The notes: generated by a model not told the origin, from the sequence alone. Shown: positions 1 to 64,000, counted from the first letter of the stretch. The stretch: 64,000 nt of DNA from an uncultured Dehalococcoidia bacterium (GCA_964409595.1 CAYPDR010000022.1:20399-84398), one strand, 5' to 3'. A program made the numbers and translations.

Positions 1-1
1 G

Positions 2-583
2 GCCCGTAAACTTCTAAAAAGGTCCGGTTCACCAGGTAATGGTGTTCTACTTCGGGGTTTTTCAAAGTTGCCGGATATTCCAAGTTTTGCAGAAAGCTAT
101 GCTTTGAGACCCGCTGCTATCGCAGCTTATCCAATGTACCGTGGGCTCGCAGAGCTTGTTGGAATGGAAGTGTTGAAATGTGGCACAAGTTTCGAATCTG
201 AACTGGAAGTGTTAGAAGGTGCGTTCAATGGTGAGCACGACTTCTTTTTCCTCCACTACAAACCAGCAGATAGTGCAGGGGAGGACGGAGATTTTGATAA
301 TAAAGTGAGAAGACTTGAGGAATTTGATAATTACCTCGATAGGATTCAAGCCTTGGACCCAGATGTACTAGTCGTGTGTGGAGACCATTCGACACCTTCC
401 TTTTTAGCAGCCCATAGTTGGCATCCGGTTCCATTTTTGATTAAGTCAATGTACTCAACCTCCAGCAATACCGAGTTTAATGAAAAGACGTGCAGTGAAG
501 GAGAGCTAGGCATGATTCAAGCCGAAATGCTAATGCTTACTGTGCTAGCCCACGCGGACAAACTTAATAGATTTGGAGCGTGA
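2..583 (+). CDS. apgM: 2,3-bisphosphoglycerate-independent phosphoglycerate mutase, archaeal type (C-terminal part; 5' end lies left of the window)
   Basis: The frame is open from nt 2 (ARKLLKRSGSPGNGVLLRGFSKLPDIPSF...), so the listed ORF 68..583 only marks the first TTG. Motifs PMYRGLAELVGM and CGDHSTP fit ApgM-type metal-dependent mutases. A glycolytic neighbour (tpiA) follows. Confidence 0.8.
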   Translation, partial: ARKLLKRSGSPGNGVLLRGFSKLPDIPSFAESYALRPAAIAAYPMYRGLAELVGMEVLKCGTSFESELEVLEGAFNGEHDFFFLHYKPADSAGEDGDFDNKVRRLEEFDNYLDRIQALDPDVLVVCGDHSTPSFLAAHSWHPVPFLIKSMYSTSSNTEFNEKTCSEGELGMIQAEMLMLTVLAHADKLNRFGA

Positions 584-598
584 ACTGTATATGATAAT

Positions 599-1360
599 AT
601 GACGATATATATATATGGTAACTGGAAAATGGAATTGAGCAGGGAAGAGGCTGTTCAATTGGGAAGCTATGTAGACAATAGGTGCCAGGGTCTACTAGGC
701 AATGTAGAGGTATGTCTGTTCCCGGCACTACCATTACTAGATCTTGTTTCTCAGTCAATGAGAAGTGACTCAGCTATCTCCCTTGGGGCGCAAAATATTC
801 ACTGGGAACTAAACGGTGCCTATACCGGCGAAACCTCTGTAAACATGCTGCCAAATAAATGCCAAACAGTGCTGGTAGGCCATTCGGAAAGGCGCTCGAT
901 GTTTCATGAATCTGATGCAAACATAAACCGTAAAATACTCACTATCAGCTCTGAAGGTTTGAAAGTAGTGTTATGTGTTGGTGAGAATATGGATCAGATG
1001 GAAGAAAAGTTGGCATGTTCCGTGATTAAAGGTCAAATTGAGGCTGCGCTGAACGGAGTAGAGCAATTTATTGAAGGGCAAATTTTATTCGCATACGAAC
1101 CCACGTGGGCTATAGGGTCGGGGATGGCAGCAAGCCCAGAAATCGTTAATTGCAGAGCTGGGCTGATTAAGCGAACTGTTAGGAGTATGGGTGTAGTGTG
1201 TGACTCCGACTCCATACCTGTACTCTACGGAGGAAGTGTCAACCAAGACAATGCTTGTTCCTACCTAACACAAGAAAACATAGAAGGATTGCTGATTGGT
1301 GGCGCCAGTCTTAATGGAGAGAGATTCCTAAATATCATAGAGACAGCGAGAGACCTGTGA
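599..1360 (+). CDS. tpiA: triosephosphate isomerase
   Basis: 253 aa with motifs GNWKM, VGHSERR (catalytic His), AYEPTWAIGSG (catalytic Glu) and YGGSV. Confidence 0.95.
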   Translation: MTIYIYGNWKMELSREEAVQLGSYVDNRCQGLLGNVEVCLFPALPLLDLVSQSMRSDSAISLGAQNIHWELNGAYTGETSVNMLPNKCQTVLVGHSERRSMFHESDANINRKILTISSEGLKVVLCVGENMDQMEEKLACSVIKGQIEAALNGVEQFIEGQILFAYEPTWAIGSGMAASPEIVNCRAGLIKRTVRSMGVVCDSDSIPVLYGGSVNQDNACSYLTQENIEGLLIGGASLNGERFLNIIETARDL

Positions 1361-1379
1361 ATATCAATAGTGGGTTGCC

Positions 1380-2306
1380 TTGTTAGTACTGGTAGGCGCT
1401 ACAGGAGTAGGAAAGACGGCGGTAGGAACGCGTGTCGCAGCTGAGATTGGTGGTGAAATAATCAATGCTGACAGCAGGCAAGTTTATAGAGGGATGAATA
1501 TTGGGACGTCGAAGCCTTCTCCTGAAGATTTTGCCTCTGTGCCTCACCACCTTTTTGATCTTGTACATCCGGACGAGAAATTTGATGTTTATAAGTATCA
1601 TCAATTGTTTAAGCAAGCTGTTTGTCAAATAAAATCGAGATCTCGAATACCTATTCTAATAGGAGGAAGTGGACAGTATATTTGGTCTGCTGTGGAAGAC
1701 TGGAAATTCGATATGAATGAGGGATATGGGATTAGCCGATGTGAGATCAATCAGCGTTATAGGATCGAAGGGTTACAAGCCTTGGTAAGTGAGCTTCAAA
1801 ATTTAGATCCAGAGGCCTCCAAGAGAATTGATACTAGGAATCCGAGGAGAGTAATTAGAGCTTTGGAAAGAATTGCCTCTGGGTCGCCCTCGTTTATTTC
1901 GAGAGAACAATCGAGTTGTTTGAGGGATGAGATACTTATGATAGGCCTGACTTTGCCTAGGTCCCAACTTTACGAGACGATTGATCGGCGTGTTAACGAC
2001 ATGATGATTGCAGGATGGATGTCGGAAGTAAAAAGATTAAAGCAACATGGTTACGGGCAGGCAAGTAATTCAATGGGCGGTATAGGGTATTGGGAGTTGC
2101 AAGCGTTTCTAGAAAAAAAGATAGGATGGACGTATTGTATAAACAAAATACGTTCGAGAACCCACAGGCTTGTAAGGACCCAGTTTAACTGGTTCAAAGG
2201 CGAGGATCCTAGGATCAGTTGGATTGACTTGTCTAATCTCTCGGTTGAACAGGCTGTCTATCAAATTTGTGATCGATACCGTACCAAAGTTGGTATATCA
2301 GCCTAG
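1380..2306 (+). CDS. miaA: tRNA dimethylallyltransferase
   Basis: TTG start. P-loop GATGVGKT and DSRQVYRGMNIGTSKP are typical of MiaA. Length is 308 aa. Confidence 0.9.
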   Translation: MLVLVGATGVGKTAVGTRVAAEIGGEIINADSRQVYRGMNIGTSKPSPEDFASVPHHLFDLVHPDEKFDVYKYHQLFKQAVCQIKSRSRIPILIGGSGQYIWSAVEDWKFDMNEGYGISRCEINQRYRIEGLQALVSELQNLDPEASKRIDTRNPRRVIRALERIASGSPSFISREQSSCLRDEILMIGLTLPRSQLYETIDRRVNDMMIAGWMSEVKRLKQHGYGQASNSMGGIGYWELQAFLEKKIGWTYCINKIRSRTHRLVRTQFNWFKGEDPRISWIDLSNLSVEQAVYQICDRYRTKVGISA

Positions 2307-2392
2307 CTGGACACTCACTCAATTTTCTGCGGCTTAAAAAGGGTTAGAATGCTAAGATATTTGGCACGGAGTCTTGGTGAGGAATTTACTTA

Positions 2393-3238
2393 ATGGATTT
2401 CACAAAGATGCATGGAGCGGGCAACGACTATATTTACGTTAACGCTTATCAGCATGATATGGATTGGCCCGAAGTAGCCAGAAAGGTCAGCAACAGGCAC
2501 ACTGGAATTGGAGCTGACGGTCTTATCATAGCTATGCCCTCAGAAACAGCGGATTTACGCATGAGGATGTTTAATTTTGATGGCTCTGAAGGTGAGATGT
2601 GCGGCAATGGGATTCGGTGCTTGGTTGCCTACGCCATCCAGGAGGGACTTATAAGTGACGGTCCGGGGGCTAAATCAATTGAAACAGGTAATGGGGTTTT
2701 GTCGGTTTCACCCGAGTATAGTAACGGATCCATGGTTGGCGCTACCGTGAATATGGGTGAGCCAATTTTAAATCCAGTAGAAATACCAGTTGAAATTCCT
2801 GTTAGTGATTGGCCAGTACTTGATTATCCGTTGGAAGTTGACGGATATGAGCTTGGACTCTCTTTCGTATCGATGGGTAATCCACATGCAATCGCGTTTA
2901 TAGATCAAGATGTTGACGAGTTTCCTCTTGAACAAATTGGCCCTGAAGTCGAAAGGCATCCGATTTTCCCTAATAAGGCTAATTTTGAAGTAGTCAATCG
3001 TGTCAGCGAAAATAAGTTGAAGGCTAGAGTATGGGAACGAGGTTCAGGGATTACGTTGGCTTGTGGAACAGGGGCCTGCGCCTTGGTTGTCGCGGCTCGT
3101 TTGAAGGATTTGGTTTCCACGGAAGTAGAAGTGGAGCTACCAGGCGGGGTTCTAAAGATATCATTGTCTGGAGACGGAGATGTTATGATGCATGGTCCCG
3201 TAAAAACCGTTTACAAGGGAAATTGGCTGGACGCTTAA
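2393..3238 (+). CDS. dapF: diaminopimelate epimerase
   Basis: Motifs KMHGAGNDY, CGNGIRC (first catalytic Cys), SMGNPH and ACGTGACA (second catalytic Cys). Confidence 0.95.
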   Translation: MDFTKMHGAGNDYIYVNAYQHDMDWPEVARKVSNRHTGIGADGLIIAMPSETADLRMRMFNFDGSEGEMCGNGIRCLVAYAIQEGLISDGPGAKSIETGNGVLSVSPEYSNGSMVGATVNMGEPILNPVEIPVEIPVSDWPVLDYPLEVDGYELGLSFVSMGNPHAIAFIDQDVDEFPLEQIGPEVERHPIFPNKANFEVVNRVSENKLKARVWERGSGITLACGTGACALVVAARLKDLVSTEVEVELPGGVLKISLSGDGDVMMHGPVKTVYKGNWLDA

Positions 3239-3320
3239 ACATATTTAACAGAATAGTTTGACAAGAAGCCGAACAAAAGCAGGGGACAACACACCTGGTC
3301 AAGCTGTTCATGGAGGGAAA

Positions 3321-4493
3321 ATGCAATTTGCTCGTAGATTAGATCAAGTCCCACCCTATTTGTTTGTAGAGATAAGTAGAAAAATAGCGGCCAAAAAGGC
3401 CGCGGGGATCAACGTTATTTCCTTTGGAATAGGTGATCCGGACTTACCTACGTCAGGACAGGTTATCGAAGAGTTGCGGAACACGGCGTTAGATAGTGCA
3501 AACCATAGATATCCAGAGACTGATGGATTACCTGAGTTCAGAAAGGCTGTCTCAAACTGGTATCTCAAAAGGTTTGAGGTAAATTTGGACCCCGATAGGG
3601 AGATTTTACCCCTTATAGGGGCAAAAGAAGGTATTGGTCACGCTTCACTGTGTTTCATTGATCCAGGTGATATTGCCTTGGTTCCTGACCCCGGATACCC
3701 GGTTTATTCTGTTGGCACCTGGTTTGCGGGTGGGGAGTGCCATTGGATGCCGTTAACAGAAGAAAATGGTTGGCTACCCGATTTAGATGCTATCTCTCCT
3801 GGGATAGCGGAAAAGGCCAAGGTGATATGGTTGAATTACCCAAACAACCCCACAGGGGCGGTGGTGGATGCTGGGTACCTTGGCAATGTTGTCGAATTTG
3901 CCAAACAATATAATATCGCTGTTCTACATGATGCCAGTTATACAGAAGTCACATATGATGGTTACAGGCCAATTAGCTTTCTTGAGATTCCTGGGGCTTT
4001 TGATATCGGATTAGAGTTTCACTCATTGTCAAAGAGTTACAACATGACCGGGTGGAGGGTCGGCACGGCGGCTGGTAACAGTGAGATGATAGACGCGCTC
4101 ATGGTGGTTAAATCAAATTTAGATTCTGGGATCCCAAACGCTGTTCAATACATGGGGATTGAAGCCCTTAAAAGCTCAGACGAAGAGATCGATGCCCGTA
4201 ACAACGTTTACCAAAATCGTCGAGATAAGGTTATTCAGACCCTTTCCAAAATTGGATTGGAGGTAGATCCTCCTCGCGCTAGCCTGTATGTTTGGGCCAA
4301 AATACCTGTTGGGTATACATCCACAGAGTTTGCTGAACTCATGCTAGAAGAGACAGACGTAGTGGTTACAGCAGGTAATGGTTATGGTCCCAGCGGTGAA
4401 GGCTACGTAAGGTTGTCCCTAACAATTTCTAATGAAGATCTTGAAGAGGGGTTGCGGCGTCTCGAAGACTGGAAGGTACCAACTAAGTCTTGA
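3321..4493 (+). CDS. dapL: LL-diaminopimelate aminotransferase (DapL-type class I aminotransferase)
   Basis: Motifs LDQVPPYLFVEI, SFGIGDPDLPT, NYPNNPTG and SLSKSYNMTGWRVG (PLP lysine). The gene is adjacent to dapF. I prefer ATG 3321, which follows GGAGGG at 3312-3317, over the TTG at 3258 listed in the ORF track. Confidence 0.8.
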   Translation: MQFARRLDQVPPYLFVEISRKIAAKKAAGINVISFGIGDPDLPTSGQVIEELRNTALDSANHRYPETDGLPEFRKAVSNWYLKRFEVNLDPDREILPLIGAKEGIGHASLCFIDPGDIALVPDPGYPVYSVGTWFAGGECHWMPLTEENGWLPDLDAISPGIAEKAKVIWLNYPNNPTGAVVDAGYLGNVVEFAKQYNIAVLHDASYTEVTYDGYRPISFLEIPGAFDIGLEFHSLSKSYNMTGWRVGTAAGNSEMIDALMVVKSNLDSGIPNAVQYMGIEALKSSDEEIDARNNVYQNRRDKVIQTLSKIGLEVDPPRASLYVWAKIPVGYTSTEFAELMLEETDVVVTAGNGYGPSGEGYVRLSLTISNEDLEEGLRRLEDWKVPTKS

Positions 4494-4577
4494 TTAAGTT
4501 TAGTAGCACTACTGAGGGTTAGTTAAATCGCTAGACGACTTATTAACGTAAGAAGCCTGTCAGAGCGGGCGCTGCTT

Positions 4578-5666
4578 TTGGGTGTTCGAAGCAGAAGTCA
4601 CGTGGACCAGTCGTGGGGCTTAAAGGATTCCATAGCTGAACTCGAGGAACTAACGTTGAGTGCAGGCGCGGAAGTAGTGACCAAGATCACGCAAAATCTT
4701 TCTAAGTATTCCAACACCTATGTTGGAAAGGGAAAGCTAGAAGAATTGAGAGAATCCGTCGCCGACTTTCATATCGACACTGTGATTTGTGATGATGAGT
4801 TAAATCCTAATCAGCAACTTAAATTGGAAGAGGCCTTAGGGGGAGTAAAGGTAATCGATCGCACGGCACTTATTTTGGACATTTTTGCATCCAATGCTCA
4901 TACAAAGGAAGGAAGGCTTCAGATCGAGCTCGCGCAACACGAATACCTTCTCCCAAGGCTCGCGGGCCAATGGACTCATTTAGAGCGATTGGGTGGCGGG
5001 ATAGGAACACGAGGTCCCGGTGAGTCCCAAATTGAGACAGATCGAAGGCTTGCGAGAAATAGAATCCGTCGTCTAAAAAAAGATATTGAAAAAGTAAGAC
5101 AGCACCGAACTAGATATAGAGAAAGAAGAAGGGATGCAAATTTAAAAGTAGTAGCTCTTGTAGGCTATACAAATGCCGGAAAAAGCACGTTACTAAATTC
5201 TCTAACAGCAGGTAGTGTTATTGAGGCTAATAGAATGTTTTCAACCTTGGACCCCGTAACTAGGCGATTGAGGTTATTAGATGGGTTTGAGGTGTTGTTG
5301 ACAGACACCGTTGGGTTTATCCAAAAGCTTCCCACGACACTGATCGCTGCATTTAGAGCTACTCTCGAAGAGATCGAGGAAGCTGATCTTATACTTCATG
5401 TAATTGATGTTACCCATCCCAGAAGGCAGGAGCAGGCTGAGGCAGTGTTGGAGATAATCTCCGATATAGGGTTGTCCGAAAAACCGATGGTGGTTGCTCT
5501 CAATAAATGTGATAAGTTGTCGGATCACTATGATCCTTTCAACGACGACTCTTTGAGGGACTTGTTGAACATGTTTGAATCGAGCGTGTTTAGTTCGGGT
5601 GTAACTGGGGCAGGGAGAAATGAGTTACTTAGAACAGTCGCCAGTAAAGTCAAAGTTGCATCCTGA
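4578..5666 (+). CDS. hflX: GTPase HflX
   Basis: Motifs DRTALILDIFA, GTRGPGESQIETDRR, Walker A GYTNAGKST, DTVGF and NKCD. The conserved N-terminal strand (SERALLLGV) starts upstream of the first canonical start (TTG 4578). The frame is open from 4527, so the real start may be a near-cognate codon such as ATT 4542. Confidence 0.9.
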   Translation: MGVRSRSHVDQSWGLKDSIAELEELTLSAGAEVVTKITQNLSKYSNTYVGKGKLEELRESVADFHIDTVICDDELNPNQQLKLEEALGGVKVIDRTALILDIFASNAHTKEGRLQIELAQHEYLLPRLAGQWTHLERLGGGIGTRGPGESQIETDRRLARNRIRRLKKDIEKVRQHRTRYRERRRDANLKVVALVGYTNAGKSTLLNSLTAGSVIEANRMFSTLDPVTRRLRLLDGFEVLLTDTVGFIQKLPTTLIAAFRATLEEIEEADLILHVIDVTHPRRQEQAEAVLEIISDIGLSEKPMVVALNKCDKLSDHYDPFNDDSLRDLLNMFESSVFSSGVTGAGRNELLRTVASKVKVAS

Positions 5667-5699
5667 GAGTACATTGCGCACTATAGTTATTATGTTAAG

Positions 5700-6701
5700 T
5701 TAGTGATTAAATTGGATACTCAGAATACCGCTGTTGTTTAATTCTTCGATGACCCTCATACCTATATTAGGCAGGTTATCTTCTATTATTTTCTTGCAAT
5801 TAGTATAGGAATACGGTGCTTGGGTTTGATCAAAGTTTTTCGTTGAAATGATCATCATATTTCCATTTGATATTCCAGTTCCGTATCCAAGCAGATACCC
5901 GTAGTCGTGGTAATCGTTTGGTTCAATATCTTGGACTATAACTAGTGTGGCTACGAAAGGTAGAGTTGGCGGTCCCGTCTTGTTAATATCTTCTAGTTCG
6001 ATTATGGCGGTTGATAATTTTAAGCGTTTTAAAAAGTCCGATAGATAGATTGCTGTATGTCGATTTTCCCGCCGACACAACACGCCAATTTGTTTCTCGT
6101 TAAGGTTGCGTTTCTCTACGCGGTGATTGTCTTGGTCACCAAGATCGGTACTAATTTGGTTGCCTAGAGGGAATTCTTCCTTGACTATTCCCACTTTAGG
6201 TTCAACCGGTGCTGCGGTCGGCGATGCAAATAGCGAGTTCGCTGTGTAAATTTTTGCGAATTCCTCTGTTTGATCTGGATGAAGCCCTAGGTCCCGTATT
6301 AACAGATTGGTTAAGAATTCTTTTCCGGGAAGGGGTTTTCCCTGTAATAGGCTGTTCAATTTGTGAAATAAAGTCGGTTTCAACATGGAGGCACTTAGTG
6401 CTTCGTGGAATTCATGCTGCGTACGTTTGGCTACAATTGACATACCCAATTCGGTGATCTTAATCGATTCGGATCTGTATCTACCCTGTGTTATTCCGTA
6501 TTCTTCTGAAGCGGCTAATTTGGTAACAAAAGAACTGCTATTCACTGTCGTACCTAGTCCAGTAGCCAGCAAAGTTCTTTGCAGCGGTAATCCAGCGTTT
6601 TGTTCGTATATGACTCTTGCGATACCAAGGGATTCCTCTATGTTATGAGCAGGGTAATTACGAATAAGCCTCCTTCTGCGCTGGTTCCTGTTAAAGTTCA
6701 T
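5700..6701 (-). CDS. hypothetical two-domain protein (arginine-rich N-terminus; function unknown)
   Basis: Long ORF on the opposite strand to all neighbours. ATG 6701 is preceded by GGTGG (reverse strand), so I prefer it over the ORF-track start at 6758. I recognise no diagnostic family motif. Confidence 0.6.
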   Translation of the reverse strand: MNFNRNQRRRRLIRNYPAHNIEESLGIARVIYEQNAGLPLQRTLLATGLGTTVNSSSFVTKLAASEEYGITQGRYRSESIKITELGMSIVAKRTQHEFHEALSASMLKPTLFHKLNSLLQGKPLPGKEFLTNLLIRDLGLHPDQTEEFAKIYTANSLFASPTAAPVEPKVGIVKEEFPLGNQISTDLGDQDNHRVEKRNLNEKQIGVLCRRENRHTAIYLSDFLKRLKLSTAIIELEDINKTGPPTLPFVATLVIVQDIEPNDYHDYGYLLGYGTGISNGNMMIISTKNFDQTQAPYSYTNCKKIIEDNLPNIGMRVIEELNNSGILSIQFNH

Positions 6702-6861
6702 GGTTCTACCACCTATGAGTAACTGAAATGTTTGAAGTAAATATACCACTTCAAACATTTCAAAGGGCTTTTCACGCTTCCTTATTATTTTTTCTGAAAT
6801 ATACTGATACTATCGTTGGTACAATTTCTAAAAAAATAGGAGGAGTCAAATTCTATATAAA

Positions 6862-8169
6862 GTGAGGGCAGGCGGAACTTCTGTGAGGCGACTTGCCTCC
6901 TTGGTGATCCTAATTTTATTGAGTCATCTTGTTCTAGGTTGTCAGACTAGTGAGGAAACCTTACAGGGTCCACAGGAATTGGCCAGTGAGGGTCAAACTC
7001 ACTTACCTGTTTCCCCCGGGATAAGTTCGAGCGCGCCATATATGCCAAAATTCACTCCGTTGGAAGATCCATTAGGGTCTTCCAACGGAGTGCCCAAGGA
7101 ACTCGAAGCTGTATGGGAAGCGTGGGCGCTGCTTAACAGAGAACACGTTGATAAAGACTCTTTTGATTCCAAGGAATTTGAGGAATTTGCGATAAAGGGT
7201 TTGGTGGGGGCTGTAGGAGATACTCATACATCTTATATCGAGCCAGTTGTGTTAAAGATTGAGACTGAGGACCTATCCGGTGAGTTTGAAGGAATTGGGG
7301 CGCATGTACGTAGGCGCGAAGATGGAGCAATTCAGATTGTGAGCCCAATAGCGGGTGGGCCGGCGGAAGCTGCCGGTGTTCAGTCAGGCGACATAATTTT
7401 AGCTGTGAACGGTAAAGTTTTGGAGGGGCTTTCAATACTGGAGGCCGTGTCACTTATACGCGGACCGAGAGGAAGTACAGTCATTTTAACTATTAAACAT
7501 GTAGGTCTGCTGGAACCTGTTGATATTTCTATAGTTAGAGACGTTATTGCGTTGCCAAGCGTGTTGCTAAGAAGTTCTACGGGTAGTGCCATTGCCCATG
7601 TCAGAATAACAGAGTTCAAAGCCAATACCGCAGAAATCTTTCGAGAAATTTTAAGGAAAGAATTAGATAATGGAGCAGAAGCCTTGATATTGGACCTTCG
7701 AGGGAACCCTGGTGGATATCTTCAACAGGTGTTTGAGATCGCAGATATGTTCATGAATAAAGATGTGATTTTGATCGAAGAAAGGCAGGATGGAGAATAT
7801 GTTTGGGAATCCGAGGATGGCGGAATGGCCGTAGAATTGCCAGTGGTTTTACTCATCAACGGAGCAAGCGCAAGTGGCAGTGAAATCATTATGGGGGCAT
7901 TTCAGGACACGGGGAGAGCTCAAGTTGTCGGTGAAACAAGTTTTGGGAAGGGAACTGTCAACGTTTTTCGTAAACTTACCAATGGTGGTGGTTTGTATAT
8001 GTCAATTGGAAGGTGGTTCACGCCAAACAGGCGTCCTATAGAAGGAGAGGGGCTATCGCCGGATTTCAATATTTCGTTTAAAGATTCTCAAAAAACAGAC
8101 ATAGAGCAAGTCCAAAAAGCCATCAAACTGTTGGAAGAATTTATTGATGGGCAACACGGGTCTAATTAA
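6862..8169 (+). CDS. carboxy-terminal processing protease (peptidase S41), probable lipoprotein
   Basis: The signal peptide ends in the lipobox LVLGC. A PDZ-like segment (GGPAEAAGVQSGDIILAVNG) is present, with S41 motifs LDLRGNPGG and NGASASGSEI and a TSFGKGT block. Confidence 0.9.
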   Translation: MRAGGTSVRRLASLVILILLSHLVLGCQTSEETLQGPQELASEGQTHLPVSPGISSSAPYMPKFTPLEDPLGSSNGVPKELEAVWEAWALLNREHVDKDSFDSKEFEEFAIKGLVGAVGDTHTSYIEPVVLKIETEDLSGEFEGIGAHVRRREDGAIQIVSPIAGGPAEAAGVQSGDIILAVNGKVLEGLSILEAVSLIRGPRGSTVILTIKHVGLLEPVDISIVRDVIALPSVLLRSSTGSAIAHVRITEFKANTAEIFREILRKELDNGAEALILDLRGNPGGYLQQVFEIADMFMNKDVILIEERQDGEYVWESEDGGMAVELPVVLLINGASASGSEIIMGAFQDTGRAQVVGETSFGKGTVNVFRKLTNGGGLYMSIGRWFTPNRRPIEGEGLSPDFNISFKDSQKTDIEQVQKAIKLLEEFIDGQHGSN

Positions 8170-8618
8170 TGCCACATGAACGCACCATAACCGTGAATAG
8201 AGGAGCGACGTATAACTACGAAATACTAGAGCGTATAGAGGCAGGACTAGTCCTGCAGTCAACAGAGATTAAGTCTGTGCGAGAGAATCATGTGAATCTA
8301 AGTGGGGGCTACGCATTTCCTTTGAATGGGGAATTGTGGCTGCAAAATTGCCATATTGCCCCCTACCCTGCTGCTTCATGGGAAAACCATGAACCAAGGC
8401 GACCAAGAAAACTTCTTCTCCGTAGGGGCCAGATGCGAAGATTCTGTACCGCTGCTTTACAAAAAGGTTTCACGATAGTTCCACTAAAACTATATATAGC
8501 CGGTCATTATGCAAAGGTAGAACTGGGCATAGGGCGTGGAAGAAAGCGACATGACAAGAGGCAAGTTCTACGAGACAGGGAGAGGAGAAAAGAAGCTAGG
8601 GATGCTGAGCGGCGTTAG
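8169..8618 (+). CDS. smpB: SsrA-binding protein
   Basis: 149 aa with EAGLVLQSTEIKSVRE, HIAPY, RPRKLLL and a basic C-terminal tail. These are all typical of SmpB. Confidence 0.93.
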   Translation: MPHERTITVNRGATYNYEILERIEAGLVLQSTEIKSVRENHVNLSGGYAFPLNGELWLQNCHIAPYPAASWENHEPRRPRKLLLRRGQMRRFCTAALQKGFTIVPLKLYIAGHYAKVELGIGRGRKRHDKRQVLRDRERRKEARDAERR

Positions 8619-8635
8619 GTTGCTGCGCTAACCTA
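8616..8635. terminator. weak hairpin between convergent genes (TAGGTT-N8-AACCTA)
   Basis: A 6-bp inverted repeat whose arms contain the stop codons of smpB and of the minus-strand HTH gene. The stem is short and AT-rich, with no clear T-run. Confidence 0.2.
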
Positions 8636-8866
8636 GACCTCTTCGAGCCTGGTGATTTGCAAGGAATCCCCTGGAGCTAGCGCAACCCTTCTGACGTTGA
8701 TCCTAAACTTGAGGAGCCAGTATCCGAGCGTCGCTTTACTTACGCCGAGATAGTCAGCTGTGGCGGTTAACCCTTGTTCAGTGACCATATCTGGCAGTAT
8801 CTTTTCTAGAGGCTGCCTGAACCTTTCTTCCACCGCTAGCATCTTTTTGGTTTTCCTCGTTGCCAT
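8633..8866 (-). CDS. small helix-turn-helix DNA-binding protein
   Basis: 77 aa. The segment LTATADYLGVSKATLGYWLLKF reads as a classical HTH. The gene is divergent from the tRNA gene. Confidence 0.55.
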   Translation of the reverse strand: MATRKTKKMLAVEERFRQPLEKILPDMVTEQGLTATADYLGVSKATLGYWLLKFRINVRRVALAPGDSLQITRLEEV

Positions 8867-9078
8867 ACTTTCCTCCGTCTGGAGCTACCAAGGTGGCAGA
8901 ATGTTAATGATGGCAGGGAGACTATGTCAATGGGTTTTCATCCATTTCTTTTACTTTTCCCGCCTTTTCAACGGTTTATGGGCAGGAGGGCGATTGTGAT
9001 TAATACCATTATGCATGCGGTTTGGGTTAGGTGTGTTGACCGGGAAGTGGTTATTTAGGAAAATTGTATATATTCTGC

Positions 9079-9155
9079 GTCCCTGTAGCTCAGATGGATA
9101 GAGCGGCTGCCTTCTAAGCAGCAAGTCGCGGGTTCGAATCCTGCCAGGGACGCCA
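9079..9155 (+). tRNA. tRNA-Arg (anticodon TCT), CCA encoded
   Basis: Folded by hand. Acceptor GTCCCTG/CAGGGAC, D-arm GCTC-AGATGGATA-GAGC, anticodon arm GCTGC-CTTCTAA-GCAGC (anticodon TCT), variable AAGTC, T-arm GCGGG-TTCGAAT-CCTGC, discriminator G, then CCA. Confidence 0.93.
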
Positions 9156-9259
9156 ATATCCGTGGTGGACAGGTTTTTTGCTAAGGTATCTGCATCATTC
9201 GGTTTGTGGGTTACTGTTCTAATATTGGACGGCGGTCGAACGTTTAACGGGGGTGTAAT

Positions 9260-11320
9260 GTGCCCAATAGGCTCATAAAACAAACGAGTCCCTATTTATT
9301 ACAGCATTCGGAAAATCCCGTGGATTGGTACCCATGGGGTCATGAAGCCTTCGAAGAGGCTAAAAGGCGGGACTCTCCTATACTATTAAGTATTGGGTAT
9401 TCGGCGTGCCATTGGTGTCACGTTATGGAGAAGGAATCTTTTGAAGACTCATCGATAGCGGCCCAGATGAATCGAGATTTCGTCAATATAAAGGTGGATA
9501 GAGAGGAAAGGCCTGATGTAGACGACATTTACATGTCCGCGGTACAGGCTATCTCTGGGAGCGGAGGCTGGCCGTTAACCGTGTTTTTGTCTCCTGATGG
9601 GCTGCCGTTTTGGGGCGGCACTTATTTTCCTCCCCAACCGAGAGGGGGGCACCCAGGGTTTCCGCAAATTTTGGAAGCTGTTGCTGATGCTTTTGCCAAT
9701 AGACGGACAGAACTTCACGAATCGTCCAAAAAAATAATGGATTATGTTGGACGTTTGGGTGAGGGCGAAGTTACAGAATTGATATCGCCCCATTATTTGG
9801 ATGAAGCCTTCCAAGATCTCAAAAAACAATTTGATTGGGATTGGGGTGGTTTTGGGAATCCCATAAAGTTTCCTCAGCCTCTGGTGTTAACTTATTTATT
9901 GCGATATTCGCAATGGAACAAAGAATCCGAAGCTTTAGATATGGTGGAATTTTCTCTAATGAAAATGATTTTTGGAGGGATTTACGACCATGTTGGGGGT
10001 GGGTTTCACCGATATTCCACTGACCGTCAGTGGCTGGTACCACACTTTGAAAAGATGTTATATGACAATGCCTTGATGGCGCATCTCTTCCTCAACGTGT
10101 TTCAGGAAACCGGCCGGCACGTGTTTAGGGACGTATCGTTGGACATTTTCGAATATGTCTTTAGGGATCTTACGAGGTCAGACGGACTTTTCTTTTCAGC
10201 TGAAGATGCGGATTCAGACGGTGAAGAGGGTATATTCTACACATGGACACCAGAAGAGCTGGACGACGTTCTCGGTAACGAACTTGGAAATAAAGTCGCC
10301 CGGGATATGCATGTAACCCAAGAAGGAAATTTCGAAGGCAGAAGTATACCGCACCCGAATCACTCCTCATGGAACCGGCCGCTAGAAGATCAAAACAATA
10401 ATCCTTGGCTATTGATCAGTAAGGAAGATAGGAAGAAGCTTCTTGCCTACAGGAGCGAAAGGAACAGGCCGTTTCGGGATGAGAAATGTATTTTGTCTTG
10501 GAATGCAATGATGGTTTGCGCTCTATCTGACGGCTATCTTGCTACGGGTAATGAATCCCTCAGGAAACATGCAATCCAAAACGTCCAAACGTGCCTAAAT
10601 ATAGAGAAATCAAACGGAGAGCTGTTTCGATCTGTCAAAGGATTGAATTGTTCAGGAGGGGCCTTTCTTGAAGACTATGCATCATTTATAAAAGCTTGCA
10701 TAGCGGTCCACGAAATCACATTTGATCCCAAATGGTTGTCAGAAGCACACAGGTTAACGGATTTAATGCTCGGAAAGTTTTGGCAAGGTGAAGAGGTAAT
10801 TCCATACGACGCTGCCCTGGGCGACGAAACCTTAATTGTTAGGCCTAGAAGTCTTTTCGATAATCCCATACCGTGTGGGAGTTCACAAGCTGCGGGCGCA
10901 TTGCTGGCTCTTAGTCGCCTTCTAGGTATAGCGAAATATTATGATATTGCCATAGGTATTTTGACGGGCATACCGAAGAGTTTGTACGCACAGCCTACCT
11001 CTGCGGGTAATTTCCTAAGTACCTATAGTTCGTTAATATTCCCCTGTGTAGAAATCGCAGTTGTAGGAGGAGATCTAGGAGCAATAAAATTGTTTCAAAG
11101 GGTCGTAGGAGGCAAATATATGCCTAACAGGGCATTTACGGGCAGCATATTAGGCGATTCTTACGAGTTCGGGGTTGAGATCCCTCTCTTGAAGGGCAGA
11201 TTGGAAGATGGAGGGCTAACAACGGCCTTCCTTTGCGAAAATTATTCTTGTCAGCTACCGACCAACTCCCCATTAGAACTAGCCAGCCAAATCAATGACT
11301 TTTTGAGGAATGATGAATAG
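9260..11320 (+). CDS. thioredoxin-domain protein (DUF255 / YyaL-type) with C-terminal alpha/alpha-barrel (N-acylglucosamine 2-epimerase-like) region
   Basis: GTG start. NPVDWYPWG and [18 protein letters not shown] (thioredoxin-like CxxC) are present, and the ~680 aa length is typical of this family. Confidence 0.85.
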
Positions 11321-11594
11321 TGACCTGTAATGCTGTCCCTCGGTTTCTAAATGTCCGACTAATATATTAAAGTTCTTCTGGGATACTCCTACTCAGTGTG
11401 AAAGTTAGCCGAACCTCTGGTATAGGCCAAGGGAACTTGGTAATCGAGTATTTCATACTTATTTATCCGTTTGGGATTGGTTTCTTGATTGATAACCCTC
11501 TTGCCTAATTGAGCACTAGTTTTAGTCCATAGTTCACCTCTGTTTTTAACAGATGTACCTATTTAATTCCGTCCTTGAGATAGCCTAGAGATTT

Positions 11595-11610
11595 TCTAAT
11601 CATGATTAGA
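11595..11610. promoter_or_regulatory. perfect 16-bp palindrome TCTAATCATGATTAGA in the 400-bp non-coding region preceding the locus
   Basis: Read directly from the sequence. It is its own reverse complement and lies ~110 nt upstream of the GT-C gene start. It is a candidate dimeric-regulator site, but the function is unknown. Confidence 0.25.
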
Positions 11611-11722
11611 GGTTCAGACGAACCGTGGTATGAAAAGGCGTTTCTACAAACATCGGGTACCTGTAATATACGGTTTGTTGAAAACGAGGTCAGATACAGG
11701 TCAAAGATTGTGAGACGAAATA

Positions 11723-13033
11723 TTGAGTAGCCCTGATAGAAATCGAAACAGAATTAATGAGCTGCAGGAACCATTCGAAGGTGAATCCGACCAATTGAAA
11801 TCTAAATACCAGACGATCGCTATATGCACGGGGATATTTTTATTAGCCTTTTTGGTACGAGGACTATTCGCCGTGGGTTTTTTGGACTTGGATCGACCTT
11901 TATCTGGAGACGAAGGCGCGTACCACGCCCGTGCGGTCCAGATCAGCACAGGACAGTTTCTTGGCTCTTCCGATAGGCCTCTGTTGCTCGGGGCCATAAT
12001 ATCCCCGTTTTATTTGATCATCGAAGAGAGTTATATCCTGGGACGATTAGTTAATGTTCTGATTTCTTCTCTTGGGGTTCCTATCATCTACCTATTGGTC
12101 AGACTTTTTTTTGCTGGAAAATCGATTCCTATTTTGGTTTCAATGGCCTGGACCTTGTATCCACCAAGTATCTGGTACGCTGGATGGCTGCTTACGGAGA
12201 CCTTATCTTCGGTGTTGATGATCGGCTCCGTGTGGTCGCTCTGTCGTCTTAAGGAACACCGTGGTCAAAAATACGCTCTACTCACTGGACTCCTTCTCGG
12301 CATGTTGGCTATGAATAGGTCAATTTACATCCTATTGCCTCTATTGATAATGGGAACATATATTTTAATGGAAATTGTTGACAGGCAAAGAGATTTCCAT
12401 TTTCCGGCCGTTGCTGGTCATTGTGCTTTGTTAATATGCTCGTTTTCCCTAGTGCTCAGCCCATGGGTGCTGCATAATTTCTTATTGTTGGATCGGTTCG
12501 TTCCACATAGTACACAGGGTGGATATGTGATGATGATTTCAAACGCGGATCTTCGACACCCCGAGATTCAATCCGGAAAATACATTAAGGATTCTTGGTT
12601 AATGGATCAGGTAGAAGCACACAATCCAAGAGATCAACATCACATAGATTCTATACAGCGTAGTATTGCGATGGAATCAATAACATCTAACCTGAATCTT
12701 TTGCCTCAACCTATTGTGAACAGGATTAAGAATTCTTGGACTTCTAGACCGGACCCTTACGATTCGAAATGGACAATCAACGATTCAATCATGGCTTCTG
12801 TTTGGATACCATTGATAATCTTGTTTTTGGTGGGATCGTTTTTGAGACCGCTTAGGGAGACTTGGCCGCTCTTATTATTCATCGCGTATTTTAGTTTTAT
12901 GGCAATCCCATTCTGGGGCACACCAAGATTCAGGTTTCCTGTCGACGCCGTGCTGATGGTTCTATCGGGAATTGGGATTGGCCCAGTATTGATAATTTTT
13001 AAATCGCGCTTTGGTAAAAGGCTGATCTCTTGA
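11723..13033 (+). CDS. GT-C fold membrane glycosyltransferase (family 39 / ArnT-PMT_2-like)
   Basis: Polytopic membrane protein of 436 aa. The first loop carries the acidic motif SGDEGAYHA, resembling the DE..Y loop motif of ArnT/PMT enzymes. It sits at the head of the glycan locus. Confidence 0.6.
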   Translation: MSSPDRNRNRINELQEPFEGESDQLKSKYQTIAICTGIFLLAFLVRGLFAVGFLDLDRPLSGDEGAYHARAVQISTGQFLGSSDRPLLLGAIISPFYLIIEESYILGRLVNVLISSLGVPIIYLLVRLFFAGKSIPILVSMAWTLYPPSIWYAGWLLTETLSSVLMIGSVWSLCRLKEHRGQKYALLTGLLLGMLAMNRSIYILLPLLIMGTYILMEIVDRQRDFHFPAVAGHCALLICSFSLVLSPWVLHNFLLLDRFVPHSTQGGYVMMISNADLRHPEIQSGKYIKDSWLMDQVEAHNPRDQHHIDSIQRSIAMESITSNLNLLPQPIVNRIKNSWTSRPDPYDSKWTINDSIMASVWIPLIILFLVGSFLRPLRETWPLLLFIAYFSFMAIPFWGTPRFRFPVDAVLMVLSGIGIGPVLIIFKSRFGKRLIS

Positions 13034-13034
13034 A

Positions 13035-14000
13035 ATGAAGAAATATATTGTTACAGGTGCCGCAGGTTTTATCGGAACTCATGTTGCTCGTCTCCTCTTA
13101 GAAAGAGGTGATGAAGTTGTAGGTATCGATAATCTCAATGACGCATATGATCCGGCTATAAAAACATGGCGGTTGAACGAATTGAATTGCTACGTAGGAT
13201 TTTCATTTATTGAAAATGATATTTCAACTTCAGGTTCAGGATGGTCCCATTCTTTTGAAGGATCCGAGGCCGTGATTCACCTCGCGGCAAGGGCAGGAGT
13301 AAGGCAATCCGTTCTAAACCCAAGAGACTACCTAAGAACTAATGTAGAGGGTACTCTAAATGTTCTTGAAAATTGCAAAGAAAATGGTGTAGGGAAATTT
13401 ATACTTGCTTCCACGTCCAGTGTGTACGGGGCTGGTAAAGAGCAGCCTTATTCTGAAGAGAGCGAGTCAAATAGGACATTGTCACCGTACGCAGCATCTA
13501 AGAAAGCCGCAGAAACCCTCACATACACTTATCACCACCTATATGGCTTTCATACTCAAGTACTCAGATTTTTCACGGTTTACGGGCCCGCTGGTCGACC
13601 AGACATGGCTATATTTCGTTTTATAAAAGCCATTGTAGAAGGGGAAGAGGTCATTCTTCTGGGGGATGGAGGAGAGAGGGATTTTACCTTTGTTGATGAT
13701 GCCGCAAATGGGGTAATTAAAGCACTTGGTGTAGAAGGATACAACGTAATAAATTTGGGAAGCGATAGGCCTATCAGAATAACGCACGTACTCAAATTAA
13801 TTGAAGAGATGACCGGGAAGCAGGCAAAAATTAAGATAGTAGAAAGAGACCCTTCTGATGTTCCTTCCACATGGGCGGATATAAGTAAAGCGAAACATTT
13901 GTTGGGATGGAAACCCGAGACTGTTATAGAAAGGGGCATCGGGCTCACTCTCAATTGGTACCTAGCCAACCAGAATTGGGCAAGAAATATAATGCTGTAG
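13035..14000 (+). CDS. UDP-glucuronate 4-epimerase-like SDR (NAD-dependent epimerase)
   Basis: GAAGFIGTH, YAASKKAAE (YxxxK) and the family-typical RFFTVYGPAGRPDMA and ERDFTFVDD blocks. Confidence 0.8.
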   Translation: MKKYIVTGAAGFIGTHVARLLLERGDEVVGIDNLNDAYDPAIKTWRLNELNCYVGFSFIENDISTSGSGWSHSFEGSEAVIHLAARAGVRQSVLNPRDYLRTNVEGTLNVLENCKENGVGKFILASTSSVYGAGKEQPYSEESESNRTLSPYAASKKAAETLTYTYHHLYGFHTQVLRFFTVYGPAGRPDMAIFRFIKAIVEGEEVILLGDGGERDFTFVDDAANGVIKALGVEGYNVINLGSDRPIRITHVLKLIEEMTGKQAKIKIVERDPSDVPSTWADISKAKHLLGWKPETVIERGIGLTLNWYLANQNWARNIML

Positions 14001-14014
14001 GCTTTCGAACTTCA

Positions 14015-14617
14015 ATGGAAAGGGATTATTACAAAAGGCCATTCGATCTATTAATACTCTTAGCTGCACATCTTTTCTTGTTCCCTATTTTCCTGATTCT
14101 GTGGATCGTTATACCTTTGGCAATATGGATAGAGGATAGAGGGCCAGTGTTCTATGCACAGTTGCGAGTAGGGAAAAATGGAAAGATTTTCAAGCTATTC
14201 AAATTTAGGTCTATGGTGCCTAATGCTGAAGGTATAACAGGACCAATTTGGGCACTTGAAGACGATCACAGAATCACAAAGGTCGGACAGTTTTTACGAA
14301 AACGTGCTTTAGACGAATTACCACAGGTTATTAATCTAATGAAAGGCGACTTAAGTCTAGTAGGACCACGTCCAGAGAGGCCAGCCCTTTTGAAGGAGAT
14401 TAGGTTATATGTGCCTGGGTATGATTACCGATTATCTGTAAGACCTGGCCTTACTGGGTTTGCTCAAGTACATGGACGCTATAGAACGAAACCGAAACAT
14501 AAACTTATTTACGATCGACTCTATATTTCTAAAATGAACCCCTTGTTGGATATAAGATTACTAATCTTTTCTGTGATTTATACGATTAGAGCACGCTGGC
14601 AGGAAAGCGAGAAATAA
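14015..14617 (+). CDS. undecaprenyl-phosphate sugar phosphotransferase (small PglC/WbaP-C-type, Bac_transf)
   Basis: KRPFDLLI plus one re-entrant hydrophobic helix, GPVFYAQLRVGKNGKIFKLFKFRSM and DELPQVINLMKGDLSLVGPRPERP. I prefer ATG 14015 because the ORF-track start 13907 would overlap the upstream gene by 94 nt. Confidence 0.9.
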   Translation: MERDYYKRPFDLLILLAAHLFLFPIFLILWIVIPLAIWIEDRGPVFYAQLRVGKNGKIFKLFKFRSMVPNAEGITGPIWALEDDHRITKVGQFLRKRALDELPQVINLMKGDLSLVGPRPERPALLKEIRLYVPGYDYRLSVRPGLTGFAQVHGRYRTKPKHKLIYDRLYISKMNPLLDIRLLIFSVIYTIRARWQESEK

Positions 14618-14660
14618 CATTAAATAAACGGCTCGTGGATGACTTCAGATTATGTCTCAC

Positions 14661-16682
14661 TTACTTTGCAGGACTGACTTCCAGTTGACGATTCACATAG
14701 TCGCTCATCTCTCGCGCTCGTATTGCCTCACGTGTACCTGGGGCAATTTCCTCTAGTTTTTGCACGAATTTGTTTGCTTTCTGTAGACTCGCGGGGTCTT
14801 CCGTAGCACTGAGTAGATAAAACCGGGCCCAGGAGAAATACAAGCGCCAACTTTCAGGTTCTTGCCGGATTGACTCTTCTAATTCGTGATTCATGAATTC
14901 AATTGTCTGCTTTTTTACGTCTGAAGGCATACGTCCCCATAATCGCCCGATGCTCTCTATCATAAATAGTCTGGTGTAATTTGCTAAACCTGGTGCCTTA
15001 TCGATGGCGGACTCAAACGAGTGGACTCTTTCGGGCCACGGCGTATTTCTGTCTGCGACGATCGCGGTGTGCTGGGCTCCTGAATAGGCACCTATATTGA
15101 TCCAGTAAATCAAAACAATCATTAATGGAGCGACAATAGCGAAACAGAAATATACCGTCGTTAGCCTCGCAATTTTTAAATTCTTCCAAATTTTTATTTT
15201 TGAGCAGTACTTTTCTTTGACAATCTCATTTCCCTGTTCATCAAAGGTCCATGAAGTTTGGGACATGCAGACAACTAGTGAGATTAGAATGATGAATTGG
15301 GAATAAGTCGTGAGAGTGTCAAATAAAAAGAGATTTTGAATGAAATACGCAAATAATGCGCTGCTTATCGCCACGATGAATCCGGTTGCCATTCCTTTTC
15401 TTAGGACTTTGACTAAGTAAAAGGCGGTTAATGTCCATATTGAAAGATACGATAAAAGTCCGGTTATTCCTTTTGTAGTTAATTCTTCAATTATCTTGTT
15501 GTGAGCTTGGTCGAACCTTTCCTGTATTTCATCAGGTTCATCGAAGTATCTACCCCATGCGATTAGAAAGTTTTCAGGTCCCCAGCCAAATATAGGTTTG
15601 TCCAAAGCGGCACGAAGACCTGCCCGCCATGTGTGCCACCGACTGACTACTGAAGCATCGTTTATGTCCAATTGAACGAACCGCCCAGCAAGGGAACTAG
15701 AAGGTATATTCGATTTTACAAACTCCGAGTCTCGGTAAGAGAAAAACGCTATCACCATCAACATAGCTAGGGCTATTAGGAATAAAGAGCCTTTTTTTAC
15801 TAGTAAGTTTTTACCGCTAAAACTATAAACGATAGACGCAAATATGAGTGAAGAACCTAGTCCGATCATTGCTCCTCTAGTTCCTGTCAATGAAAGCACT
15901 GTAATATTCAGGAAGATCGCGATTGCCCAGAATGTTGTAGATGCTAAAGTAAGGAGATTTTTCTGCCTCACAAGTTGTTCGTTTCGATCCTTACGTCTTA
16001 CCCCCCTTCGCCGACTTGGCCTATTGCGGGAGCCCTTTGGCTGATACGAATTTCGAACGAATAGCTTTCCTGCATTAAGGCTTATAAGTGCTGCAGCTAC
16101 AAATGTATTCACAAGGCAATACGTGCCTAAGTAGGCTGAATTACCCAGAGTAGATTCTACGCGGCCTGCCCCAGGCTTCGAAATGAAATTTGGGAGTATT
16201 GATGAAAACCCTAAGTACTCCATTATTCCCATACAGCAAACGAGGACACTTACGAGCAGATTACAGCTCAAAAATATTTTCCATTGGAAAATATTTTTGA
16301 AAACGGAAATGACAATCAGCATAAAAATGATCCAATGTGAAAGATCAAGTAAACCTTGCATGCGTTCGTATGTGGACCAAAGGCTGCTGTTCATACTAAC
16401 GCCAGTCATCGAACTAACCATTGAAACCGCAAGATAGATCACGAAAGCCGCTACTACGGTGCTTTTGGGAGGCCTGTGTTCTTTGGACAATATTATTAGA
16501 GGGAGCCAAAGTATCACAGCCATTTCAATCAATACCCTCGAGAATACGGCTTTGCCGACCACATAAGGAAACAATGTAGTGGTTGTGACGACCAGCGGCA
16601 TGAACAATGCGAGAATGACAAGAATTCTGGTCATTGATGCTAACACTGGAACTAGCGATTGTTCTTGGTTTGAATTTTGCAT
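14661..16682 (-). CDS. Wzy_C (O-antigen ligase / O-oligosaccharyltransferase family) polytopic membrane protein with C-terminal TPR-like soluble domain
   Basis: 673 aa with many TM helices. It has the Wzy_C-like loop LTGTRGAMIGLGSSL and a basic cytoplasmic loop (RNRPSRRRGVRRKDR). The C-terminal ~130 aa are helical-repeat-like (WRLYFSWARFYLL...LQKANKFVQKLEE). Confidence 0.7.
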   Translation of the reverse strand: MQNSNQEQSLVPVLASMTRILVILALFMPLVVTTTTLFPYVVGKAVFSRVLIEMAVILWLPLIILSKEHRPPKSTVVAAFVIYLAVSMVSSMTGVSMNSSLWSTYERMQGLLDLSHWIIFMLIVISVFKNIFQWKIFLSCNLLVSVLVCCMGIMEYLGFSSILPNFISKPGAGRVESTLGNSAYLGTYCLVNTFVAAALISLNAGKLFVRNSYQPKGSRNRPSRRRGVRRKDRNEQLVRQKNLLTLASTTFWAIAIFLNITVLSLTGTRGAMIGLGSSLIFASIVYSFSGKNLLVKKGSLFLIALAMLMVIAFFSYRDSEFVKSNIPSSSLAGRFVQLDINDASVVSRWHTWRAGLRAALDKPIFGWGPENFLIAWGRYFDEPDEIQERFDQAHNKIIEELTTKGITGLLSYLSIWTLTAFYLVKVLRKGMATGFIVAISSALFAYFIQNLFLFDTLTTYSQFIILISLVVCMSQTSWTFDEQGNEIVKEKYCSKIKIWKNLKIARLTTVYFCFAIVAPLMIVLIYWINIGAYSGAQHTAIVADRNTPWPERVHSFESAIDKAPGLANYTRLFMIESIGRLWGRMPSDVKKQTIEFMNHELEESIRQEPESWRLYFSWARFYLLSATEDPASLQKANKFVQKLEEIAPGTREAIRAREMSDYVNRQLEVSPAK

Positions 16683-16832
16683 AATTGTTTGATCGTTACT
16701 CTACAGTATTAAGTGAGTAGCCTAATGATCTCAACTGTGAAGATTATATGTTTGTGCTAATTGAAATCCCAAGGGTGTTGGCAGCAATAAAATGGGAATA
16801 TGAAAATCAGGGTTGTCCTGCCACTTGACTAA

Positions 16833-16880
16833 TGTGTTCATTTTATGAACAATGATTCATGTGTTCACTTCTTGAACACA
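16833..16880. promoter_or_regulatory. two tandem inverted repeats (candidate operator pair) in the divergent promoter region
   Basis: IR1 is TGTTCA-TTTTA-TGAACA (16835-16851). IR2 is TGTGTTCA-CTTCT-TGAACACA (16860-16880). Both are preceded by the same ATGTGTTCA 9-mer, 27 bp apart. A TTGACT hexamer at 16825-16830 lies just upstream. Confidence 0.4.
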
Positions 16881-16913
16881 GAATTTTCGCCCATTGTCCT
16901 TCGGGGAATGTAT

Positions 16914-17528
16914 ATGAGTCAACACAGAGTTAAGGATGCTGGTGAGGGGTCCGAATTCAAGGAACTAAGATTGCTTGAGGAACTTATCGACACTCCTCAG
17001 ATCTCACAGCGAAAAATGGCAGACAGGCTGGGGGTTGCTCTCGGCGTGGCCAATATATTGACCAAAAACCTGATTAGAAAAGGATATGTTAAAGCGACGC
17101 AAGTTGGATGGCGAAGATGGGTCTATAGTTTAACCCCCGCCGGGTTCTCAAGGAAGGTTCAATTAACGAGACAGTACGTTGATAGGACGTTAGACCATTA
17201 CCGAAGGATTAGATCACTGTTGAGGGAAGAATTAAACGTAGCCCCTCTCGAGGGAGACTCAAGGGTGGCTATTTTGGGTAACTCAGAACTCGGGGAGCTT
17301 GTTTGTCTTGCTTTAAGTGATCTTGGTGTAAAGGATATATCAGTATTTGATGACCAAACATCTGGTGACCGACTTTCTAACTTCTTGGTTCAAGAGGAGC
17401 AGCACTTTACGAGATCAAATTTCGACACCGTCATAGAAGCGCGGGCAAACGACATGGAATACCTTGTGGTTGCAAATATGGACGATCCGGATGCCATACA
17501 AGGTAGATTTTGGGAGCCCCGCGAATGA
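16914..17528 (+). CDS. winged-helix (MarR-like, EPS-locus type) transcriptional regulator with C-terminal Rossmann-like extension
   Basis: The HTH segment is ISQRKMADRLGVALGVANILTKNLIRKGYVKA, followed by a wing (WRRWVYSLTPAG). The C-terminal half contains RVAILGNSELGELVCLALSDLGV. I prefer ATG 16914 (or 16908) because the ORF-track start 16845 lies inside the inverted repeats. Confidence 0.6.
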   Translation: MSQHRVKDAGEGSEFKELRLLEELIDTPQISQRKMADRLGVALGVANILTKNLIRKGYVKATQVGWRRWVYSLTPAGFSRKVQLTRQYVDRTLDHYRRIRSLLREELNVAPLEGDSRVAILGNSELGELVCLALSDLGVKDISVFDDQTSGDRLSNFLVQEEQHFTRSNFDTVIEARANDMEYLVVANMDDPDAIQGRFWEPRE

Positions 17529-18109
17529 AAAGAGATGCGATCTCCGGGGGCTGGTATCTAATTCGTATCAAGTCTGGTTGGGACAGAAAGGTTGAGGAGT
17601 TTCTACGGTATGCTGGACTCATAAGCTACTTGCCTGCTATTTCCCTGCCAAAAAATGATGGCACAATTCATATGAAACCTTTGTTTCCTGGATATGCATT
17701 TATATATATGGAGTCAGACGGTCCGGACTGGGCGAAAATTTTAGACCTACCTGGGATTCTTTCCTGGCTCAGTTTTGATGGTGTAATTCCTAGTATTCCT
17801 GAGACTGTGATTGAGTCGATCCGGGAGAAAGTTAAGGATTTAAGTGGAAAGGCTGAATTTTGGAGTCGCCTGAAAAGGGGTGAATTGGTTCAGGTAGTAA
17901 CAGGGAAAATAGAGGTGATAGCTGAAGTCTTTGAGGATGCAAAGTCACCTGATTCTCCGGTGATACTTCTCATGGAATTCATGGGACGTATGGTGAGGGC
18001 GTCGGTCCCATGGCACATGATAGCTGGAGTTTATGATGAGACCAAGGCGCCGCGGAATTTAAGACGTAAAAGAAGGACCAGAGGTCGCGGTCGATTAGTC
18101 AGATATTAG
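17525..18109 (+). CDS. NusG/RfaH-like transcription antitermination paralog (NGN + KOW) with Arg-rich tail
   Basis: The NGN-like part is WYLIRIKSGWDRKVEEFL...PLFPGYAFI. The KOW-like part is GELVQVVTGK. The tail is RNLRRKRRTRGRGRLVRY. ATG 17525 overlaps the regulator stop codon (ATGA). Confidence 0.7.
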   Translation: MKRDAISGGWYLIRIKSGWDRKVEEFLRYAGLISYLPAISLPKNDGTIHMKPLFPGYAFIYMESDGPDWAKILDLPGILSWLSFDGVIPSIPETVIESIREKVKDLSGKAEFWSRLKRGELVQVVTGKIEVIAEVFEDAKSPDSPVILLMEFMGRMVRASVPWHMIAGVYDETKAPRNLRRKRRTRGRGRLVRY

Positions 18110-18210
18110 CGATAATTGGAATTTATTGCGACAGGTTCAACAATGTGAAGAACCCTACCCGTTGAAGCGACAGCTCCGGTAGTTCTGAACTAAACGTGGT
18201 TATAAAAAAT

Positions 18211-18224
18211 TCGGTATATACCGA
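18211..18224. promoter_or_regulatory. perfect 14-bp palindrome TCGGTATATACCGA in the operon leader
   Basis: Read directly from the sequence. It lies ~40 nt upstream of the first biosynthetic gene and just downstream of the NusG paralog. Its function is unknown. Confidence 0.25.
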
Positions 18225-18262
18225 GAGGGCGGAGCTGTCTCCAAACATATTTTGGTTTTGGA

Positions 18263-19603
18263 TTGTTCATGAATGCGTCGGAAAAACTAATAAAGAGGTT
18301 TCGTAACAGAGAAGCGAACATCGCAGTCGTAGGGCTTGGCTATGTTGGGCTTCCGTTAGCAGTCGCATTTTCTGAAGCGGGACATCACGTGACAGGAATA
18401 GACTCATCAGAGACAAAGATCGAAGCATTAAAACGCGGAATATCTTATATAGACGATGTGCCAAGCGAAAAGATATTGGGTTTGTTGAACAATCGTAGCG
18501 GGCGACCAATTTGTTTCGCCTCCGATTACAGGTCAGTTGAAGTATCTGACGCTGTGGTAATTTGTGTCCCTACCCCACTCGCCAAGACTGGTGATCCAGA
18601 CATTAGTTACATTTTGGCCGCAGGTGAAAGTATTGGGGTAACACTAGCGGAAGACACACTGATAGTTTTAGAAAGTACCACCTACCCGGACGCTACCAAG
18701 GAATTATTGGCACCATTGATCTCAGACTCCGAGAAAGGTAATTTCACATTGGGAGAAAATGTATTTTTGGCTTATTCTCCAGAGAGAATTGATCCTGGCA
18801 GGACCGATTGGACTGTGACAAATACTCCAAAAGTTGTTGGAGGAATGACTGCGGGTTGTACAGAATTAGCGTCAGAACTTTATGGAACTATAATCGACAC
18901 TGTTGTGCCAGTTTCTAATACTACTTCGGCGGAGATGGTAAAGCTTTTAGAGAATACTTTTCGCGCAACTAACATAGCTCTAGTTAATGAAATCGCGATC
19001 ATGTGTGAGAGACTCGGAGTAGATGTGTGGGAAGTAATTTCGGCGGCTGGCACAAAACCTTTCGGATTCATGCCTTTTTATCCCGGCCCTGGGTTAGGAG
19101 GACACTGTATACCGATCGATCCTAAGTACTTGTCTTGGCGTATGAAGAAACTTGATTATGAGGCTCGGATCATCGGTGTGGCAGATGAAATTAACTCTGG
19201 CATGCCAAGATATGTTGTCAGTAGGATTAAAGATATACTCGGTGCGAAAAGCAAACAATTATCTGGTTCCACAGTACTGGTACTGGGGGTCGCATACAAG
19301 CCAGATGTTAGCGATCTAAGAGAGTCTCCAGCTTTGGACGTTATGAGTTTGTTAGAGGAAGAAGGCGCGTGTGTTTCCTATAACGACCCATATGTCCCTT
19401 CGCTACTGTTGGAGGAGACGGAATCCAAATATCATTCAGTTGAGCTAACCTCTGATGTTCTCTCTGAGAAAGATCTGGTAGTGATAATTACAGACCATTC
19501 CAGCTATCAGTGGGAATTCATTTGTTCTATGGTAAAACACATACTTGATACTAGAAACGCTATAACGCTCGATCAAGTCTCTTCTAGAGTATCTAAATTG
19601 TGA
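18263..19603 (+). CDS. UDP-N-acetyl-hexosamine 6-dehydrogenase-like nucleotide-sugar dehydrogenase (WbpA/TviB family)
   Basis: VVGLGYVGLPLAVAF, CVPTPL, YSPERIDPG, NIALVNE and GGHCIPIDPKYL. An alternative ATG start lies at 18269. Confidence 0.75.
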   Translation: MFMNASEKLIKRFRNREANIAVVGLGYVGLPLAVAFSEAGHHVTGIDSSETKIEALKRGISYIDDVPSEKILGLLNNRSGRPICFASDYRSVEVSDAVVICVPTPLAKTGDPDISYILAAGESIGVTLAEDTLIVLESTTYPDATKELLAPLISDSEKGNFTLGENVFLAYSPERIDPGRTDWTVTNTPKVVGGMTAGCTELASELYGTIIDTVVPVSNTTSAEMVKLLENTFRATNIALVNEIAIMCERLGVDVWEVISAAGTKPFGFMPFYPGPGLGGHCIPIDPKYLSWRMKKLDYEARIIGVADEINSGMPRYVVSRIKDILGAKSKQLSGSTVLVLGVAYKPDVSDLRESPALDVMSLLEEEGACVSYNDPYVPSLLLEETESKYHSVELTSDVLSEKDLVVIITDHSSYQWEFICSMVKHILDTRNAITLDQVSSRVSKL

Positions 19604-19637
19604 CCTTATATTTTATAAAGGCGGCGTTTGTAAATAA

Positions 19638-21035
19638 ATGAGACCAACGTCTAGTGACATTACTTTGGGTGTTCTAGGATTAGGACATGTTGGATTGCCT
19701 ACGGCTATTGGGCTTGCTGAATTAGGTTGGAAGGTGATTGGTTCCGATGACTATACGGAAAAGGCCGATCAGATAAGAGGAGGAGTTGCCCCGTTCTATG
19801 AGCCAGGTCTTGTAGAACTACTTAGGTCTAATTTAGATAGTGGAAATTTCATTGTAGGGCGGTCAGTAGAGGAAACCATTGAAAAAAGCGACGCAATTTT
19901 CGTTTGTGTTGGAACCCCGCAAAATGAGGATGGCTCGGCTGACTTATCTCAGATTGAGGCAGTTGGAAGAGTGATCGCCCAAAACGCGAGTTCTGATCTC
20001 GTAGTTGTTGAAAAAAGTACAACCCCAGTTTCTACGGCAAAACGACTAAAAGATACAATGACCCGCTATTCACGCGACAATCTAAATATAGATGTTGCCG
20101 TTAATCCTGAATTCCTTAGGGAAGGTTCCGGGATGAAGGATTTTTTTAATCCAGACAGAATCGTTCTCGGAGTGGAGTCGGAGGCTGCTAAAGGGTTATT
20201 GCTGAAAATATATGCACCATTGCTTGCCAGGGCCGACAACCTGAGTGTCGAAATGATAGATCAAAACCACCCAAAGTATCTCATCACTGATTTAAACACT
20301 GCTGAACTTATAAAACATGCTTCAAATAGTTTCTTAGCAACAAAAATCTCCTTTATCAACGCGGTTGCTGATATATGTGATCAAGTTGGTGCAGATGTGA
20401 TGAACGTATCTAAAGGGATGGGTATGGATCCCCGTATAGGTAATAGCTTCTTAAACCCCGGTCTCGGTTTTGGGGGCTATTGCTTGCCGAAAGATGTAAA
20501 GGCGTTTACGAAGATTGGCGAAGATCTTGGCGTGGACATGTCCCTATTCAAGTCGGTGTCGAAGATTAACGAAAGCAGAGTGGGCCGGATCGTGACGAAA
20601 TTAAAAGACCGGTTATGGGTTCTAAATGGAAAGGTCGCAGCGATTTGGGGGCTTTCCTTCAAGCCAGGAACTGATGATATCAGAGAGAGCCCTAGTTTAT
20701 CTCTGGTAGAAGCGTTAGTACAAGAAGGTATGAAGGTGAAATTACATGATCCGGAAGCCTTGGATGCATTTAAAGAGGTGCGCCCAAACAGAAAAGGTGT
20801 TATCGAATATTATGAAACGCCGGAGGAGGCTGCAGAAGGTGCATACGTCATCATCCTTGCCACAGAATGGGAATGCTACGGATCCGTCGATTTCAGTATA
20901 GTGAAGGAATCAATGGAATATCCCTTGGTGATTGATGGCCGAAACTTTTTGGACCCTGTATTATTGGGCGAAGCTGGATTGGAATATGTTGGTACTGGCC
21001 GTGAAGAAACTTTCGGCAAACCAAGGGTACCCTAG
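19638..21035 (+). CDS. ugd: UDP-glucose 6-dehydrogenase
   Basis: [38 protein letters not shown] and [14 protein letters not shown]. Confidence 0.9.
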
Positions 21036-21037
21036 CC

Positions 21038-21985
21038 ATCACTGCGACAGCTTTTATAACGGGAGGCTCTGGTTTTCTTGGGTCGCATTTATGTGAGCGA
21101 TTGCTCTCCGAGGGCTATAGAGTTCTGTGTTTGGACAACCTTTTGACGGGGAGAGCCTCGAACATAGAACATCTATTCAGTAACGGCAAGTTCAAATTTC
21201 TAGAGGGAAACGTAACTGAGTACATAGATTGCCCCGAAAAGTTGGACTTTGTTTTGCATTTTGCCAGTCCTGCCAGTCCTAAGGATTATTTCGAGAATCC
21301 TATTCATACCCTTAAAGTAGGCGCTTTGGGTACTCTAAATGCCTTGGGCTTAGCTAGATCTAAACAGGCTGTATTTCTACTTGCTTCTACATCAGAGGTT
21401 TATGGGGACCCCTTAGAATCTCCGCAAAGAGAGACTTACTGGGGAAACGTAAATCCTGTAGGTACCCGCAGTGTATATGACGAGGCGAAAAGGTTTGCCG
21501 AAGCGATCACAATGTCGTACCTCAGAGAACATGATGTCGATGTCAGGATATGTCGTATATTTAACTGCTATGGGCCGCGGATGAGACCGAATGATGGTCG
21601 GGCATTGCCGAATTTTATAAACCAGTCTCTCTCGGGTAGGCCTCTAACAATATATGGTGACGGAAGTCAAACTAGGTCTTTTTGCTTTGTAGACGATTTG
21701 ATTGATGGAATATTCAAGTTTTTGGAAACTCCCCGAGGAAGATTTCATGATCTCTCGGATAGGGTAATAAATTTAGGTAATCCCGAAGAATTTACAATCT
21801 CAGAAGTCGCTAACTTCGTGAAACGAATCACTCGCAGTTCCAGTGATATTAAACATCTGCCTTTGCCAGAGGACGATCCAAAAGTAAGAAGGCCAGATAT
21901 TACGAAAGCTGCCAAGTTTTTGAATTGGTGTCCGACCATATCTCTGGAAGAGGGCCTCAAAAGGACCATAGCTTCATTTAAATGA
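21038..21985 (+). CDS. UDP-glucuronate decarboxylase (UDP-xylose synthase); start codon non-canonical or unresolved
   Basis: [46 protein letters not shown] and [15 protein letters not shown]. The Rossmann motif [11 protein letters not shown] (21059-21091) lies upstream of the first canonical start (TTG 21101). The frame is open from 21005, and the candidate starts are ATC 21038 and ATA 21056. Confidence 0.8.
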
Positions 21986-22032
21986 AGTATTTTGTGTTGA
22001 AAATGCCGGGATTTAGGAGAGCTTGAGTTAGT

Positions 22033-22695
22033 ATGGGTGGAGAGGCTAGGAAGAATGGCAAGACTAGGATTTTTGTTCAGGCCCGTATGACTTCGTCTAG
22101 GTACCCAGGGAAGGTGCTAGCACCTTTAAAAGGCACTCCTCTCATTGGGCATTTGATGACGAGGATATGTGAAGTGCGACCAGTTGAGGACATAATCGTC
22201 TTGACTAGTGTAGAGATCTCTGATGACCCACTGGTTGAATACCTAAATTACTTAGGGGTGCAAACCTTTCGCGGTCCTTTGGACAATGTTTTCCGAAGGT
22301 TTCAACTATGCTTAAAAGAATTTGAATGCCAATGGTTTTTTAGGATATCGGCTGACAGCCCATTATTTGAGCCTGACTTAATAAACAGAATGACTCCTTT
22401 CAGTGAGAGGAGTAAATTCGACTTGGTGACCAATGTTTTTCCTCGAAGCTTTCCTAAAGGCCATAGCTTGGAGATGTTGAAGTCAAGTGTCTTTGAAGGC
22501 ATAGATTCTTCGCTCCTTACGATTGACCAGAAAGAACATGTTACAAAGATTTACTATGACAACCCTTGCCAATATTCCATAAAGAATATCTCTTCCGGAA
22601 ATAAGGATATGGCGGAAATTAATCTTTGTGTGGATACTCTTCAGGATCTAAATAGGCTCAGCTCCTTCAATTTCCAAAATCCGTTAAAGACCTAA
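22033..22695 (+). CDS. SpsF/NeuA-type cytidylyltransferase (CTP_transf_3), module A
   Basis: The N-terminus IFVQARMTSSRYPGKVLAPLKGTPLIGH is characteristic of SpsF-like sugar cytidylyltransferases. Length is 220 aa. Confidence 0.75.
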   Translation: MGGEARKNGKTRIFVQARMTSSRYPGKVLAPLKGTPLIGHLMTRICEVRPVEDIIVLTSVEISDDPLVEYLNYLGVQTFRGPLDNVFRRFQLCLKEFECQWFFRISADSPLFEPDLINRMTPFSERSKFDLVTNVFPRSFPKGHSLEMLKSSVFEGIDSSLLTIDQKEHVTKIYYDNPCQYSIKNISSGNKDMAEINLCVDTLQDLNRLSSFNFQNPLKT

Positions 22696-22708
22696 GATAA
22701 CTTGCCTC

Positions 22709-23746
22709 ATGAAAACTGTTGAAACAGATAAAATAGAACACCTGCAAGTCGCGATCGTAGGGTTGGGTGTCGGCGAGCAGCACGCCCGTGCATTCAATAA
22801 AAACCAACGCTGTCAAATAAGATGGTTATGCGACTTTGATACAGAGAAAGCAAGCCGCCTAAGAAGTAATATAGGTTGTGTTGGGGCACTAATTACTCGC
22901 GATATTGGAGAAGTTTTAAACGATCCAGAAGTTGATGTGGTTTCGATAGCAACTTACGATCATCATCACTACAAGCAGGTCGTCGATTCCTTGAGTGCTG
23001 GCAAGCATACTTTTGTGGAGAAGCCTCTCTGCCGAGGATTAAAGGAACTGTCGAGAATCAAAGAGGTATGGCATAGACGACAGCCAGAACTTAAACTTCA
23101 ATCTAACTTAGTGTTGCGCGCAGCCCCACTTTATCAATGGCTGGAACGACTTATCATGTCCGGGGACTTCGGAGATGTATATTCCTTCGATGGGGAATAT
23201 TTGTACGGCAGACTCAGTAAGTTGACCCACGGATGGAGAAAAAATGTGCAAGACTATTCGGTACTCGAAGGTGGCGGCATACATTTAATCGATTTGATGC
23301 TTTGGTTGGTTAAGGAGAAACCTGTAGAGGTTTATGCTGTTGGTAATGGGATTTCCACCGAGTCTTCCGACTTTATTTATAACGACTTTTCTACAGCGGT
23401 TATGAAATTTTCATCAGGGCTGGTAGCTCGGATAACAGCTAATTTTGGATGTGTTCACAGACATCAACATGTAATGAGAATTTATGGAACCAACAAAACC
23501 TTTCTGTATGATGATTTGGGAGCACGTGTCCACCAGAGTAGAGACCCGGAGGTTGAGAGTTCACCAGTTTCCTTGCAACCCCTACCGTTGGGAAAGGGGG
23601 ACTTAATAGACGATTTTATCAATTCAATCCTTGATAAAAGGGATGTGGCGGAAATAACTCAGGGAACATTCGACGCCATAAGCGTCTGTGCAGCAAGCGA
23701 TATATCCATCAAGACAGGGCGTCCTGAGAAAATAGATTATGTGTGA
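22709..23746 (+). CDS. Gfo/Idh/MocA family oxidoreductase, module A
   Basis: The N-terminal Rossmann region is VAIVGLGVGEQHARAF, followed by the FVEKPL motif. Length is 345 aa. Confidence 0.8.
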   Translation: MKTVETDKIEHLQVAIVGLGVGEQHARAFNKNQRCQIRWLCDFDTEKASRLRSNIGCVGALITRDIGEVLNDPEVDVVSIATYDHHHYKQVVDSLSAGKHTFVEKPLCRGLKELSRIKEVWHRRQPELKLQSNLVLRAAPLYQWLERLIMSGDFGDVYSFDGEYLYGRLSKLTHGWRKNVQDYSVLEGGGIHLIDLMLWLVKEKPVEVYAVGNGISTESSDFIYNDFSTAVMKFSSGLVARITANFGCVHRHQHVMRIYGTNKTFLYDDLGARVHQSRDPEVESSPVSLQPLPLGKGDLIDDFINSILDKRDVAEITQGTFDAISVCAASDISIKTGRPEKIDYV

Positions 23747-24906
23747 AGTTTAATTTGAAGAATATTCCTTTTGCTCGCCCAACCCTCACCGATGATGAAA
23801 GACAGGCTGTCCATAAAGTGCTCTCCGGGCACATTCTTACCCACGGTCCTGAAACAGAATCATTTGAGGAAAAATTTCGAGATTTTGTAGGAGGGAATGC
23901 TTATTGTGTGGCTGTAAGTTCGTGCACGGCCGCACTTCACTTGGCGTATTTCCAGCTTGGTATACAGCCGGGAGACGAAGTCATAGTACCGGCGATGACT
24001 CATGTCGCTACTGCCCACGCTGTGGAACTAATGGGAGGCAAGCCTATTTTTGTCGATTGTGAGTCTGCAACAGGTAATATTAGTCCTGAAAAAATAGAAG
24101 AGAAAATTACTGGCAAAACGAAAGCAATTTCATTGGTGCATTTCCTTGGAATTCCCTGTGAATCTGATCGGATTAATCAGTTGGCAGATTCATACTCGTT
24201 GCCTCTCATAGAAGATTGTGCGCTGGCTATAGGGGCGAAATTTGGAGACGCCCATGTTGGGACAATGGGAGATGTTGGATGTTTTTCATTTTATCCGACA
24301 AAACATATGACAACCGGTGACGGAGGCATGTTTATGACAAGACATGAAAATATCGCAAAGGATATCTCCAAAATTAGGGCGTTTGGTGTTGATAGATCGC
24401 ATGGGGAGAGATCAATTCCAGGTATATATGATGTGCCGGTTTTGGGGTTGAACTACCGCATGTCTGAAATGCAGGCAGCGGTAGGCAAGGTACAAGTCGG
24501 GAAACTAAAATCGATTATTGAGAAAAGAAGCCAAAACTTTTCTAGGTTGAAAGACATGATTTCTATTCGAAACGATGTGTCAGTCTTAGATTCAACGTCA
24601 GACTTATCAAGTAATAGCCATTATTGCCTCACGGCGGTTCTGAAAGGCCAATTTTCTAATAGCCGTAATGCGATTATGGCCGAACTCAACAAAAATGGGG
24701 TCGGTACCAGCGTGTATTATCCTCACCCCGTGCCCCGATTGCAATATTACTCGAGTAAGTACGGTTACAAACAAGGGGACTATCCTAATGCAGAAGAAAT
24801 CAGCGATAGCTCCATTGCGCTCCCAGTAGGCCCACATATTTCGGATGATGACGTAGACTACATGGGCGAGGTTTTCAACTATATCGTTAATAAAAGGGAC
24901 TCATGA
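23743..24906 (+). CDS. DegT/DnrJ/EryC1/StrS-type sugar aminotransferase, module A
   Basis: PTLTDDERQAV, SSCTAALHLA and FSFYPTKHMTTGDGG (PLP lysine). GTG start overlapping the upstream stop (GTGA). Confidence 0.9.
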   Translation: MKFNLKNIPFARPTLTDDERQAVHKVLSGHILTHGPETESFEEKFRDFVGGNAYCVAVSSCTAALHLAYFQLGIQPGDEVIVPAMTHVATAHAVELMGGKPIFVDCESATGNISPEKIEEKITGKTKAISLVHFLGIPCESDRINQLADSYSLPLIEDCALAIGAKFGDAHVGTMGDVGCFSFYPTKHMTTGDGGMFMTRHENIAKDISKIRAFGVDRSHGERSIPGIYDVPVLGLNYRMSEMQAAVGKVQVGKLKSIIEKRSQNFSRLKDMISIRNDVSVLDSTSDLSSNSHYCLTAVLKGQFSNSRNAIMAELNKNGVGTSVYYPHPVPRLQYYSSKYGYKQGDYPNAEEISDSSIALPVGPHISDDDVDYMGEVFNYIVNKRDS

Positions 24907-25922
24907 TTAATACTCCTGAAAACAAAAAAATATTGTTAATAGGTGGTGCAGGTTTTATAGGGCATAACCTTGCTTTGCATTTGGCAAAGCTTGGTGGGAC
25001 TGTTGAAATAATTGACGGGTTGCAAGTAAATAATTTGCTTACATACTCATCATCTTACCCAGATCTTCATAACAAGGAATTGTATTTGAAGATTATCAAC
25101 CAGAGGCTAGATCTGTTGAGAGATGCCGGGATTCCTCTGCACCCTGTCGATGCTAGGGACTATCATGTCTTGTCCAATCTGATTAATAGGCAGATAAAGC
25201 CAGACGTAATAATACATTTGGCCGCAGTTTCTCATGCGGGGAAGTCAAATAAGGACCCACACAGTACTTTCGATCACAGTTTGAGAACTTTAGAGAATGC
25301 ATTGGATTCTGCCCGAGATCAGGTGGAGCAATTTATATATTTGTCATCAAGCATGGCTTACGGAAACTTTATGACAGAGAGGGTAACAGAAGATCATCCC
25401 TTGGAACCCATTGGAATCTATGGCGCCTTGAAAGTGGCCGGAGAAAAAATGGTTATCGCTTATCAGCAGGTTTTTGATATCCCTTACACGATTCTTAGGC
25501 CCTCCGCCCTTTATGGACCACGATGCGTGAGTCGAAGAGTTGGTCAGATTTTTATAGAAAATGCGCTTAGCAACTCTAAACTGCGTGTCGACGGTGATGG
25601 TAGTGATCGTCTGGATTTCACCTACATAGAAGATCTTGTACGTGGGATTTCGTCTGCGGTGGGCCACCCAAAGGCCGCGAACGAGATATTTAATATGACT
25701 TACGGCCAGTCAAGGTCCATTAGAGAATTAGTTGAGATCATTCAGTACCATTTTGAAGATGTAGAAATCGAGCATGTTGATCGAGACGAGTTGATGCCAT
25801 TTCGGGGAACTTTGAGCATCGATAAAGTTCGAGATGCCCTTGGGTATGAACCTGGGTTTCCTCTAGAGTTTGGGATGGAAAAATATGTCTCCTGGTATAG
25901 GGACCTTTATCACCAAGATTAG
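24903..25922 (+). CDS. NAD-dependent sugar epimerase/dehydratase (extended SDR), module A
   Basis: IGGAGFIGHNL and YGALKVAGE (YxxxK). ATGA overlap with the upstream gene. Confidence 0.8.
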   Translation: MINTPENKKILLIGGAGFIGHNLALHLAKLGGTVEIIDGLQVNNLLTYSSSYPDLHNKELYLKIINQRLDLLRDAGIPLHPVDARDYHVLSNLINRQIKPDVIIHLAAVSHAGKSNKDPHSTFDHSLRTLENALDSARDQVEQFIYLSSSMAYGNFMTERVTEDHPLEPIGIYGALKVAGEKMVIAYQQVFDIPYTILRPSALYGPRCVSRRVGQIFIENALSNSKLRVDGDGSDRLDFTYIEDLVRGISSAVGHPKAANEIFNMTYGQSRSIRELVEIIQYHFEDVEIEHVDRDELMPFRGTLSIDKVRDALGYEPGFPLEFGMEKYVSWYRDLYHQD

Positions 25923-25927
25923 GGAAC

Positions 25928-26734
25928 GTGAGGATGCCCATAAATGATTTGATCAGCGTTTCCCGTGACGATTGGTTGTGCAAAATGATGGAACGCGATG
26001 TTTTCAAAGTCGTATTTCCTGAAAACAAGGCTGGACCAGAAACATCTTTGAAATCATTGCGCTATGAATTATCCGATTTATTTAGCATGTCGCCAGATGC
26101 TTTCTACTACGTAAGAATTCCTTCTGGTGAACAATTCCAATTGGCCTACATGCAAGACTTGGGCTTTAATGTTGTTGATCTGAATGTGACATTAGGCCGA
26201 GATTCAAAAAGTCAGTTTTCTGTCAGAAGTGATAGTTTTGTGATAACCCAATGGGAAGATTCGGATGATAACGAGGATATATTGGATATTGCTTTAAAAT
26301 CCTTTAAATATTCTAGATTCCACTTAGATCCACTGATACCAAACGCTTTAGCTAATTACATAAAAAGAGAATGGATTAGAAATTATCTTAAAGGGAATCG
26401 TGGGGAGTGTTTGCTGGTAGCGACACTAGAGGGCCAACCAGTTGGATTTCTAGCAGTTTTGACTGATGTGAACCAGGGTGAAGAACTTAGAATTATAGAT
26501 CTCATAGCCGTGGGAGGAAGGCATCAGAATAGGGGAATAGGGAAAGCACTGGTGGCGCGGTTCATTGAGCTCTACGCCGGTAAAGGATTCAACCTGAAAG
26601 TCGGGACACAGGCAGCCAACATAGCTTCTATAAATCTTTATCAAAAGTTGGGATTTCACGTAGAAGAAACCTCGTACAACCTTCATGCGCACTATAGAAA
26701 TAAACGGCTTTTGCATAGTGCAACTGCGATTTAG
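25928..26734 (+). CDS. GNAT N-acetyltransferase, WecD (amino-deoxy-sugar N-acetyltransferase)-like architecture
   Basis: The C-terminal GNAT core is QNRGIGKALV. The SRFHLDP and LKVGTQAANIASINLYQKLGF blocks are colinear with what I recall of E. coli WecD. Confidence 0.65.
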   Translation: MRMPINDLISVSRDDWLCKMMERDVFKVVFPENKAGPETSLKSLRYELSDLFSMSPDAFYYVRIPSGEQFQLAYMQDLGFNVVDLNVTLGRDSKSQFSVRSDSFVITQWEDSDDNEDILDIALKSFKYSRFHLDPLIPNALANYIKREWIRNYLKGNRGECLLVATLEGQPVGFLAVLTDVNQGEELRIIDLIAVGGRHQNRGIGKALVARFIELYAGKGFNLKVGTQAANIASINLYQKLGFHVEETSYNLHAHYRNKRLLHSATAI

Positions 26735-26754
26735 ATACTAAGGAAAAAATAGGT

Positions 26755-27564
26755 ATGGGTGACCTTCCTCTCAAAGTAGCTGTCTTAACAACTAAAACCC
26801 CCCATCACCTATATTTTTTGAGGGAAATACGAAAGCGCCTTGCAGGAATTATTACCTTAGATTTGGTCCTTGTTGAAGAGCGGCCAGTTCCTTTCCGTAA
26901 ACTTTTTCTCAGGTATTTACGGAACCATTGGTACAATCCCGTCAAGGGAATCCTCCTTAACCCTTATATGAACATTCCATATAAACCTAAGGAGCAACAT
27001 GCTTTCGAGATGGAACGTTTTTTTTCTTCAGCGGAGTATGGATACGATGAAGGAATTTTAGTGGAGAATGTCTGGTCGGTAAATGGGAAGCGATCCACCG
27101 ACTTGTTGAATCAGGTGTCGCCTGACGTGATTATGGTTTATGGAACGGGTCTGGTAAATTCAAATATCTTCGAAATTGCGAAGCTAACATCGATCAACTT
27201 TCATGGTGGATGGCTTCCAGATTATAGAGGGTCGGACACTAACTTGTGGGCCGCCTTGAAAGGCGATTACGATAAAATTGCTGTGGCTTGCCATAAGTTG
27301 GACAAGACGTTTGATACAGGTCCTGTTTTTATGATGGAAAGACTTTTACCGGTTGCCGATTTATCTGTACCCACGATTAGGTATTACACTACACTACTCG
27401 TAATTGATATGGCTGAAAAGTTGTTACGTTCCATCTCTAATGGAACCGTGGAGGCTGTCAACCAACCAGCAAAGGGGGATTTCTTTAGATTTATGCCTTG
27501 GATCTTGAAACCTTGGGCAAATCGGGGTCTTCGAAATTATGCCCGCAATTACGTCAGGAGATAA
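26755..27564 (+). CDS. formyltransferase-fold protein (Formyl_trans_N-like)
   Basis: INFHGGWLPDYRGSDTNLWA matches the N.H.S.LP.yRG motif of formyl/acyl transferases. The substrate is unknown. Confidence 0.6.
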   Translation: MGDLPLKVAVLTTKTPHHLYFLREIRKRLAGIITLDLVLVEERPVPFRKLFLRYLRNHWYNPVKGILLNPYMNIPYKPKEQHAFEMERFFSSAEYGYDEGILVENVWSVNGKRSTDLLNQVSPDVIMVYGTGLVNSNIFEIAKLTSINFHGGWLPDYRGSDTNLWAALKGDYDKIAVACHKLDKTFDTGPVFMMERLLPVADLSVPTIRYYTTLLVIDMAEKLLRSISNGTVEAVNQPAKGDFFRFMPWILKPWANRGLRNYARNYVRR

Positions 27565-28504
27565 ATTGAGAGAATACAAACCACACGGAAGTAAAGAATA
27601 TGCTGTCATTTTGTATCATGGGATTCATGGGCCCGATGTTGATTTAGCTGGTCGTAATAGCTCAGGAAAACATATAAGTGTTTCCGAGTTTAGGAAACAC
27701 ATGGAGATAGTAGCTAATGAGTGGAATTTGGTCACTATGTCCGACATAAGATTGGCCCACCAAGGTGAAATTGAGCTCCCTGAAAGAGCCGTGGCTATCA
27801 CCGTTGATGATGGATTTTCTAACGTTTATCATCAGGCATGGCCAATACTAAAAGACTTAGGTCTCAAGGCAACTTTTTACTTAGCGACCGGATTTATAGG
27901 CACTGGGAGGATGAGCTGGACTGACCAGCTGGAAAGCATGTTGTTGGATTCATCTCTAAAAAATCTAAATGTCAAAGCTTCCGGCCAAAATAAGGAGTTT
28001 GATCTTTCTAATGTGGATAGTAAGGTTGCCACCCTCCAGGATATCAAATCCGTTTATAAGAGGCTTCCCTTCAAAGATGTAGAACAATTATTAGAAGATG
28101 TAAAAAACCAATTAGATTGTGGACCGGATTCAACGCACCAACTTTACGAGATGTTAAATTGGGACCAAGTTAGAGAGATGAATGAGGAAGGAACTTTTGA
28201 TTTTGGGGCCCACACGGTGGACCATATTCCTGTTTCTCGGATCCCGTATGAGGAAATGAAATATCAAGTATCGGCGTCTTTGGAAAAAGTTTCTGACGAA
28301 CTTGATAGTGAGATAAGGGTGTTTTCGTACCCGGAAGGGCAGTCAGACGATTACGATCAGACGTCCATAGACTATCTAAAGTCCATTGGGGTGGATATGT
28401 GTCCGACTGCTATAGAAGGGGTTAACAATTACAAAAAGACAGATCCATTCCACATTAGTAGATGTATGATTGGGTTTGAAGGTAGATCTTTTGTATTAGA
28501 TTAA
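27539..28504 (+). CDS. polysaccharide deacetylase (NodB homology domain)
   Basis: ITVDDGFSNVY (the Asp-Asp motif) and HTVDH (metal His). 26-nt overlap with the upstream gene. Confidence 0.75.
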   Translation: MPAITSGDKLREYKPHGSKEYAVILYHGIHGPDVDLAGRNSSGKHISVSEFRKHMEIVANEWNLVTMSDIRLAHQGEIELPERAVAITVDDGFSNVYHQAWPILKDLGLKATFYLATGFIGTGRMSWTDQLESMLLDSSLKNLNVKASGQNKEFDLSNVDSKVATLQDIKSVYKRLPFKDVEQLLEDVKNQLDCGPDSTHQLYEMLNWDQVREMNEEGTFDFGAHTVDHIPVSRIPYEEMKYQVSASLEKVSDELDSEIRVFSYPEGQSDDYDQTSIDYLKSIGVDMCPTAIEGVNNYKKTDPFHISRCMIGFEGRSFVLD

Positions 28505-28517
28505 AAAAGGACAAACC

Positions 28518-29528
28518 ATGGAACTGTTTGGAAAAGACTTATCAGAGGATGTAGTTATTGTGGCAGAGGTCGGGGTCAACCACGAGGGAAATATCAACAA
28601 GGCATTGGAACTTGTGCACATGGCTGCTGAGTCAGGTGCCGACGCGGTTAAATTTCAAACTTATGAACCCTTCAGGTACGCTAGCACATCAGACATGGAG
28701 CGATTTCAGAGAGTGAGCAGCTTCAGCTTAAGTAACGAGGAATTTGTTTTGCTATCTAAGGAAGCTGAATCTCTGGGGATAGGATTCTTCTCCACTCCGC
28801 TCGACGAATCGTCTGTTCAATTCGTTTCCTCCATCAGCCCTGTGATAAAAATAGCATCCCCAGACATGAATTTTGAACCGACTGTAAGGGCGGCGGCTTC
28901 GACAGGTAAGCCGCTGATAATTTCAACAGGTATGGCACTTCCTGAGGAAATTGATAAGACACTGTCGTGGGTCCAAGATGAGATAGGGTCAGATGTTCCC
29001 TTGAATAGTCGAGTTGTATTGCTTCATTGCGCATCTGCCTACCCTACTCCGATCGAGGAAATCAATTTGTTATCTATTCCATATCTTGCGGAGCGGTATC
29101 CGGTTTATGTTGGCTTCTCGGATCATACTATCGGCCTGGATGCAGCAAGGGCTTCAGTCGCTCTTGGCGCAACTGTTATAGAAAAACATTTCACTGACAA
29201 CAAGGAAGATAGAGATTTCAGGGATCATGAATTGTCGGCTGACCCCGATGATCTGAAAACTCTCGTAGATGATGTCGCTAGGACTAAATTAGCTCTTGGT
29301 GTGAAGGAGAAAACAAGATCTGTGAGTGAAACCCCAAATCTGGTTCCAACTAGAAAAGGTGTTGTTGCTGCTAGTGACTTGCCGGAGGGAAAGATACTTG
29401 AACGAAATGACTTGATGTTTGCTCGGCCCTCTTCTGAAATACCAGCCGAACGTATTAATGAACTGATTGGGAAGACTCTTAAAGTTCCGTTGCAGCGGGG
29501 AAATCTTGTGCCGTCAGACACTCTTTAA
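28518..29528 (+). CDS. NeuB-family nonulosonic acid synthase (copy 1, module A)
   Basis: VAEVGVNHEGN and AVKFQTY, plus a C-terminal SAF-like domain. Length is 336 aa. Confidence 0.85.
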   Translation: MELFGKDLSEDVVIVAEVGVNHEGNINKALELVHMAAESGADAVKFQTYEPFRYASTSDMERFQRVSSFSLSNEEFVLLSKEAESLGIGFFSTPLDESSVQFVSSISPVIKIASPDMNFEPTVRAAASTGKPLIISTGMALPEEIDKTLSWVQDEIGSDVPLNSRVVLLHCASAYPTPIEEINLLSIPYLAERYPVYVGFSDHTIGLDAARASVALGATVIEKHFTDNKEDRDFRDHELSADPDDLKTLVDDVARTKLALGVKEKTRSVSETPNLVPTRKGVVAASDLPEGKILERNDLMFARPSSEIPAERINELIGKTLKVPLQRGNLVPSDTL

Positions 29529-29757
29529 ATTAGGACCTCCGGCGTAGTGTATTACGATTTCAAATCTGTTTGATATGGCTAATCCGCGAACGTGTCAGGT
29601 TATCGGTCGGGCTTTTCAAGTGAGAATTTGTTATAGGTAACTTCGACCAGTTTGTTTGTCCAATTTAGACATAAAAAGACTGGACATATTCTAATCAGAG
29701 ATTACTCACATAATATTTAGTGTTAATCATGGGTGGATATTTTTTGGAAATTTTCAA

Positions 29758-31590
29758 ATGTGTGGAATAGCGGGGTATATTGGTTCCCGGCATTTGCAGG
29801 AAGGGATTCTGCAATTATGCCTAGAGCTAATGCATAGAAGAGGACCGGATCATCAGGGCTATTTCCATGATTCGCCTCGAGAAGGGCGTAACATCTATCT
29901 TCTCAGTAGTAGGCTAAGTATCATTGACTTGGATGCTAGATCGAACCAGCCTTTTTTGATGGGTTCCTCGGCGATCGCGTTTAACGGAGAACTCTACAAC
30001 TACCTTGAAGTAAAAACCCAATTCATATCCAGGGGCCACAAGTTCAGGACTAAATCTGATACGGAAGTAGTTTTGAAGGCGATTAATGAATTAGGTTTGG
30101 ATTCCTTAGACACTTTTGAAGGTATGTTTGCATTCGCATTCTATAATCGTGACACGCATGAATTTTTCTTAGCCAGGGATCGTTTTGGGGAGAAGCCTCT
30201 TTACATTTATAGAGATGAAACCGGGATTTACTTCGGGTCCGAAATAAAATACATAAAAGCTCTATTAGGGAAGCCATTAAAAGTTAACTATGATCACCTT
30301 TATCGATATTTGGTCAACGGATATAAAGCGCTCTACAAGCAGCCCAACACGTTTTTTGTCGGAGTGAGCGAAGTTCCGGCAGCTTCGCTGCTTTCAATAG
30401 ATGAAAATGGAACCGAGACTATTCGCCGATATTGGGAGCCTTCATTTAATCAGAATTGTGACATGAGCTATAAAGAAGCCGTGCAACTAACGAAAGAGAA
30501 GTTGATTCGATCGGTTGAACTAAGGTTGAGGGCAGATGTACCCCTCGCTTTTTGCATGAGTGGCGGAGTCGACTCCAATGCTCTAATTTCGATTGCTAAA
30601 AATGTGTTCGATTACGATGTGCATGGATTCACCGTAACTAATACAGATTCGAGGTACGAGGAACAAGACATGGTCGATCATGCTGTTTCGGAATTAGGTA
30701 TAAAGCACACCTCCGTGCCGGTAACTGTAGACAGATTTATACCGCAGCTAAGAACTCTCGTTAAGCAGCATGATGCACCTGTGTTCACCATTAATTACTA
30801 TGCACATTGGCTACTTATGGAAAAAATCCGAGATTATGGATACCGAATTTCTGTAAGTGGAACGGCAGCCGACGAGCTATTTACCGGATATTATGATCAT
30901 CACCTAGCATATTTGTTTGAGATCAAGAACGACCAAAAGTTATTTACTGATTCCATAAAGGCATGGGAAAAGTATATTAAGCCCATAGTGCGGAATCCCT
31001 ATCTCAACAATCCATATTTGTTTTTAGATAATCCTCAACAAAGAGGGCATATTTTTCTGGATTCGGAGGAATTCGCTAAATATTTGAATACTGACTGGGA
31101 CGAGCCATTCACCGAATCTCATTATACAGACAGTCTGCTAAGAAATCGTATGCTCAATGAGATATTTCACGAAGCTACTCCCATGATTTTGCACGAAGAT
31201 GACCTGAATGCTATGTATTTTTCTATCGAAAACAGGTCTCCCTTCCTTGATAGAGATTTGTTTGAGTTTTGTAACAGTGTCCCTTCCCAATACCTTGTGA
31301 GAAACGGATTTGCCAAAGTATTATTGCGCGACGCTTTGGAAGGCATTGTGCCTAAGAAAATTCTGGCGGAGAGGCGAAAAGTTGGGTTCAATGCTCCGAT
31401 AAGGTCTTTCTTAGATTTGGAAGACATAAATGTTAAGTCAATGTTATTGGATGATAGTCCTATTTATGAACATATCAAAAGAGACAAGATCGAAAAATTG
31501 CTGCTGGAAAAAAACATATCAGAACCTAACAGCAAATTTATTTTTTACTTTCTCTCAAGCAAACTGTTTTTAGAGTTGTTTGATAGTTGA
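29758..31590 (+). CDS. asparagine synthase (glutamine-hydrolysing) family amidotransferase, copy 1
   Basis: MCGIAGY (Ntn Cys2) and PP-loop CMSGGVDSNA. Length is 610 aa. Confidence 0.85.
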   Translation: MCGIAGYIGSRHLQEGILQLCLELMHRRGPDHQGYFHDSPREGRNIYLLSSRLSIIDLDARSNQPFLMGSSAIAFNGELYNYLEVKTQFISRGHKFRTKSDTEVVLKAINELGLDSLDTFEGMFAFAFYNRDTHEFFLARDRFGEKPLYIYRDETGIYFGSEIKYIKALLGKPLKVNYDHLYRYLVNGYKALYKQPNTFFVGVSEVPAASLLSIDENGTETIRRYWEPSFNQNCDMSYKEAVQLTKEKLIRSVELRLRADVPLAFCMSGGVDSNALISIAKNVFDYDVHGFTVTNTDSRYEEQDMVDHAVSELGIKHTSVPVTVDRFIPQLRTLVKQHDAPVFTINYYAHWLLMEKIRDYGYRISVSGTAADELFTGYYDHHLAYLFEIKNDQKLFTDSIKAWEKYIKPIVRNPYLNNPYLFLDNPQQRGHIFLDSEEFAKYLNTDWDEPFTESHYTDSLLRNRMLNEIFHEATPMILHEDDLNAMYFSIENRSPFLDRDLFEFCNSVPSQYLVRNGFAKVLLRDALEGIVPKKILAERRKVGFNAPIRSFLDLEDINVKSMLLDDSPIYEHIKRDKIEKLLLEKNISEPNSKFIFYFLSSKLFLELFDS

Positions 31591-32720
31591 AAACAAACAT
31601 TTCCTATTGCGTCAAATGTATTATTCCCGATACCAGGCCCGGTATCAAAATATACACTGATGGGATTTGTTCAGCTTGCAAGTCTCATGAGCGAAAAGGT
31701 GTTGAGACTGACTGGGAAGTACGCCGGGAAGCGTTTACAACGTTAGTGTCACAGGTAAAAAAGCTAAATCGTGACTATGATTGCGTTATTCCAGTCAGCG
31801 GAGGTAAAGACAGTACTTGGCAGGTAGTAAAATGCCTTGAATACGGATTGCATCCTCTGGCAATTACTTGGAGATCACCTTCCCGTAATGAAGTAGGTGC
31901 ACGCAACTTAGAAAATTTAATTTCTCTTGGCGTTGACCATATTGATTTCTCTATAAATCCTCACGTAGAGAAGAAATTTATGCTTGTGTCGTTGGTTGAA
32001 GCTGGTGACTGTGCAATTCCAATGCATATGGCAATATTCAATATTCCACCTATGATGGCATTGAAAATGAATATACCTTTGATTATATGGGGGGAGAACC
32101 CTGCAGAAGAATATTCTGGTCAATATAAAGACCTGCTAGGGCACAGGCTTGATGAAAAATGGTTTAAAAAATTTGGAGTTACTCAAGGAACAACCGCCTT
32201 GAATTGGGAGTCATCGGAGTTGTCTGCCGAGGAACTTACTCCTTACTTCGGTCCAACTGACGAACAACTTTCCGCAGGCGGTATAAAGGGTGTATTTCTA
32301 GGATACTATTTCGATTGGGATCCAGAAAATAGCCTTGAGATGGCAGAATTAAATGGGTTCGAGAGAAGTTCTAAAGGGCCGAAAACGGGATTTTATAACT
32401 ACGCTGACATAGACGAAGATTTCATATCTATTCACCATTATCTCAAATGGTATAAATTCGGGTTTACTCGATCTTATGACAACCTATCATTGGAGATACG
32501 TAATGGAAGATTGAGACGTGATGAGGCTGTGCAATGGCTATTGGATAGGGGAGATGAAACGCCCCATGAGGACATCGTCAAATTTTGCGATTTTGTTGGC
32601 TTAACGAAGCATGAGTTTTATGAAGTAATCGAACAGCATAGAAATCCGAATATTTGGAAGATCGTCGATAACAAGTGGATGATAGAAGGTTTTCTTATTC
32701 CTGATTGGAGATGGATTTGA
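31587..32720 (+). CDS. N-acetyl sugar amidotransferase (WbuX/PseA-type PP-loop enzyme)
   Basis: The N-terminal Zn-ribbon is YCVKCIIPDTRPGI...GICSACKSH, and the PP-loop is PVSGGKDST. TTG start overlapping the asnB-like stop (TTGA). Confidence 0.8.
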   Translation: MKTNISYCVKCIIPDTRPGIKIYTDGICSACKSHERKGVETDWEVRREAFTTLVSQVKKLNRDYDCVIPVSGGKDSTWQVVKCLEYGLHPLAITWRSPSRNEVGARNLENLISLGVDHIDFSINPHVEKKFMLVSLVEAGDCAIPMHMAIFNIPPMMALKMNIPLIIWGENPAEEYSGQYKDLLGHRLDEKWFKKFGVTQGTTALNWESSELSAEELTPYFGPTDEQLSAGGIKGVFLGYYFDWDPENSLEMAELNGFERSSKGPKTGFYNYADIDEDFISIHHYLKWYKFGFTRSYDNLSLEIRNGRLRRDEAVQWLLDRGDETPHEDIVKFCDFVGLTKHEFYEVIEQHRNPNIWKIVDNKWMIEGFLIPDWRWI

Positions 32721-33097
32721 AACTTGAGGCGAATCAACCACCAAGAAAGTTCAATGTTGGAGGGAAGTTTCCAATTCAACTCTCGGATTGTGGCAAAGTA
32801 ATATTGGAAGCTAATGAATTAGTCACATTAGAACATGAATCTGGTTCATGTTACGACGTTGTTTGTAAAGATTGGGGATTTTATGCAACACCATCTTTAA
32901 ATGGAAGACTCTTAAAATTCAACCTTCGCGCTGTTTTGGTGAGGAATAAGGGAGGTCATTATTTCATCTTGATGGTAGTAGAAGGCAAAGAGCTCGAATT
33001 TCAGAAATATTTGGATTTATCGGACAATGAAATTGTAGCTTGGATGGACTCTGATAAAGCACTTGCAACCGCTCCAACCAATAAGGAAGATTTTTGA
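32705..33097 (+). CDS. hypothetical protein (130 aa)
   Basis: The ORF is translationally overlapped on both sides (with the amidotransferase and the methyltransferase), which argues that it is real. I recognise no motif. An alternative ATG lies at 32711. Confidence 0.5.
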   Translation: MEMDLKLEANQPPRKFNVGGKFPIQLSDCGKVILEANELVTLEHESGSCYDVVCKDWGFYATPSLNGRLLKFNLRAVLVRNKGGHYFILMVVEGKELEFQKYLDLSDNEIVAWMDSDKALATAPTNKEDF

Positions 33098-33918
33098 TTG
33101 AAGATTGTTTGAGATGCCCATGTGAAGGCAGATACTTTGGAGAGTGGCATACATATAGCGCTCCTCCTAAAGGTGAAGGGAATTTTAAGTTTAAGAGTAA
33201 TGGATCTTACTCGAGAACGATTAGCAAATGTGCCGTATGTAGTCATTTTGTATCTGTTCATGAAATGAGTACAGGTTCACTTTATTCTGGTGACTATGTT
33301 AACGCTAACTATGGAGGTATAGAGGGTATAAAGAAGTCATTCGAGAGAATTGTCAATATGGATTCCTCTAAATCAGACAACTATTGGAGAGTTGAGCGGG
33401 TTTGCCAATTTGGCGAAAGAAACTTTCCGACCGAATCTAATAACAGATCAATTCTTGACGTTGGTTCGGGACTTTGTGTGTTCCTTCACGGTATGAAGCA
33501 ACGCGGCTGGAATTGCACTGCTTTGGACCCCGATAAAAGATCCGTGGAGCACGCACGAGACTATGTAGGGGTTAATGCCGTTCGCGCTGACTTTATGACT
33601 GTTGAAAATCTTGGTCGTTACGATGTAATCGCCTTCAATAAGGTTCTTGAGCACGTAGACGATCCGGTGAACATGCTTTCGAAATCTTTAAATTTATTGA
33701 ATCCGAATGGGTTTATATACTGTGAGGTTCCGGATGGTGAAACCGCCGCCGGGATATCGCCGGCAAGAGAGGAATTTTTCATAGAACATCCTCACATATT
33801 CAGTGCTGCATCGTTGATGCTTATGGTTTATCGGGCAGGGTTAATTGTTAAAGACTTTCAACGTATCACTGAACCGAGTGGTAAACACAGCTTAATTACA
33901 TTTATGACTTTGACTTGA
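33094..33918 (+). CDS. class I SAM-dependent methyltransferase with N-terminal Cys-rich (zinc-ribbon-like) segment
   Basis: CLRCPCEG...CAVCSH, then SAM motif I ILDVGSGLCVF and the post-I/II block DVIAFNKVLEHVDDP. Confidence 0.8.
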   Translation: MIEDCLRCPCEGRYFGEWHTYSAPPKGEGNFKFKSNGSYSRTISKCAVCSHFVSVHEMSTGSLYSGDYVNANYGGIEGIKKSFERIVNMDSSKSDNYWRVERVCQFGERNFPTESNNRSILDVGSGLCVFLHGMKQRGWNCTALDPDKRSVEHARDYVGVNAVRADFMTVENLGRYDVIAFNKVLEHVDDPVNMLSKSLNLLNPNGFIYCEVPDGETAAGISPAREEFFIEHPHIFSAASLMLMVYRAGLIVKDFQRITEPSGKHSLITFMTLT

Positions 33919-34279
33919 CCTATATATTTGATTTCTCAAATTGGTTGTTGTGAAAATGGGTGAGACGCAAGACATTCCAAGTAGATTCAAGAATGTGGAT
34001 ATATGCCTCTCGCCAGAGAGTCATAAGGAATTCGATGAGTAGTTCAGTGTTACTTTAGGGTTTTGGCCTCCTTAGTAGAAGCGCAAGATAATGTTCACCT
34101 TCCATTCGATAAGAAGTATAAAGGTCGGGATGTTTTTCACCAATGAAGGAAGTTAATTGCAGTTGGTAGACTTGGTCCCAGAAACGTTTGAACACAAATA
34201 CCGATTGAAATTTGATCTTATAAAGTTGTGTATTTCTCCGTAGGAAGGCGTTTGAACAAATTAAGTAGAGCATCGACTT

Positions 34280-35740
34280 ATGAAAAATAAAAGTCCGCGA
34301 ATATTATTCCAAGTTAAAGCACCAATACGCCAGATTGCAGAGACACTTAAGAATAAACAGGGCTGGGAAATTTATGGTTACTACGGCGGTCCCATATCCG
34401 ATCATGCTGTAAACGAATGTTCGGGAACTCTAAACTTATATGAAATTATTGAGCGCTCTAAACTTTCCCAGGTGCCAGAAAACATCATTGCCAAATGCCG
34501 AGAATTAGAAGACGAATATGACATTAACCTAGCAGACGTGATAGCTGCTGACCGCCACCTAGGTATTAGATGGGTAACTGGGGGTTTGTATCATCCAGGA
34601 AAGTTATCCAGGATGCCATACGAAAAACATCTTCAAATAATATTAGATGTTTTTACCGCTTTCAGAAAGTATTTAGACCAAATAAATCCGACAATAGTGT
34701 GTTCAGATCAAGTAGCGTCGTTTGTGGGTGCTATCTCATTTGAGATATGTAGAAAAATGGGAATTCCCATTTACGGTGTTATGCCCCTTGGAATCTATGA
34801 GAATTATTTTTATTGGCAAAGAGATAGGGCGGCAATTGTTCCAGGGCTAGAGGAAAATTATCTGAGTCAGAGATTGTCACAAGCTGATTGTGATAGTACG
34901 AGGGCAGAAATAGTTTTGGATGGGAGAGTTAGAGGAGTTACGCAGCTTACTTTGCAAAAAGGTAACTTATTTGATTTGCTTAAGAAGGTAGTGAGGATAA
35001 CAAAAAAACACCTTATTGTAACGCTAGCAAGGGGGGATCGGGCTCCAGGGGGTATCAACCTTTCAAATAGGCTGACCTATTTGCTCCGGAATTTTTTGGG
35101 ATTCCGGAAAGAAATGAGGCGAAAGTACGAACCCGTGGAGAAATTATTGAACTCAAGTTATATCTATTACCCATTGCACTACGAACCGGAGGCCTCTCTA
35201 AACGGATTAGAACCTCATTTCTCTAATCAAATGTATGCTATTGAGCTTCTCTCAAGGAGTGTGCCCGTAGGGATCAACGTTCTGGTTAAGGAACATCCCT
35301 CCGGAATTGGAAACAGACCGTCGTATTGGATCGACATTATTGAGAAATTCCCAAGAGTGAAACTTGTCCATCCCCTCGAAAATTCTATTGACTTGATTAA
35401 GCATTCCATCGCTACCGCTACTATTACTGGGACATCGGGATTTGAGGCGGCCCTTCTTGGGAAGCCGGTTATTAGCCTAGGTCCCAACTACAGATACAAC
35501 TTTATCAACTATGTTACGTACGCAAATGACATTAATAGCTTAAGAAAGTTGATTAAAGATATATGCAACGATGAACACCTCCTTGATTTGAAGAAGAATG
35601 CCGCCCATTTGAGAAAAGCAGTTGAAATGACATGTTTTAGGTTAGATGATCGGCTAGATGATCGGATCTCTTTTGCCAGGAATCCGTCTCAGGAATCTGT
35701 TGAAATAGCAGCCGATGAGCTTTTGAAATTGGTAGTGTAA
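34280..35740 (+). CDS. capsule polysaccharide biosynthesis family protein (PF05159; KpsS/KpsC/LpsZ-like glycosyltransferase)
   Basis: YYPLHYEPEASLN...VLVKEHPSGIGNRP...TITGTSGFEAALLGKPVISLG is colinear with the KpsS pattern PLQ..D.Q...KHHP...TINST.G.EALL.GKPV as I recall it. Confidence 0.7.
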   Translation: MKNKSPRILFQVKAPIRQIAETLKNKQGWEIYGYYGGPISDHAVNECSGTLNLYEIIERSKLSQVPENIIAKCRELEDEYDINLADVIAADRHLGIRWVTGGLYHPGKLSRMPYEKHLQIILDVFTAFRKYLDQINPTIVCSDQVASFVGAISFEICRKMGIPIYGVMPLGIYENYFYWQRDRAAIVPGLEENYLSQRLSQADCDSTRAEIVLDGRVRGVTQLTLQKGNLFDLLKKVVRITKKHLIVTLARGDRAPGGINLSNRLTYLLRNFLGFRKEMRRKYEPVEKLLNSSYIYYPLHYEPEASLNGLEPHFSNQMYAIELLSRSVPVGINVLVKEHPSGIGNRPSYWIDIIEKFPRVKLVHPLENSIDLIKHSIATATITGTSGFEAALLGKPVISLGPNYRYNFINYVTYANDINSLRKLIKDICNDEHLLDLKKNAAHLRKAVEMTCFRLDDRLDDRISFARNPSQESVEIAADELLKLVV

Positions 35741-35899
35741 ATCCTTGAGTTGTTAAAGTGCTACGAATTGTTGATGCGACCAAGTGAGAATTCGAGTTTT
35801 ACTAATGAAATCTTGTCGAACGCAGCGAACACAGACTGCGCAGAAACCATAGTCACTTAGCAACTTATAAACAAAGGGAAGAAAAGTTGGTCAAATACG

Positions 35900-36868
35900 T
35901 TGAATTTAAATAATAAGACCTTAATGTTGACCGGAGGAACTGGTTCTTTCGGATGGAAATTCGTTGAAATAGTTCTTGAACACTATTCTCCAAAGAAGCT
36001 AATCGTTTTCAGCAGAGACGAATTAAAACAAAGCGACATGAGTAATAAATTCCAGGGATCGGCCCTCCGTTATTTCATCGGAGATGTTCGCGATAAGGAT
36101 AGACTGCAGAGAGCTATGGACGGGGTTGACTATGTTATTCATGCCGCTGCATTGAAGCAGGTACCTGCATGTGAATACAATCCTATGGAAGCAGTTAAAA
36201 CCAACGTTTTTGGGGCCCAAAACGTTATAGATGCTGCTATCGATCAAGGAGTGAAGAAAGTCGTTGCGCTAAGCACGGATAAGGCGGTAAATCCAGTAAA
36301 CCTTTACGGGGCCACAAAATTATGTGCAGAAAAACTGTTCATTCAAGCTAATGCCTATTCCGGCAGGGAGGGAACAAGGTTTAGTTGTGTCAGATACGGA
36401 AATGTGGCAGGTAGTAGAGGTAGTGTGATTCCAGTTTTCGAGAGTCAAAGAGAAGAGGGAGTCTTGACTATTACCGACAAAAGGATGACAAGATTTTGGA
36501 TTACCTTAGGTCAAGGAGTTAATTTCGTGATTTCTTGCCTTTCTGATATGCAAGGCGGGGAGGTGTTTATTCCAAAAATCCCGAGTATGAAAATAGTTGA
36601 TCTTGCATCCGCAATCGCTCCCGGCTGCGAGTTTAATTTTGTAGGCATTAGGTCAGGTGAGAAACTTCACGAAGTTTTGATATCTAAGGATGAATCCCGC
36701 ACGGTTCTGGAAGTAGGTGATAAATACGTCATTTGTCCACCCCACCCGTGGTTCGCCCAACCCCATTACCCTCAAGGGAGATTGGTGGAGGAGGAATTTG
36801 AATATCGAAGCGATAATAACGATCAGTGGATTTCCGCTTCAGAGTTCGATAGATTAAATCTCTCATAA
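35900..36868 (+). CDS. pseB: UDP-N-acetylglucosamine 4,6-dehydratase (inverting), PseB/FlaA1
   Basis: LTGGTGSFG, SRDELKQ, FIGDVRD, NLYGATKLCAEKLF, RYGNVAGSRGSVIPVF, RMTRFWIT and IPKIPSMKI. It is nearly colinear with Helicobacter FlaA1 as I recall it. Confidence 0.92.
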   Translation: MNLNNKTLMLTGGTGSFGWKFVEIVLEHYSPKKLIVFSRDELKQSDMSNKFQGSALRYFIGDVRDKDRLQRAMDGVDYVIHAAALKQVPACEYNPMEAVKTNVFGAQNVIDAAIDQGVKKVVALSTDKAVNPVNLYGATKLCAEKLFIQANAYSGREGTRFSCVRYGNVAGSRGSVIPVFESQREEGVLTITDKRMTRFWITLGQGVNFVISCLSDMQGGEVFIPKIPSMKIVDLASAIAPGCEFNFVGIRSGEKLHEVLISKDESRTVLEVGDKYVICPPHPWFAQPHYPQGRLVEEEFEYRSDNNDQWISASEFDRLNLS

Positions 36869-36904
36869 ATATTCTTAAACTAATATGCAATTAAAGTTGA
36901 CCAG

Positions 36905-38098
36905 GTGATAACTTCTGACCTAGCGATAAACGGTGGGAAGCCTGTACGTGAGTCAATGTTGCCCTACGGGCGCCACTTCCTCGACGATCATGATCTAGAC
37001 TCCGTGCTGGAAGTTTTGAAGTCTGATTGGCTGACCACAGGACCCAAAGTTAGGGAATTTGAAAAGGCACTTTGTTTTCGTACAGATGCCAAATACGCAG
37101 TTGCCGTGAACAGTGGTACGGCGGCACTACATTCAGCGATGTACGCTTTGAACATTACACCAGGAGATGAAGTTATAGTGCCTGCTATGACCTTCGCAGC
37201 CACCGCAAATTGTGTTCTGTACCAAGGGGGTACCCCAGTATTTTCCGATGTACGACGCGAAACCTTGCTTATAAACACTGAAAGTATGGAATCGCTAATA
37301 ACATCGCGTACCAAGGCCGTTATTTCAGTTGACTATGCTGGGCAACCTTGTGACTACGATGTTTTAAGAAATATATGCGATAAGTACGGGCTGATACTCG
37401 TGGCAGATTCGTGCCACTCCTTAGGGGGGACATATAAAGGTCGAGCTGTTGGTTCCGTTGCTGATATTAACGCGTTCTCATTCCATCCAGTCAAACACGT
37501 GGCAGCCGGAGAAGGTGGAGCAATTACTACTGATAACGAATCGATTTACAATCGAATAAGAGCTTTTAGGAATCATGGTATACAAACTGACCATCATCAA
37601 AGAAGCGTGGAAGGTGCCTACAAGTATGATGTATCAGATCTAGGTTTTAATTACCGAATTCCCGACATAAATTGTGCTTTAGCGCTAAGTCAGCTCGAAA
37701 AGCTAGAGAAATCCGTTGCTAGGAGACAGGCGATTGCAAAAATATATGACTCAGCGTTTCACTCAATGGATTGTATTACACCCCTTAATCAGGTCCCTGA
37801 CGTTGACAACGCCTACCATCTCTATGTGATAGGGCTATCTAAGGAGTTTCCGAAATTTGACAGGGACTACTTATTCAAAGCCCTGCGTGCTGAAAACATA
37901 GGGGTTAACGTGCATTATTTGCCTGTATATTTGCACCCTTATTACAGAAAATTAGGGTATGACGAAGGGATTTGCCCCACCGCTGAGGATGTCTATAAGA
38001 ACATTATTAGCTTACCGATATTTCCGAGTATGGATGAAAAAGACATTGCCGATGTATTGGAAGCCGTTACAAAAATTGTGGGCTCCCACAACAACTAA
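36905..38098 (+). CDS. pseC: UDP-4-amino-4,6-dideoxy-N-acetyl-beta-L-altrosamine transaminase, PseC-like
   Basis: DegT family with FSFHPVKHVAAGEGG (PLP Lys) and SVDYAGQP. It lies directly downstream of pseB. Confidence 0.85.
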   Translation: MITSDLAINGGKPVRESMLPYGRHFLDDHDLDSVLEVLKSDWLTTGPKVREFEKALCFRTDAKYAVAVNSGTAALHSAMYALNITPGDEVIVPAMTFAATANCVLYQGGTPVFSDVRRETLLINTESMESLITSRTKAVISVDYAGQPCDYDVLRNICDKYGLILVADSCHSLGGTYKGRAVGSVADINAFSFHPVKHVAAGEGGAITTDNESIYNRIRAFRNHGIQTDHHQRSVEGAYKYDVSDLGFNYRIPDINCALALSQLEKLEKSVARRQAIAKIYDSAFHSMDCITPLNQVPDVDNAYHLYVIGLSKEFPKFDRDYLFKALRAENIGVNVHYLPVYLHPYYRKLGYDEGICPTAEDVYKNIISLPIFPSMDEKDIADVLEAVTKIVGSHNN

Positions 38099-38247
38099 TA
38101 TTTTTTGAAAATTCTCAATTCTGTTAATAGTTTGTTTCACGCTCAAAGAGCTTGGGCCCAATCATTAATTCCAGTATCGATAAATGGTCTATTGATCATT
38201 CAATTTTATGGTTCCCTAAGTCATCATAAATTCAGTGAGACTCTTCT

Positions 38248-40065
38248 ATGTGTGGAATAGCAGGAATATACAGCTTCAACGGCAGAGAAATTAGAAACCT
38301 CGAGGAAAGGATCGGTCAGATGACTAATTATCTGGTCCATAGAGGTCCAGATGGCCGTGGGATTTATGTGGATCCGAAAATGCAATTCGCTTTGAGTAAT
38401 ACGAGACTAGCCATAAGCGACCCAATTTCTACTTTACAACAACCTCTAACGGACGTTACTAATGACTCATTTTTGACATTCAACGGGGAGATATTCAACG
38501 ATCTGGAACTTCGTGAAGATTTGATTTCTTCCGGGCGACGTTTCAGGTCGAATCAAGATACAGAGATTCTGTTACAAGGGATGGTTGCAGAAGGCGAGCC
38601 GTTTCTTCAGAAAATTGATGGTATGTGGGCCTTCGCATTTTACGATGGCGTAGATAAAAGCCTACTCTTGTCCCGTGACTTGCTTGGTGAAAGACAGTTG
38701 TTTTACAAGCTATACGAAACTGAAATAGTTTTTGCTTCAGAAGTTCCTCCGTTGCTTGCAGATTCCGATATGAAGAATGAGCTCGATTTTCAACAAGTTT
38801 TACATAGTCTTAGACTTGGGGTTCCTGAACCAGGACATACTTTGATAGGGGATATTCGCAAGTTAAATGCAGGTCATAACTTGAAAGTCAATCAAAATGG
38901 TGAGTGGAAAGAATATAGGCACACCCGTTTACATCCAGAGAAATGGCTAGATTACTTTCAATCCAATCCTGATTTAGATAGTGTCGTAGCAAATTTCAAT
39001 GACATTTTTTTCAAATCCTGCTTACGCCGGGTTCCAAGAGATGTCCCATTTATGTCAACTTTGAGCGGAGGGTTAGATAGCGCTTTAGTCAGCATAAATT
39101 CCTCTGGTTTTGGGAAACGAAAAATTGACACTATTTTTGGTTGGTCGTACAGCACTGAAAGCCAAGATATGCCTTTTGAACTGTCCGAACGGGCAGCGAG
39201 TTACGTGACCTCAGATTTTATTGGGTCTAAACACCATGAAGTTCAACTTGATACAGAGGAATCTATTGAAGTGCTGGAGGGAGTAGCTTCCAATTCATAT
39301 GATGGTATGTTGGAAGAGGCAACGGCTCCGTTTGAGATGCTCGCGAGATATGGGAACAAGTTCGGAAAAAAAGTAATGCTTCTAAGCGATGGGCCGGATG
39401 AACTACTCGGTGGATATCCGGGGGATGCGCGCCATTATCTTAACAATAGCGAATATTGCGGCTGGGAGAACTTTAGCTTTATTCCCAATCATCAAACCAA
39501 TGCCCCAAGTGTTCTCGGAGAGTTGTTTGAAGGCTACGACTATAAAGACTATGGAATTAAATTTGGAAGGATACACCCAGATTACTCAGTAATCGGTGAC
39601 CAGCTGGATGTTTCTCAATTAATGGCCTTGTCTTACGCGTCATATACGATCCCAGACTATAACAATTTGAGGACAGACAGAGGGTTTATGCGGGCCAGCG
39701 TAGAATGCAGATCACCGTTTCTGGCGCCAGAAATGGTGGAGTTTATGGTGGCAATGCCGGGGGATCTGCGATTTGGGGATGGCCGTTCCACAAAATGGCT
39801 GATGCGGCGAATAATAGGTGATATTTTGGGGGACAAAATTGCTAAGAGAACGAAACATGGATTTAGTGAGCCCCTCTGGTTTGCACCGGCGATTTCAAAA
39901 GCGCTTCAGTTCGAAGAGGTCCTCAATAGCTCACCGTTACTGAATCTAATGCCTTTTTCAAAAAAATTTCTAGATGCCCCTTTTGCTTCCCCTTTTCACA
40001 AAATAAGGTGGTCAATTTTTTCTCTCACAAAAATGCATCATAATCTTACTAATTGTCGTTTCTGA
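38248..40065 (+). CDS. asparagine synthase family amidotransferase, copy 2
   Basis: MCGIAGIY and PP-loop TLSGGLDSAL. Length is 605 aa. Confidence 0.85.
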   Translation: MCGIAGIYSFNGREIRNLEERIGQMTNYLVHRGPDGRGIYVDPKMQFALSNTRLAISDPISTLQQPLTDVTNDSFLTFNGEIFNDLELREDLISSGRRFRSNQDTEILLQGMVAEGEPFLQKIDGMWAFAFYDGVDKSLLLSRDLLGERQLFYKLYETEIVFASEVPPLLADSDMKNELDFQQVLHSLRLGVPEPGHTLIGDIRKLNAGHNLKVNQNGEWKEYRHTRLHPEKWLDYFQSNPDLDSVVANFNDIFFKSCLRRVPRDVPFMSTLSGGLDSALVSINSSGFGKRKIDTIFGWSYSTESQDMPFELSERAASYVTSDFIGSKHHEVQLDTEESIEVLEGVASNSYDGMLEEATAPFEMLARYGNKFGKKVMLLSDGPDELLGGYPGDARHYLNNSEYCGWENFSFIPNHQTNAPSVLGELFEGYDYKDYGIKFGRIHPDYSVIGDQLDVSQLMALSYASYTIPDYNNLRTDRGFMRASVECRSPFLAPEMVEFMVAMPGDLRFGDGRSTKWLMRRIIGDILGDKIAKRTKHGFSEPLWFAPAISKALQFEEVLNSSPLLNLMPFSKKFLDAPFASPFHKIRWSIFSLTKMHHNLTNCRF

Positions 40066-40081
40066 TGTTTAGCAGGGATCT

Positions 40082-41113
40082 GTGTATAAATCAGAGTCGA
40101 TGGACTGTCAGATGAAGAATATCTCAGTGTTAGTTTCAGGCTATGGCTCTATGGGTAGAAGACATGTGGAGAATCTACTACGTTTGGGAATAGATCAGGT
40201 ATACGTTTGCGATATTGACGAGAGTCGCGTGGCCAAGGCAGATATTGACAAGCGATTGAAGGCATTCTCATCTTTAGAAAGTGCGATTGAACAAGTGACT
40301 CCCATAGCTGTGATAGTGTGCACTCCACCTAATCTACATGTGGACCAAGCCTTGGTTGCCTTGTCTCGCGGTGCTCACGTATTTATAGAAAAGCCCCTGT
40401 CGAACTCACTGGACAAGGTAGATATGTTGACAGAAAAAGCCTGCTCAGAATCCAAAGTTGTTCAAGTTGGATATAACTGGAGGTTCCACGAAGGGCTACA
40501 AAAGATAAACTGTCTACTTAGTAAACAAGAGATAGGCAAAGTCCTGTCAGTCAGGTCAGAATTCGGTCAATACTTACCGGACTGGAGACCTTGGCAAGAT
40601 TATAGACAAAGTTATACGGCAAAATCTTCTATGGGAGGTGGAATTATTTTAGACGCGTCCCACGAGATAGATTATTTGAGATGGTTTCTTGGAGAAATAG
40701 GCCAAGTTTATTGTTGGTCAGGCATCCAGAGTGACTTGAATGTAGATGCAGAAGACACAGCTTCGATGATATTCCGTTTTGAGTCGGGTTGCGTTGGTGA
40801 ACTACATTTGGACTTCATTCAAAGGACGAAATCCAGAAATTGCAAGATTGTAGGTAGCGAGGGCACGATATTTTGGGACAATAATGACCAAGAAGTAAAT
40901 GTTTTCACATCCTTTGAAAGCAGTTGGCGGAAATTTGATGTTTCATCAGATACTAACCAAAAATACTTAAAGGAAATGGCTTCTTTTTTAGATTGCATAG
41001 CTACAGGTCGTGAGCCTGTAGTGGGCGTCGCATCGGCTCGTAGAACCCTGGAGGTTGCGTTGGCATGCCAAAAATCTTCTCAATTAGGTACTTCTATCAA
41101 ACTGCCACTATAG
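40082..41113 (+). CDS. Gfo/Idh/MocA family oxidoreductase, module B
   Basis: VSGYGSMGRRH and FIEKPL. Alternative ATG starts lie at 40100 and 40112. Confidence 0.8.
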   Translation: MYKSESMDCQMKNISVLVSGYGSMGRRHVENLLRLGIDQVYVCDIDESRVAKADIDKRLKAFSSLESAIEQVTPIAVIVCTPPNLHVDQALVALSRGAHVFIEKPLSNSLDKVDMLTEKACSESKVVQVGYNWRFHEGLQKINCLLSKQEIGKVLSVRSEFGQYLPDWRPWQDYRQSYTAKSSMGGGIILDASHEIDYLRWFLGEIGQVYCWSGIQSDLNVDAEDTASMIFRFESGCVGELHLDFIQRTKSRNCKIVGSEGTIFWDNNDQEVNVFTSFESSWRKFDVSSDTNQKYLKEMASFLDCIATGREPVVGVASARRTLEVALACQKSSQLGTSIKLPL

Positions 41114-41174
41114 ATGAATTGACTATGCTCGAGTTATTTTCTGAAGGTTCTGGTATTTAATTGAAACTATTTCT

Positions 41175-41741
41175 ATGATGTCACAAAAAAGGATTAGTGG
41201 AGAACGGTTGGACTTAGCAGTTTTTAGCAACGTTTACATCACCAAAGATTATCTCGGATGGATTAATGATCCTGAAGTGACTGAATATTTGGAAGTAGGA
41301 AATACAACTCAAACAATGGGGTCATTAAAGGAATACACAGAAAAATTTAATGATGAGAATAACTATATGTTTGCCATAATTGCCAAACCGGAGGATATAC
41401 ACATAGGGAATGTAACTCTTCAGAATATCGACTGGTTTCACAAATATGGTACTGAGGGGATCATGATAGGCAGAAGGGATTATTGGGGCAAGGGATACGC
41501 GACAGAGGCAAGAAGAATGATGCTACGATTCGCGTTTTTTGATCTAGGATTGAATAAAGTGGTATCGGGTGCTTTCGCAGATAATCTTGCTGGCATTAAG
41601 AGTAACGCGAAACTTGGGTATCAAAGGGAAGGATTATTGAGGAAGCAGAAGCTACTAAACGGCCAGTATAGGGATGAGGTGCGGCAAGGGTTACTCAAGG
41701 AAGAGTTCATATTGAATGACGAACGAAACAAATCTTTGTAA
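41175..41741 (+). CDS. GNAT N-acetyltransferase (RimJ/RimL-like)
   Basis: YWGKGYATEARRMMLRFAF is a typical GNAT motif A region. Length is 188 aa. Confidence 0.75.
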   Translation: MMSQKRISGERLDLAVFSNVYITKDYLGWINDPEVTEYLEVGNTTQTMGSLKEYTEKFNDENNYMFAIIAKPEDIHIGNVTLQNIDWFHKYGTEGIMIGRRDYWGKGYATEARRMMLRFAFFDLGLNKVVSGAFADNLAGIKSNAKLGYQREGLLRKQKLLNGQYRDEVRQGLLKEEFILNDERNKSL

Positions 41742-41855
41742 TTGATGCTTAATATCCAAAGTTTTATGGTCAATTGGACGGGCTTCATAAGTTTAATGAA
41801 CTGGTTTTGATTAATAAATATTGTTTGTTTTTCGTAAGGATTCAGTGAAATCACG

Positions 41856-43928
41856 ATGCTTGCCATAATACAGGCGAGGATGGCCTCCACGAGACTCCCA
41901 GGAAAGATGCTTGCCGATATAGATGGGCAGCCCATGCTGTGGCACGTGGTGAATAGAACAAGGCGTTCTAGCCTAGTTGATCGTCTAATAGTAGCCACTA
42001 GTGTAAATTCCGGAGATGATCCGATCGTTCAATTTTGCGCTCGGAATAATATCGACTGTTTTCGCGGGTCAGAAGATGATGTTCTGGATCGTTTTTATCA
42101 AGCAGCCAAGTCAGCAAAGGCAGATAGCATAATTAGGATAACAGGGGATTGTCCTCTACTAGACTCGAGTCTGCTTGATGAGGTTGCTCGGATTTACACC
42201 ACAGGTGACTTTGATTATGTGACAAATAGTTTGCGTTATACCTATCCTGACGGTCTTGATGTAGAAGTTTTTTCATACAAAGCATTAGAAAGGGCTTGGA
42301 CTGAGGCTAAATCGCCCAGAGAACGAGAGCATGTTGTGTCATATTTTAAGTACTCCGGTAAGTTTAAAATAACAAATGTGGACAATCCTAAAGGGGCTGT
42401 TGGTGAAAAGTATAGGTGGTCTGTCGACGAACCAGTTGACTTGGAATTCGTTAGAGAAGTGTACCGTAGACTTTCAAAGGGAAAGAATTTTGACTTTGGT
42501 ATGGATGAGGTTGTCAATCTATTGTGTGAAAATCCTGAAATTACTGATATCAACACGGGGATTAATAGGAATGAGGGAAGCTTCACATCATATGCTAATG
42601 AGCCGCCTATACCCGAGCAGGTTCGAACCCTCAAACGTTCATTAGAACTGAAAGAGGAGGCAACTAGATTAATTCCCGGATATACTCAAACTTTCAGCAA
42701 GGGTCCTTTACTTTTTATTCAGGGCGTTTCGCCTGTATACCTGTCCAAAGGACTGGGAAGCCATGTTTGGGACGTTGATCAAAATGAATACATAGATTAC
42801 CCGATGGCTTTGGGACCTGTAATACTGGGCCATAATTATCCGGCTGTCACACAAGCAGTTACCACGCAAATAAACCTCGGATCTAGTTTTTCTCTTGCCC
42901 ACCCCTTGGAGTTGGAAGTCGCCTCGTTATTAGTCGATCAAATACCTTGTGCTGAAATGGTTCGGTTCGGCAAGAACGGGTCTGACGCGACGTCTGGCTC
43001 AGTCAGAGCCGCCAGAGCATTCACCGGTAGAGATATTATCGCCTGTTGTGGGTACCACGGATGGCAAGATTGGTACATCGGTACCACAACTCGCGGAGAA
43101 GGAGTGCCAGAGGCTGTCGCTGAATTGACAATACCGTTTACGTATAATGACTTTTCCAGTTTGGAAAAAATATTTGCCGAAAATCCTGGTCGAGTAGCGG
43201 CGGTGATTATGGAACCAATCGGTGTGGAAGAACCGAAGGACGAATTCTTGAGCAAGGTTCGTGAATTAACCCGTCGGGAGGGATCCGTACTTATTTATGA
43301 TGAGGTAGTAACAGGATTCCGGTTAGGGCTCGGGGGCGCTCAAGAATATTTTGGAGTCACTCCTGACTTGACATGTGTGGGAAAAGGTATGGGGAATGGA
43401 TTTCCTATTTCTGCCGTTGTAGGCAGGAAAGAAATCATGAAAATATTTAATGACATCTTCTTCTCATTTACTTTTGGTGGTGAAGCCGTGTCTTTAGCGG
43501 CCTCCAAGGCTACTATCCAGGAAATGATAGAGAAGCCTGTCATTGAACATCTGTGGCAACAGGGACAGAGGCTGCAAGATGGGTTCAATGTTTTAGCAGA
43601 GACCTACAATGTTGGGGCCTATTTGCAGTGTGTCGGGTTGCCTCCACACACGGCAATTTCCTACAAAGATGGTTCCGAGAAATCGGGAACATCTACGGAG
43701 ACAGACCCCTTGTTGATAAAAAGTTTATTCCAGCAAGAATGTGTGAAGCGGGGAGTACTTGTTTCGAGTTCTCAAAACATGTCCTTCAGTCATAGCAACC
43801 AAGATATTGATTACACTCTTAGAGTTTACCGCACTTCGATGGAAATTTTGTCTGTCGCTCTAAAGGAAGGAGACTTATTGTCGCGCCTAGAAGGACCTCT
43901 AGTGGAACCAGTATTTCGCAACCCGTAA
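41856..43928 (+). CDS. bifunctional fusion: SpsF/NeuA-type cytidylyltransferase (aa 1-~240) + class III aminotransferase (GSA-aminomutase-like, aa ~260-690)
   Basis: The N-domain has IIQARMASTRLPGKMLADIDGQPML and RITGDCPLLD. The C-domain has GSHVWDVDQNEYIDY, IMEPI, DEVVTGFR and CVGKGMGNGFPISAV (PLP Lys). It is a single uninterrupted 690-codon ORF. Confidence 0.8.
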   Translation: MLAIIQARMASTRLPGKMLADIDGQPMLWHVVNRTRRSSLVDRLIVATSVNSGDDPIVQFCARNNIDCFRGSEDDVLDRFYQAAKSAKADSIIRITGDCPLLDSSLLDEVARIYTTGDFDYVTNSLRYTYPDGLDVEVFSYKALERAWTEAKSPREREHVVSYFKYSGKFKITNVDNPKGAVGEKYRWSVDEPVDLEFVREVYRRLSKGKNFDFGMDEVVNLLCENPEITDINTGINRNEGSFTSYANEPPIPEQVRTLKRSLELKEEATRLIPGYTQTFSKGPLLFIQGVSPVYLSKGLGSHVWDVDQNEYIDYPMALGPVILGHNYPAVTQAVTTQINLGSSFSLAHPLELEVASLLVDQIPCAEMVRFGKNGSDATSGSVRAARAFTGRDIIACCGYHGWQDWYIGTTTRGEGVPEAVAELTIPFTYNDFSSLEKIFAENPGRVAAVIMEPIGVEEPKDEFLSKVRELTRREGSVLIYDEVVTGFRLGLGGAQEYFGVTPDLTCVGKGMGNGFPISAVVGRKEIMKIFNDIFFSFTFGGEAVSLAASKATIQEMIEKPVIEHLWQQGQRLQDGFNVLAETYNVGAYLQCVGLPPHTAISYKDGSEKSGTSTETDPLLIKSLFQQECVKRGVLVSSSQNMSFSHSNQDIDYTLRVYRTSMEILSVALKEGDLLSRLEGPLVEPVFRNP

Positions 43929-43951
43929 AAATTTGCCAGTTGTCATGTTAA

Positions 43952-44437
43952 TTGAATTACAAACTTAGTGAATTTGTGGTGCGAGTAGCTGAAATGAGCG
44001 ACGCACCATTATTTTGGGATTGGGCCAACGATCGAGAGGTCAGGCAAAATTCGTGGTCTTCAAAGGAAGTGGAGCTGACTTCACATTTGTCCTGGTTCAA
44101 GGGCAAAATAGAATCGAAGGATTCGAGAGTCTATGTGCTAGAATCGGAGGTAGGTCCGGTCGCTCAAGTGAGGTATGACCGCACACTTTGCAATGAAGCT
44201 GAGATAGACTTTTCAGTGTCATCAAAATGGCGGGGTCAGGGGGTAGGCACAGAGGCTCTGAGACTCACAAAGGAAGATGCGCGTGTTTTCCTGGGAGTTT
44301 GCAGACTATTTGGCATTGTGAAAAGCAATAATTTCGGTTCATGTAAGGCGTTCTTAAAAGCAAGTTTTGTAGAGGGCGACCAAACCGAAATTAAGGGGCA
44401 ACCGTGTAGGACATTTTACTGGCCTAAAAGTCCTTAG
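43952..44437 (+). CDS. small GNAT acetyltransferase (PseH-sized, candidate 4-amino sugar N-acetyltransferase)
   Basis: 161 aa with WRGQGVGTEAL. It sits immediately upstream of the second NeuB-family synthase. Confidence 0.65.
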   Translation: MNYKLSEFVVRVAEMSDAPLFWDWANDREVRQNSWSSKEVELTSHLSWFKGKIESKDSRVYVLESEVGPVAQVRYDRTLCNEAEIDFSVSSKWRGQGVGTEALRLTKEDARVFLGVCRLFGIVKSNNFGSCKAFLKASFVEGDQTEIKGQPCRTFYWPKSP

Positions 44438-44463
44438 AAATAATTCCAAGAGTGGGGATATAA

Positions 44464-45492
44464 TTGCAGAACCTCGGTAGTATAAAAATCGCGGGTAAAA
44501 CCATTGGTTATGGTAGTCCGACATTCATAGTCGCGGAAGTCGGTATAAATCATAGCGGTGACCTAGATCTGGCCCATAAATTGGTTGACGGAGCTGCCGA
44601 CGTTGGGGCCGATTCCATAAAATTTCAGACGATTGATGCTGATTCAAGCTATGTACCGGGCACTCCATCCCATGAGGTGTTTGAGGGAGCCGCATTCACC
44701 TTAGATCAGTATAAGGAACTGCTCATTCATTGCGAGGAACGGGAGATAATTTTCTTTACCACCCCAGGGGATTGGCCGTCTCTAGAAATTTGTAGGAAGT
44801 TACCAGTTCCTGCAATAAAGATAAGTTCTGGGTTAATGACGAATGTCCCAATTATACTAGAGGCAGCGAAAATGGAAGTTCCGCTAGTTATATCTACCGG
44901 GGGATCGTATCTCTGGGAAATCGGCGAAGTGGTAACCAAATTGGAGGAATTAGGAAAAACTGATTTTGCTTTGCTTCACTGTGTGAGCATTTACCCCGCG
45001 AGCGATGATAAATTAAATCTCAGGGCAATTGGAGCTATGCAAGCAGCTTTTCCTTACCCTATCGGGTATTCCGACCACAGCCTAGGCAAGGTTGCCCCTT
45101 TGGCCGCAGTCACCTTGGGAGCAACTCTTATAGAAAAACATTTCACAATTAGTAAAACACTACCTGGAGGAGACAATTTTTTGTCAAGTGAACCCGATGA
45201 ATTTAGAGAGATGGTCCGGGAAATTAGAGATTGTGAGAAGATGCTTGAAGGTGGTGTAAAAAGACCACATGTGGATGAAATGGGATTTCGGTCGGGATAC
45301 AGAAGGCGTCTGGTTGCGAACCAAGATATTTCTTCAGGACAAAAATTAACTTCAGAGCTAGTTGGGTTAAAGCGCCCGCTGAAGCCTGCGGGATTAGGGC
45401 CAGAGTTTTTTGACAGCGTTATAGGTAGGAGAGCGACTCGAAACCTGCGTAAACATGAGCCCATCGGATGGGACTCAATTACCAAAGCTTGA
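44464..45492 (+). CDS. NeuB-family nonulosonic acid synthase (copy 2; PseI-like by context)
   Basis: VAEVGINHSGD, SIKFQT and a C-terminal SAF-like domain. It shares a sub-cluster with pseB/pseC. Confidence 0.85.
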   Translation: MQNLGSIKIAGKTIGYGSPTFIVAEVGINHSGDLDLAHKLVDGAADVGADSIKFQTIDADSSYVPGTPSHEVFEGAAFTLDQYKELLIHCEEREIIFFTTPGDWPSLEICRKLPVPAIKISSGLMTNVPIILEAAKMEVPLVISTGGSYLWEIGEVVTKLEELGKTDFALLHCVSIYPASDDKLNLRAIGAMQAAFPYPIGYSDHSLGKVAPLAAVTLGATLIEKHFTISKTLPGGDNFLSSEPDEFREMVREIRDCEKMLEGGVKRPHVDEMGFRSGYRRRLVANQDISSGQKLTSELVGLKRPLKPAGLGPEFFDSVIGRRATRNLRKHEPIGWDSITKA

Positions 45493-45506
45493 CATGAAGC
45501 AAGAAT

Positions 45507-46565
45507 GTGATTGGTAAAAGTTTTAAGGTTTTAATCACTTGCGTTGGCGGATTTTATGGCCGTGACACAATAGAGGCTCTTAAATCCGATAAGGAATTGG
45601 ATGTGACAGTGGTTGGTGTGGATTCTGACGAGACTGTTCCAAACCGGCATTTTACCGATATGTTCAGTGTAGTGCCTAATGCGGAAGCCCGTCCGGAAGA
45701 TTTTGTAGAAACACTCCTAACTCTCTGCAGTGATTTTTCTATAGACGCGATCGTTCCGGGTTCGGACGAAGAGGCATATGCATTATCTAGAGCTAAGCTT
45801 GACTTCCGTAAGTTAGGCACAGAGTGCGCGGTTCAAGATTTGGAAACTATGGAGTTAATTAGGGATAAGTTAGTATTCTTTCAAAAAATCTCAAATGAAT
45901 CTTTTAACATCCCTAAATTTGCTGACATATCTGTTGTAGAGGATCTGAAAGCAGAAGCTTCACGATTAGGCTATCCGAGCCGTCGTATCATACTGAAACC
46001 ACGCGTCGGTAGAGGCGCGAGAGGCTTGATCGTTTTAGATGAAACTGTTAGGGCCCCCTCCCGTGGTACTGAATCAAGGGGTTACTGGCTAGGAGACCTT
46101 GAGTCCGCAGTCAATATGCTTGAAAAAAAAGATCGGCTTCTAAATTTGATCGGCATGGAATTTCTTCCTGGGGACATCTATGATGTCGATTGTCTAGCCA
46201 AGTCAGGCGATCCTATTTATATAGTTCCAAGAAAGCGTCTGTGGGATTCACCCTTTTCTCGTGGAATCGAGGGTCACGTCATTGAACATGATCAAGAGAT
46301 AGTAGACATCACTAGTCGAATAGTTGCGGCCTTGAAATTGGGATATGCCTTTGATTGTGACTTCGGCACGCATGAAGGTGGCGGGGTCGGTATCCTTGAG
46401 GTCAATCCTAGATGGAGTGGATCCGTAGCAGCTTCACGGGCATCCGGAGTTAACATTCCAGCATTATTGGTTAGAGACTTAATGGGTTTACCTCTTCCCG
46501 ATTTGGAAGTCGTCCATGGAGCTAGCATATTTCCAGTAAGTCGAATGGAATTTTTTAGAGCGTAA
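45507..46565 (+). CDS. ATP-grasp domain protein
   Basis: ILKPRVGRGARGLIVLD, MEFLPGDIYDVDCL and ILEVNPRWSG are typical ATP-grasp blocks. Confidence 0.7.
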   Translation: MIGKSFKVLITCVGGFYGRDTIEALKSDKELDVTVVGVDSDETVPNRHFTDMFSVVPNAEARPEDFVETLLTLCSDFSIDAIVPGSDEEAYALSRAKLDFRKLGTECAVQDLETMELIRDKLVFFQKISNESFNIPKFADISVVEDLKAEASRLGYPSRRIILKPRVGRGARGLIVLDETVRAPSRGTESRGYWLGDLESAVNMLEKKDRLLNLIGMEFLPGDIYDVDCLAKSGDPIYIVPRKRLWDSPFSRGIEGHVIEHDQEIVDITSRIVAALKLGYAFDCDFGTHEGGGVGILEVNPRWSGSVAASRASGVNIPALLVRDLMGLPLPDLEVVHGASIFPVSRMEFFRA

Positions 46566-46614
46566 GGACAGATCTATTGAACTGTAGTTATACAAGTGTT
46601 CATGATAGTTATTC

Positions 46615-47322
46615 GTGTTGGGGGCTGAGAGTATTACAAACATTCTTGTGATAGCAGCACATCCAGATGATGAAGTTTTAGGATGTGGAGGGACAATTCT
46701 CACTACTGCCCCGGAAGACGTGGTTATTATTGGTATTCTTGGTGAAGGAATCACTTCCCGATATCCCAAACGAGATGAGGCCCCTATAGAAGAGTTGAAC
46801 TCTCTAGAATTGCAGGCGAAACAGGTCTCCAGCCTTTTGGGGGCATCGGACCTCGTTCTAGGAGGATTGCCAGACAACAGGTTTGACAGTCTTGATATGT
46901 TGGATATTGTGCAAACTATCGAACAATGGATCGATAAATACAATCCGGGAGTTGTTTACACCCATCATCCGGGTGATCTGAACATCGACCACTCCACCAC
47001 CTATAGGTCTGTGTTGACAGCCACTAGACCGACGAAGGGCTCGGGCGTAAAAGAACTTTATACCTTCGAAGTGCCCTCCTCCACTGAATGGGCTTTCCAA
47101 TCATTATCGCCACCGTTCATGCCCAACACTTTTGTCGATGTCTCAGACGTTATTGACAGAAAGGTGCAGGCTTTAAATGTTTATAAAGATGAGGTTCGTG
47201 ACTTTCCACATCCGCGTTCTTCAGAAGGATTAAAGGTTGTTGCTAGGCGATGGGGTTCCGTAATCGGAACCAATTATGCTGAAGCATTTCAATTAATTAG
47301 ATCTATACGCCGTGATAATTGA
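46615..47322 (+). CDS. PIG-L / LmbE family N-acetyl-sugar deacetylase
   Basis: VIAAHPDDEVLGCGG and HPGDLNIDH (the metal/His motif). Confidence 0.85.
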   Translation: MLGAESITNILVIAAHPDDEVLGCGGTILTTAPEDVVIIGILGEGITSRYPKRDEAPIEELNSLELQAKQVSSLLGASDLVLGGLPDNRFDSLDMLDIVQTIEQWIDKYNPGVVYTHHPGDLNIDHSTTYRSVLTATRPTKGSGVKELYTFEVPSSTEWAFQSLSPPFMPNTFVDVSDVIDRKVQALNVYKDEVRDFPHPRSSEGLKVVARRWGSVIGTNYAEAFQLIRSIRRDN

Positions 47323-47764
47323 TTAGGTTCTCATCTGGAGTCAATGCAGATCACAGAACCGAGAACAGGAATATTTAAGGTCGTTTGCACTACGACATCT
47401 CCGTTATTTTGTGCCTAACTCCGCGTAAAACTTTGGGGCGGCACCTGGATTTGGACATATATATACCGTCGGACAAGTTTTGTATGAGATGCCAGCTGAT
47501 GGAGTTCCAATAATTACATCCAGGGTCTCTACTAGTCAGCCGGAAGATATACGTCCACTACCCCAAACACCGGATAGTCGAGACCATCGTTTTTGAAGGT
47601 GCTAAGGCGTCGAGAGATTAATTGAAGTGGGAACTGACTTAGTTAGTCATCAATAACAACAAGGTAGCAACGGGTATTCAGGACTAATAAGGGATGCCAG
47701 ACCTGACCTCTTAGTTAAGTTTTTCCTTCCATATTCGGATTTTCCTTCAAGCATGAGGCGATAA

Positions 47765-48979
47765 TTGAAAGTAATTGTCATCAGTAGTAAATATCCTCCC
47801 GAATATTCGGGTTCTGGGGGAAGAGCTCACAATACATATTTGCGTCTAAGAGAGAAGTACGATGTTAAGTTTAGAGTTATCACAAGTTCTGAAATATATA
47901 AAGAATCATCGAAATATCAGATCGACTCAGTAGATGTTAAGAGGATATCTAGCAAATCGTGGAACGGAATCAAGGGAGCAAATGAGGATAACCTATTAAC
48001 AAGATTTCGGTCCATCCTAGTACGACGTGGGAGATATATTAGAGAGTTTGTTCCTGTTTTTTTTAATCTGCTGAGAAATAAAAGAGAAACTGATGTTTTA
48101 CATGTTTTTGGCAACGTGACTGTTACTCAGGCCGCCATAGCGTTCGCCAAGGTATTCAATGTGCCAATCATAATAGAATTGACATCAGATAGAGCAACAC
48201 CTTTCTTTGCGGAGCCCAGAGTAGTTACGTGGTTCTGGGGGCATGGGCTTCCTAAGAATTCTAAAATTGTGTGCATTTCCGAACGGTTAAGAAGAATGTG
48301 TGAATCCTTTGGTGTTAGTGAGAATGTTTGGTCTCGGCCTAATCCGATAGATGTGAGCCGTTTCAGGCTACGTCACTCCGAGAAACATGTTCTTAAATCG
48401 AATAATACGAAATTTACCGAGGCTAGTATTTTGATTTGCTTCATTGGTAAATTTATACCGAGCAAAAACCAAAAATTGTTGGTGGAGATTCTAAAATTTC
48501 TCCCAGAAAGGTACGTTTTATTTTTAGGAGGTCCGCTTGAAACTGAGGGAGTTAACGCATTTAGGGACGTGAAGTATTTTAAAGAACTAAAGGATATGGT
48601 GCGAGTGAACCGATTGGCGAAAAGAGTTCAGATTAAACCGTCTTTCATCCACAACCCGGAGGATTATATTGGCATGAGCGACGTTTATGTTTCAGCTTCT
48701 AAAAGTGAGGGACTCGGGACAACAATTCTTGAGGCATTTTGTTGTGGGGTTCCCGTGGTCGCATTGCGTATTGATGGGATTACAGACCAATTCATTTCAA
48801 ACAACATCAATGGATATGAAGTCTCGGAAAATCCAAGGGAGTTTGCCGACTCTATTCAATTAGCATGTAAAATTCCAAGCGATAATTTAATGAAATTTAG
48901 GCAAAATTTAGTCGAAGAGCTGTCAACATCGAAAATCGATGCTAAGTATGTCTCGTTGCTAGCCGGAAAGACCGATTAG
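47765..48979 (+). CDS. glycosyltransferase family 4 (GT-B)
   Basis: N-terminus MKVIVISSKYPPEYSGSGG and C-terminal SEGLGTTILEAFCCGVPVV (EX7E region). TTG start. Confidence 0.85.
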   Translation: MKVIVISSKYPPEYSGSGGRAHNTYLRLREKYDVKFRVITSSEIYKESSKYQIDSVDVKRISSKSWNGIKGANEDNLLTRFRSILVRRGRYIREFVPVFFNLLRNKRETDVLHVFGNVTVTQAAIAFAKVFNVPIIIELTSDRATPFFAEPRVVTWFWGHGLPKNSKIVCISERLRRMCESFGVSENVWSRPNPIDVSRFRLRHSEKHVLKSNNTKFTEASILICFIGKFIPSKNQKLLVEILKFLPERYVLFLGGPLETEGVNAFRDVKYFKELKDMVRVNRLAKRVQIKPSFIHNPEDYIGMSDVYVSASKSEGLGTTILEAFCCGVPVVALRIDGITDQFISNNINGYEVSENPREFADSIQLACKIPSDNLMKFRQNLVEELSTSKIDAKYVSLLAGKTD

Positions 48980-49039
48980 TATATCGTGATAAGCCCAGAT
49001 TGATGATACTGCAAAAGTGTGGTGTGAAGCCCTAGCCGT

Positions 49040-50830
49040 ATGAAAGAATTCATTCGATTTATGAGATTCCTGTACGAATCAATCGGTTGGAAACTCTACG
49101 CGTGGGTTATATTCATAGCTGTTGCTGCCCTATTAGATGGCTTAAGCGTGGGGTTTTTCTTTCCCATATTAGAGGCCGACCAGGGAGCGAGTGAACTTAC
49201 AAAGTTTCTGAACGGCATCCTTGGTCGGCTCGGCCTTACATACAGTATCGTATTGGCGGTTGTATTCGTGTTGATCTTGTTTCTTCTCAGGACTTTTTTC
49301 CTCATTGTTCAGGAGTTATTTGCCAGTAGATTAATGACCAGAGTCTTGGCAAAAAGTAAAAGAGAGGTAATAGAAAAGATATTTGCAGCCGAGTATCTCT
49401 ATTTTGCATCAAGAGAGCTAGGCTACTTTAACAACGCGGTTACTATCGAATATAACAATGTTACTTTTGCATTTAGATGCTGCATGCGATTGCTCGTGAA
49501 TGGAGGATTTGCTATTGTCTACTTTTCCCTACCGCTGTTTGTAAATTTTCAAGCTACGATTGTGGTTCTTGCTCTGGGAATTCCATTACACATAGCTCTC
49601 CGCCGCGCTAATGTGCTAACACGGCGTTACTCCTTTAGGTTTACTGATATCAATTCTCGTGTCCAATCAATGCTGATACAACTATTGACCAATTTCAGGT
49701 ATTTAAAATCAACAAACACGTCAAAAACGTTAGTGAGGAAGGTATCTTCGGACATTAACGAGCAGTCAGACATAATGTTCAAGCAATCGATAGTTAACGC
49801 CTCAGTTGGTAAATCAACTGAACTTTTCACAATATTGCTGGCGGCGTTGATAATTCTCTATAACGAACTGGTAGTTGGAGATCCTTTAATTCAAATAGTG
49901 TTTTTGCTTTTTGTTATCAGGAGAGCGGTAAACTATGCCCTCGCGAGCTACACAGACTATCGGGAATTTGTTGGGTCGTCGGGAAGCATCGCTGTGTTTA
50001 AAAAGCTCGAGAAAGAGCTTGCTGATAATCAGGAGCCGGTAGCTAACTCTTCTACCAGATTGCCTGAGTTTACTGAAACTATATCGCTGCGAGACATTCA
50101 CGTGTCGTATGATGGTAAGACTGACGTGTTATCCGGTGTAAATATAGAGATTTCCCCTCTGAAGACGGTTGCGATCGTAGGTGAGTCAGGAGCTGGTAAA
50201 AGTACTATAGCTGGGCTCCTTACAGGTGTAATTAAGCCTAAACAAGGAAGTCTGTTCATAGGTGACTGTCCGTATGTAGATATGGATTTGTCGACCTTAC
50301 GGGAGTCGATAGGATATGTGACACAAGAGAACGTTATATTTACCGATACGTTAAGGAACAATATAACTCTTTGGGACGAGACTGGAGGCACAAAAAATGA
50401 CGAAGGATCGGAAACCTTTTTGAGGTCAGTCATCAACAAATCCAGCCTGACCGAATTTGTTGATAGTCTTCCTGAAGGTTTAGATACTCAATTGGGGGAC
50501 AACGGGTTGAATTTGTCTGGTGGGCAAAGGCAAAGAGTATGCATCGCGAGGGAATTGTACAAAAAGATAAATCTCCTGATTCTAGATGAAGCTACAAGTG
50601 CATTAGATTCTATTTCGGAGAGAGAAATACAAAATAGTATTGAAGCGATGTCTGGCGGCCTGACAATCGCAGTTATTGCTCACAGACTGTCGACTATCAA
50701 GAATGCTGATCTTATTGTGGTTCTACATAACGGGAAAGTAGCGGAATCAGGCACTTTTGAAGAACTTTATGCGCTAGAAGGTAGATTTCGTAAAACGGTT
50801 GATTACCAAGAAATATCGGTAACTTATTGA
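49040..50830 (+). CDS. ABC exporter, fused permease/ATPase (MsbA/PglK-like; candidate lipid-linked glycan flippase)
   Basis: A six-TM N-domain, then Walker A GESGAGKST, signature LSGGQRQR, Walker B LLILDEATSALD and H-loop AHRL. Confidence 0.88.
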   Translation: MKEFIRFMRFLYESIGWKLYAWVIFIAVAALLDGLSVGFFFPILEADQGASELTKFLNGILGRLGLTYSIVLAVVFVLILFLLRTFFLIVQELFASRLMTRVLAKSKREVIEKIFAAEYLYFASRELGYFNNAVTIEYNNVTFAFRCCMRLLVNGGFAIVYFSLPLFVNFQATIVVLALGIPLHIALRRANVLTRRYSFRFTDINSRVQSMLIQLLTNFRYLKSTNTSKTLVRKVSSDINEQSDIMFKQSIVNASVGKSTELFTILLAALIILYNELVVGDPLIQIVFLLFVIRRAVNYALASYTDYREFVGSSGSIAVFKKLEKELADNQEPVANSSTRLPEFTETISLRDIHVSYDGKTDVLSGVNIEISPLKTVAIVGESGAGKSTIAGLLTGVIKPKQGSLFIGDCPYVDMDLSTLRESIGYVTQENVIFTDTLRNNITLWDETGGTKNDEGSETFLRSVINKSSLTEFVDSLPEGLDTQLGDNGLNLSGGQRQRVCIARELYKKINLLILDEATSALDSISEREIQNSIEAMSGGLTIAVIAHRLSTIKNADLIVVLHNGKVAESGTFEELYALEGRFRKTVDYQEISVTY

Positions 50831-50851
50831 CCTGATCCTATTTTCAAAAAA

Positions 50852-51964
50852 ATGATAAAAAAACTTTTCATATTGTCGGATGGTAATAGCGGTAACACGG
50901 GTCCCTTTGAAGGACCTTTCCATCAATTCCGTAATTTTCTGAAAGACAGTTCAATATCTGTCTCATTTAAAAGTTATGGAGATAATCTTGAAGAAGGCGA
51001 CTGCTATTTAGTGAATAGTAAATTCTTCAGAAAAAAATATCCATTATGGGATGATAAGGCTGTAACTCATATAAGAGAGTTCCTCGATTTATTGCACCGG
51101 TTTACCAATAACGTCGTTTGGTTCGATACATCCGATAGTTGTTCGAGCAATCAATTCGCAATTATCGATAACGTAAATATGTTTTGCAAAAATCAGATCT
51201 ATGTTGAAAAAGAGATGTATCTCAAAAATTTTTATGGTGGACGGATTTATACGGACTTCTACCACAGGAGATACGGAGTCTGCGATGAACAAATTAGCTT
51301 CAACCATAATGAGTGTATGCCCAAAGAAAATGATCTAGATAAGATCGTCGTCTCGTGGAATTCATCCTTTGGTGAGTACGGTTTTGGGATTATAAACAGG
51401 CTCAATAGACGTTTGAATAATAGGTACCCGCAAGCATCTAAATTTTTCTTGAAACTTGGCGATCCGAAGTCTAGAAGGCGAAACACTGTAAGTTGTCGGA
51501 TAGGTGTGAATCATTTGAGAAACACTGTTCGGTTTCAACGCGAGCGTCTCACAGATATTCTGGCCTCTTCTTGGGAAGTTTCGACAAACAGGATCAATAA
51601 AAAACAATATTTTCGTGAGTTACTTAACTCACAGGTGTGTATTTCTCCTTTTGGATGGGGCGAAATTGCATATAGAGACTTTGAGATCTTTATATCGGGG
51701 GCCGCCCTTCTAAAACCTTCCATGAGTCATATGAAAACTTGGCCTGACATCTATGTTGAGGGAGAAACCTTTGTTTCATATTCCTGGGATTTGAGTGATA
51801 TTGATGAGAAGTTACACTATCTGGGTGAATCAACGACTTCTACCGAAATTGCTCAATGGGGGCAAGAAACGTATCTAGACTCTGTTCGTGGTCGGGACGC
51901 AGCTGATCTGTTTTGTAAGCGTTTATTGTCGATAGTGACAGGGGACCGAAGTACCCTACAGTAA
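50852..51964 (+). CDS. hypothetical protein, possibly a divergent glycosyltransferase
   Basis: 370 aa embedded among GT genes. Only a weak exostosin/GT-B-like C-terminal pattern is visible (CISPFGWGEIAYRDFEIFISGAALL). Confidence 0.45.
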   Translation: MIKKLFILSDGNSGNTGPFEGPFHQFRNFLKDSSISVSFKSYGDNLEEGDCYLVNSKFFRKKYPLWDDKAVTHIREFLDLLHRFTNNVVWFDTSDSCSSNQFAIIDNVNMFCKNQIYVEKEMYLKNFYGGRIYTDFYHRRYGVCDEQISFNHNECMPKENDLDKIVVSWNSSFGEYGFGIINRLNRRLNNRYPQASKFFLKLGDPKSRRRNTVSCRIGVNHLRNTVRFQRERLTDILASSWEVSTNRINKKQYFRELLNSQVCISPFGWGEIAYRDFEIFISGAALLKPSMSHMKTWPDIYVEGETFVSYSWDLSDIDEKLHYLGESTTSTEIAQWGQETYLDSVRGRDAADLFCKRLLSIVTGDRSTLQ

Positions 51965-51993
51965 ATATCCAAGGAAGTAGAAGGACAAGCTAT

Positions 51994-53175
51994 TTGAAAA
52001 TAGTTGTGTTTATCATGGGATCTTTGTTTAAGGTTGGCGGATACCAAGTGTTCACATACAACTTACTGGATCACCTGACTAAAAACGGTCACGAAACATA
52101 CCTTGTAGTACCAGAATATGAGCTAAATGAAAATCGGTCAAAGTATAAGCTTCTGCCGTATGAAGTTTTAGGTATCAAGTGGTCGAAGGGCAAGTCGGTT
52201 AGGTACTTCCCTGCCCTAACACGTCACGGGATAAGGAAGATTCAAGATCGCTTAAATGCTGATATCTGGCAGGTCGTAGGGGCCTTTCCTGCAGGCTACT
52301 TGGCCTTAACTTTGTCTGGTCGAGTTCCAATTGTTCTTCGGAGCCATGGAGAAGATGTTCAAATCGATCGATCGATCGGATATGGTCTACGATTGGATTC
52401 TAACGTCGGTCAGAGAGTTGAAAAAACTTTGTGCGGAGTTAACTCAGTAGTCGCTCTAACAAAAACCATGGCAGCTTCATACGTAGACATGGGTGTAAAT
52501 GTTGCAGATATAGAGGTGATAGCAAACGGGGTAGACTGTCAGAGATTTTTTGTTCCGAGTCAAAAAGGCGAGGTCAATTTAGGAAGTAATCATACTAATG
52601 ACACGTCTCAATCGATACGGTTATTAACCGTAGGTAGATACCATCGTAAAAAGGGATTTAACTTGATACCACAAATTGCCAATCTGCTGAAGCGAGCTCA
52701 GTTGGATTTCCATTGGAGCGTGGTGGGTTCTGGTAATGACGTGTTAAAGGACGAAATAAGCAGGCGTGAATTGAACAGCAAAGTCAAGGTTTTTGATGAG
52801 ATAGGCATCTCAGTCGATGGTAAATTTCCCAGCGATGAATTGGTCGAAATTTACAAAGCTTCTGACATTTTTGTTTTTCCGTCATTGTTGGAGGGATTTC
52901 CCAGAGTGATCGTGGAGGCAATGTCGGCCTCCCTCGCTGTTGTAACGACAGACGCGGAGGGTTGCATAGATGTAATAACAGATATGGAAACCGGACTTAT
53001 AACGCCTAAACATGATGTCGTTTCAATGGCTAATGCAATAGGTTTGCTAATAAAGGATTCAACTCTCCGTCATAAAATGGCAACTTGCGGAAGGGAGGAA
53101 TCCCTGAAATATGATTGGGCAAAAGTTGTCAACGAGTATGAATCTATTTACAAAAATTTGCTCCTAGAAGGTTGA
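51994..53175 (+). CDS. glycosyltransferase family 4
   Basis: LEGFPRVIVEAMSASLAVVTTD plus N-terminal MKIVVF...GG. TTG start. Confidence 0.85.
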   Translation: MKIVVFIMGSLFKVGGYQVFTYNLLDHLTKNGHETYLVVPEYELNENRSKYKLLPYEVLGIKWSKGKSVRYFPALTRHGIRKIQDRLNADIWQVVGAFPAGYLALTLSGRVPIVLRSHGEDVQIDRSIGYGLRLDSNVGQRVEKTLCGVNSVVALTKTMAASYVDMGVNVADIEVIANGVDCQRFFVPSQKGEVNLGSNHTNDTSQSIRLLTVGRYHRKKGFNLIPQIANLLKRAQLDFHWSVVGSGNDVLKDEISRRELNSKVKVFDEIGISVDGKFPSDELVEIYKASDIFVFPSLLEGFPRVIVEAMSASLAVVTTDAEGCIDVITDMETGLITPKHDVVSMANAIGLLIKDSTLRHKMATCGREESLKYDWAKVVNEYESIYKNLLLEG

Positions 53176-53348
53176 TCCCTAGCGGACCGGGCTTTTACAA
53201 AAATACTTTATAGTCACGTCAATAGTTTTATATGACTATTATTAAGTCGAAGGATAGAGTTGAAGGGCAAGTAATGGTAGGTGTATAGGAGGTTGTTTCA
53301 CCTCACGATCAGTAGGCTGCCACTTCTAGAAAGGATGATGGCAAATTT

Positions 53349-54473
53349 ATGAATCAATTTTCCATGTCACTAATTTCCTTATCTAATCACGAATATTTTT
53401 CCGAAGGTTTTGTCGATTTTACTGGAGGATCTGAGAGACAGATGAGGTACCTTGCCGATGTGTTGCTTGAAGAGGGGTTTAAGCTCAGGTTTGTTACTGC
53501 TAATTTGAGTGAAAATGATCCGACTTACGAGAAAAATTTGTTTCGAGTTAGTCTTTGGTCCAAAGGAGATAACTATTTTATAAGGATGATGAGGATGTTT
53601 CGGTTAGTCCTATCAAGTAGAGAACCAATTTACATGAGGGGCGTGTCTACTGTTCATATGATGATAATTGTAGCCGCCAAATTTTGCGGAAGAACCGGCA
53701 TAGTCAACATGACATCAGATCTACATTGCACCAAGGGCGGCTCAGCCCGCTCTTATATTATGAGATGGCTGCTATTTAACTTAAGTGGGACGGTCATCGC
53801 CCAATCAAGTGAACAACAGCAGCTAATTCAAAGGAACTTTGGTGTTTCTAGCAAAGTTCTACCAAATTTCATAAACCCGGACCGATTCACGGCAATAAAA
53901 GGCGGCCATAAATTTGAAAGTCGCTGCATAGACGTAGTATGGATTGGGACAGTAGAGCCTAGGAAGGGACTTGAACGACTAAAAGCTATAGCTATAGCCC
54001 TACCAGAACTTAAATTCGTGGTGATTGGAAAACCTGACGACTTGCATCTAGAGTATGGGGAAACACTCCTTGATGAGATGGGTAAATTACCAAATGTGAA
54101 TGTGATGGGATATGTTCAACCGAATCGTATAGGTGATATTCTTGCAACGTCTAAAATCTTGATTAACACGTCCCAAAAGGTTGAATCGGGTGTTACCAAA
54201 GAGGGGTTTCCTAATGTGTTCCTCGAAGCATGGGAGTTCGGCTCTCTAGTTCTTTCCATGGGAATAGACCCAGATGCCCTTGTTTCTGCGGCAGGCCTCG
54301 GTACCTTATGTAATACGCAGGAGGAAGCTGTAGAGTTAATATCCCAGTATGCAAATAATCGGAATATTTGGAAATTTAAATCTAATAAAGCTTTGGAATT
54401 CATTTCAACCCGGGATGTGACCTCTGCCACGGTCAGAAAAGAGATTGTTAGAATTTTAAATGTGTCCGGTTAG
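53349..54473 (+). CDS. glycosyltransferase (GT-B, family 4-like)
   Basis: GGSERQMRYLADVL and KEGFPNVFLEAWEFGSLVLS. Confidence 0.75.
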   Translation: MNQFSMSLISLSNHEYFSEGFVDFTGGSERQMRYLADVLLEEGFKLRFVTANLSENDPTYEKNLFRVSLWSKGDNYFIRMMRMFRLVLSSREPIYMRGVSTVHMMIIVAAKFCGRTGIVNMTSDLHCTKGGSARSYIMRWLLFNLSGTVIAQSSEQQQLIQRNFGVSSKVLPNFINPDRFTAIKGGHKFESRCIDVVWIGTVEPRKGLERLKAIAIALPELKFVVIGKPDDLHLEYGETLLDEMGKLPNVNVMGYVQPNRIGDILATSKILINTSQKVESGVTKEGFPNVFLEAWEFGSLVLSMGIDPDALVSAAGLGTLCNTQEEAVELISQYANNRNIWKFKSNKALEFISTRDVTSATVRKEIVRILNVSG

Positions 54474-54551
54474 CAAAATTTGGCACTTGGAAGTGTAGTG
54501 GTAATTTCAGGTATCGTATTCTCTTAGATCTAATGTTTAATTTTGGGTTGA

Positions 54552-55712
54552 TTGCAGTGTTTGAAAGAGAGTCAAGTGACTAAGACCTTAATACTTCAGC
54601 GCACCTTTGAACATTACCGGGTTCCAGTGTTTGAAGAATTTTCGCAGAGGGCATGTGTCGACCTAGTGGTTGCTATTCCATTCCAAGGACGGGATGCCTC
54701 ACCGTTTTCTAACGTAGAATTGAACTATTCTGTGGCCGATTTAGACGTGAGTTCCTATCGGATCCCATTTGTTCAAGAATTGTTTTTTTATAGGAATTGG
54801 GAATCACTTGTGAGTCTTGTGCACCCTGATGTAATCGTTGCCGAGGGCAACGCAAGAATTTGGAGCCTCGGAAAGCTTTTGAGCTATTCAAAATGTAAGA
54901 ATATCCGAACGGTAGCTTGGACTAAATACGACAATTTGGTGTCGTGGCCTAAATCATTGGTTTGGAACAATTTCTTAAAAAAATGGGACCATGTAGTATG
55001 TTACGGACAACAATCGTTAAATGGAGTGAAAAAATTAGGTATACCCCCATGTCGTATCAACATAGCGCAGAACGCCGTTCCTATTCCGGAAACGGAAACG
55101 GAATTAAATGATTTGAAGGTCCGTTCGAAGGCTATTTCGTTGAATAAGCTGTCTAATGGGATTCCTGTAGTGGTTTCACTTGGTACCTTGGTAAAGAAGA
55201 AAAGGTTTGATCTTGTTATTGATGCGGCAGCCGATCTCATGCGGGAAGGTAATGACTTTCAGTTAGTAATCGTAGGAGATGGTCCGGAATTTGATAATTT
55301 GTCGAAGCAGGCAGACAAAATTCTTCGGTACTGCGGTATACCTGCTAAGAGAATTTTATTTGTTGGACATGTTAAGGAAGGTGAAGACGCCGTTTGGATG
55401 ACTCGTGCGGACGTATCCGTTATGGGTGGGGCTGTCGGGTTGGCGTTGAATGTAAGTATGTCTTGCGGAACCCCGACGCTAATTCCAGATGAGATTGGAA
55501 GCGACGCTGAATTACTACAAGATACCGTAAACGGGATCCGGTTTATTCCTGGTAATCGTCGAGATTTGAGTAACAAACTTAAGAGTTTACTTGAATCAGA
55601 GAAACTTAGAAGAGGATTAGGAATTAAAGCCAGGGAAACCATTATTCAAAAGGCCACCGTAGGTAAAATGGTTGATGGTCTACAAGAAGCAGTTTTGGGA
55701 GGCGCAACATAG
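54552..55712 (+). CDS. glycosyltransferase (GT-B, family 1/4-like)
   Basis: LVIVGDGPE and GGAVGLALNVSMSCGTPTLI. TTG start. Confidence 0.7.
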   Translation: MQCLKESQVTKTLILQRTFEHYRVPVFEEFSQRACVDLVVAIPFQGRDASPFSNVELNYSVADLDVSSYRIPFVQELFFYRNWESLVSLVHPDVIVAEGNARIWSLGKLLSYSKCKNIRTVAWTKYDNLVSWPKSLVWNNFLKKWDHVVCYGQQSLNGVKKLGIPPCRINIAQNAVPIPETETELNDLKVRSKAISLNKLSNGIPVVVSLGTLVKKKRFDLVIDAAADLMREGNDFQLVIVGDGPEFDNLSKQADKILRYCGIPAKRILFVGHVKEGEDAVWMTRADVSVMGGAVGLALNVSMSCGTPTLIPDEIGSDAELLQDTVNGIRFIPGNRRDLSNKLKSLLESEKLRRGLGIKARETIIQKATVGKMVDGLQEAVLGGAT

Positions 55713-55719
55713 TATCCGT

Positions 55720-57027
55720 ATGAAAATTTTGGTTTATGGGCTTGGCTACGTAGGGGCCGTCACATCCGCTATGTTGGCCAAGGAGGGACATACCGTTTTA
55801 GGAGTAGATAATAACCGAGCAAAGGTGGATTTGATAAACAATGGAGAATCTCCGGTAAATGAGCCGTACTTGCGATCAGTTATAAAGGAACAGGTCCTTT
55901 CAGGAAGGTTGACTGCTTCAAACAACACCAAAACAACCGATGACCTAGATGCGGTGTTTATTTGTGTAGGTACTCCAAGTAATGATGACGGCGGCATGGA
56001 TGATTCCCAGGTTCGTAATGTGATCGCGGAAATAACTGATCTTAGGCAGCAAATCAATTCAAATCTAGCCGTTTTTAACAGAAGTACATGTTTACCATCG
56101 ACTCATATGTGGGCTGTTACAAATTTGAAAAAGAGGTTTCTAGGCCAGGTGGAATATTTTGTTCATCCTGAGTTTCTCCGCGAAGGTTCAGCTTTAAGTG
56201 ATTTCAAGTCTCCTCCACTTATTTTGTATGGGTCAGAAGAGGAGGTTAATACCGATTTGGCGGAGATTTCTAAATTGTTGTATCCAGGCGTTACGTCGCC
56301 GGTTCATGTTGTGGGAATTAAAGAAGCTGCGGTTGCTAAATATGCTTCCAATGCTTTTCACGCGGTAAAAGTGACATTTGCCAATGAGATTGGCTCGATC
56401 TCTAAGTCAGTTGGCGCAGATGCGAGATCAATATTAGAAATTCTCTGTTGCGACACAACCTTGAACATTTCTGAAGCTTACCTGAAGCCAGGCATGCCAT
56501 ACGGAGGTAGTTGCCTTCCCAAAGATGTCAGTGCACTTGTTGGTCTTGCCACTGGGCTGGGTACCACAGCCCAAATGTTGGGAACTTTGAACGAATCAAA
56601 TGACAATCAGATCTCGTCAATTTGTGAGCGACTCTTGGCAGAGAAGCCTGAGTCAATAGGCTTCCTGGGCATATCCTTCAAACAGGGGACTGATGATCTC
56701 AGGGGTAGCCCATTTGTAAGAATTGCCCGATGCTTGATCGATAAGGGTGTTAAGGTCAGTATTTATGATAAAGACGTGGATCTTGAACGTTTTACAGGAG
56801 CCAACCTGACTTTTCTGAATTCTCTGATACCAGAATTGAATGAAATCACCTTCTCCCGTGCGTCAGAAGTGATCGATAATTGTGAAATAGTGCTGTTAGC
56901 ACATCGCAATGCGTTGCATGATCTCAAGCTAACTCCACCAAAACCGAATGTAAAAATTTTTGACTTAGTTGGTTTGTCTAATGATGAATTGTCGGGTTTT
57001 GGCGACGTGGAAGGACTCTACTGGTAG
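55720..57027 (+). CDS. GDP-mannose 6-dehydrogenase-like (AlgD family)
   Basis: MKILVYGLGYVGAV...[60 protein letters not shown] and C-terminal EGLYW. It is colinear with P. aeruginosa AlgD as I recall it (AlgD ends EGICW). I prefer ATG 55720 over the overlapping start at 55672. Confidence 0.8.
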   Translation: MKILVYGLGYVGAVTSAMLAKEGHTVLGVDNNRAKVDLINNGESPVNEPYLRSVIKEQVLSGRLTASNNTKTTDDLDAVFICVGTPSNDDGGMDDSQVRNVIAEITDLRQQINSNLAVFNRSTCLPSTHMWAVTNLKKRFLGQVEYFVHPEFLREGSALSDFKSPPLILYGSEEEVNTDLAEISKLLYPGVTSPVHVVGIKEAAVAKYASNAFHAVKVTFANEIGSISKSVGADARSILEILCCDTTLNISEAYLKPGMPYGGSCLPKDVSALVGLATGLGTTAQMLGTLNESNDNQISSICERLLAEKPESIGFLGISFKQGTDDLRGSPFVRIARCLIDKGVKVSIYDKDVDLERFTGANLTFLNSLIPELNEITFSRASEVIDNCEIVLLAHRNALHDLKLTPPKPNVKIFDLVGLSNDELSGFGDVEGLYW

Positions 57028-57062
57028 ACAGAAAACATAGCTCTATACATGCGGTCTTTTTT

Positions 57063-58211
57063 TTGCCAAACGTCAGTGGATACACAGACCGTATCCGGCT
57101 TCTTGAAGAAGTTTCGAAGTTGATAGGAAAAGTCACTCTTTTGGTCGGCGTCGTTGACGCTGCTTTGCCAGTAGGTGAATCTAAGAAGTTCGTTTTAAAC
57201 GAAGTTCGTTTTGTGCGAGGATTTCGACCGCTGAATCTATGGAGAACTGCTCGAGCAGCCTTGGCTGTAAATGATGTGGACATTTTCCACGATACGTCCG
57301 GGAACCTCATACTAGTATTTTTGCTACTATTTCGTAGAAAATTGCGACCTGCATTGATCACTTCATTTTTTGCATTGGAGAAATGGAGGATCGAAAATGT
57401 TTGGAAGAGGAATGGCTACAGCACCATACGGCTTCTTCTGGAGCCATCCACACGAAACATGTATTTCGGAGCCTTTATTCAGCACATTATGGCGCTTGTT
57501 TCCGATCGGATTGTTTTGCAATCAGCAGGACTTTTTGGAAGATTAACTGAGTACATAGGGATCGACGAAAAAAAAATCAGTGCTCTTCCCAACAATGTGG
57601 ACTGCGATTTTTGGCGTGCTAACTCAAGAAAGATTGGGCGGGCAAGATGTTTTCAAATGTTGTATGTCGGAGGTCTAGATCATTCACGGGGTGTGTTTGC
57701 TGTTTTGGAAGCTTTGGGCAAGTTGAAGGAGGAGGCATGGACAGTGAACTTAGTTTTGGTAGTGAAACAAGGTATTGGAGGAGAGGGACCGATAAATGAC
57801 TTTGTAGCCCGAAATAGTTTGGGAAATTGTGTCGAATTTGTCAGCGGACTATCCAGAGGGGAAATGTTAAACACATACAACAATTCTGACGTGCTGGTGT
57901 ATCAAACCATAAATGATGGTTCTCCGAGAGTGGTTTTGGAAGCTCTATCTTGCGGGTTACCTGTTGTTGCTTCACATCATCCCGGTATTAATGTTCTTGA
58001 CCCAGGAGCTCGTTTTATAAAATTTACCGATTACTCTGATGTGGATGCGATAGTCAGAAACGTGAGTGAACTTTTTAGAGATAATGAACTTCGTTCAGAT
58101 TTAAGTGAAGTAGGTCAGGAAGAAGTGAGGGCGAACTTCAGTAGTGAAAGAGTCGCGAAACAATACGCCAATTTTTATCAAAACATGTTATCTGAACAGA
58201 CATGTGGTTAG
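57063..58211 (+). CDS. glycosyltransferase family 4 (N-terminus possibly truncated by a T8 tract)
   Basis: NDGSPRVVLEALSCGLPVVAS. The TTG start is formed by the 3' end of the T8 run at 57057-57064. An ATG at 57049 would be in frame only with nine Ts. Confidence 0.8.
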   Translation: MPNVSGYTDRIRLLEEVSKLIGKVTLLVGVVDAALPVGESKKFVLNEVRFVRGFRPLNLWRTARAALAVNDVDIFHDTSGNLILVFLLLFRRKLRPALITSFFALEKWRIENVWKRNGYSTIRLLLEPSTRNMYFGAFIQHIMALVSDRIVLQSAGLFGRLTEYIGIDEKKISALPNNVDCDFWRANSRKIGRARCFQMLYVGGLDHSRGVFAVLEALGKLKEEAWTVNLVLVVKQGIGGEGPINDFVARNSLGNCVEFVSGLSRGEMLNTYNNSDVLVYQTINDGSPRVVLEALSCGLPVVASHHPGINVLDPGARFIKFTDYSDVDAIVRNVSELFRDNELRSDLSEVGQEEVRANFSSERVAKQYANFYQNMLSEQTCG

Positions 58212-58249
58212 CTATGCTTCAGGAATCGTTCTAGCAGGTAGAGGTTAAT

Positions 58250-60157
58250 ATGTGCGGGATCGCAGGAGTTCTTAGATTCGATGGCAAGATCGCGGAAAGC
58301 CAGACGATTCAAGACATGAATCTTTCTCAACGCCATCGGGGGCCTGATGATGAAGGTGTGTTCGTAAATGGGCAAATTGCCCTTGGTCTTGCCCGCCTTT
58401 CTGTAATGGATACGTCAGAGAATGCGAAACAACCAATATTCAACGCTACGGGCGATGTCGCTGTAGTGTTTAACGGGGAAATCTACAATTTCGCAGAAAT
58501 CAAAAATCTTCTTTATGAGAATGGGCACGCCTTCGTATCAAACGGTGATGCCGAAGTTTTGCCCCATGCTTACGAAGAGTGGGGTATGCCAGGAATGCTT
58601 TCCCGCCTTAAAGGGATGTTTGCATTTGCCTTATGGGATCAGGAACGTGAATCATTGTTTCTCGTTAGGGATAGATTGGGAGTGAAACCATTGTGCTATG
58701 CAGTAAGCTCCGATTCGATGGAATTTGCTTCGGAGCCTCATGCGTTGAGTTGCTACCAACAACTCGTCACCAAACTTGATTTGGATGGGTTAGAAAGCTA
58801 TTTGTCGTTAGGATATACCGACACTCACACTAACTTTGTGAAAGGGGTAATGTCTGTGTCTCCCGCCTGTTATTTGGAAGTTAAAAATGGGGTTGTTAGA
58901 GAGTTTAAGTATTGGTCTCTTCCTGAGGTGGTATTAAATCCACGTAATCCTACCTTTCAGCAATATGTTGACGAAGCGGACGCTTTACTTTTAAATGCTG
59001 TTGAAAGCAGAATGAAAAGTGATGTTCCTTTAGGAGTGTTTCTCAGCGCGGGTATAGACTCCAGTCTAATAGCAGCCTACGCATCTCGAAACAGTAGAGG
59101 ACCGATAAAAACATTCACAGTTGACTTTACAGACTCTCCAAAGACTGAATCAGAGAATGAATCGCATCTAGCATCTCAGGTCGCTAACAGGTACGGCACT
59201 GATCACAAAATCCTACAAGTGGGAGCTGACTCGATAGGTTCTCTTCCTAGACTTGTTCATAATGTTTCAGAACCATTCTCCGACCCCTCGCTACTTTCAA
59301 CATACATGATTTGCAAGGCCGCGAGAGAGGATATTACTGTAGCACTCACGGGGGATGGAGGTGATGAGTCTTTTGCCGGTTATTCAAACGTTAATGTTGC
59401 CCGTTTAGCGGATAGGGTAATGGGATGGTGCCCTAATTACATCAGAAAACCAACTTTTGAGCTATTACTTGAGATTTTCCCAGATAATCCAAGGCTATCC
59501 AAGATTAGAACACTTTTGAAATATGGCACGAATGACATTGGACATATCTACGATAATCCACAACTGTGGAATCGAAAAATTAGAGATAAATTGCTTGCTG
59601 AAACTAGAGATAATTCAGATTTGCGGTTGCCGTTTAAGGGGAAACTAGATCAGTTTGAACAATCGCTGACCAGGAAACTATCTTATGTGGATTTCAACTT
59701 GAGACTTCCTTGCGGGTATCTTAAAAAAGTAGATATAGCTAGTAGTTCGTTATCGATGGAGATAAGATCTCCTTTCCTAGATCACGAATTAGTCGAATAT
59801 ATGTGGAATGTTCCTGATGAGTTGAAGATCTACAAAGGTAGACAGAAAGGCTTTCTTAGGTATTTAGCGAGTAATTACCTACCTGAGGCCATAGTAAGAA
59901 GAAAAAAAACAGGGTTTTCCCCCCCGATCTCTGAATGGCTTAGGACACGGTGGAGGCCAATCCTCATTCAACTTGTAGAAAATGGCTTAGCCAGACGGAA
60001 AGGCTATTTTCGACCAGACATAATCCGGGACCAAGTTGATGATCACCTGAGCCTAAGGCGAGATAATGGGATGAGGCTTTGGCAACTGATTTGTCTAGAA
60101 GTATGGTTCCAAATATTTGTTGACAGGACCTTAAAACCCGATGACTCCCTTTTCTGA
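58250..60157 (+). CDS. asparagine synthase family amidotransferase, copy 3
   Basis: MCGIAGV and PP-loop variant FLSAGIDSSL. Length is 635 aa. Confidence 0.85.
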   Translation: MCGIAGVLRFDGKIAESQTIQDMNLSQRHRGPDDEGVFVNGQIALGLARLSVMDTSENAKQPIFNATGDVAVVFNGEIYNFAEIKNLLYENGHAFVSNGDAEVLPHAYEEWGMPGMLSRLKGMFAFALWDQERESLFLVRDRLGVKPLCYAVSSDSMEFASEPHALSCYQQLVTKLDLDGLESYLSLGYTDTHTNFVKGVMSVSPACYLEVKNGVVREFKYWSLPEVVLNPRNPTFQQYVDEADALLLNAVESRMKSDVPLGVFLSAGIDSSLIAAYASRNSRGPIKTFTVDFTDSPKTESENESHLASQVANRYGTDHKILQVGADSIGSLPRLVHNVSEPFSDPSLLSTYMICKAAREDITVALTGDGGDESFAGYSNVNVARLADRVMGWCPNYIRKPTFELLLEIFPDNPRLSKIRTLLKYGTNDIGHIYDNPQLWNRKIRDKLLAETRDNSDLRLPFKGKLDQFEQSLTRKLSYVDFNLRLPCGYLKKVDIASSSLSMEIRSPFLDHELVEYMWNVPDELKIYKGRQKGFLRYLASNYLPEAIVRRKKTGFSPPISEWLRTRWRPILIQLVENGLARRKGYFRPDIIRDQVDDHLSLRRDNGMRLWQLICLEVWFQIFVDRTLKPDDSLF

Positions 60158-61322
60158 AAACATTAGCAATAAGTTACTTGCCTTTTGTGACGGATACCCA
60201 TCCCGGAAAGACCCCGCAACGAATGTTTTTGTTCACACCCTGATGAAGTCTGTTAGGAAGCACGGTGTCGATGTAAGCGTAATTGCTCCCGCTCCAATAT
60301 TTTCTCTGACAAGGGGAGTAAATTTTTCGACAGGTTCGCGAAAACAAGAGACCCTTGAAGGGATCCCGGTCAACCGACCCAGATATTTATCATATTCCGC
60401 AAAAAAAATTCCATTGATTGGTACCACTCTCGCAATGTCTATTGGAAGTTTGTCATCTTCTGCTCTTCGTGTAGCTGCTAAAGAAGTAGATAGACCATCT
60501 GTCGCATATGGGCATTTTTTGTTTTCCGGTGGTACTTGCGCGATCAAGGTTGCGGAATATTTTTCCATACCATCGGTTGTTTCTCTAGGTGAAAGTAGTT
60601 TTGATGTCTATATGGAACACTTTGGTAGACAGATGATCAAGACACAACTCCATAAATTTGACAAGGTAATAGCGGTTTCCAATGGCTTGAAAGAGAAATG
60701 CGTTGAAGAATTTGGATACCCTACTGATGGTATACGAGTCATCCCTAATGCAGTGGATCCTGACATGTTCTTTCCACGTAGTAGATCAGAAAGTCGTAAA
60801 ATTTTAAGGTTGCCTATGTCTGAAATTATTGGGATTGCAGTAGGTAGTTTCAGTACTCGCAAAGGCTACAAGAAATTTCACAAGGTAGTGGAATCAATAA
60901 AAGGCCTAAACATGATCTATTTAGGGTCAGGACCTGAAAAACCAGCTGGTAAAAACATTCTGTACGTAGGAGAAGTTCAGCATGCGAATGTTCCTTTGTG
61001 GTTAGCAGCAGCTGATTTTTTTGTTCATCCATCTCAAGCAGAAGGTTCATCAAATGCCATATTGGAGGCTTTATCGTGTGGCCTGCCGGTTGTTGTTAAC
61101 GATATCCCACCAAACAGAGAATTGGTTGATGAAAAGAAAGCAATTTTCTTTGATGCCGGATCCTACTCCCAAGTTAAGGAAGCAATCACAGATGTGGTAC
61201 ATAATTCTGAAAAGCGTGGCATTTTGGCAAGGAACTCAAAGAATGAGGCGAGCCAATATACGATCCATCACAGAAGTGAAAATATTATCAACTGGCTAGG
61301 GATAAATAATTACCAGAGATGA
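60141..61322 (+). CDS. glycosyltransferase family 4
   Basis: AEGSSNAILEALSCGLPVVVND. 17-nt overlap with the upstream gene. Confidence 0.85.
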   Translation: MTPFSENISNKLLAFCDGYPSRKDPATNVFVHTLMKSVRKHGVDVSVIAPAPIFSLTRGVNFSTGSRKQETLEGIPVNRPRYLSYSAKKIPLIGTTLAMSIGSLSSSALRVAAKEVDRPSVAYGHFLFSGGTCAIKVAEYFSIPSVVSLGESSFDVYMEHFGRQMIKTQLHKFDKVIAVSNGLKEKCVEEFGYPTDGIRVIPNAVDPDMFFPRSRSESRKILRLPMSEIIGIAVGSFSTRKGYKKFHKVVESIKGLNMIYLGSGPEKPAGKNILYVGEVQHANVPLWLAAADFFVHPSQAEGSSNAILEALSCGLPVVVNDIPPNRELVDEKKAIFFDAGSYSQVKEAITDVVHNSEKRGILARNSKNEASQYTIHHRSENIINWLGINNYQR

Positions 61323-61450
61323 GTTCGTAATCATAGGTGATTTGGCGGTTGCCAAAGGACGCCTATAAGGAGTGAGGTATCCAATTTGCCATTGGATTTT
61401 GAGTTTAAAATTGGGCTAAGGTTTTCCACCCGGACTAAAGGTATTCAAGT

Positions 61451-62611
61451 ATGAATGTTTTGAGTATTCTTCAATACCCGGCTTACAACGGACACGCCAA
61501 TACATGTGTGCCGATCGATAAAATACTTGAGAAGCAAGGGGTTTATTCGACGTCCCTGATTCCTTCTGGTATCCATACATTGATAACCAGTCACAAGAGA
61601 CACAACTGCAATTATAGGGAGGAAGACCTCTCTAGATTGCGCATCACAAAGAATTTTAGAACTCAATCGGAAGTGTTGAAGAATTTTTACGGCACTGTAA
61701 ATCGGATTCGAGTGGCAATAAGGGAACTTAACATAGACGTAGTACTTGTTTGTGGGATGGAAAATCCCCACGGAGCTATCGCTGCACGCCTAGAGGGTAA
61801 AAAAGTTGTGGGACAGGTGTTGGGATTGGGCATACCTTCGTACGTTAGGCGTTTGGTGGCAATATGGACTCGCTATACCTGTGAGGTTGGTATGATGCCA
61901 GGAAAATCTCTTCACCAATATTTTCCTGGCTTTATTCCCAAGTCTAAATGTGTATTCTTTTTTCCCCCGGTGGACTCGGACACCTACACTTTCACTGAAA
62001 AGAGTATCGATTTTGCGGAGTATCATGGGATTGATATTGGGAATCCGGTGATCGGCACTGTAGGGAATATAAATCCTGCAAAAGGTCTTGAGACTTTCAT
62101 AACAGCCGCAGGTTTAATAAAGAAACATTTGCCAAAAGCACAATTCTTGGTCAAGGGCAACGTTTTAGCCAATCAAGAGGGTTATTTCAATCGATTGCTC
62201 GATATGGCTAAAGGACTAGGAATTCAAAGTGGCAAAGATATATTCTTCATAAGAGATTCTGAAAGTGCCGTAAGGGCGGTCTCTATAATGGACGTCTATG
62301 TTCAAGCATCCAAAGGCGAAGGAATCTCAACTGCCCTTCTTGAGGCGATGTCTATGAAAAGGCCGGTGATTGCTACCTCTGTGGGAGCTACAGAGGATGC
62401 TGTGGCGGACCGAAAGAATGGTGTTCTGGTGATGCCGGGAGATGGAGAATCAATCTCAGGTGAAGTGTTAAATATATTGAAAAATGAGCAGTTCGCTTGC
62501 AGTCTTGGAGAACGAGCTCGCAGATTTGTGTTGAGGCATGCATCGATTGAATCTTGTGCAAAAGCCCATCGTGAGGCATTCGAAATGGCATTACAAAAGC
62601 GTAAAAATTAA
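61451..62611 (+). CDS. glycosyltransferase family 4
   Basis: KGEGISTALLEAMSMKRPVIATSVG. Confidence 0.85.
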   Translation: MNVLSILQYPAYNGHANTCVPIDKILEKQGVYSTSLIPSGIHTLITSHKRHNCNYREEDLSRLRITKNFRTQSEVLKNFYGTVNRIRVAIRELNIDVVLVCGMENPHGAIAARLEGKKVVGQVLGLGIPSYVRRLVAIWTRYTCEVGMMPGKSLHQYFPGFIPKSKCVFFFPPVDSDTYTFTEKSIDFAEYHGIDIGNPVIGTVGNINPAKGLETFITAAGLIKKHLPKAQFLVKGNVLANQEGYFNRLLDMAKGLGIQSGKDIFFIRDSESAVRAVSIMDVYVQASKGEGISTALLEAMSMKRPVIATSVGATEDAVADRKNGVLVMPGDGESISGEVLNILKNEQFACSLGERARRFVLRHASIESCAKAHREAFEMALQKRKN

Positions 62612-62622
62612 ATCGGAGAGAT

Positions 62623-63600
62623 ATGGTCAAGAAAATTCTAGTAACTGGTGCAGGTGGATTCATAGGTCATCATCTTGTGTCCTTTTTGAAAGAGAGAGGA
62701 TACTGGGTTCGTGGCGTGGATATTAAACTTCCGGAATATGCTGAATCTTTGGCTGACGAATTTGAGTTGTTGGATCTACGTCGCTGGGACTCTTGTCTCC
62801 AGGCAACTAGAGGTGTTGAAGAGGTCTACAATCTCGCAGCTGACATGGGAGGTATTGGATATATCACCGCGTATTTGGCCGATATTGCTAGGAACAATTC
62901 ATTGATTAACACACATATGCTGGAATCTTCACGCCTTAACGACGTCGCTCGTTTCTTCTATTCGTCGTCTGCATGCATTTACCCGAGTTATCTACAGGAA
63001 GACGCTGACGTAACTCCTCTCAAAGAATCAGACGCTTATCCGGCTGACCCGGAAGAAGGCTATGGATGGGAAAAGTTGTACATGGAGAAAATGTGTCAAT
63101 ACTACTCTCATGACTATGGCTTAGAGACAAGGGTGGCGAGATTTCATAATGTGTATGGACCGTTGGGAACATATGATGGTGGAAAAGAGAAGGCACCGGC
63201 TGCCATATGCAGAAAAATTGCCTTGGCAAAAGACGGAGATGAGCTCGAGATTTGGGGCGATGGTAAGCAAACCAGGTCTTTTATGTATATCGACGATTGC
63301 GTAGAAGGGATTTATAAGATAACTAAATCAGATTACTGTGAACCCTTGAATCTTGGTATGGACGTTATGGTCACCGTGGACGAATTAGTCGACTTGGTTT
63401 TGGAAATAGCCGGTAAATCGCTTTTGAAGCGGCACGACACGAGTAAACCCCAGGGTGTTCGGGGACGAAATAGTGACAATTCAAAATTGGAAGGTCTTTT
63501 GAATTGGTCTCCTGAATATTCCTTGGCTGATGGTCTCTCCATCACTTATGGCTGGATAGAATCGGAACTAAAAAAGACGGAAAAAATTTCTTCTTACTGA
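62623..63600 (+). CDS. GDP-mannose 3,5-epimerase homolog (extended SDR)
   Basis: VTGAGGFIGHHL, NLAADMGGIGYI, FFYSSSACIYP, YGWEKL, RFHNVYGP.GT..GG.EKAPAA.CRK, WGDGKQTRSF and GVRGRNSDN. It is colinear over nearly the full length with plant GME as I recall it. Confidence 0.8.
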   Translation: MVKKILVTGAGGFIGHHLVSFLKERGYWVRGVDIKLPEYAESLADEFELLDLRRWDSCLQATRGVEEVYNLAADMGGIGYITAYLADIARNNSLINTHMLESSRLNDVARFFYSSSACIYPSYLQEDADVTPLKESDAYPADPEEGYGWEKLYMEKMCQYYSHDYGLETRVARFHNVYGPLGTYDGGKEKAPAAICRKIALAKDGDELEIWGDGKQTRSFMYIDDCVEGIYKITKSDYCEPLNLGMDVMVTVDELVDLVLEIAGKSLLKRHDTSKPQGVRGRNSDNSKLEGLLNWSPEYSLADGLSITYGWIESELKKTEKISSY

Positions 63601-63609
63601 TCCTAACTT

Positions 63610-64000
63610 ATGGGTAGACGGATTCTGGTAATCAATCAGTATTTCTCGCCAGATGTTGCGTCGTCTGGACAAATTCTCAAAGAATTATGTGCTGGCTTGG
63701 TTGGAAATGGTCACCGAGTCTCCGTCGTGGCGGCGCAACCGAGCTATGAGAGTTCCGAAGTCAATGCACCGCGATTCGAAAACGTCGACGGAATTGATGT
63801 ATACAGAATAAATATGTCTGGCACGCGAGGTAGAAGCAACCTAGCGTTACGTTGCATTGGTTACATTAGGTTTTTGTTGGTGAGTTGGTGGTTGGCGAGA
63901 AAATTAATGTCGCAAACCGGGTTTGATTTGGTCATAACCCTATCGAATCCTCCCTTTGCTGCCGTAGTGGGAGCATTGACGGCAAGAAGGTGGGACATTC
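63610..64000 (+). CDS. glycosyltransferase family 4 (WcaI-like N-terminus), truncated by the window end
   Basis: My own translation from ATG 63610 reads MGRRILVINQYFSPDVASSGQILKELCAGLVGNGHRVSVVAAQPSY..., with no stop before nt 64000. It is absent from the ORF track because it has no stop codon. Confidence 0.75.
   Translation, partial: MGRRILVINQYFSPDVASSGQILKELCAGLVGNGHRVSVVAAQPSYESSEVNAPRFENVDGIDVYRINMSGTRGRSNLALRCIGYIRFLLVSWWLARKLMSQTGFDLVITLSNPPFAAVVGALTARRWDI

What the first reader, a model, noticed from the sequence alone, without database searches (positions are those of the whole stretch)
55720..63600. GDP-mannose 6-dehydrogenase (AlgD-like) together with a GDP-mannose 3,5-epimerase homolog: possible nucleotide-level route to L-configured hexoses or hexuronates
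The ORF at 55720-57027 is colinear with AlgD down to the C-terminal EG..W. The ORF at 62623-63600 is colinear with plant-type GDP-mannose 3,5-epimerase (NLAADMGGIGYI, RFHNVYGP, EKAPAAICRK, GVRGRNSDN). GME homologs are best known from the plant ascorbate pathway, and few prokaryotic ones have been characterised. Finding one in the same glycosyltransferase block as an AlgD-like enzyme and an AsnB-like enzyme suggests two possibilities. The block may produce GDP-L-galactose or GDP-L-gulose. More speculatively, it may epimerise GDP-mannuronate at C5 or C3,5 (to L-guluronate or L-galacturonate) at the nucleotide level, rather than at the polymer level as in alginate.
Basis: partly seen in the sequence, partly recalled or inferred. 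Interest (0 to 1): 0.6.

Follow-up and report, generated by a model that had tools for sequence, protein, structure and literature searches.

The report
GDP-mannose dehydrogenase and epimerase genes
A marine SAR202-type bacterium carries, at the end of a giant cell-surface sugar gene cluster, an ordinary-looking GDP-mannose 6-dehydrogenase and GDP-mannose 3,5-epimerase. They most likely supply two different sugars (mannuronic acid and L-galactose or L-gulose) in parallel, not a new L-uronic acid pathway.

Summary
Both ORFs are real and correctly identified. ORF 55720-57027 is closest to P. aeruginosa AlgD (E 1.8e-90; best UDP-glucose dehydrogenase 1.5e-50). It keeps the catalytic residues and three of the four strongly conserved GDP-mannose-dehydrogenase marker residues. 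ORF 62623-63600 is a canonical GDP-mannose 3,5-epimerase (E 1e-106 to plant GME structures, 50% identity). All eight named functional residues are present.

The two genes lie in a conserved SAR202 module of glycosyltransferases, an ABC exporter and sometimes an AsnB-like amidotransferase.

Serial action on GDP-mannuronate is not supported, for four reasons:
- The epimerase has no specialised residues.
- Close relatives (74% identity) keep the epimerase and its downstream glycosyltransferase with no dehydrogenase within 10 kb.
- None of 79 canonical AlgD-type loci has an epimerase nearby.
- Bacterial GME homologues are widespread, and one is already characterised.

Best reading: two parallel GDP-mannose branches feed a complex acidic surface glycan. 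This is a new member of known kinds and of modest interest.

Side lead: a different, uncharacterised sugar-nucleotide dehydrogenase subfamily sits next to GME in Acidobacteriota and proteobacterial bins.

The parts
55720..57027 (+). GDP-mannose 6-dehydrogenase-like enzyme (AlgD-like), 435 aa
   Evidence: Best PDB hit is AlgD 1mfz, E 1.8e-90, full-length. Passes TIGR03026. 38% identical to PaAlgD. Equivalents of T124, E157, E161, K210, N214, C268, K271 and D272 are kept. Markers R122, L126 and H217 are kept; A263 is Pro. In an NJ tree it is sister to the canonical AlgD clade.
62623..63600 (+). GDP-mannose 3,5-epimerase (GM35E/GME), 325 aa
   Evidence: E about 1e-106 to GME structures 8sg0 and 2c59. 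50% identical to AtGME. S116, C118, Y147, K151, N176, K190, R218 and R282 correspond to At S143, C145, Y174, K178, N203, K217, R243 and R306.
63610..64000 (+). 5' part of a GT4 glycosyltransferase (406 aa in the full contig) that always follows GME. It is the candidate L-galactosyl or L-gulosyl transferase.
   Evidence: The full gene is at L086 17936-19156. It follows GME in every SAR202 locus examined: 50-54% identity by tblastn in L001-L005 and L174, and a same-sized GT4 gene by Pfam call in L088. It also follows GME in the dehydrogenase-less loci L172/L173 (41-44%). Weaker homologues follow GME in L006, L073, L041, L031 and L062.
61451..62611 (+). GT4 glycosyltransferase immediately upstream of GME
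   Evidence: Pfam Glycos_transf_1. Conserved in the same position in SAR202 relatives.
60141..61322 (+). GT4 glycosyltransferase, TuaC-like. Part of the accessory AsnB+GT insert.
   Evidence: Pfam GT4 and Glycos_transf_1. TuaC model scores 123 bits, below its cut-off. Present with AsnB in the window and in L088/L089. Absent from L002-L005 and L174.
58250..60157 (+). AsnB-like glutamine-dependent amidotransferase, 635 aa
   Evidence: Pfam GATase_6/7 plus Asn_synthase. TIGR01536 scores 423.7 (cut-off 267.1). The EPS-associated model TIGR03108 scores 498.6, below its cut-off of 816.9. The N-terminal MCGIAG nucleophile and an SAGIDS PP-loop are visible in the translation.
57063..58211 (+). GT4 glycosyltransferase immediately downstream of the dehydrogenase
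   Evidence: Pfam Glycos_transf_1. Conserved next to the dehydrogenase in L174 (39% identity) and in other SAR202 loci.
54552..55712 (+). GT4 glycosyltransferase immediately upstream of the dehydrogenase
   Evidence: Pfam Glycos_transf_1. 46% identical homologue upstream of the dehydrogenase in L174.
51994..54473 (+). Two further GT4 glycosyltransferases (51994-53175 and 53349-54473)
   Evidence: Pfam. Conserved in SAR202 loci.
50852..51964 (+). Conserved 370-aa protein of unknown family next to the ABC exporter
   Evidence: No Pfam or NCBIfam hit. A same-sized gene without Pfam hits sits in the same position in L088/L089.
49040..50830 (+). Fused TMD-NBD ABC exporter (596 aa), the likely flippase or exporter of the lipid-linked glycan
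   Evidence: ABC_membrane plus ABC_tran on the identical gene in L086. Conserved at the head of the module in SAR202 loci.
47765..48979 (+). GT4 glycosyltransferase at the head of the module
   Evidence: Pfam Glycos_transf_1. Conserved in L088.

Best explanation
The 47.8-64 kb stretch is the distal, conserved module of a roughly 50 kb, almost entirely + strand, surface-glycan locus of a marine SAR202-type Chloroflexota bacterium.

Two enzymes draw independently on the cellular GDP-D-mannose pool.
- The AlgD-like enzyme oxidises C6 in two NAD+-dependent steps through a Cys thio-hemiacetal/thioester, giving GDP-D-mannuronate.
- The GME transiently oxidises C4 with bound NAD+. It then uses the Cys118/Lys190 pair to invert C5 and C3, giving GDP-L-galactose with GDP-L-gulose as a side product.

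Each donor is used by its own neighbouring GT4 transferases. The GT4 at 63610 onward is the best candidate for L-Gal/L-Gul. The GT4s flanking the dehydrogenase are the candidates for ManA. Together they extend a lipid-linked oligosaccharide.

Where present, the AsnB-like enzyme converts a uronate carboxylate to the amide. The fused ABC transporter exports the product.

Shown: family membership and intact catalytic sets of both enzymes, conserved synteny, and independence of the GME-GT pair from the dehydrogenase in relatives.

Inferred: the actual substrates and products, which GT uses which donor, the amidation target, and the export route.
For: - Dehydrogenase: AlgD is by far the best solved relative, and the alignment runs through the C-terminal nucleotide-binding domain. 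The catalytic residues are conserved. So are the GDP-mannose-dehydrogenase markers Arg122, Leu126 and His217; His217 contacts the mannose 2''-OH (PMC4794789; mapping).
- GME: 360 bits to GME structures against 104 bits to GDP-fucose synthase. All eight residues listed for GM35E are conserved. The enzyme matches consensus at 114 of 116 highly conserved columns. Its identity to AtGME (50%) equals that of the biochemically confirmed bacterial MfGM35E (50.5%, PMC6678494).
- Synteny: GT-ABC-unknown-GT-(MT)-GT-GT-DH-GT-(AsnB-GT)-GT-GME-GT is conserved across SAR202 lineages whose dehydrogenases are only 43-59% identical.
- Independence: L172 and L173 keep GME plus the downstream GT4 but have no dehydrogenase within 10 kb. 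None of 79 canonical AlgD-type loci has a GME.
- Amidation precedent: WbpS-type amidotransferases are proposed to make uronamide sugars (PMC6025236).
Against: - No biochemical data exist for any SAR202 enzyme.
- No GDP-mannose pyrophosphorylase or phosphomannomutase is encoded in the window, so the substrate supply is assumed.
- The SAR202 dehydrogenase clade is divergent (38% identity to PaAlgD). It replaces the family marker Ala263 with Pro in every member examined, so a shifted substrate is possible.
- In the SAR202 clade the dehydrogenase was in the same module as a GME in each of the four locus groups examined (window/L086, L088-L089, L002-L005 with L090, and L174). This is compatible with coupling as well as with shared ancestry.
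- The donor-to-GT assignments rest only on adjacency.
Confidence: 0.7

Rival explanations
1. Serial pathway, dehydrogenase first. GDP-mannose is oxidised to GDP-mannuronate, and the GME homologue then epimerises it at C5 or at C3 and C5. The product is GDP-L-guluronate or GDP-L-galacturonate.
For: The two genes are in one conserved module in every SAR202 locus that has this dehydrogenase clade. The canonical AlgD clade, which is not linked to GME, differs from the SAR202 clade at the Ala263 marker.
Against: The GME shows no specialisation. There is no discriminating column and no added basic residue to bind a carboxylate, and it matches consensus at 114 of 116 conserved columns. A 74% identical GME with the same downstream GT4 operates with no dehydrogenase nearby. 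From general knowledge of SDR chemistry, a 4-keto-hexuronate intermediate is a beta-keto acid prone to decarboxylation, as exploited by UDP-xylose synthase. An unmodified GME active site would therefore be a poor fit. No paper in the searched library mentions GDP-guluronic acid together with GDP-mannuronic acid.
Confidence: 0.07
2. Serial pathway, epimerase first. GME makes GDP-L-galactose or GDP-L-gulose. The divergent AlgD-like enzyme of the SAR202 clade then oxidises that sugar at C6 to GDP-L-galacturonate or GDP-L-guluronate.
For: The SAR202 dehydrogenase clade is a separate sister branch of canonical AlgD and has a clade-specific FA-to-(M/L)P change next to the catalytic GGSC motif. L-Gal and L-Gul keep the C2 configuration of mannose, so retention of His217 does not exclude them. 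A second, unrelated dehydrogenase subfamily is recurrently adjacent to GME in other phyla, which shows that GME-dehydrogenase pairing is not unique to SAR202.
Against: The Arg122, Leu126 and His217 markers and the whole catalytic set are those of GDP-mannose dehydrogenases. Inverting C5 repositions the CH2OH group that must reach the catalytic Cys; this point is inference. Two to four GT genes separate the two enzymes, instead of the direct adjacency seen in the other phyla. GME works without a dehydrogenase in L172/L173.
Confidence: 0.08
3. The epimerase homologue is not a 3,5-epimerase in vivo. It would act instead as a single C5 or C3 epimerase, a 4-epimerase or a reductase on another NDP-sugar.
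For: Single-site epimerases within this family have been postulated but not found (PMC8787198). The product ratio cannot be read from sequence.
Against: All residues that distinguish GM35E from GalE and from GDP-fucose synthase are present: the Cys/Lys pair rather than Cys/His, and Arg306 rather than Lys. The score gap to GDP-fucose synthase is about 255 bits.
Confidence: 0.08

Closest known systems
GDP-mannose 3,5-epimerase (GM35E/GME): Arabidopsis thaliana enzyme (PDB 2C54, 2C59) and the characterised bacterial MfGM35E of Methylacidiphilum fumariolicum
   Same: Extended SDR with a GxxGxxG motif. It has the Ser/Tyr/Lys triad, the Cys/Lys acid-base pair, and the Arg306, Asn203 and Arg243 equivalents. 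It is 50% identical to AtGME, the same distance as MfGM35E.
   Different: It lacks the plant N- and C-terminal extensions (325 aa against 377). It sits in a glycan assembly operon instead of an ascorbate pathway. Activity is untested.
GDP-mannose 6-dehydrogenase AlgD of Pseudomonas aeruginosa (PDB 1MV8, 1MFZ)
   Same: Colinear over the full length at 38% identity. It has the catalytic Cys and the general acid/base residues, plus markers Arg122, Leu126 and His217.
   Different: It belongs to a separate SAR202 sister clade. Ala263 is replaced by Pro and Cys213 by Ser. The context is GT4 genes and an ABC exporter. None of the ORFs of at least 150 aa scanned against Pfam in the window matched an alginate polymerase, AlgG-type epimerase or export family.
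WbpS / WbtH-type AsnB-like amidotransferases of O-antigen and N-glycan loci
   Same: A glutamine amidotransferase domain plus an Asn_synthase domain, encoded beside a sugar-nucleotide 6-dehydrogenase in a glycan locus. WbpS is proposed to form GalNAcAN (PMC6025236).
   Different: The sequence relation to WbpS was not tested here. The neighbouring acid would be GDP-linked ManA and not UDP-linked GalNAcA. The gene is an accessory insert absent from some SAR202 versions of the module.
ABC-transporter-dependent lipid-linked glycan pathways (PglK/Wzk-type flippases)
   Same: A single fused TMD-NBD ABC protein lies among cytoplasmic GT4 enzymes. A Bac_transf initiating transferase and a Wzy_C-domain ligase-like protein sit elsewhere in the locus.
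   Different: No sequence comparison with PglK or Wzk was made, so the resemblance is architectural only.

Membership tests
GDP-mannose 3,5-epimerase (GM35E) | Extended-SDR fold with an N-terminal glycine motif and a [ST]xnYx3K triad | tested here: met
   TGAGGFIG at residues 8-15. S116, Y147 and K151 align to At S143, Y174 and K178. Pfam Epimerase E 1.9e-47.
GDP-mannose 3,5-epimerase (GM35E) | Cys/Lys acid-base pair (At C145/K217), which distinguishes it from GalE (none) and from GDP-fucose synthase (Cys/His) | tested here: met
   C118 and K190 are invariant in alignment A1 and present in 83 of 86 rows of the wider alignment.
GDP-mannose 3,5-epimerase (GM35E) | Arg that acidifies the catalytic Cys (At R306), the diphosphate-binding Arg (R243) and the conserved Asn (N203) | tested here: met
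   R282, R218 and N176.
GDP-mannose 3,5-epimerase (GM35E) | Closer to characterised GM35E than to any other SDR specificity | tested here: met
   360 bits to 8sg0 and 2c59 against 104 bits to GDP-fucose synthase.
GDP-mannose 3,5-epimerase (GM35E) | [quoted passage not shown] | not testable with these tools
   Requires an enzyme assay.
GDP-mannose 6-dehydrogenase (GDPMDH, AlgD type) | NDP-sugar dehydrogenase three-domain architecture with the catalytic Cys (Pa C268) and the conserved Thr/Glu/Lys/Asn/Asp set | tested here: met
   Three Pfam domains. Equivalents of T124, E157, E161, K210, N214, C268, K271 and D272 are all present.
GDP-mannose 6-dehydrogenase (GDPMDH, AlgD type) | Group-specific residues His217 (contacts the mannose 2''-OH), Arg122 and Leu126 | tested here: met
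   H214, R121 and L125. These residues are conserved in 72-79 of 79 canonical metagenome members.
GDP-mannose 6-dehydrogenase (GDPMDH, AlgD type) | Group-specific Ala263 (Gly in other NDP-sugar dehydrogenases) | tested here: not met
   Pro in the window and in all SAR202-clade members examined. Ala in 79 of 79 canonical members. The published contact is through the main-chain carbonyl, so the consequence is unclear. For this reason I file the enzyme as AlgD-like, in a sister clade, and not as a proven GDPMDH.
GDP-mannose 6-dehydrogenase (GDPMDH, AlgD type) | Groups with AlgD and not with UDP-glucose or UDP-ManNAc dehydrogenases | tested here: met
   307 bits to AlgD against 176 bits to the best UGDH. 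In the NJ tree the SAR202 clade is sister to the canonical AlgD clade (a distance tree without bootstrap).
GDP-mannose 6-dehydrogenase (GDPMDH, AlgD type) | Oxidises GDP-D-mannose to GDP-D-mannuronate | not testable with these tools
   Requires an enzyme assay.
Alginate biosynthesis system | Alg8/Alg44 polymerase, AlgG or AlgE polymer-level C5-epimerase, and AlgK/AlgE export genes alongside AlgD | tested here: not met
   None of the ORFs of at least 150 aa scanned against Pfam in the window matched such a family. The module contains GT4 enzymes and an ABC exporter instead.
Asparagine synthase-like (AsnB) glutamine amidotransferases | N-terminal Cys nucleophile GATase domain plus an Asn_synthase (PP-loop) domain | tested here: met
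   Pfam GATase_6/7 and Asn_synthase. TIGR01536 scores 423.7, above its cut-off of 267.1. MCGIAG and SAGIDS motifs are in the translation.
XrtA/PEP-CTERM system amidotransferase (TIGR03108) | Score above the curated cut-off | tested here: not met
   498.6 bits against a cut-off of 816.9.

The most novel reading that the evidence does not exclude
In SAR202 the AlgD-like dehydrogenase and the GME act in series, in either order, and make a GDP-linked L-hexuronate (GDP-L-guluronate or GDP-L-galacturonate). This would be a nucleotide-level route to L-uronic acids. Its parallel would be the uncharacterised dehydrogenase subfamily that sits directly next to GME in Acidobacteriota and proteobacterial MAGs.
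Probability: 0.12. Interest if true: 0.7.

Novelty: new member of a known kind. Interest (0 to 1): 0.3.

Why it matters
SAR202 bacteria are abundant in the deep ocean and their cell envelope chemistry is essentially unknown. This locus predicts a surface glycan that contains mannuronic acid (possibly amidated), L-galactose or L-gulose, and two nonulosonic acids. That prediction can be tested on the few cultured strains.

The enzymes themselves are expected members of known families, so the finding does not change what is known about either family.

The practical value is modest:
- another bacterial GME for making L-sugars;
- a conserved GME plus GT4 pair that nominates a bacterial L-galactosyl or L-gulosyl transferase;
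- a clear negative result on the proposed GDP-mannuronate epimerisation.

Tried and rejected
- I looked for residues that distinguish GMEs with a dehydrogenase neighbour from those without. The best column was a variable position, 57% against 7%, so I rejected it as a signal.
- I first counted five non-SAR202 GME loci as having an 'AlgD-type' neighbour, based on tblastn scores. The tree, the marker residues and a PDB search showed these belong to a different subfamily. I withdrew the count.
- The promoter and terminator scan of 47-64 kb found fewer sites than shuffled sequence gives. It is uninformative.
- Literature searches found nothing directly relevant on three topics: SAR202 with GDP-mannose, GDP-mannuronic with GDP-guluronic acid, and AsnB-type uronate amidation. 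Two searches failed because the comma in the enzyme name cannot be handled.
- The alginate reading was rejected. There are no polymerase, polymer-level epimerase or export genes.
- Lenient Pfam searches of the unknown 370-aa protein beside the ABC exporter gave nothing.
- I did not run structure prediction, fold search or the representative-protein search. Sequence matches to solved structures were already unambiguous.


Full report
**Observation.** The region holds a run of + strand ORFs with short gaps.

ORF 55720-57027 (435 aa):
- It has the three domains of the UDP-glucose/GDP-mannose dehydrogenase family and passes the TIGR03026 nucleotide-sugar dehydrogenase model.
- Among solved structures it is closest by a wide margin to P. 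aeruginosa AlgD: 1mfz, E 1.8e-90, 307 bits, aligned over residues 1-422. The best UDP-glucose dehydrogenase scores 176 bits and aligns only to residue 352.

ORF 62623-63600 (325 aa):
- It matches plant GDP-mannose 3,5-epimerase structures at E about 1e-106 (360 bits). The next family, GDP-fucose synthase, scores 104 bits.

**The epimerase.** The GM35E review lists the functional residues of the Arabidopsis enzyme: S143, Y174, K178, C145, K217, R306, R243 and N203 (PMC8787198).
- In my alignment these are S116, Y147, K151, C118, K190, R282, R218 and N176 of the window protein. All are conserved.
- Identity to AtGME is 50%. [quoted passage not shown]
- A scan of one genome per species found at least 552 GME-encoding stretches. 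The 80 best were 60-72% identical and came from Acidobacteriota, Chloroflexota, Bacteroidota, Actinomycetota, Gemmatimonadota, Proteobacteria and others.
- The window enzyme equals the consensus at 114 of the 116 columns that are at least 90% conserved in those enzymes. The two exceptions are A102S and a Thr that is also found in Arabidopsis.

It is therefore a canonical GM35E. Bacterial homologues are common, although only one has been characterised.

**The dehydrogenase.** A published family analysis gives His217, Leu126, Ala263, Arg122 and (weakly) Cys213 as residues specific to GDP-mannose dehydrogenases. His217 contacts the mannose 2''-OH (PMC4794789).
- The window protein keeps Arg, Leu and His, and has Ser at the variable Cys213 position.
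- It replaces Ala263 with Pro. Every SAR202-clade relative does the same, whereas 79 of 79 canonical relatives have Ala.
- All catalytic residues are present.
- In a neighbour-joining tree the SAR202 enzymes form a sister clade to the canonical AlgD-type clade.

I therefore call it AlgD-like, with GDP-mannose as the most probable substrate, but not a proven orthologue.

**Context.**
- The closest homologues of both proteins are from marine metagenomes. Those with source names are labelled SAR202 cluster, Dehalococcoidia or Chloroflexota.
- The identical dehydrogenase lies on a 104,848-bp metagenome scaffold. There the cluster ends with one more GT4 after GME, followed by unrelated genes.
- The whole window from about 11.7 kb onward is one glycan locus. 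It contains a PMT_2-type GT-C, a Bac_transf initiating transferase, a Wzy_C protein, a NusG paralogue and two other NDP-sugar dehydrogenases. It also has two NeuB-type synthases with cytidylyltransferases, three AsnB-like genes, aminotransferases, acyltransferases, an ABC exporter and about nine GT4 genes.
- The distal module has the order GT, ABC, unknown 370-aa protein, GT, (methyltransferase), GT, GT, DH, GT, (AsnB, GT), GT, GME, GT. It recurs in SAR202 lineages whose dehydrogenases are only 43-59% identical to the window's.
- AsnB and the TuaC-like GT form an accessory two-gene insert. They are present in the window and in L088/L089, and absent from L002-L005 and L174.

**Are the two enzymes coupled?** Four tests.
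1. No alignment column separates GMEs that have a dehydrogenase neighbour from those that do not. No extra basic residue appears.
2. Chloroflexota loci L172 and L173 carry a GME 74% identical to the window's, followed by a GT4 41-44% identical to the window's last GT. They have no NDP-sugar dehydrogenase within 10 kb on either side. The conserved unit is therefore GME plus its downstream GT4.
3. Of 80 metagenome loci retrieved with the dehydrogenase alignment, 79 are canonical AlgD-type, and 51 of the 80 have at least 5 kb of flank in total. None of the 79 has a GME. The single locus that does is SAR202-like.
4. From general SDR chemistry (my own knowledge, not tested here), a 4-keto-uronate intermediate would be prone to decarboxylation. 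An unmodified GME site is thus an unlikely GDP-mannuronate epimerase.

Together these favour two parallel branches from GDP-mannose. Serial action in SAR202 cannot be excluded, because there the two genes always travel together and the dehydrogenase clade is divergent. I give the two serial orders a combined probability of about 0.12-0.15.

**An error corrected on the way.**
- tblastn first suggested that five GME loci from other phyla (L011, L014, L058, L079, L085) had an 'AlgD-type' neighbour.
- The tree and the residue table show that these dehydrogenases form their own clade. They are 40-52% identical to one another and about 30% to AlgD.
- They lack Arg122, His217 and Ala263. They have GLGKLG, PEFIALG and GGPCFPRDN in place of the family motifs.
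- The one member searched (L058) is equidistant from UDP-glucose dehydrogenase and AlgD structures, at 218 and 212 bits.
- In Acidobacteriota the order GME, (methyltransferase), dehydrogenase recurs in further loci.
- This uncharacterised subfamily is a separate lead. It lies outside the window and does not include the window's enzyme.

**Mechanism proposed.**
- GDP-mannose, made elsewhere in the genome, is oxidised to GDP-mannuronate by the AlgD-like enzyme.
- The flanking GT4 enzymes add these sugars to a lipid-linked oligosaccharide started by the Bac_transf enzyme.
- The AsnB-like enzyme, by analogy with WbpS (PMC6025236), amidates a uronate.
- The fused ABC protein exports the glycan.

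Only the family assignments, residue conservation and synteny are shown. Everything else is inferred.

**Comparison and novelty.** Both enzymes are new members of known families. The module is not an alginate system. Finding a GME in a bacterial glycan cluster is expected.

**Verdict.** Novelty is 'new member of a known kind' and interest is about 0.3.

Noticed in passing
L058 11866-13266, L079 8371-9744, L014 10928-12075, L011 12019-13524, L085 about 5350-6369, L170 6001-7377: A distinct, apparently uncharacterised NDP-sugar dehydrogenase subfamily lies next to, or one gene away from, GME in most of these loci; in L085 it is about 3.6 kb away. The loci are from Acidobacteriota and from deltaproteobacterial, alphaproteobacterial and other proteobacterial MAGs, often in the order GME-methyltransferase-dehydrogenase. 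Its motifs are GLGKLG, PEFIALG and GGPCFPRDN. It lacks the GDP-mannose-dehydrogenase markers, and the conserved Glu161 is Leu. The one member searched (L058) is equidistant from UGDH and AlgD structures. It could act on a GME product.
   Followed up: partly
window 62623-64000; L172 10001-12227; L173 10001-12242: GME and the GT4 immediately downstream form a two-gene unit. The unit is kept in a different Chloroflexota glycan cluster (heptose/6-deoxy-sugar enzymes, carbamoyltransferase, Wzy_C proteins) that has no dehydrogenase. Weaker homologues of this GT4 follow GME in several other phyla. It is a candidate bacterial L-galactosyl or L-gulosyl transferase.
   Followed up: partly
window 55720-57027 (residue 260): All SAR202-clade AlgD-like enzymes have Pro where 79 of 79 canonical AlgD-type enzymes have Ala263. 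The motif is PG(M/L)P(Y/F)GGSC instead of PGFA(F/Y)GGSC, just before the catalytic Cys.
   Followed up: partly
window 28518-29528 and 44464-45492 (NeuB); 22033-22695 and 41856-43928 (cytidylyltransferases): One locus holds two NeuB-type nonulosonic acid synthases and two CMP-transferase genes. One of the latter is fused to a class-III aminotransferase (690 aa). This suggests two different sialic-acid-like sugars in one glycan.
   Followed up: no
window 29758-31590, 38248-40065, 58250-60157: There are three AsnB-like amidotransferase paralogues in the same locus. The first two sit among the nonulosonic-acid and amino-sugar genes, and the third near the AlgD-like gene.
   Followed up: no
window 16845-18109: A winged-helix HTH protein and a NusG paralogue (199 aa) sit at the head of the long + strand gene run. 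This may be a locus-specific antiterminator of the RfaH/LoaP kind.
   Followed up: no
window 14661-16682 (- strand) and 11723-13033: A 673-aa Wzy_C-domain protein (O-antigen ligase or O-oligosaccharyltransferase-like) is the only large minus-strand gene in the locus. A PMT_2-type GT-C lies nearby. Both are candidates for transferring the finished glycan to its acceptor.
   Followed up: no
window 50852-51964: A 370-aa protein with no Pfam or NCBIfam match, even at E=1. A gene of the same size sits next to the ABC exporter in SAR202 relatives (L088 4589-5701).
   Followed up: partly
window 34280-35740: A 486-aa protein whose only hit is a weak partial match to Capsule_synth (KpsC/KpsS-like, E 2.5e-5). 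It may be a retaining beta-Kdo-type or other unusual transferase.
   Followed up: no
window 5700-6758 (- strand): A 352-aa protein with only a weak hit (E 0.0023) to the Ig-like domain of archaellum protein FlaF. It lies outside the glycan locus.
   Followed up: no
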